DNA of 21,912 nt from an uncultured Myxococcales bacterium (GTDB taxonomy: Bacteria; Myxococcota; UBA4151): positions 1 to 21,912 of the forward strand of contig CAXGWI010000050.1 in NCBI GenBank assembly GCA_964013405.1, in the 5' to 3' direction. Positions within the stretch are counted from its first letter, which is position 1, and each line of letters starts with the position of its first letter. Position numbers and translations under genes: made by a program. The notes beneath the pieces were generated by a model that did not search any database, was not told where the DNA came from, and worked only from the letters and a program-made list of their open reading frames with translations. Positions 1 to 21,912 of this stretch are shown piece by piece.

Positions 1-1
1 C

Positions 2-1288
2 GATGAGGTTTACCGCGTGATGAACTCGGGGAAAGAGCATCGCCACTTGCAAGGGCACGATGGCCTGACCGCTGAAGACTTCGCCGCTGCGCGCGACGAC
101 GACGGGCGGCGGGTCTCCTTCTTCTTCCGGCTCACCGAGACTCCAGCCCCCCAACACCAACACCTGACCATTATCGAAGACGGTGGCGCTGTGGTCCCAG
201 CGGGGGCCGCTGGCGATCTCAAGGCCGACGGCTTGACCCAAATTGGGGTCGTAGACTTCGACGGCCTGGGCTGGTTCCGGCTCACCACCGAACTCGGTGA
301 TGGTGCGCCCTCCGATGAAGACAACCCGACCGTCGGGCAGCGTGCTGGCGCTGTGGCCGAAGCGACCCACGTTCATGGCGCCCACGGGGTTGATGCTGCC
401 GTCCGTGGGGTCAAAGATTTCCAGACTCCCGGTGGCTTCGGCGCGGGCGGGAATCGGGCTGGTCAGCCCGCCGGAAATGAGCACTCGCCCATCGGGGAGC
501 AGGGCCAGGGCTGGCTGGATGCGGCCCACTTCCATGGGGCCGTGCCAACTGGGACTGCCATTGTTGGGATCGAAGACTTCCAGGGTGCGGTCCGCCTGAC
601 TGCGGCGATTGAGCCCACCGGCGATGACCAGGCGCCCATCGGGGAGTTGCAGGCTACCGGCCTGGCTCCGGGCTTGTTGGCCGGCGAACTGGGCTTGAAA
701 GTGACCATCTTCGTAAATGGGAAAGCCGCCGTCAAAGCGGCGTGGCGGGCCAAAGTCTGGTCGGCCTGCATCCCGAAAGCCTGCGTCAGGACGGCTGCTG
801 GAGCCTCCATCCACTGGGGGAGGGCCTGCGTCGGGGGGTTGAACCTGTTCAAAACTACGACCCATCACGAGCACGCCTGTGGGATCCGGGCAGAGCACGT
901 CGGCGTTGATGTCAGGGTGGTCGATGGCGATGGTCGCCGCATGCCCAGCGCCACCGCCGCCGACACCGATGCGGGGTCCGTAGGTGACCGAAAACTCCGC
1001 TTCTTGCCCACTCCCGATGACATCCACTGCCTGGGGTGGCGCGCTGAACTGTTGCTGAACAATCGGGCTGGTTCCGTCCCGCCAGCGAATCTCAAAATCG
1101 GTCAGTGCGGTGTTGCCGGTGTTGATGACTTTGAAGTTGAGGGTCCGAGTCTGCCCCACGGGAATCTCACCGAAATCCAGATCGGTGGGCTCCACTTCGT
1201 AACGACACACTCGGGTGGTGAGGTTGGGGTCCTCGCATTCGCAGCCCAGGAGGGCGATGGGGAACAGAAGCAGGCTTCGTTTCAACAC
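2..1288 (-). CDS. Lipoprotein with N-terminal ASH/choice-of-anchor-D-like Ig domain and Kelch-repeat beta-propeller (partial, runs off the left edge)
   Basis: Hand translation of the minus strand from GTG at 1288 gives MLKRSLLLFPIALLG-CECEDPNL (lipobox), then EPTDLDFGEIPVGQTRTLNFKVINTGN (ASH/Ig signature) and a PDAG/DGG linker. Kelch repeats follow: ARSQAGSLQLPDGRLVIAGG..LEVFDP, GRIQPALALLPDGRVLISGG..LEIFDP, GRFGHSASTLPDGRVVFIGG..VEVYDP, PRWDHSATVFDNGQVLVLGG, and the start of a fifth (PRVHHAVNLI). There is no stop before position 1, which explains its absence from the ORF track. Confidence 0.88.
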   Translation of the reverse strand, partial: MLKRSLLLFPIALLGCECEDPNLTTRVCRYEVEPTDLDFGEIPVGQTRTLNFKVINTGNTALTDFEIRWRDGTSPIVQQQFSAPPQAVDVIGSGQEAEFSVTYGPRIGVGGGGAGHAATIAIDHPDINADVLCPDPTGVLVMGRSFEQVQPPDAGPPPVDGGSSSRPDAGFRDAGRPDFGPPRRFDGGFPIYEDGHFQAQFAGQQARSQAGSLQLPDGRLVIAGGLNRRSQADRTLEVFDPNNGSPSWHGPMEVGRIQPALALLPDGRVLISGGLTSPIPARAEATGSLEIFDPTDGSINPVGAMNVGRFGHSASTLPDGRVVFIGGRTITEFGGEPEPAQAVEVYDPNLGQAVGLEIASGPRWDHSATVFDNGQVLVLGGWSLGEPEEEGDPPPVVVARSGEVFSGQAIVPLQVAMLFPRVHHAVNLI

Positions 1289-1301
1289 AGTCTCTCTTTC
1301 A

Positions 1302-2273
1302 TCACGCTTCGGGAGGATCGCCCAAAAGGTCCTGGACGTCCACGAGTCCAACGACTCGGTGGTTTCGATCGAGCACTGGCGCTTGATCGAGACTGGAGGT
1401 GGACAGGACCGCCTCTGCATCCTGCACCCGGTCGTCGGGGTTGAGGGTGGTGGGTTCAGCCGTCACATGCTGGCTTAAGTCGCCTTCAAGATCGGCTTTA
1501 CCGAGACTCACCAGTCGACGGAGGTCTCCATCGGTGAAAATGCCCAGCAGATGATCTTCACCATCCACCAGGAGTGCACAACCGGGCCTGCCCGGGGTTT
1601 CACTCATGACCGCCAGTGCCGCTTGAAGTTTGGCTGGAGCCCGGAGCAGGGGCAGCATTTCCCCTTGCCGCATCACCGCAGAGACGGGTCTGAGCCGGCG
1701 TCCGAGACTGCCGCCCGGGTGGTTGCGGGCAAAATCCTCGGGGGTCGTGCCGAGGGTTTGGGCCACTGCCATCGCCAGTGCGTCGCCCAGGGCGAGCATG
1801 ACCGTGGAGCTGGTTGTGGGGGCCAGGCCCAAGGGGTCTGCTTCATCGAATTGCCCAGTGGCGATGCAGACGGTGGCCGCTTTGCCTAAGGGGGAATCGG
1901 CCCGCGCCGTCATGGCGATCAACTGACAGCCTAAGGCTTTGAGCGGACCGAGAAGGGCGACGACCTCACCAGTTCGGCCCGAGTTGGAGAGGGCGAGGAC
2001 CACATCGCCCCCTTTGACTTGACCCAAATCGCCATGGACCGCTTCGGCCGGGTGTAAAAAGAAGGAGGGCCGGCCGGTGCTCGCCAGGGTGGCGGCGATT
2101 TTTTTGCCCACATGACCGGCCTTCCCCATGCCGGTGACGACGACACGGCCACGGCACTGAGCCATCATGTCGACGGCCTGCTCAATCTCGTCACCCAGGC
2201 TGTCATGGAGGCGCAGCAAGGCCTGGGCTTCCATGGCGAGGACCTGCTTCGCTGTCTCGAGTGGGCTGGTCAT
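1302..2273 (-). CDS. kdsD: KpsF/GutQ/KdsD family D-arabinose-5-phosphate isomerase (SIS domain + CBS pair)
   Basis: Motifs GRVVVTGMGKAGHVGKKIAATLASTG, FLHPAEAVHGDLG, LSNSGRT.E, EADPLGLAPTTS, FARNHPGGSLG, and CBS motif GIFTDGDLRR. I prefer the ATG at 2273 over the TTG at 2294 because of the promoter geometry. Confidence 0.93.
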   Translation of the reverse strand: MTSPLETAKQVLAMEAQALLRLHDSLGDEIEQAVDMMAQCRGRVVVTGMGKAGHVGKKIAATLASTGRPSFFLHPAEAVHGDLGQVKGGDVVLALSNSGRTGEVVALLGPLKALGCQLIAMTARADSPLGKAATVCIATGQFDEADPLGLAPTTSSTVMLALGDALAMAVAQTLGTTPEDFARNHPGGSLGRRLRPVSAVMRQGEMLPLLRAPAKLQAALAVMSETPGRPGCALLVDGEDHLLGIFTDGDLRRLVSLGKADLEGDLSQHVTAEPTTLNPDDRVQDAEAVLSTSSLDQAPVLDRNHRVVGLVDVQDLLGDPPEA

Positions 2274-2308
2274 GGCGGCAGTCTGCGCTGTCAAAGCATG
2301 GGTGGCAA
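2274..2308 (-). promoter_or_regulatory. Putative sigma70-type promoter for kdsD, probably leaderless
   Basis: Minus strand reads TTGCCA(2308-2303)-N17-CAGACT(2285-2280)-N6-ATG(2273). No Shine-Dalgarno (SD) sequence is present. Confidence 0.5.
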
Positions 2309-2331
2309 GGGATGGCTGAGAGGGGCGGCTC

Positions 2332-2372
2332 TTGATTTAACGACCGCTCAGATTAGACTCTACGCAAGGAGG
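2332..2372 (+). promoter_or_regulatory. Putative sigma70-type promoter and RBS for the HMA-thioredoxin/barrel operon
   Basis: TTGATT(2332-2337)-N16-TAGACT(2354-2359), then AAGGAGG(2366-2372) 7 nt before GTG 2380. Confidence 0.55.
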
Positions 2373-2379
2373 CGTTCCG

Positions 2380-3072
2380 GTGGCGTTTGGGTGGGCGAAA
2401 CGGGCGAGTGGCTGGTTCACTGTAATCGCCTGCCTGTTGCTGTTTGCTTGTGCTCATGGACCGCCCGCTCACTTTAAGCCGGCTGTGGTGTCCTTGCAGG
2501 ATCTTTACTGTGCCACTTGTGGCGATGCGGTGGTCGGTCGTTTGGGCAACGAGTCTCGAATTCATGGGCCTCGTTTCGATTTGAAGTCCGTCGAAGTCCA
2601 CTTTCACCACAATGGAGAGACGCTTGGCGTGGCCGAGGTGCTCAAGATGATTGAGCGGATGGGTTTTAAGGGAGTCGAGGGGGCTGGCAAGGGAAGCTAT
2701 GCCGCCGATGTTGAGTTCCCGGAGAGTTTCGATTTCAAAATCATTTCCGGCGCCGGAGAAGACGTGGATATCGAGGCGCATCTCGCCATCGAAAAAGTGA
2801 CGGTGGTGGAGTTTTATGCCCCTTGGTGCGGGCCGTGTCGCGACACCGATAAAGCCATGCGGATGCACATGAAGGATGATCGGGAAGTGGCCATGCGAAA
2901 GGTCAACGTGGTGGATTGGACCACGCCGGCCGCCCAGCGTTATCTGGGAGCCGTCAGCGAACTACCCCTCGTGATCGTCTACGACAAAGGGGGTAAGGAA
3001 GTGGACCGATGGGCTGGCTTTAAAGAGGCGCGTCTCGCCAAGGCGCTCGGCGATGCAAAGGCCCGCCCTTGA
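2380..3072 (+). CDS. Lipoprotein: HMA-like (CxxC) domain fused to a thioredoxin domain
   Basis: Signal with lipobox LLFA-C. HMA-like segment VVSLQDLYCATCGDAVVGRL...VLKMIERMGFK, with CxxC after the first strand and GF at the end. Thioredoxin segment KVTVVEFYAPWCGPCR...VSELPLVIVYDKGGKEV, with the WCGPC active site and cis-Pro. Strong RBS. Confidence 0.85.
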   Translation: MAFGWAKRASGWFTVIACLLLFACAHGPPAHFKPAVVSLQDLYCATCGDAVVGRLGNESRIHGPRFDLKSVEVHFHHNGETLGVAEVLKMIERMGFKGVEGAGKGSYAADVEFPESFDFKIISGAGEDVDIEAHLAIEKVTVVEFYAPWCGPCRDTDKAMRMHMKDDREVAMRKVNVVDWTTPAAQRYLGAVSELPLVIVYDKGGKEVDRWAGFKEARLAKALGDAKARP

Positions 3073-4112
3073 GGTTCCTTTTTGGTCTTTGCGCCCTGGG
3101 GCTCGCCATCGCTCCATCCCTCGTACGGGCCGCAGCCTGCAGCGGCTGCACCAACCCAAGACTACAAAACAACCTCGGCTTGGATGCACGAAACCCCCAA
3201 GCGGGGGCCTTGAGTCTGCGATTGTCCTTGGGAGGAACCCAAACCCATGCGTCCCACGCGGTGGATGAGGAGCAATACGAACCCAACCACGACCCGAATC
3301 AGCCTGGCGCCCATGCCCATGTGCAGGCGGCGACCCATGACCTTGACTTTGTCTTGGCCAATTTCAGCCTGGGGCTTGATTACGCCTTCAGCACCAAGGG
3401 GGCGTTGAGCCTGCAGGTGCCCCTACGGCGGGTGGATGTGGTGGCCCGTTTTCTCGATGAAGCCGGTGGCGAGATGACCGGTTTTGAGAGCATTCATCAC
3501 CGCACAGAAACCCTCCAGGGCTTGGGGGACCCAGAACTCGGCTACACCCATCTAGTGCTTCAACCCACGGCCCGTTTGCCCCTGACTCTTTTGCTGACCG
3601 GTGGGCTCAGCCTTCCGCTGGGGGGCGTGGTGGAGAACCCCTTTGAATTGGGGCGGGACGGCAAAGATCATCAGCACATCTTCTTTGGCACGGGAACGGT
3701 GGATCCGTTGTTGGGCGTGGCCCTTGCTTTCAACCGAGTGACTTGGGGGGCAGCAGGCTATGCTCGGCTTCGTCACGCCCTCTACAGCAATCACCATGAT
3801 TACAACGCGGGCACGGAGCTGACCGCCGGGCTTAGTGCCGGCAGTGGTTTTGGGCTGGAGGGTTTGAACCTGCGTGCGAGCACGGAAGTATTTTGGCAGC
3901 GCCCGGCTCGATGGGGTGACGAGGTGGCGAAAAACTCAGGGCGCATCGACCTCATTCCCGGTCTCTCCCTCAGTTATGCCTGGAAAGAGCGCCTCACCGT
4001 GATGGCCATGCTTCGCCGCCCCATCACCTTGGCGGTGGAGGGAGGGCAGTTGGACTTAGGCTTTCATGGGGCTTTAGGCCTGCGCTGGCTGGTGTTGAAG
4101 CCAGCGAGCTAA
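3069..4112 (+). CDS. Exported His-rich outer-membrane beta-barrel ('transporter'/Phenol_MetA_deg-like) with N-terminal CxxC
   Basis: The TTG start overlaps the upstream TGA (TTGA). Signal peptide ends VRA|AACSGC. It has alternating amphipathic strands (LGLDYAF, LSLQVPL, LSLSYAW, LGLRW) and family-like motifs GLGDP, GLSLPLG and FGTGTVDP. It contains 15 His, six of them clustered in HASHAV..NHD..AHAH..THD. Confidence 0.75.
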   Translation: MRFLFGLCALGLAIAPSLVRAAACSGCTNPRLQNNLGLDARNPQAGALSLRLSLGGTQTHASHAVDEEQYEPNHDPNQPGAHAHVQAATHDLDFVLANFSLGLDYAFSTKGALSLQVPLRRVDVVARFLDEAGGEMTGFESIHHRTETLQGLGDPELGYTHLVLQPTARLPLTLLLTGGLSLPLGGVVENPFELGRDGKDHQHIFFGTGTVDPLLGVALAFNRVTWGAAGYARLRHALYSNHHDYNAGTELTAGLSAGSGFGLEGLNLRASTEVFWQRPARWGDEVAKNSGRIDLIPGLSLSYAWKERLTVMAMLRRPITLAVEGGQLDLGFHGALGLRWLVLKPAS

Positions 4113-4118
4113 ACCAAG

Positions 4119-7100
4119 CTAGCGGACAAGGAGATAGGCAACCCGAGCGCTGCCATGATGACCCGCTGCATGGCCCGGCGATTTGCCCAGGGCTGTCCAG
4201 TGAAAGCCCTCGCAGTAGCCTCGCCAATTCCAGTTGGATGAGAACGCACCCAGTCGGAAGCGCTGCTGGTCGTCGCCGGCACCGGCGTTGGTCCGCCGGT
4301 TGATCCCCATGTACTGGCAGGAGGCTCGGGGGTTAGCCCCCGACTCGGAGAGATCCAGCCAGTCTTGTTGCGTGGTCTCAAGGGCTCTTGCGGGCCCGTT
4401 AAACAGGGCGTGAAGGCTTAAGGGGCCGGCGGGGATCGCCTCTTCGCCCTCGATGGGCTCAGGGGGTGGGCCAATGGGCGCTCGTAGGAGGCGTAGACTG
4501 TCCGAGGGGCTGTCCATGGCGACGAGCAATTCGGTCACCTCCAGTCGGCTCCAGCCCGGGTATTTGTAGTCCTCTGAGCCCGAGAGATGGGGTGTTTCTG
4601 GGTTCAGGGCTTCTTCGTTGGTCCAGAATTCGGCCTCGAAGTTCAGGCTCTCGCTGCGCCCGTTGGCTTTGAGCGCCAGGGTCCAAGGGAGGCCATCACC
4701 GTAAGGCACGCAGTAGGCCAAGAAGGCCTGGTTGGGGTCCTCGCTGTCCGGATTGATCCAACGGGGGCGCGGGACGATGGCGTTGGCCCCCAAGTCCGCA
4801 CAACTGTTGAGCGCGCTGGCTCGTTCGGAGCCGGCGCGTAAGAGGCAGTCTTGTCCGCAACTGGGATGATCTGGATCGGCGCCTGGATCGCACTCTTCGC
4901 CGGGGTCCACGTCGCCGTCGCCGCAGTGCTCCTTACCCTTGGCGCCGCAGTCCGTGGGGCCGACGAGTGGAGGTCCAAAGTCGTAGCGCTCGTCGGGTTG
5001 GACGACGAAGTCGCCACAGCTTGCTCGCCAGGTGCTGGGCTGTTCCAACTCGAAGCGGTCGCCGCGCATGAACGGCGCCCAGCCGTCATCCTCGCTCTGC
5101 TCCAACACGAAACCAGGGCGGTCGCTGTAGGTCGGTGGAAGGACAGCAAAAGGAACCACGTCATCGAGACGTCGACTGTTCAGATCCCAGTTATCGTCGT
5201 TGCGAAAACGAACACCAGTAGCCCAAAGCAGCAAGGTCGGATCATGCCAGCCACTTTTTCCGATATGCTCGTGATTGTTTAGGTGTGTGCCTGTGGCGGC
5301 ATCTCGAATGGTCCCGCCAGCCTGTAGAACAAAGCGACCGTCCCGGCTAAACCATGCGCTGCCACCCCCTGTGCGCCAGCGATAGACCTCTGCATCGGCC
5401 GGGATCATCTCGTTACACCAGGCGCCAAAGCGACCGCATTCCCGTTGCAGCAGCAGGTCGTCCGTGACCGGGTTGATGGAGGCGTTAATCAGATTCTCAT
5501 AACCATTGTAGGGGTCGATCCCTAAGCGCCGTATGACACTGCCCTCAAGGTCATAGATCACCACCTCATCGGTGCCTTGATTGACGGTAACGATTCGCTG
5601 GCCATGGCCACCTAAATCGAAGCCAGGGATGGTCGTCTCGTGGTCAAAGGCATTGATCACCTCGCCGGTTGCAGCCTCGTAGATTCGAAAGGTCGAGCCC
5701 GGCTGGGTGTTGCTGCAACAGCCAGTGTAGCGACGGGGGGAGGTGACGAAGATGCTGCCGTCAGGGCTGAAAACACCGCTCCAGCCATCGACCACGTAGA
5801 GCACCTCACCGTCAGAGGTTCTCCAGACGATGGTCTGGGCCCAGACCCCGTCACCGATCTGGGTGGGGATTCGAGAGCTTCCCAGGCGCCCGTCGGGGGA
5901 GATCGAGCCCAAGTGGGCGCCCTGGGGCGCGGCAAAGGATCGAAGCACCTGACCACTGGCGGTATCAAAGACCCGGACCATGCCGGCGTTAAAGGTGAAG
6001 AGTTCCTGGCCATCGGCCGAGGCAAAGACGCTATGTCCTGTAGTCTGGTGGACGAGGTTCACCCGAGGCCAGGGTTGAACGGGCACCAGGTCACCACCGG
6101 GACCCAACTCACCGATGCCCTCGAAATGAACTCGGGCAGCTTGGGCGAAGATCGGCTTGTGCCCCCAGAGCCCCTGATTGCTCATGACACCAAAAGCCGC
6201 GTTGGGATCACCGACAAAGGGGTTGCCCTGGGCCTCCAGGGTCGAGTGACCGTTCCCGTTGCAGTCATCGTTCCAACCCAGACTCCCAAAGCAAAGGCGT
6301 AGGCGGTTGGGCGCCCTTTGAATACGCAGGTTGTCAACGGGTTGGTTGGCCACGGCCTGGGAAAGGATGAGGGTGACTCCGTCGCCAAAGAAGGGAGCTG
6401 CTGCCTGGCCCGGATAGAGGCGCAGTCGGGGGAGGCGATGGTCATCAGTGGTGGCCATGGGGACCGCTAAGTCGTCGATGCCGTCCTCGTTGAAGTCGCC
6501 CAGTGCGCAGGCGGTACCGCTGCGGCTGGCTGCGGGAAACCGCGGGTTTGCACCTTCGGAAAGCCAAGTCCGGGTGGCCTCGAAGGTCTCCGGCAACTGG
6601 CCGACGGCATCGGGGTCGATCACCCCGTGCCAGCCGCCCAGACTGTCGAGCCCACAGAGGACAATTTCCTGCACGCCATCGTCATCAAGATGGCGTCGAA
6701 AGCCACCCTTGATCTCTGGGCTGCCACCTTCTTCGCTTAAGGGTAAGACCTGGCTACTCACCGTGGACCACTTCAGCGGCGGTCCCATGTAGATCTGCTC
6801 CCAGGGCCCGACGGTGTGACCGTCCGGTTGGACGATGCGCAGGGCTTTCACCCGAGCATCCTTGAACCAGGATGGCTGCAAGTTGATGAAGAATTCGTGG
6901 AGGTTGACGGTGGTGCGCCAGCGGATGGGCAGATCCCGTTCTACCTCGTAACGCCAACTGCCATCTCCCAGTTGTTCCACATCCCCAAACTGGATCTTTG
7001 AGCAGCGTCGATAGGGGTCGTCCCCCTCCTCCACACAGACACCGCTGGCCTGGGCCGTCATCTCGGCTGGTCGGATAATTCGCTGGGCCGGGATGCGAAT

Positions 7101-10100
7101 GATCAACTCTCGTTCTTCATTGCCCCGCAGTTGCAGGTGGGGGCCGCGGATGTAGCAGGGGCCCGCACAGCCATGGGGGGCATGGGCAGGCCAAGCACAT
7201 GAACCGAAACGAGGGCAATCGCCAATGCGTTGGTCGAGCCCGTCGATGACGGGGCTGACGACACCGGTGAGGGGGATGGTCAGAGCTTCGGCCTCTTCCC
7301 ATTCGCCCCACTCGTGGCGAGGATGAAGCACACAGTCACTGTTGTGGTCCGGGCCACCGGCCACAAACCAATGGGCTTGCCCAGCCTCATCCAGGGTTTG
7401 CATTCGATTGTGAATCCAACAGTTTTCGCCGTCCAGCCAGACCTGCATGCCTGCGTTTACATTGCCGTAGCGGTCCCGGGCATGAAGGGTCACCGAGGTG
7501 GCCACCGGCGGCGGCTGACGCCATTCGGAAGGGGGGCGTTGTAGGCTGACCAGTTCAATGCCCTCCCCCGTGACGGGGCCACCGCCGAGGGGCGGACCCG
7601 GCTCCTGCAGCACTCGGAGCGATCGGTGGGCCTGGAGTCCCACTCGCAAGCTCCAGGTGCAGTGACCCAAATGGGTTCCGGCGATGAACTCGACGCCCTC
7701 ATCCCCGCCAAGGACGAGTTCACCGGCCTCGTCACTGATCAATCCATCGACGCCAACCCGGCCACAGTGAGCCGGGTCGCCCTCGATCAATTCGACGACA
7801 ACGCCCTGATCAGCGATGCCGCCGCCAACGTCATTTTCGACCCGTAGGGTGACTGGGGAGGTAAGCCCTTCTCCCACAGGCATGGTGATTTGGGCGGCGC
7901 GGTGTCCGTCGGCGCCCTGGATGTCGACGAGCCGTCGTCCCCGCTGGTAGAGGGCGATGTGCTGGGGGATGCCCGCGCCGACAACGATCTCCATATCGGC
8001 CACGGCCGAGAACTCAATTGGGTTGGAAAAGGCATGGGCCTTCAGGGGGTGGCTCCCCTCCTCATTTACGGCCAGGACCCAGACTGTGACATCACCATTA
8101 GCGTCGGTGGTCCCTGAATCATGACTCAGGCTGTAGCCAAGCTCCGGTGCGCTGCACGCCCCTTCATTGCTCACGCCTTCGCAGGTGCAGCCTTCGCTGT
8201 CTCGGTGGCAGCGCTCTGCTCTGCCTCGACAGTTGCCGAAAATGAAGCAGTCGTTGTCATTGGAGCAGAGTCGATTGCGGTTCTCAGCGCAAGTCCTGGG
8301 ATTGAACTGGACACCGATGCCGGGCACACCGTTGCCACCAGCATCGAGCACTCGAGCGGTGACAGGGCCGGCGGCACCGCCGAGGGGCGCCTGGATCTGT
8401 CCCCCCGGAACGAGCACCACCCGAGAAGGCTCGCCGGGAAGCACGTAGATCGGCAGGGTGGCCCGGGTGGTTTGGCCGGCGGCTTGCAGGGTGAGCAAGG
8501 TGGGGAAGAGCAGGGTGCTGGGTCCCTCGGCGTAGATGTCGAAGGGAATCTGCCCGTTGATATCTGTGCGACAGGAACTCTGATGGAGATCCGTTCCCCT
8601 CGGCAGGGCGTCACCCGCCAGCTCTTGACGGCAATTGGCCGAACTGCCGTAGCGTAGAACCGATCCCGGCACGAAGGGAAGCACGCTGACCTCCAAGCGG
8701 GAATCGGCCGCAGGGTTGCCGTCGGCATCGATTGCGAAGGCGGTGAAGCGAATGGGCTGGCCGATGGTCGCGTAACCCAAGTCTTCCGGGGCGACGCCGT
8801 CGGCAGGTCGGATACGAATCTGATCGATTCTGCCCACATCCAGACGAATTTGGACGGTGACTTGCTGGTCGGTGCCCACCAAGCTGGCCACCAATTCAGC
8901 GCCGGCCGGTAGGGCGGCAGGGCAGCGCAGCAGGACTCGAGCCAAGCCGACGTCATCGGAGAGCGCCAATAAGGGGCTAAGCAACTCGATCTCACCCCGG
9001 GCCTCGATGGCGACAGACGCCCCGGCCACGGGCACATCGTTGCGGCTCAGTACCCGAAAAAGGATAGGCGGCGAAAAGCCGTTGGGGTCGCAGCGAACGA
9101 GCGGAAACCCACCTTCTAGCGCGTTGACCAACTCCAACTGCGAGGGGGCGCCGCTGCGGGTGGCTCCCGAAAGGGTGAAGGCATTGTCATCATCATCCAT
9201 CAGCGCCTCGGGCTTGATGAGATCGGGGATGTGGATGTTCTTTTGCCAGGCACCGGCCTCCTGGCCGGCTAGCAAGCAAAAGACGAGGCGCCCTTGCGCG
9301 TCGGTGATGCCTTCCACGCGCGTCAGCGCTTCCCCTGTGTTGCCGCAGTCGGTGATTTCATCCCGGGGGGCGATGAGCACCCGGTCACCAGGGCCGTCAT
9401 CGATCAAGCCACCATCGGCACCTCCCCCCACCTGACCGCCGTCCTGCTGCGGTGATCCGGCTTCAGGGCGGAGCCCCCCGCCGTCCATGGGTCCATCGCG
9501 GGGTTGGGCGTCGGGCTGCGCACCGCCCTCGAGAAGGGCCGCGTCGCCGGGGACTTGACGCCCCGCCTCCAAGGCGGCGTCCACGGTCTCGCCGTCATTC
9601 CCGCCCCCATCAAGGCTCCTTCCGGGGCCATCGAGTGTCCCTGAGCCGGCATCTGGCGTTCCTGTATCTTGGGGCGGCGTGCCAGCGTCGGGCTGGGGTT
9701 CTGGTTCTGGCTCAGGGGGGTCGACCAGCACCACCCGGGCCCCGGCGAGGGGATTGCCAAAGGCGTCGGTGAGGGTGATGGTCAGGGGTGCAGCCTCGTC
9801 ATCATCCATGGCCAGCGGCATCGGCGCCAAGCCGAGAAGGGGGTCGATCTCTCCTGGTTGCCAGCGTGCAACCCCTGACTTCGGCACCTGAATCGTAAGG
9901 CGCACTGATCCCTGATCTGCTTGGGGCTCGATGCGAATCTCGTCTTGGACAAACAAGGCCCGCTGGGCCTGGGCTTTCAAGGTGAAGACTTCGGTGGGGC
10001 CGACGAGACGAAAGATCACCGTACAGATCCCCCGCTCTTCGTCTTCGACCGGCGTGACCGGGGTGACGCAGCGGTCGCCTCGAGGAAAGCGCACGAGCTC

Positions 10101-10394
10101 GTCAAAGGAATCGGTGACCACGCTGACCACGATGGGTTCACCGCTGAGCCCTTGGTTTTGCATCCCCCGTACTTGCATCCGCAGTTGGTAAACCTGTCCG
10201 GCGATCACCGTGTCGGCGGTGAGTGGGGTGCCGCCGCCGGCTGGCTCAAGGCTCAGGATCTCAAGGCTGTTGGGGCCATCTTCGCCCAGCGCCTGCAGCT
10301 CAGGCAAAGGGGCCTGGCAAGCCAGGGCAAGACAAAGGGCGAGGGATCCGACTGGGCGAATCCCTATGGTCTTTGCTGGTCCACCGCTCCTCAT
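4119..10394 (-). CDS. Giant (~2091 aa) mosaic surface lipoprotein/adhesin: invasin-type Ig (Big_1-like) repeats, FG-GAP motifs, WD40-like propeller, myxobacterial disulfide repeat, fibrinogen-related C-terminal domain
   Basis: Uninterrupted ORF. From ATG 10394: MRSGGPAK...LALCLALA-C (lipobox). About 6 repeats of 'D.xGNxVxG.xV ... TD.xG' (e.g. TDAFGNPLAGARV, IDADGNPAADSRL, LDAGGNGVPGIGV, RDRYGNVNAGMQV). FG-GAP motif ALGDFNEDGIDDLAV. Propeller blades SADGQ/SPDGR/FSPDGS/FSRDGR with VRVFDTASGQ and RIYEAATGE. Disulfide repeat CGDGDVDPGEECD. C-terminal domain NSCADL..RWINPD..FLAYC..WTLALK. Confidence 0.88.
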   Translation of the reverse strand: MRSGGPAKTIGIRPVGSLALCLALACQAPLPELQALGEDGPNSLEILSLEPAGGGTPLTADTVIAGQVYQLRMQVRGMQNQGLSGEPIVVSVVTDSFDELVRFPRGDRCVTPVTPVEDEERGICTVIFRLVGPTEVFTLKAQAQRALFVQDEIRIEPQADQGSVRLTIQVPKSGVARWQPGEIDPLLGLAPMPLAMDDDEAAPLTITLTDAFGNPLAGARVVLVDPPEPEPEPQPDAGTPPQDTGTPDAGSGTLDGPGRSLDGGGNDGETVDAALEAGRQVPGDAALLEGGAQPDAQPRDGPMDGGGLRPEAGSPQQDGGQVGGGADGGLIDDGPGDRVLIAPRDEITDCGNTGEALTRVEGITDAQGRLVFCLLAGQEAGAWQKNIHIPDLIKPEALMDDDDNAFTLSGATRSGAPSQLELVNALEGGFPLVRCDPNGFSPPILFRVLSRNDVPVAGASVAIEARGEIELLSPLLALSDDVGLARVLLRCPAALPAGAELVASLVGTDQQVTVQIRLDVGRIDQIRIRPADGVAPEDLGYATIGQPIRFTAFAIDADGNPAADSRLEVSVLPFVPGSVLRYGSSANCRQELAGDALPRGTDLHQSSCRTDINGQIPFDIYAEGPSTLLFPTLLTLQAAGQTTRATLPIYVLPGEPSRVVLVPGGQIQAPLGGAAGPVTARVLDAGGNGVPGIGVQFNPRTCAENRNRLCSNDNDCFIFGNCRGRAERCHRDSEGCTCEGVSNEGACSAPELGYSLSHDSGTTDANGDVTVWVLAVNEEGSHPLKAHAFSNPIEFSAVADMEIVVGAGIPQHIALYQRGRRLVDIQGADGHRAAQITMPVGEGLTSPVTLRVENDVGGGIADQGVVVELIEGDPAHCGRVGVDGLISDEAGELVLGGDEGVEFIAGTHLGHCTWSLRVGLQAHRSLRVLQEPGPPLGGGPVTGEGIELVSLQRPPSEWRQPPPVATSVTLHARDRYGNVNAGMQVWLDGENCWIHNRMQTLDEAGQAHWFVAGGPDHNSDCVLHPRHEWGEWEEAEALTIPLTGVVSPVIDGLDQRIGDCPRFGSCAWPAHAPHGCAGPCYIRGPHLQLRGNEERELIIRIPAQRIIRPAEMTAQASGVCVEEGDDPYRRCSKIQFGDVEQLGDGSWRYEVERDLPIRWRTTVNLHEFFINLQPSWFKDARVKALRIVQPDGHTVGPWEQIYMGPPLKWSTVSSQVLPLSEEGGSPEIKGGFRRHLDDDGVQEIVLCGLDSLGGWHGVIDPDAVGQLPETFEATRTWLSEGANPRFPAASRSGTACALGDFNEDGIDDLAVPMATTDDHRLPRLRLYPGQAAAPFFGDGVTLILSQAVANQPVDNLRIQRAPNRLRLCFGSLGWNDDCNGNGHSTLEAQGNPFVGDPNAAFGVMSNQGLWGHKPIFAQAARVHFEGIGELGPGGDLVPVQPWPRVNLVHQTTGHSVFASADGQELFTFNAGMVRVFDTASGQVLRSFAAPQGAHLGSISPDGRLGSSRIPTQIGDGVWAQTIVWRTSDGEVLYVVDGWSGVFSPDGSIFVTSPRRYTGCCSNTQPGSTFRIYEAATGEVINAFDHETTIPGFDLGGHGQRIVTVNQGTDEVVIYDLEGSVIRRLGIDPYNGYENLINASINPVTDDLLLQRECGRFGAWCNEMIPADAEVYRWRTGGGSAWFSRDGRFVLQAGGTIRDAATGTHLNNHEHIGKSGWHDPTLLLWATGVRFRNDDNWDLNSRRLDDVVPFAVLPPTYSDRPGFVLEQSEDDGWAPFMRGDRFELEQPSTWRASCGDFVVQPDERYDFGPPLVGPTDCGAKGKEHCGDGDVDPGEECDPGADPDHPSCGQDCLLRAGSERASALNSCADLGANAIVPRPRWINPDSEDPNQAFLAYCVPYGDGLPWTLALKANGRSESLNFEAEFWTNEEALNPETPHLSGSEDYKYPGWSRLEVTELLVAMDSPSDSLRLLRAPIGPPPEPIEGEEAIPAGPLSLHALFNGPARALETTQQDWLDLSESGANPRASCQYMGINRRTNAGAGDDQQRFRLGAFSSNWNWRGYCEGFHWTALGKSPGHAAGHHGSARVAYLLVR

Positions 10395-10429
10395 GGGCAA
10401 ATAGTGGCACACCTGTGGGAAAAGGCGAA
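10395..10429 (-). promoter_or_regulatory. Putative extended -10 promoter for the giant lipoprotein gene, probably leaderless
   Basis: Minus strand reads TTCGCC-N17(ending TGTGC)-CACTAT(10406-10401)-N6-ATG(10394), with no SD. The geometry matches the kdsD promoter. Confidence 0.4.
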
Positions 10430-10432
10430 TGT

Positions 10433-10453
10433 CTGTTCCCCTTTGGGGGACAG
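10433..10453. repeat. Inverted repeat in the divergent intergenic region between the giant lipoprotein gene and pccB
   Basis: CTGTTCCCC-TTT-GGGGGACAG: 9-bp arms with one T/G mismatch. Confidence 0.5.
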
Positions 10454-10506
10454 GGCTTATCAAGGACCGATCCCGTTGCTAGGAGTGCCCCGGGAAAGGT
10501 GCCACC

Positions 10507-12066
10507 ATGAGCGAGCGTAGTCATGAGAGCCTACGGGCCCAGTTAGCCGATCTCGAGGCCCAAACCGCTGTCGGCGGTGGGGAGGCTCGGATCGAGCGCC
10601 AACACAACGCCGGCAAACTCACGGCTCGAGAGCGGCTGGATCTTCTGTTGGACCCGGGCAGTTTTACGGAACTGGATGCCTTTGTGCGTCATCGCTCCAC
10701 AGCCTTTGGTTTGGATAAAAACCGGCCCCTCGGGGATGGGGTGGTGACGGGTCACGGCACCATCGATGGACGAACCGTCTTCGTCTATGCCCAGGACTTT
10801 ACCGTCATCGGCGGTTCTCTCTCTGGCGCCCATGCGGCGAAGATCTGCAAAATCATGGAGCGGGCACTGGAAGTGGGCGCACCGGTCATCGGTCTCGCCG
10901 ACAGTGGCGGGGCTCGGATCCATGAAGGGGTGGAGAGCCTCGGCGGCTATGCGGACATCTTTTTGCGCAACACGCTCGCCAGTGGCGTCGTGCCCCAGAT
11001 CAGCTTGATTCTCGGCCCTTGCGCCGGCGGTGCGGTCTACTCACCGGCGATCACCGACTTCGTGGTCATGGCCCAGGACACCTCCTACATGTTCATCACC
11101 GGCCCCGATGTGATTAAGACCGTTCTCCACGAGGAGGTAACGAAAGAAGAGCTCGGCGGGGCGATGACCCATGCATCGACCTCGGGCGTGAGCCATTTCG
11201 CCTGCCAGGATGAAGCCCAGGCGATCGCACTCACCCGCCAGTTGATGGGGTTTCTGCCCAGCAATAACGCCGAAGAAGCGCCCCTTCAGGCCTGCGCCGA
11301 TCCGGTGGATCGAGCCTGCGATGCTTTGAAGGAGTTGGTGCCGGTGAATCCGAATCAACCCTACGATATTCGGGAGGTCATTGCGGAAGTGGCCGATGAT
11401 GCCCAGTTCCTCGAAGTGGCCGAGCATTTTGCCGGCAATATCGTCGTGGGTTTCTTGCGGATCGGCGGCCGAAGCATCGGTGTGGTGGCGAACCAACCGG
11501 CCTTACTCGCTGGCTGTCTCGATATCGATGCCAGTGTCAAAGCAGCCCGTTTCGTGCGGTTCTGCGATGCCTTCAATATTCCCCTTCTCACCCTCGTCGA
11601 TGTGCCCGGTTTCTTGCCCGGAAAAGACCAAGAACATGGCGGTATCATTCGCCATGGCGCCAAACTGCTCTACGCCTATGCAGAAGCCACCGTGCCCAAG
11701 GTGACGGTGATTACCCGCAAAGCCTACGGTGGCGCCTATGACGTGATGGCATCGAAGCACTTAAGAGCAGACTTTAACTTTGCCTTCCCCACCGCCGAGA
11801 TTGCCGTGATGGGACCCGATGGAGCCGTCAACATCATCTTCCGTAAAGAATTAGCCGATGCGGAAGACCCAGTGGCTCGAAAAGCCGAACTGGTGGCCGA
11901 TTATCGGGCTGAGTTCGCCAATCCCTACAAGGCGGCAGAATTGGGTTACATCGATGCGGTGATTCGACCGGAGGATCTCCGTCGTCGCCTCGCCGCTAGC
12001 TTTCAACTCTTGGGCAATAAGCGCCAAGAGCGGCCCCCTCGCAAGCACGGAAATATTCCGCTCTAG
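10507..12066 (+). CDS. pccB: Acyl-CoA (propionyl-CoA) carboxylase carboxyltransferase subunit beta
   Basis: [97 protein letters not shown]-terminal RKHGNIPL. Confidence 0.95.
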
Positions 12067-12118
12067 GCGGAAAATAAGCTAGTTATAGCCCACGAACGTT
12101 CAGGCGGATCAAACCCCT

Positions 12119-12790
12119 ATGGCACTTCAAAGACTCATTGCATCTGGAATCGGGCGAAAGCTCCTTGTGGCCCTGACGGGTCTCGGGCTCGTCGGCTTTC
12201 TGGTGACCCATGTTGCGGGCAATATGAATTTGTACCTGCCGGCCAAGGACGGCCAGCCGGCGATCAATACGTATGCCGATCAGTTGCATCATCTTCCTGG
12301 TTTCTTCTTTCTCGAGTTAGGTTTGGCGGTAATGTTTATCGCGCACATTTTGCTTACGATTGGGCTGGTGCTCAGCAATCGTGCAGCAAAAGGTAGCCGG
12401 TATGCGGTGAACGCCACGAAACAAGAGCGAGGCGGTGTTTTGGCCGGCAGAACCATGGCGATTTCTGGCATCGTCGTGCTGGTGTTCTTGGTGGTTCATA
12501 TCGGTGACTTCCGCTTGCAGCGAGAGGCGATCGAAGGGGCTGGAGGCTTGGAAGCGAGCCTCCTTGCTAAGCTCGCTGTGCCCTGGCGGGCAGCCCTGTA
12601 TGTGGTCGGTAGTATCTTGGTCTGCTTCCATATGACCCATGGGGTCGCGAGTGCCTTTCGTTCCCTGGGAATAGCCCATGAAAAGTACACGCCGATGATT
12701 GAAAAGACGGGCTATGTCTTAGGGATTGTGATCGGACTCGGCTTCGCCAGTATCCCGGTCTACGCCCTGATACAGGGAGGTGGAGCATGA
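12119..12790 (+). CDS. sdhC: Succinate dehydrogenase/fumarate reductase cytochrome b subunit (single 5-TM, b558-type)
   Basis: Starts [14 protein letters not shown] and has five hydrophobic segments. His residues in FLVTH, FIAHI, LVVHI and CFHMTHG. It overlaps the sdhA start (ATGA). Confidence 0.92.
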
Positions 12791-14706
12791 TTCGTGATTT
12801 AGACGGAAAATGCCCTAGTGGAGCGCTGGCTGATCGCTGGGCTAAATACAAAGCCGAGGCCAAGCTGGTCGGGCCCATCAATCGCCGAAAATATGAAGTG
12901 ATCATTGTGGGTACCGGTCTCGCTGGCTCCTCGGCGGCTTCCACCCTGGCGGAGCAGGGCTACAAGGTGAAAGCCTTCTGCTTCCATGGCAGTGCTCGCC
13001 GGGCGCACAGTATTGCCGCCCAGGGCGGGATCAATGCCGCGAAGAATTATCAAAACGACAACGACTCGATCTTTCGCCTTTACTACGACACCATCAAGGG
13101 TGGTGACTTCCGTAGCCGGGAATCCAACACCTATCGTCTCGCGGAAGTCAGCGCCAACATCATCGATCAAGCCGTTGCCCAGGGGGTTCCCTTTGCCCGG
13201 GAGTACGGTGGGACCCTCGCCAATCGAACCTTTGGCGGGGTGTTGGTGAGTCGAACGTTCTATGCAGCGGGGCAAACAGGTCAGCAATTGCTGCTGGGCG
13301 CTTATTCTGGACTGATGCGCCAAGTGGACTGTGGTCAGGTGGAAATGCACACCATGCGCGACATGCTCGACGTGATCGTTGTGGATGGCAAAGCACGAGG
13401 AATTGTGACTCGCAATTTGGTGACCGGGGAACTTGAGACCCATCTCGCAGATGCGGTGCTGTTGTGCACGGGAGGGTATTCGAACGTTTACTTCCTCTCC
13501 ACCAACGCCATGAAGTCCAACGTCACCGCCACCTGGCGAGCCGCTCGTCGGGGCGCTTACTTTTCAAACCCTTGCTACACTCAGATCCATCCCACTTGTA
13601 TTCCCGCCCATGGTGACCATCAGTCGAAGCTCACGTTGATGAGCGAGTCATTGCGCAACTCAGGGCGGGTTTGGGTGCCCGCCGCGCCCGGTGATACCCG
13701 GGCGCCGAGTCAGATCCCAGAGTCCGAACGGGACTATTATTTGGAGCGCAAGTATCCGACTTTCGGCAACATGGTGCCCCGGGATGTGGCGAGCCGAAAC
13801 GCAAAGTATGCCTGCGATGAAGGCAAGAGTGTCGTTCCGGGTCAGCGAGCGGTCTACCTCGACTTCAAAGATGCCATCGCCCGCGACGGTCGGGACAGTG
13901 TAGAAGAACGCTACGGCAACCTCTTCCACATGTACCAGAAGATCACTGGCCAGAATCCTTACGAGCGGCCGATGCAGATCTATCCAGCACCCCATTACAC
14001 CATGGGGGGGCTCTGGGTGGACTACAACCTCATGAGTAACATCCCAGGGCTTTTCGTCCTTGGCGAGGCGAACTTCTCGGACCACGGTGCCAATCGTCTC
14101 GGTGCGAGCGCACTCATGCAGGGCTTGGCCGATGGCTATTTTGTGATTCCTTACACGTTAGCGGGCTACCTCGCCGGTGAGCAGTTTGAGCCGGTCTCCC
14201 CTTCTGATCACGCGGTGACAGGCACCCTTGAAGAGACTCGTGAGCGGATCGATGGCTTGGTCACTTGTGGTGGTTCTCGCAGTGCCGACTCCTTTCATCG
14301 GGATTTGGGCTTAAAAATGCTCGACGAAGTGGGGATGAGCCGAACGAAGGCGGGGCTCGAAGGCACTGTGGAGCACATCCGTAATCTGCGTGCTGAGTTT
14401 AAAGAGAATCTGAACGTTCCTGGCTCTGCTGACGGCCTGAACCCGGAATTGGAAAAAGCCCTGCGTGTTGCGGACTTTCTTGAGTTTGCTGAGGTGATGA
14501 CCTTGGATGCTTTGACTCGAGAGGAAAGCTGCGGCGGACATTTTCGAGAAGAGTATCAAACCGACGGGGGGGAAGCGAAGCGGGATGATGAGAATTTCAC
14601 CCATGTGGCAGCCTGGGAGTACCGAGGAGAATCCGAAGCACCCATTCGGCACCAGGAGCAACTTGAGTTCACCGAGGTGATGCCCAGTCAGAGGAGTTAC
14701 AAATAA
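12787..14706 (+). CDS. sdhA: Succinate dehydrogenase/fumarate reductase flavoprotein subunit
   Basis: IIVGTGLAG Rossmann motif, [12 protein letters not shown] (covalent FAD His), [46 protein letters not shown]. Confidence 0.97.
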
Positions 14707-15470
14707 TGAGTCAGACGATTTCTCTGAAGTTACGGGTCTGGCGGCAAAACGGTCCCGATGATGCGGGGCGGTTTGAAAATTTCGATCTTGCTGATGTTCC
14801 TACGGATCTGAGCTTTCTTGAGATGCTCGACATGCTCAACGAGCAGATTCTCCAGGCCGGGGGTGATCCGATTGTCTTTGATCATGACTGTCGAGAGGGG
14901 ATCTGTGGTTCCTGTGGCTTTATGATCGACGGACAAGCCCATGGGCCCGAGCGGGGCACCACGGTCTGCCAGTTGCATATGCGGCACTACCAAAATGGCG
15001 ACACCGTGGTCTTGGAGCCATGGCGAGCAACGGCCTTCCCCATCTTTAAAGACCTGATGGTGGACCGCAGTGCTTTTGATGCCATTCAGCAGGCGGGCGG
15101 TTACATTTCCGTCAATTGCGGCAATGCACCCGATGCGAACTCGGTTCCCGTGGGCAAAGAAGAGGCTTCCGATGCCTTTGAATCGGCGGTTTGCGTCGGC
15201 TGTGGCGCTTGCGTGGCCTCGTGCAAAAACGCCTCAGCGAGCCTGTTTACAGGGGCCAAGATTAATCATTTGGCGAACCTGCCCCAAGGTCGCCCTGAAG
15301 CAGCTCGCCGGGCCATTCGAATGGTGGAAACCATGGAAGATCGAGGCTTCGGAGCGTGCTCCAACACATTGGAATGCGAAGCAGCTTGTCCCAAAGAGAT
15401 TTCCATTAAGGTCATCCAGAAGATGAATAGGGAATACCTCTTTGCCAAGTTGACTCACCCCACCGACTAA
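14706..15470 (+). CDS. sdhB: Succinate dehydrogenase/fumarate reductase iron-sulfur subunit
   Basis: CREGICGSC...C (2Fe-2S), CVGCGACVASC and CSNTLECEAACP clusters. TAATG overlap with sdhA. Confidence 0.96.
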   Translation: MSQTISLKLRVWRQNGPDDAGRFENFDLADVPTDLSFLEMLDMLNEQILQAGGDPIVFDHDCREGICGSCGFMIDGQAHGPERGTTVCQLHMRHYQNGDTVVLEPWRATAFPIFKDLMVDRSAFDAIQQAGGYISVNCGNAPDANSVPVGKEEASDAFESAVCVGCGACVASCKNASASLFTGAKINHLANLPQGRPEAARRAIRMVETMEDRGFGACSNTLECEAACPKEISIKVIQKMNREYLFAKLTHPTD

Positions 15471-15481
15471 GGAGTCGTCTG

Positions 15482-16996
15482 GTGCCTGATTCACCGATTC
15501 GTCGCGTGCTCATCGCCAATCGTGGTGAGATTGCTGTGCGCGTCATTCGTAGTTGCCGCGAGCTAGGCATTGAGACCGTCGCAATCTATTCGGACCCGGA
15601 TCGGGAGAGCCTTCATGTACGCCTGGCCGATCAAGCCTATGCTCTGGGCGGTGAGACCTCCGCAGAGTCCTATCTCGTCAGCGAAAAGGTGCTCGCCGCG
15701 GCAAAGGCTGCTGGCGCCGATGCTATTCATCCCGGTTATGGGTTTCTGAGTGAGAATCCGGATTTTGTCCGCGCTGTTGATGCCGCTGGCCTCACCTTCA
15801 TCGGGCCCCGGCCCCTGGCCATGGAGCAAATGGGCGAGAAGACCCGGGCTCGCAGTGTGATGCAGGAAGCAGACGTGCCCGTGGTGCCGGGGAGTGAAGC
15901 CCTGGCCGACGGCGCGCAAGCCGCGGCCTTTGCCGCCGACATCGGTCTACCTGTGATGGTTAAAGCAGCTGCTGGAGGCGGCGGTAAGGGCATGCGGCGG
16001 GTCGATGACCCGAGCGCGGTGGCCAAGGCCTTCGACGCGGCCCGTAGCGAGGCCAAAAAATCTTTCGGTGATGACCGGGTGTACGTGGAGAAATTTCTCC
16101 AACGCCCTCGCCATATCGAGGTGCAGATTCTCGCCGACACCCACGGTAACTGCGTGCATTTGTTCGAGCGGGAATGCTCCATTCAACGGCGCCACCAAAA
16201 GGTGATCGAAGAAGCGCCATCGCCCTTTTTGGACGAAGCATTGCGAGCCCAGATGGGTGCGGTGGCCGTCCAGGCTGCCAAGGCAGTGGATTACATCGGT
16301 GCTGGAACCGTGGAGTTTCTCTGCGATGCTGAGCGTAATTTTTACTTTTTAGAGATGAACACCCGCTTACAGGTGGAACATCCGGTGACCGAGTGGATTA
16401 CCGGGCTTGATCTGGTGGCCTTGCAGATCCGTATTGCAGAAGGTCACCCCCTGCCCTTCAAGCAAGAAGATCTCGCCATCAGCGGTCATGCCATCGAGGC
16501 TCGGATCTACGCCGAAGACCCCCAGAGTGGCTTCCTGCCGGCGCCGGGCAAGATCGAACATCTCCACGTGCCAGCGGGCCCTTACGTTCGGGATGATTCC
16601 GGGGTGGTCTTTGGTAGCGAGGTGACCCCGCTTTACGATCCGATGATCTCCAAGCTCAGTGTTTGGGGGCAGGATCGGGCCCAAGCCATCGCCCGGCTGG
16701 ATCGAGCCTTGGGCGAGTATAAGGTGATCGGTGTGACCACCAACATCAGCTTTTTGCGCCGTGTTTTGGCCGAGCCGACCTTCCAAAGCGGGGACTTTGA
16801 TACGGGCTTTATCGGCAACGTGATTCAGGGGGCCAGTGAGCCTGACGAAAAATATGAAACCATCGCCATGTTGGCGGCGGTGATGGATGCTTTTGAGCGG
16901 GATGAGGCCGCTGAGGCGGCCTTCAAGCCCCAGAGCTCTGCCCAGGGCGGCGGTCAGGCCTGGCGCCGCTACCAACTGTTGGGGGGCCGGTCATGA
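15482..16996 (+). CDS. accC: Biotin carboxylase subunit of acyl-CoA (propionyl-CoA) carboxylase
   Basis: VLIANRGEIAVR, IHPGYGFLSEN, KAAAGGGGKGMR, ERECSIQRRHQK, FLEMNTRLQVEHPVTE, YDPMISKL. AAGGAG RBS before the GTG. No fused biotinyl domain. Confidence 0.95.
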   Translation: MPDSPIRRVLIANRGEIAVRVIRSCRELGIETVAIYSDPDRESLHVRLADQAYALGGETSAESYLVSEKVLAAAKAAGADAIHPGYGFLSENPDFVRAVDAAGLTFIGPRPLAMEQMGEKTRARSVMQEADVPVVPGSEALADGAQAAAFAADIGLPVMVKAAAGGGGKGMRRVDDPSAVAKAFDAARSEAKKSFGDDRVYVEKFLQRPRHIEVQILADTHGNCVHLFERECSIQRRHQKVIEEAPSPFLDEALRAQMGAVAVQAAKAVDYIGAGTVEFLCDAERNFYFLEMNTRLQVEHPVTEWITGLDLVALQIRIAEGHPLPFKQEDLAISGHAIEARIYAEDPQSGFLPAPGKIEHLHVPAGPYVRDDSGVVFGSEVTPLYDPMISKLSVWGQDRAQAIARLDRALGEYKVIGVTTNISFLRRVLAEPTFQSGDFDTGFIGNVIQGASEPDEKYETIAMLAAVMDAFERDEAAEAAFKPQSSAQGGGQAWRRYQLLGGRS

Positions 16997-17541
16997 GACG
17001 CTATGCGGTCACAGGTCGCGACGGTGAGACCCGGGTGGTGGGTGTGGAGCGAGCAGAGGACGGCCGGGTCCATTTTACCGTTGAAGACGAGGCCTATGCC
17101 TATGACGCCCGCCGTCTGCCGGGCCAAGTGATTCACCTACTCACGGGCAGCGGTGGATCCTATGATGCGGTGATCGAATGGGCCGGGGGCGAAGACCGCC
17201 TCAACGGCGAGGTCGCTGTCGGGCTCAAGGGTCAGGTCTACCAGTTTGATGTGATCGATGAACGCAAGCTGCGCATGCGGCAGGCCGTGGGTGGAGGCAG
17301 TGAAGCCACCGCCGGCAACCTCACGGCCGCCATGCCCGGCAAGGTGGTACGAGTTCTCGTGGCCCCAGGGGATGTGGTGGAGGCCGGCCAGGGCCTGCTC
17401 GTCCTCGAAGCCATGAAGATGGAAAACGAGCTCAGCGCTGCCGGCGCGGGCACCGTGAAGGGTGTTCATGTCGCGGAAGGCGACAACGTGGATAAAGGAA
17501 AGTTGCTGATCGAGATCGAGGCTAGCGAGGACTTGACCTAG
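16993..17541 (+). CDS. accB: Biotin carboxyl carrier protein subunit with N-terminal extension
   Basis: AAMPGKVV...LEAMKMENEL (biotinylated Lys in AMKM). ATGA overlap with accC. Confidence 0.92.
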   Translation: MRRYAVTGRDGETRVVGVERAEDGRVHFTVEDEAYAYDARRLPGQVIHLLTGSGGSYDAVIEWAGGEDRLNGEVAVGLKGQVYQFDVIDERKLRMRQAVGGGSEATAGNLTAAMPGKVVRVLVAPGDVVEAGQGLLVLEAMKMENELSAAGAGTVKGVHVAEGDNVDKGKLLIEIEASEDLT

Positions 17542-18464
17542 AGCCGTGGGCGCCAGGTCACGCCCACGTAGGCCGCTGCTCCCCACGAGCCCCCCACAAT
17601 CTTCATATCGACGGGAACCCCTGAGCCGTCGGGCTTCACGATGGCAGCATCGTCACCCGAAACCGTGGTCTTCTTGCGCGTCGCAGTTTCCCCCTCCTCC
17701 GTGCCCTCGGGCAGGGGCTCGGTGGCCGTGACCGAGATCGCATCGCCGAAGAAGCCTTGCTGAAAGGAGACGTCGGCTCGAAGACCAAGGTTTGGGGTAA
17801 CCCAGAACTCGGCGGAAAGACCTGCGCTTGCGAGGCCACCGGAGACCCCCGCGCTCAGGTCATCGCCTTCACTGAAGACTCGCTCGGGGTTATCGAGTTC
17901 CACGGGAGCATTGTAGCCGTCGAGGACTGTGATCTTACCCAGGTTGGCACTGCCGCCCACAAAGCCGACTCGGAGCGGAACACCGATACTCAGTGGGCCG
18001 ACCTTGCGATTGATATCGACACCAAGGGTCGCCACCAAGGCAGTGAAGGAGTTGGCTCCGCTGAAGGCCAGCTCCCCTGACCAAGCGACCGGGCCCGACC
18101 CAGCAATCCCAATGCGAGCCGCAGGAAGGAGGCCAGCGGGTACGTTATACTGCTCAAGGGGGAGGTCGATTCGACCTTCCGGGTTGCTGTCGTCCAGGGA
18201 CTTCAGGCCGTGCTTTTGATGGTCGGAGAGGTGGGCATTTTGGAAGCCACTGAGCTCGAAGGGGAGCGAACCCAACTGAAAGTAACCTTTGAACTTACCT
18301 CGACGGGCGCTGCGGCGACGATTGCGTTTACGTGCTGGGCTCGCCTGGACCGGGCTGGTCGCAGGGGATGCAGTTGGAGTTGACTCTTTAAAGCGACTGT
18401 CCTGTGCAAGGGCAGGGCTGGCGAGGAGTGAAAGCGCGGCGAGAAGGCAAAGTCGAGTTGGCAT
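17538..18464 (-). CDS. Hypothetical exported protein, probable outer-membrane beta-barrel
   Basis: SD AAGGA before ATG 18464. Signal peptide MPTRLCLLAALSLLASPALA|Q. Amphipathic strands (WSGELAF, LGVDIN, LSAEFWV, LGLRADVSF) and a C-terminal strand AAYVGVTWRPRL. Its TAG shares the CTAG palindrome with the accB TAG. Confidence 0.72.
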   Translation of the reverse strand: MPTRLCLLAALSLLASPALAQDSRFKESTPTASPATSPVQASPARKRNRRRSARRGKFKGYFQLGSLPFELSGFQNAHLSDHQKHGLKSLDDSNPEGRIDLPLEQYNVPAGLLPAARIGIAGSGPVAWSGELAFSGANSFTALVATLGVDINRKVGPLSIGVPLRVGFVGGSANLGKITVLDGYNAPVELDNPERVFSEGDDLSAGVSGGLASAGLSAEFWVTPNLGLRADVSFQQGFFGDAISVTATEPLPEGTEEGETATRKKTTVSGDDAAIVKPDGSGVPVDMKIVGGSWGAAAYVGVTWRPRL

Positions 18465-18519
18465 CCAAAGATCCTTTTTAGGGGGTGGCACAACCTAAGG
18501 GGATCTGGTCCAGAGTGAA
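18465..18519. promoter_or_regulatory. Imperfect inverted repeat overlapping a putative promoter and the SD of the barrel gene
   Basis: AGATCCTTTTTAGG(18469-18482)...CCTAAGGGGATCT(18494-18506). The minus strand has TTCACT(18519-18514)-N16-TAGGTT(18497-18492). Confidence 0.45.
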
Positions 18520-18570
18520 AGAGGCGGCTTTACCTTTTCTCTATGACCACCAAAAGGCTAGGAGCCGCCT

Positions 18571-20235
18571 ATGACGAAGCATGACGATCGAATCGCGTGG
18601 GAAAATAGCGTGCTTGCAAAGGCTCAGGCCCGTTTTCCTGAGCGCCAAGAAGCCTTCACAGGGCCCGATGGCGATGCGCGTCCTCGGATCCTTGATCCCG
18701 ATGACAGGGGCGTGAAAGACCCCCGTTACCACGAGCACATTGGCTATCCAGGGCAGTATCCGTTCACCCGGGGAGCCCAGCCCACCATGTATCGAGCTCG
18801 CCACTGGACGATGCGTCAATACGCAGGCTTCGGTACGGCGGCCGAGAGCAACGAGCGCTATCATTATCTTCTTTCACAGGGGCAAACAGGGCTTTCTGTC
18901 GCCTTCGATCTGCCGACCCAGATGGGTTACGACTCCAGCCATGCCATGGCCTCTGGTGAGGTGGGTAAGGTCGGTGTTGCCATCGATACCCTCGAGGACA
19001 TGGAATTGTTGTTGAAGGGCTTGCCCCTCGACAAGATCTCCACCTCGATGACCATCAATGCGACGGCATCCACGTTGCTCGCCCTCTATGTCGCCACCGC
19101 CAAGCGCCGGGGTATTGCCCTGGAGCACCTCGCCGGCACCGTACAGAACGATATTCTGAAAGAGTATATCGCTCGGGGCACCTACATCTATCCACCGGCG
19201 CCTTCCATGCGGGTGATCACCGATATGTTTGCGTGGTGTGCGGATCATGTACCCCGCTGGAACACCATCTCCATCAGCGGCTACCACATCCGCGAAGCGG
19301 GCAGTACGGCTGCCCAGGAGCTCGGTTTTACCCTTGCTGACGGGATTGCCTATGTCCAAGCGGCCCTTGATGCCGGTTTGGATGTGGACGACTTTGCTGG
19401 GCGTTTGTCGTTCTTCTTTAATGTGCACAACGATCTCCTCGAAGAGGTCGCGAAGTTCCGGGCAGCCCGGCGCCTGTGGGCTCGGCTGATGAAGGAGCGC
19501 TTTGGCGCCAAGGTCGCCCGCAGCATGACCATGCGAATTCACGCCCAGGTGGCTGGAAGCACGCTCACGGCCCAGCAACCGGACAACAATGTCGCCCGGG
19601 TCACACTGCAGGCCCTGGCCGCGGTGCTCGGCGGCACCAACAGCCTGCATACGAACGCCCGAGACGAAGCCCTGGCTTTGCCCACGGAAACCAGCGCGCG
19701 CATCGCATTGCGAACCCAACAGATTATCGCTTTTGAATCGGGTGTTGCCGATACGGTCGATCCTCTGGCCGGTTCTTATTATGTTGAAGAGCTCACGGAT
19801 CGTGTTGAAGCCGGGGCCCGGCGCTACATTGAGACCATCGACGACCTGGGCGGTATGGTGCGAGCTATCGAGCAGGGTTATCCTCAGCGAGAAATCCAGG
19901 ACGCCGCGTACCGGGCCCAGCAGGCGGTGGAGACCGGCGAGGCGGTGGTTGTAGGCGTGAACCGGTTTACAGCCGATGACGACCCAGAGCCGGAACTGCT
20001 GCGGGTGGATCCCAGCATTGAGCGGGAGCAAGTGGCCCGACTGCAGAGCTTTATGAGTCGTCGAGATGGACAGGGCGCCCAGCAGGCTCTTGCTCGCCTG
20101 ACAAGCGCAGCCCAGGGCAGCGAAAACTTGATGCCCTACATCCTCGACTGCGTTGAAAATGAGGCCAGTCTAGGCGAGATTGCCGACAGCCTTCGGTCTG
20201 TCTTTGGCCTTTATCGAGAGCGGGTGGTGATTTGA
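18571..20235 (+). CDS. mcmA: Methylmalonyl-CoA mutase, large (substrate-binding TIM-barrel) subunit, without the B12-binding domain
   Basis: [19 protein letters not shown] (Tyr), [31 protein letters not shown] (Arg), [25 protein letters not shown]. It ends at 554 aa with no DxHxxG motif. AGGAG precedes the ATG. Confidence 0.94.
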
Positions 20236-21836
20236 GGAAAATTCTCGGCAGTCTGTTCTTAATGAGTTCATGCACAGCCGCACTGGATTTGCCCGCGGCC
20301 CTTGAGATGGTCGATGGGGGCGAGGTGGTGGCGGCGGACGCAGGTCCACAACCTTGTACACCCAATCCTTGTGGCGAGGCCAACCGACAGCAATGTCGTG
20401 TCGATGAGGCCGGAGAAGCTCAATGCGATTGCAATGAGGGCTATCAGCTCACGGGGAGTCTCTGTCTGCCCCATGGTGGCGAAGACCCCGGTGAGACGGG
20501 CTGTGGTGCCGATGAGGATGGGTGTATGGCCGGCGCGGTGACCCTGACTCGGGGCGAGGCCCATGCCGGCAGCCTGGGCGGCGACGGTGACCGGGTTGAT
20601 TTCTTCGTCCTCGCTACACCCAGCGTTGGCGGTGTGGAGCAGGTGACGGTCACCGTGGAGGAGGGCGGTCAGCCCACCGTTGAGATCTATGTCTTTCCCT
20701 CGGAGTCGCCGGTGGTGAGTGCAGCCAGTCCTTCCTTGGCCGCCGAGGTTCATGCAGAGGCCCAAGTGCTGATCGCACTCCGGGCCGCGGGAGAAAGCCC
20801 CCAGGCCTACACCGTGCTGGTCGAGAGTATGGGGCTCGATGACCATGGTGACACCGTGGCTGAAGCGACGACGGTTCAAAGCGGCGCCCACCCCTTTCGT
20901 TTAGAGACCACCAACGACGTCGACGTCTTGAGCGTCATGGACTTTGCGGTCGATAGCCCGCCGGCTGAGCCCAGTGCGGTCCTCCTACGGGCCGAACTCG
21001 ACGAGGGCCAGGACCCCATGGCGCTACAGATGAGGGTGGGCCCCGTGGATCGGGTGGGTGAGTTCGCCTATTTCGGGGGCACGGCTCGCCACCCCGTTGA
21101 CGGTGCCGGAGCCTACGGGGTCAAACTCCGCGCCCTGGATGGTGAACTGCTCAGTGGTACACTGCATATCATGGCCTTGAGTGGTGATGACCACGGTGAC
21201 AGCGCCGAGTGGGCGACGGATTTGCAAGTGCGTCGGGCCGTTTCCGCCGACCTGGCCGCCGACGACGAGGATTGGTTCCGCCTCCGTGCGACCGGCAACC
21301 AAGTCTATCGGGTCACCCTCGGTGGTGCGCCCGGTCGTAACGTTGAAGTCTTCTCGCCGGTGGATCGTTTGCGGTGGAGCCTGGAGGCGATCGGCGTTTA
21401 CTATGTCCACGGTCCTTTGGACTCCGATGCCTTTTTAAAGGTGAGCGGTGAGGCCGGGGCCTATACCCTTTTGGTGGAAGATCGGGCCCTCCAGGACGAG
21501 GCCGGCGAGGGCTTGGATGAAGCCCTCCCTCTAACCCCCGGCGAGGCCTTTCCCGCGGCCATCCAGTTTCTCGGTGATCGGGATCGATTCTTGTTTCCCG
21601 CCTTTCCCACGGGTGGGTGCTGGACCATAACCTTGGCTGAGGGGCGGCCCGAAGTGAAACTGACCCTGGAATTACCCGACGGCAGTGAAGAGGCCTTGGG
21701 GGCCCAGGAGGCCCTATCCTTCCAGACAGAATTCGGGGAAAGCGCCTACGCATTGGTCGAGGCCGCCCCTGGCCAGCAGGTGGAAGAACCCCTTTCTTAC
21801 CAGGTCCTGGGGAACTCCATCGACCCTTGCCCGTGA
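20232..21836 (+). CDS. Lipoprotein with an EGF-like domain and about 4 PPC (pre-peptidase C-terminal)-like repeats
   Basis: The TTG start overlaps the mutase [17 protein letters not shown] is a plausible lipobox. EGF-like CTPNPC...C.....CDCNEGY....C. Repeats open with DDHGDT/DDHGDS/QDEAGE and contain DRVDFF/DVDVL/DEDWFR/DRDRFLF. Confidence 0.75.
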
Positions 21837-21843
21837 ACGCTGC

Positions 21844-21880
21844 TTGACCCACCCACCTTGCGCGGGTAGCAGAGCCCGTC
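21844..21880 (+). promoter_or_regulatory. Putative sigma70 stable-RNA promoter upstream of the tRNA
   Basis: TTGACC(21844-21849)-N17-TAGCAG(21867-21872), followed by GC-rich AGCCCGTC, 20 nt before the tRNA-like start. Confidence 0.5.
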
Positions 21881-21892
21881 ATTTGAACTGTT

Positions 21893-21912
21893 GGAGAGGT
21901 GCCCGAGAGGCC
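21893..21912 (+). tRNA. 5' end (20 nt) of a class II tRNA, most likely tRNA-Ser (Tyr not excluded), truncated by the window edge
   Basis: GGAGAGG-TG-CCCGAGAGGCC fits a 7-nt acceptor strand, U8, G9 and a D-arm with the conserved AG.GG typical of Ser/Tyr tRNAs. The anticodon is not visible. Confidence 0.7.

Follow-up and report, generated by a model that had tools for sequence, protein, structure and literature searches.

The analysed window, a stretch of 21,912 nucleotides from an uncultured Myxococcales bacterium, carries two adjacent genes which a sequence-only reading had proposed as an envelope metal-handling system. Gene 1 (2380..3072, plus strand, GTG start) encodes a predicted lipoprotein of 230 aa with HMA-fold and thioredoxin domains, and gene 2 (3069..4112, plus strand, TTG start) a protein of 347 aa with a predicted signal peptide and a predicted outer-membrane barrel of the COG4313/FapF fold. 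Both genes and all motifs named in that reading are present where it had placed them. Of the promoter and ribosome-binding site it assigned to the pair, the latter stood: AAGGAGG (2366..2372, plus strand) lies 7 nt upstream of the GTG. The promoter is less secure: the weak sigma-70-like candidate TTGATT-16 nt-TAGACT (2332..2359, plus strand) has 8/12 matches and falls below the 9-of-12 threshold of a sigma-70 scan, which gave 0 sites vs 0.4 expected in shuffles; the candidate is not above chance. The stop of gene 1 and the start of gene 2 overlap in a TTGA read from the sequence (3069..3072, plus strand), as had been noted, and 59 of 62 related loci share such an NTGA overlap, the partner gene ending with ATGA, GTGA or TTGA across the barrel start. 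Translation of the two genes may thus be coupled.

In a relative with 90-95% identity, 36 of the 40 differences listed (17 further differences exist) are located at third codon positions, and both reading frames therefore look to be under selection as protein. Of the words, a share of 0.09 was present in one marine metatranscriptome, whose contigs, for the most part at 90-95% identity, cover both genes partially, leave kdsD uncovered and do not show transcription. The kdsD gene, coding for a KpsF/GutQ-family (KdsD-like) isomerase (1302..2294, minus strand), forms the left border of an 8.2-kb stretch that is absent at this place in related genomes. An acyl-CoA carboxyltransferase gene (10507..12066, plus strand) outside the system is arranged back-to-back with kdsD in 4/4 same-family genomes where kdsD was found. 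kdsD and a 2114-aa protein do not recur in the neighbour clusters of 80 loci and were for this reason discounted as components of the system.

The product of gene 1 starts with a lipobox-like LFA before C24, the predicted lipidated cysteine (2449..2451, plus strand). A profile search and a structure model (pLDDT 89.8) place an HMA domain at about residues 32-100 and a thioredoxin domain at about residues 109-228. The N-terminal domain models as a beta-alpha-beta-beta-alpha-beta ferredoxin-like HMA fold with CxxC after strand 1, in agreement with the sequence-only reading, and positions 27-103 of the family profile match the metal-binding domains of the copper ATPases ATP7B/CopA. The motif C44-A-T-C47 (2509..2520, plus strand), between model strand 1 and helix 1, is as conserved as had been supposed (invariant in 15/15 HMA-type homologs). 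The domain, which we take to be without the GMxC consensus, gave no match to the Pfam HMA family (PF00403) at E 0.05; 12 of 15 aligned homologs matched PF00403 at E 0.01. HMA domains had been described as normally cytoplasmic; periplasmic examples exist, however, such as MerP (model TIGR02052). In the thioredoxin active site W149-C-G-P-C153 (2824..2838, plus strand), W149, C150 and C153 are invariant in 62/62 partner rows, and so is P196 at the cis-Pro position. The reductase-type WCGPC is thus correct for gene 1 but not a trait of the family, in which the dipeptide varies (CGPC in 13/67). Gene 1 reaches 40.9 bits with PF00085 (cut-off 23.5), and its Foldseek matches are thioredoxins. With the TrxA equivalog TIGR01068 it scores 45.6 bits vs a curated cut-off of 96.8, and it stays below every NCBIfam equivalog cut-off.

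The predicted signal peptide of gene 2 comprises residues 1-21, and cleavage after V-R-A would yield a mature protein starting with AACSGC. Twelve strands were counted in the model (pLDDT 85.8), which Foldseek aligns to 4rl8 (E 2.9e-12, TM 0.57/0.72). The predicted 12-stranded barrel without a TonB plug domain fits the earlier suggestion of TonB independence. Atlas neighbours are PF13557-bearing clusters at 0.98 and 8 of the 120 homologs listed carry PF13557; gene 2 itself, with 17.7 bits, stays under the gathering cut-off of 22. Of the Pfam families expected for the window proteins, PF00085 was recovered over its cut-off, whereas PF13557 stayed under it and PF00403 gave no match. No PcoB/CopB match was found for gene 2 among the Foldseek rows shown or with Pfam/NCBIfam. 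The pair C24-S-G-C27 (TGC..TGC; 3138..3149, plus strand) is located at the mature N-terminus, within residues 1-34, for which pLDDT is <50, and the model does not place it. In the alignment with relatives the pair is conserved as Cys or as TGA, with TGA..TGA or TGY..TGA in most of them.

Six histidines of the barrel (H63, H90, H143, H144, H201 and H203) are 96-100% conserved, and all of them map to predicted extracellular loops. H63 and H90 (103/107 rows each) flank predicted loop 1, H143-H144 (3495..3500, plus strand; 106 and 103 of 107 rows) lie in predicted loop 2 and H201-Q-H203 (3669..3677, plus strand; invariant in 107/107 rows) in predicted loop 3. This topology speaks against the His-lined pore that had been assumed, as the conserved residues are not predicted in the lumen. 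The expected conservation holds for the Cys pair and these six histidines, but neither for HH 242-243 (6 and 34 of 107 rows) nor for most of the His-rich segment with six His in residues 60-90 (3255..3338, plus strand). This segment was rejected as a conserved site: only H63 and H90 are kept, while H60 is found in 29/107, H82 in 2/102 and H84 in 2/105 rows and H74 is inside an insertion. Methionine is not conserved in the alignment rows of the barrel.

The expected co-location of the two genes was borne out in 73 of 80 related loci, with the thioredoxin directly upstream of the barrel in 63 and fused to it in 10. Because the thioredoxin of the fusions comes after the last of the 12 strands, it is probably periplasmic. 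The module attached to the thioredoxin is exchangeable. HMA does not form the core of the system: it occurs in only 15 of the 80 loci and a different Cys/His module in 43; fusions carry His-rich linkers or a cupredoxin (PF13473, in 4 of the 120 homologs listed). The exchanged module looks metal-binding each time. The Cys/His module is not named by Pfam or NCBIfam, and its best ESM Atlas match (0.77) was uninformative. A distant subfamily (L090/L236, L235) has kept UxxU and the fused thioredoxin and has no HQH motif. A low-GC marine subfamily has kept UxxU, is located with multicopper oxidase, RND and HMA genes and shows no thioredoxin within the fetched DNA. Four GTDB loci are also without thioredoxin.

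In 54 of 78 readable related loci the barrel pair contains TGA, namely as U-x-x-U in 37 and as C-x-x-U in 17; UxxC was found in none of the 78. The CxxC recognized in the window is real, but it is the Cys form of this TGA-coded motif, which was not visible in the window alone. In frame, TGA is restricted to the two positions aligned with Cys, and as a stop codon it terminates 60 of 62 partner genes. A SECIS-like hairpin (G at the loop start, loop 16-37 nt after the UGA, -5 kcal/mol) was found in 53/54 TGA forms vs 0/20 CxxC forms when the best hairpin was considered; some hairpins are weaker than the -7.5 kcal/mol of a review. A looser test gave 52/53 TGA forms vs 16.2 expected from synonymous resampling, and 1/20 CxxC forms. 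The hosts show the same pattern: selA was found in 50/53 hosts of TGA forms (48 over the cut-off) vs 1/20 CxxC hosts, and a strong tRNA-Sec (>64 bits) in 45/53 vs 1/20. The TGA motif was detected in 45/401 genomes of the same phylum (control 0) and in at least 121 metagenome stretches. The relatives' TGA codons are thus almost certainly read as selenocysteine. Gene callers cut the family short, since only 21 of the 120 database homologs listed retain the N-terminal CxxC. NCBIfam 20.0 and a 119-family catalogue of 2026 both lack the family, although supplements or BSepDB could list it as a candidate, and seven relatives scanned, five of them TGA forms, gave 0 NCBIfam barrel matches. Three loci are frameshifted (L026, L048 in the partner, L080 in the barrel), and four fusions, all in hosts with selA, show just one Cys. 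One UxxU barrel-thioredoxin fusion (L122) is located directly before selA; a role in selenium uptake was dropped, as this single locus was all that stood behind the idea.

At the site of the relatives' hairpin (3150..3190, plus strand) the window copy has none in the hairpin comparison. In a quick tree with midpoint root and several long branches, built without the cut loci L021 and L077 and the frameshifted L080, the window barrel groups with support 99 in a clade of 22 UxxU, 1 CxxU and 2 CxxC forms. A replacement of Sec by Cys in the lineage of the window is very probable from these sequence comparisons. The window genome (94% complete) gave no match to selA, selB and selD stayed under the cut-off, and a 48.7-bit tRNA-Sec match was rejected as a tRNA-Ser. 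A DsbD-type protein is present; neither a CzcA-type pump nor a P1B ATPase was found there.

CusA/CzcA-type pumps are encoded in 8 of the 80 loci (about 6 independent) vs 0.42-2.06 expected from the pump density in the same genomes. A background taken from the genome of the window itself (0.3% of 15-kb windows) was set aside in this enrichment, as such pumps are missing there. Other neighbours are MerR-family regulators, MerT-HMA, CopA- and ZntA-type ATPases, CDF, DUF4396 and a multicopper oxidase with a TolC-type protein; taken together they indicate not a single metal but several (Cu, Hg, Zn/Cd, As). About 64 of the 80 loci have no recognized metal gene nearby and most have unrelated neighbours; the count of 16 metal-gene loci involves some circularity, as the queries had been drawn from the loci themselves.

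The explanation we consider best, with about an even chance of being right, is a TonB-independent capture channel for a soft metal, probably copper, with a plug dithiol or diselenol kept reduced by a periplasmic thioredoxin. It starts from what was observed, namely two adjacent genes that are conserved together and sometimes fused, the joint occurrence of TGA, SECIS and selA, and the conserved motifs, to which predicted folds and loop topology are added. The histidines on the predicted outer loops would gather a metal ion at the outer membrane, which would then be bound by the N-terminal Cys/Sec pair on the predicted plug. This pair would be maintained in the reduced state by the thioredoxin, which is likely periplasmic, and the HMA domain of the partner would take the metal over. 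It is likely that the thioredoxin receives electrons from a DsbD-type protein and acts with them on the pair in the barrel, and a metal is the probable substrate; redox gating and metal hand-over may follow from this arrangement, and copper as the metal and the inward direction are the weakest steps. A COG4313 structure has an N-terminus that plugs the lumen from the periplasm (PMC4493636), and PcoB offers a precedent for a small import barrel within a copper-defence operon (PMC9210255). Not every locus agrees with a capture channel: HQH is absent from one UxxU subfamily with thioredoxin, thioredoxin from the marine UxxU subfamily and from four GTDB loci, and four fusions have a single Cys in selA hosts. 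Metal genes nearby are scarce and indicate several metals, the window genome has no CzcA-type pump or P1B ATPase, and hydrophobic organics are the presumed cargo of those COG4313 channels that have been characterised (PMC4493636).

It is unlikely, but worth weighing, that the barrel is a redox conduit and not a transporter, in which electrons would pass from thioredoxin over the barrel dithiol or diselenol to a metal ion, a disulfide or a chalcogen oxyanion outside, without any need for entry. UxxU and thioredoxin are spread wider than the His motifs or HMA, the absence of UxxC from all 78 loci hints at a single position of primary reactivity, the fusion L122 precedes selA, and selenoproteins are mostly thought to be redox proteins (PMC13188914). 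However, the repeated attachment of modules of metal-binding type on the periplasmic side implies that something arrives there, and the marine subfamily has no adjacent thioredoxin and yet is located beside multicopper oxidase, RND and HMA genes. The opposite sense of transport appears quite unlikely: HMA and the Cys/Sec pair would collect toxic periplasmic Cu(I), Ag(I) or Hg(II), either to retain it or to discharge it to the outside. Resistance genes do make up most of the recognized neighbours (CzcA/CusA, CopA/ZntA, MerR/MerT, multicopper oxidase), but MerT/MerP are import parts inside a defence operon. The same is proposed for PcoB (PMC9210255); moreover, the conserved histidines are on the predicted outer face, and the window genome shows no partner efflux pumps.

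An uptake channel of COG4313 type whose cargo is organic, perhaps a metal complex or organometal, is improbable; the Cys/Sec pair would then be a structural or gating bond which the thioredoxin, as a folding helper, installs or reshuffles. The fold matches Pput2725 and FapF, the neighbours at most loci are unrelated, and known members take up hydrophobic compounds (PMC4493636). Such a channel, however, needs neither a pair of costly Sec codons accompanied by a conserved hairpin nor six near-invariant His nor HMA/cupredoxin modules, and the identity to the Pput2725 and FapF structures is only 12-14%. That the relatives' TGA is not selenocysteine, being a stop in pseudogenes or read as Cys or Trp, is highly improbable. 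A UGA-as-Cys tRNA is reported as frequent in UXXU-bearing genomes (PMC13582414), one database protein (P0059) has W at this site, and three loci are frameshifted. Against this, TGA is confined to two Cys-aligned positions while 60/62 partners stop at it, hairpin, selA and tRNA-Sec track the TGA forms, and the motif recurs across the phylum (control 0) and in metagenomes.

The barrel resembles Pput2725 (4rl8), SphA and TcpY (COG4313/PF13557) and FapF (5o65/5o67) in its 12 strands, the absence of a TonB plug domain, the N-terminal segment before strand 1 and the clustering of conserved residues on extracellular loops. Hydrophobic organics or amyloid subunits are the proposed cargo of these channels. 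The window family differs from them by its Cys/Sec pair near the N-terminus, its six conserved His and a thioredoxin of its own, which these channels are not known to have (PMC4493636). PcoB is likewise a small outer-membrane barrel in copper-defence clusters, partly obstructed at the periplasmic side and proposed to admit Cu into the periplasm; it is described as having an electronegative funnel where the window family has a putative Cys/Sec plug and thioredoxin (PMC9210255). The outer-membrane copper importer OprC also has a metal site of plug Cys and barrel His, but it has 22 strands, is TonB-dependent and shows a CxxxM-HxM site, a Met track, one Cys and no known thioredoxin partner (PMC8610252). 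The window barrel, in contrast, has 12 strands in 347 aa and no conserved Met. Cu(II) reduction at OprC was judged too slow to matter (PMC8610252). Gene 1 shares the HMA fold and the CxxC after strand 1 with MerP/CopZ-type chaperones, and the fold, WCxxC and conserved cis-Pro position with the thioredoxins TlpA, CcmG and DsbD-gamma; unlike in these, both domains are joined in one lipoprotein and HMA is replaceable.

Catalogued UxxU or outer-membrane selenoproteins include Prx-like UxxU, NF041115 metal-binding UxxU, FmdB-family UxxU and MerT-type C/SxxU proteins, the FCYXU TonB receptor (NF049945) and the GSU2204-family barrel (NF041027) (PMC13188914). The window family shares with them the Cys-aligned in-frame UGA, a downstream SECIS, Cys homologs in selA-less hosts and links to heavy metals, but none of them is a COG4313-fold barrel (PMC13188914, Table 1). 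We tentatively propose a widespread, unnamed class of redox-gated outer-membrane metal channels, in which a periplasmic thioredoxin of their own would reset a diselenide/diselenol or disulfide/dithiol plug switch, an exchangeable metal-chaperone domain would unload it, and one SECIS would serve both UGA codons. To our knowledge, few proteins are known for the passage of copper and soft metals across the outer membrane of Gram-negative bacteria. A barrel that needs no TonB and comes with a dedicated reductase would solve this passage in a new way, and the family adds outer-membrane proteins with likely two selenocysteines, which gene callers truncate. The natural series of UxxU, CxxU and CxxC offers a probe of the benefit of selenium and of the decoding of two close UGA codons, and the Cys form of the window can be expressed without Sec machinery, which makes the class testable in ordinary hosts.

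The two genes lie on the forward strand at 2380-3072 (gene 1, 230 aa) and 3069-4112 (gene 2, 347 aa), and both they and the motifs named in the sequence-only reading were confirmed: gene 1 is preceded by a good RBS and encodes LFA|C as a lipobox-like site, CATC and WCGPC, and gene 2 starts within the TTGA overlap, its product carrying AACSGC after a predicted signal peptide. That reading had also given the pair its own promoter and RBS; the RBS stood, but the promoter is an 8/12 match by reading and the promoter scan returned none. Third codon positions account for 36 of the 40 listed differences (hand count) from a relative in a marine metatranscriptome assembly that is 90-95% identical, and selection thus appears to act on both frames. 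Co-location was borne out in the best 80 of 139 GTDB loci, whose titles are mostly Myxococcota with some Acidobacteriota and others: a thioredoxin of the subfamily is encoded just upstream of the barrel in 63 and fused C-terminally in 10, and of the other 7 loci 3 end at a contig edge and 4 are without it. The overlap type is retained in 59/62 loci. The gene pair is real and conserved.

The thioredoxin domain of gene 1 scored 40.9 bits with Pfam. The HMA domain proposed earlier had no Pfam match in the window's own protein, but was supported by PF00403 matches in 12/15 aligned HMA-type homologs, a CxxC invariant in these homologs (n=15), a beta-alpha-beta-beta-alpha-beta fold of model residues 32-100 (pLDDT 89.8) and a match of the family profile to copper ATPase metal-binding domains. 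Among the best 80 of 139 loci the extra module at the thioredoxin is HMA in 15 and a C/H-rich DWCxEH type in 43. The latter (C-x-H..CxxCHP..DWCxEH..CxxCHP; L030:6297-6950 and 42 other loci) takes the place of HMA before the thioredoxin and received no name from Pfam, NCBIfam or Atlas. Barrel-thioredoxin fusions carry His-rich linkers and in some cases a cupredoxin. The active site of 67 partners varies (CAPC 17, CPPC 14, CGPC 13, CAAC 7, others) and Leu precedes the conserved Pro in 66 of them, features which we take to resemble reductive periplasmic thioredoxins. A lipobox-like motif is present in 51/55 testable partners (loose pattern). The reading frame is broken in the partner gene of two loci (L026, L048) and in one barrel (L080), by assembly error or decay.

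The gene 2 model has 12 strands (pLDDT 85.8), and its best structural matches were FapF and the COG4313 channel Pput2725; it has the fold of COG4313 channels, yet its PF13557 match (17.7 bits) is below the Pfam cut-off. A profile search with the barrel collected 325 representatives with E values no higher than 1e-30. The claim of a His-rich barrel held for six residues: H63, H90, H143, H144, H201 and H203 are 96-100% conserved over 107 alignment rows and are predicted to lie on extracellular loops 1-3, since long and short connections alternate in the model, whereas the remaining His are not conserved. Model residues 1-34, which bear the Cys pair, have a pLDDT under 50; the N-terminus of Pput2725 is described as a lumen plug from the periplasmic side (PMC4493636). 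Four more distant barrels (L085, L086, L091, L094) have an N-terminal CxxC as well (CxxCxCGDP or CATCGNP), suggesting that the pair is common to a wider superfamily.

Only 21 of 120 listed homologs retain the N-terminal CxxC, and many start just past the motif position. At the DNA level, the best 80 of 139 loci comprise 37 UxxU (TGA..TGA; U, putative selenocysteine), 17 CxxU, 20 CxxC and 4 single-Cys forms, with 2 cut off; they include no UxxC, and from this motif to the HQH motif no further TGA stands in frame. Among TGA forms 53/54 have a hairpin whose G-led loop lies 15-18 nt past the second codon, a structure found in 0/20 CxxC and 0/4 single-Cys forms. The hairpin is also favoured by the encoded peptide; a looser test gave 52/53 TGA forms vs 16.2 expected from synonymous resampling, and 1/20 CxxC forms. 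The bacterial SECIS model has a spacing of 16-37 nt (PMC13188914, section 5), and both UGAs are approximately inside this range. For UXXU hydrogenases a single SECIS for both UGAs has been proposed, with the caveat that UGA is possibly read as Cys (PMC13582414). Genomes with TGA forms encode selA in 50/53 cases (48 above cut-off) and a strong tRNA-Sec in 45/53, vs 1/20 CxxC genomes for each. Kin among these genomes are not independent cases, but the tree requires 8 state changes. Four single-Cys barrel-thioredoxin fusions without TGA (L036, L042, L045, L064) have selA in 4/4 hosts. The motif DNA pattern matched 45/401 same-phylum genomes (control 0). It also matched at least 121 stretches of metagenome DNA, of which 3 are short frames apparently due to chance; in a low-GC subfamily (30/121 matches) the DNA examined contained no thioredoxin. 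In one locus (L122:4001-6851) selA follows directly downstream of a UxxU barrel-thioredoxin fusion, and one 4.8-kb contig (L166) has two distant-subfamily UxxU barrels.

The window barrel is coded TGC..TGC and lacks the hairpin, and its genome (94% complete) gave no selA match, with selB and selD below cut-off only. In a tree built by a quick method with the motif left out (midpoint root, long branches), it nests with a second CxxC homolog (P0004), 22 UxxU and 1 CxxU forms in a 99-support clade, so that Sec-to-Cys replacement is the simplest reading of its origin. A close barrel is absent from five same-family genomes, two of which show distant matches (E about 1e-4). In 4/4 same-family genomes where the isomerase gene kdsD was found, it abuts the carboxyltransferase gene; in the window 8.2 kb with the gene pair and a 2114-aa protein separates kdsD (1302-2294, minus strand) from the carboxyltransferase gene (10507-12066, plus strand). 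The pair was therefore either gained in this lineage or lost in its relatives.

A Pfam scan covered 141/249 called GTDB neighbours and 124/214 metagenome neighbours. Most were unrelated; the recurrent ones concern metals. CzcA/CusA pumps occur at 8 of the best 80 of 139 loci (5 above the TIGR00914 cut-off) vs 0.42-2.06 expected, besides MerR-family regulators, MerT-HMA, CopA- and ZntA-type ATPases and multicopper oxidase; the low-GC subfamily has multicopper oxidase, TolC-type, RND, HMA, CDF and DUF4396 neighbours. Mer-like operons with a MerR-family regulator, a MerT- or MerC-like membrane protein and HMA proteins run into a UxxU barrel at L017:4810-8347 and L015:4382-7888.

We propose, with about an even chance of being right, that the pair is a capture and entry system for soft metals, copper first, and infer every chemical step. 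The outer-loop His would collect the ion, the Cys/Sec pair on the plug would bind it, the thioredoxin, placed on the periplasmic side because of the fusion topology, would hold that pair reduced, and the HMA domain would take the ion over. A DsbD-type membrane protein encoded in the window's genome is a possible electron source. In the distant subfamily UxxU and a fused thioredoxin are retained while the HQH motif is missing. We consider a pure redox conduit rather unlikely. Metal export or sequestration, for which one may point to the neighbouring pumps, appears less probable still: a match to heme-copper oxidase subunit I was found in the window's genome, whereas neither a P1B heavy-metal ATPase (above cut-off in 13/14 control genomes) nor a CzcA-type pump was, which, in an incomplete genome, agrees a little more with supply than with defence. 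With a COG4313 fold the barrel could also be an organic uptake channel and the Cys/Sec pair a structural bond, which we consider improbable. That the TGA of the relatives is read as something other than Sec would be most surprising given the hairpin and selA counts.

In its hypothesised working the capture system is likened to PcoB and OprC; the window barrel is a member of neither. NCBIfam 20.0 models neither this barrel nor the barrel portion of 7 relatives. Table 1 of PMC13188914 lists 119 selenoprotein families, among them UxxU proteins and two from the outer membrane, and no COG4313-fold barrel of this type. Term searches of the BSepDB, SelCysML and deep-Sep main texts yielded no barrel or myxobacterial entry, and no description of the family was found in the open-access main texts searched. 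To this family the window contributes a selenium-free copy, paired with an HMA protein, from a genome in which no Sec machinery was detected.

The 2114-aa predicted exported protein (4119-10463, minus strand) has Big_1/invasin-like Ig and FG-GAP matches; it lies in the 8.2-kb stretch that the four same-family genomes lack where kdsD meets the carboxyltransferase gene. ORFs at 17538-18491 (minus strand, 317 aa) and 20232-21836 (plus strand, 534 aa) matched no Pfam or NCBIfam family above cut-off. Genes for acyl-CoA carboxyltransferase, succinate dehydrogenase C/A/B, biotin carboxylase, biotin carrier and methylmalonyl-CoA mutase (10507-20235) would by annotation make up a route from propionyl-CoA to succinate; relatives do not have the sdh genes between those for carboxyltransferase and biotin carboxylase. 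A Kelch-repeat protein with an Ig-like domain (2-1420, minus strand) extends beyond the contig end.
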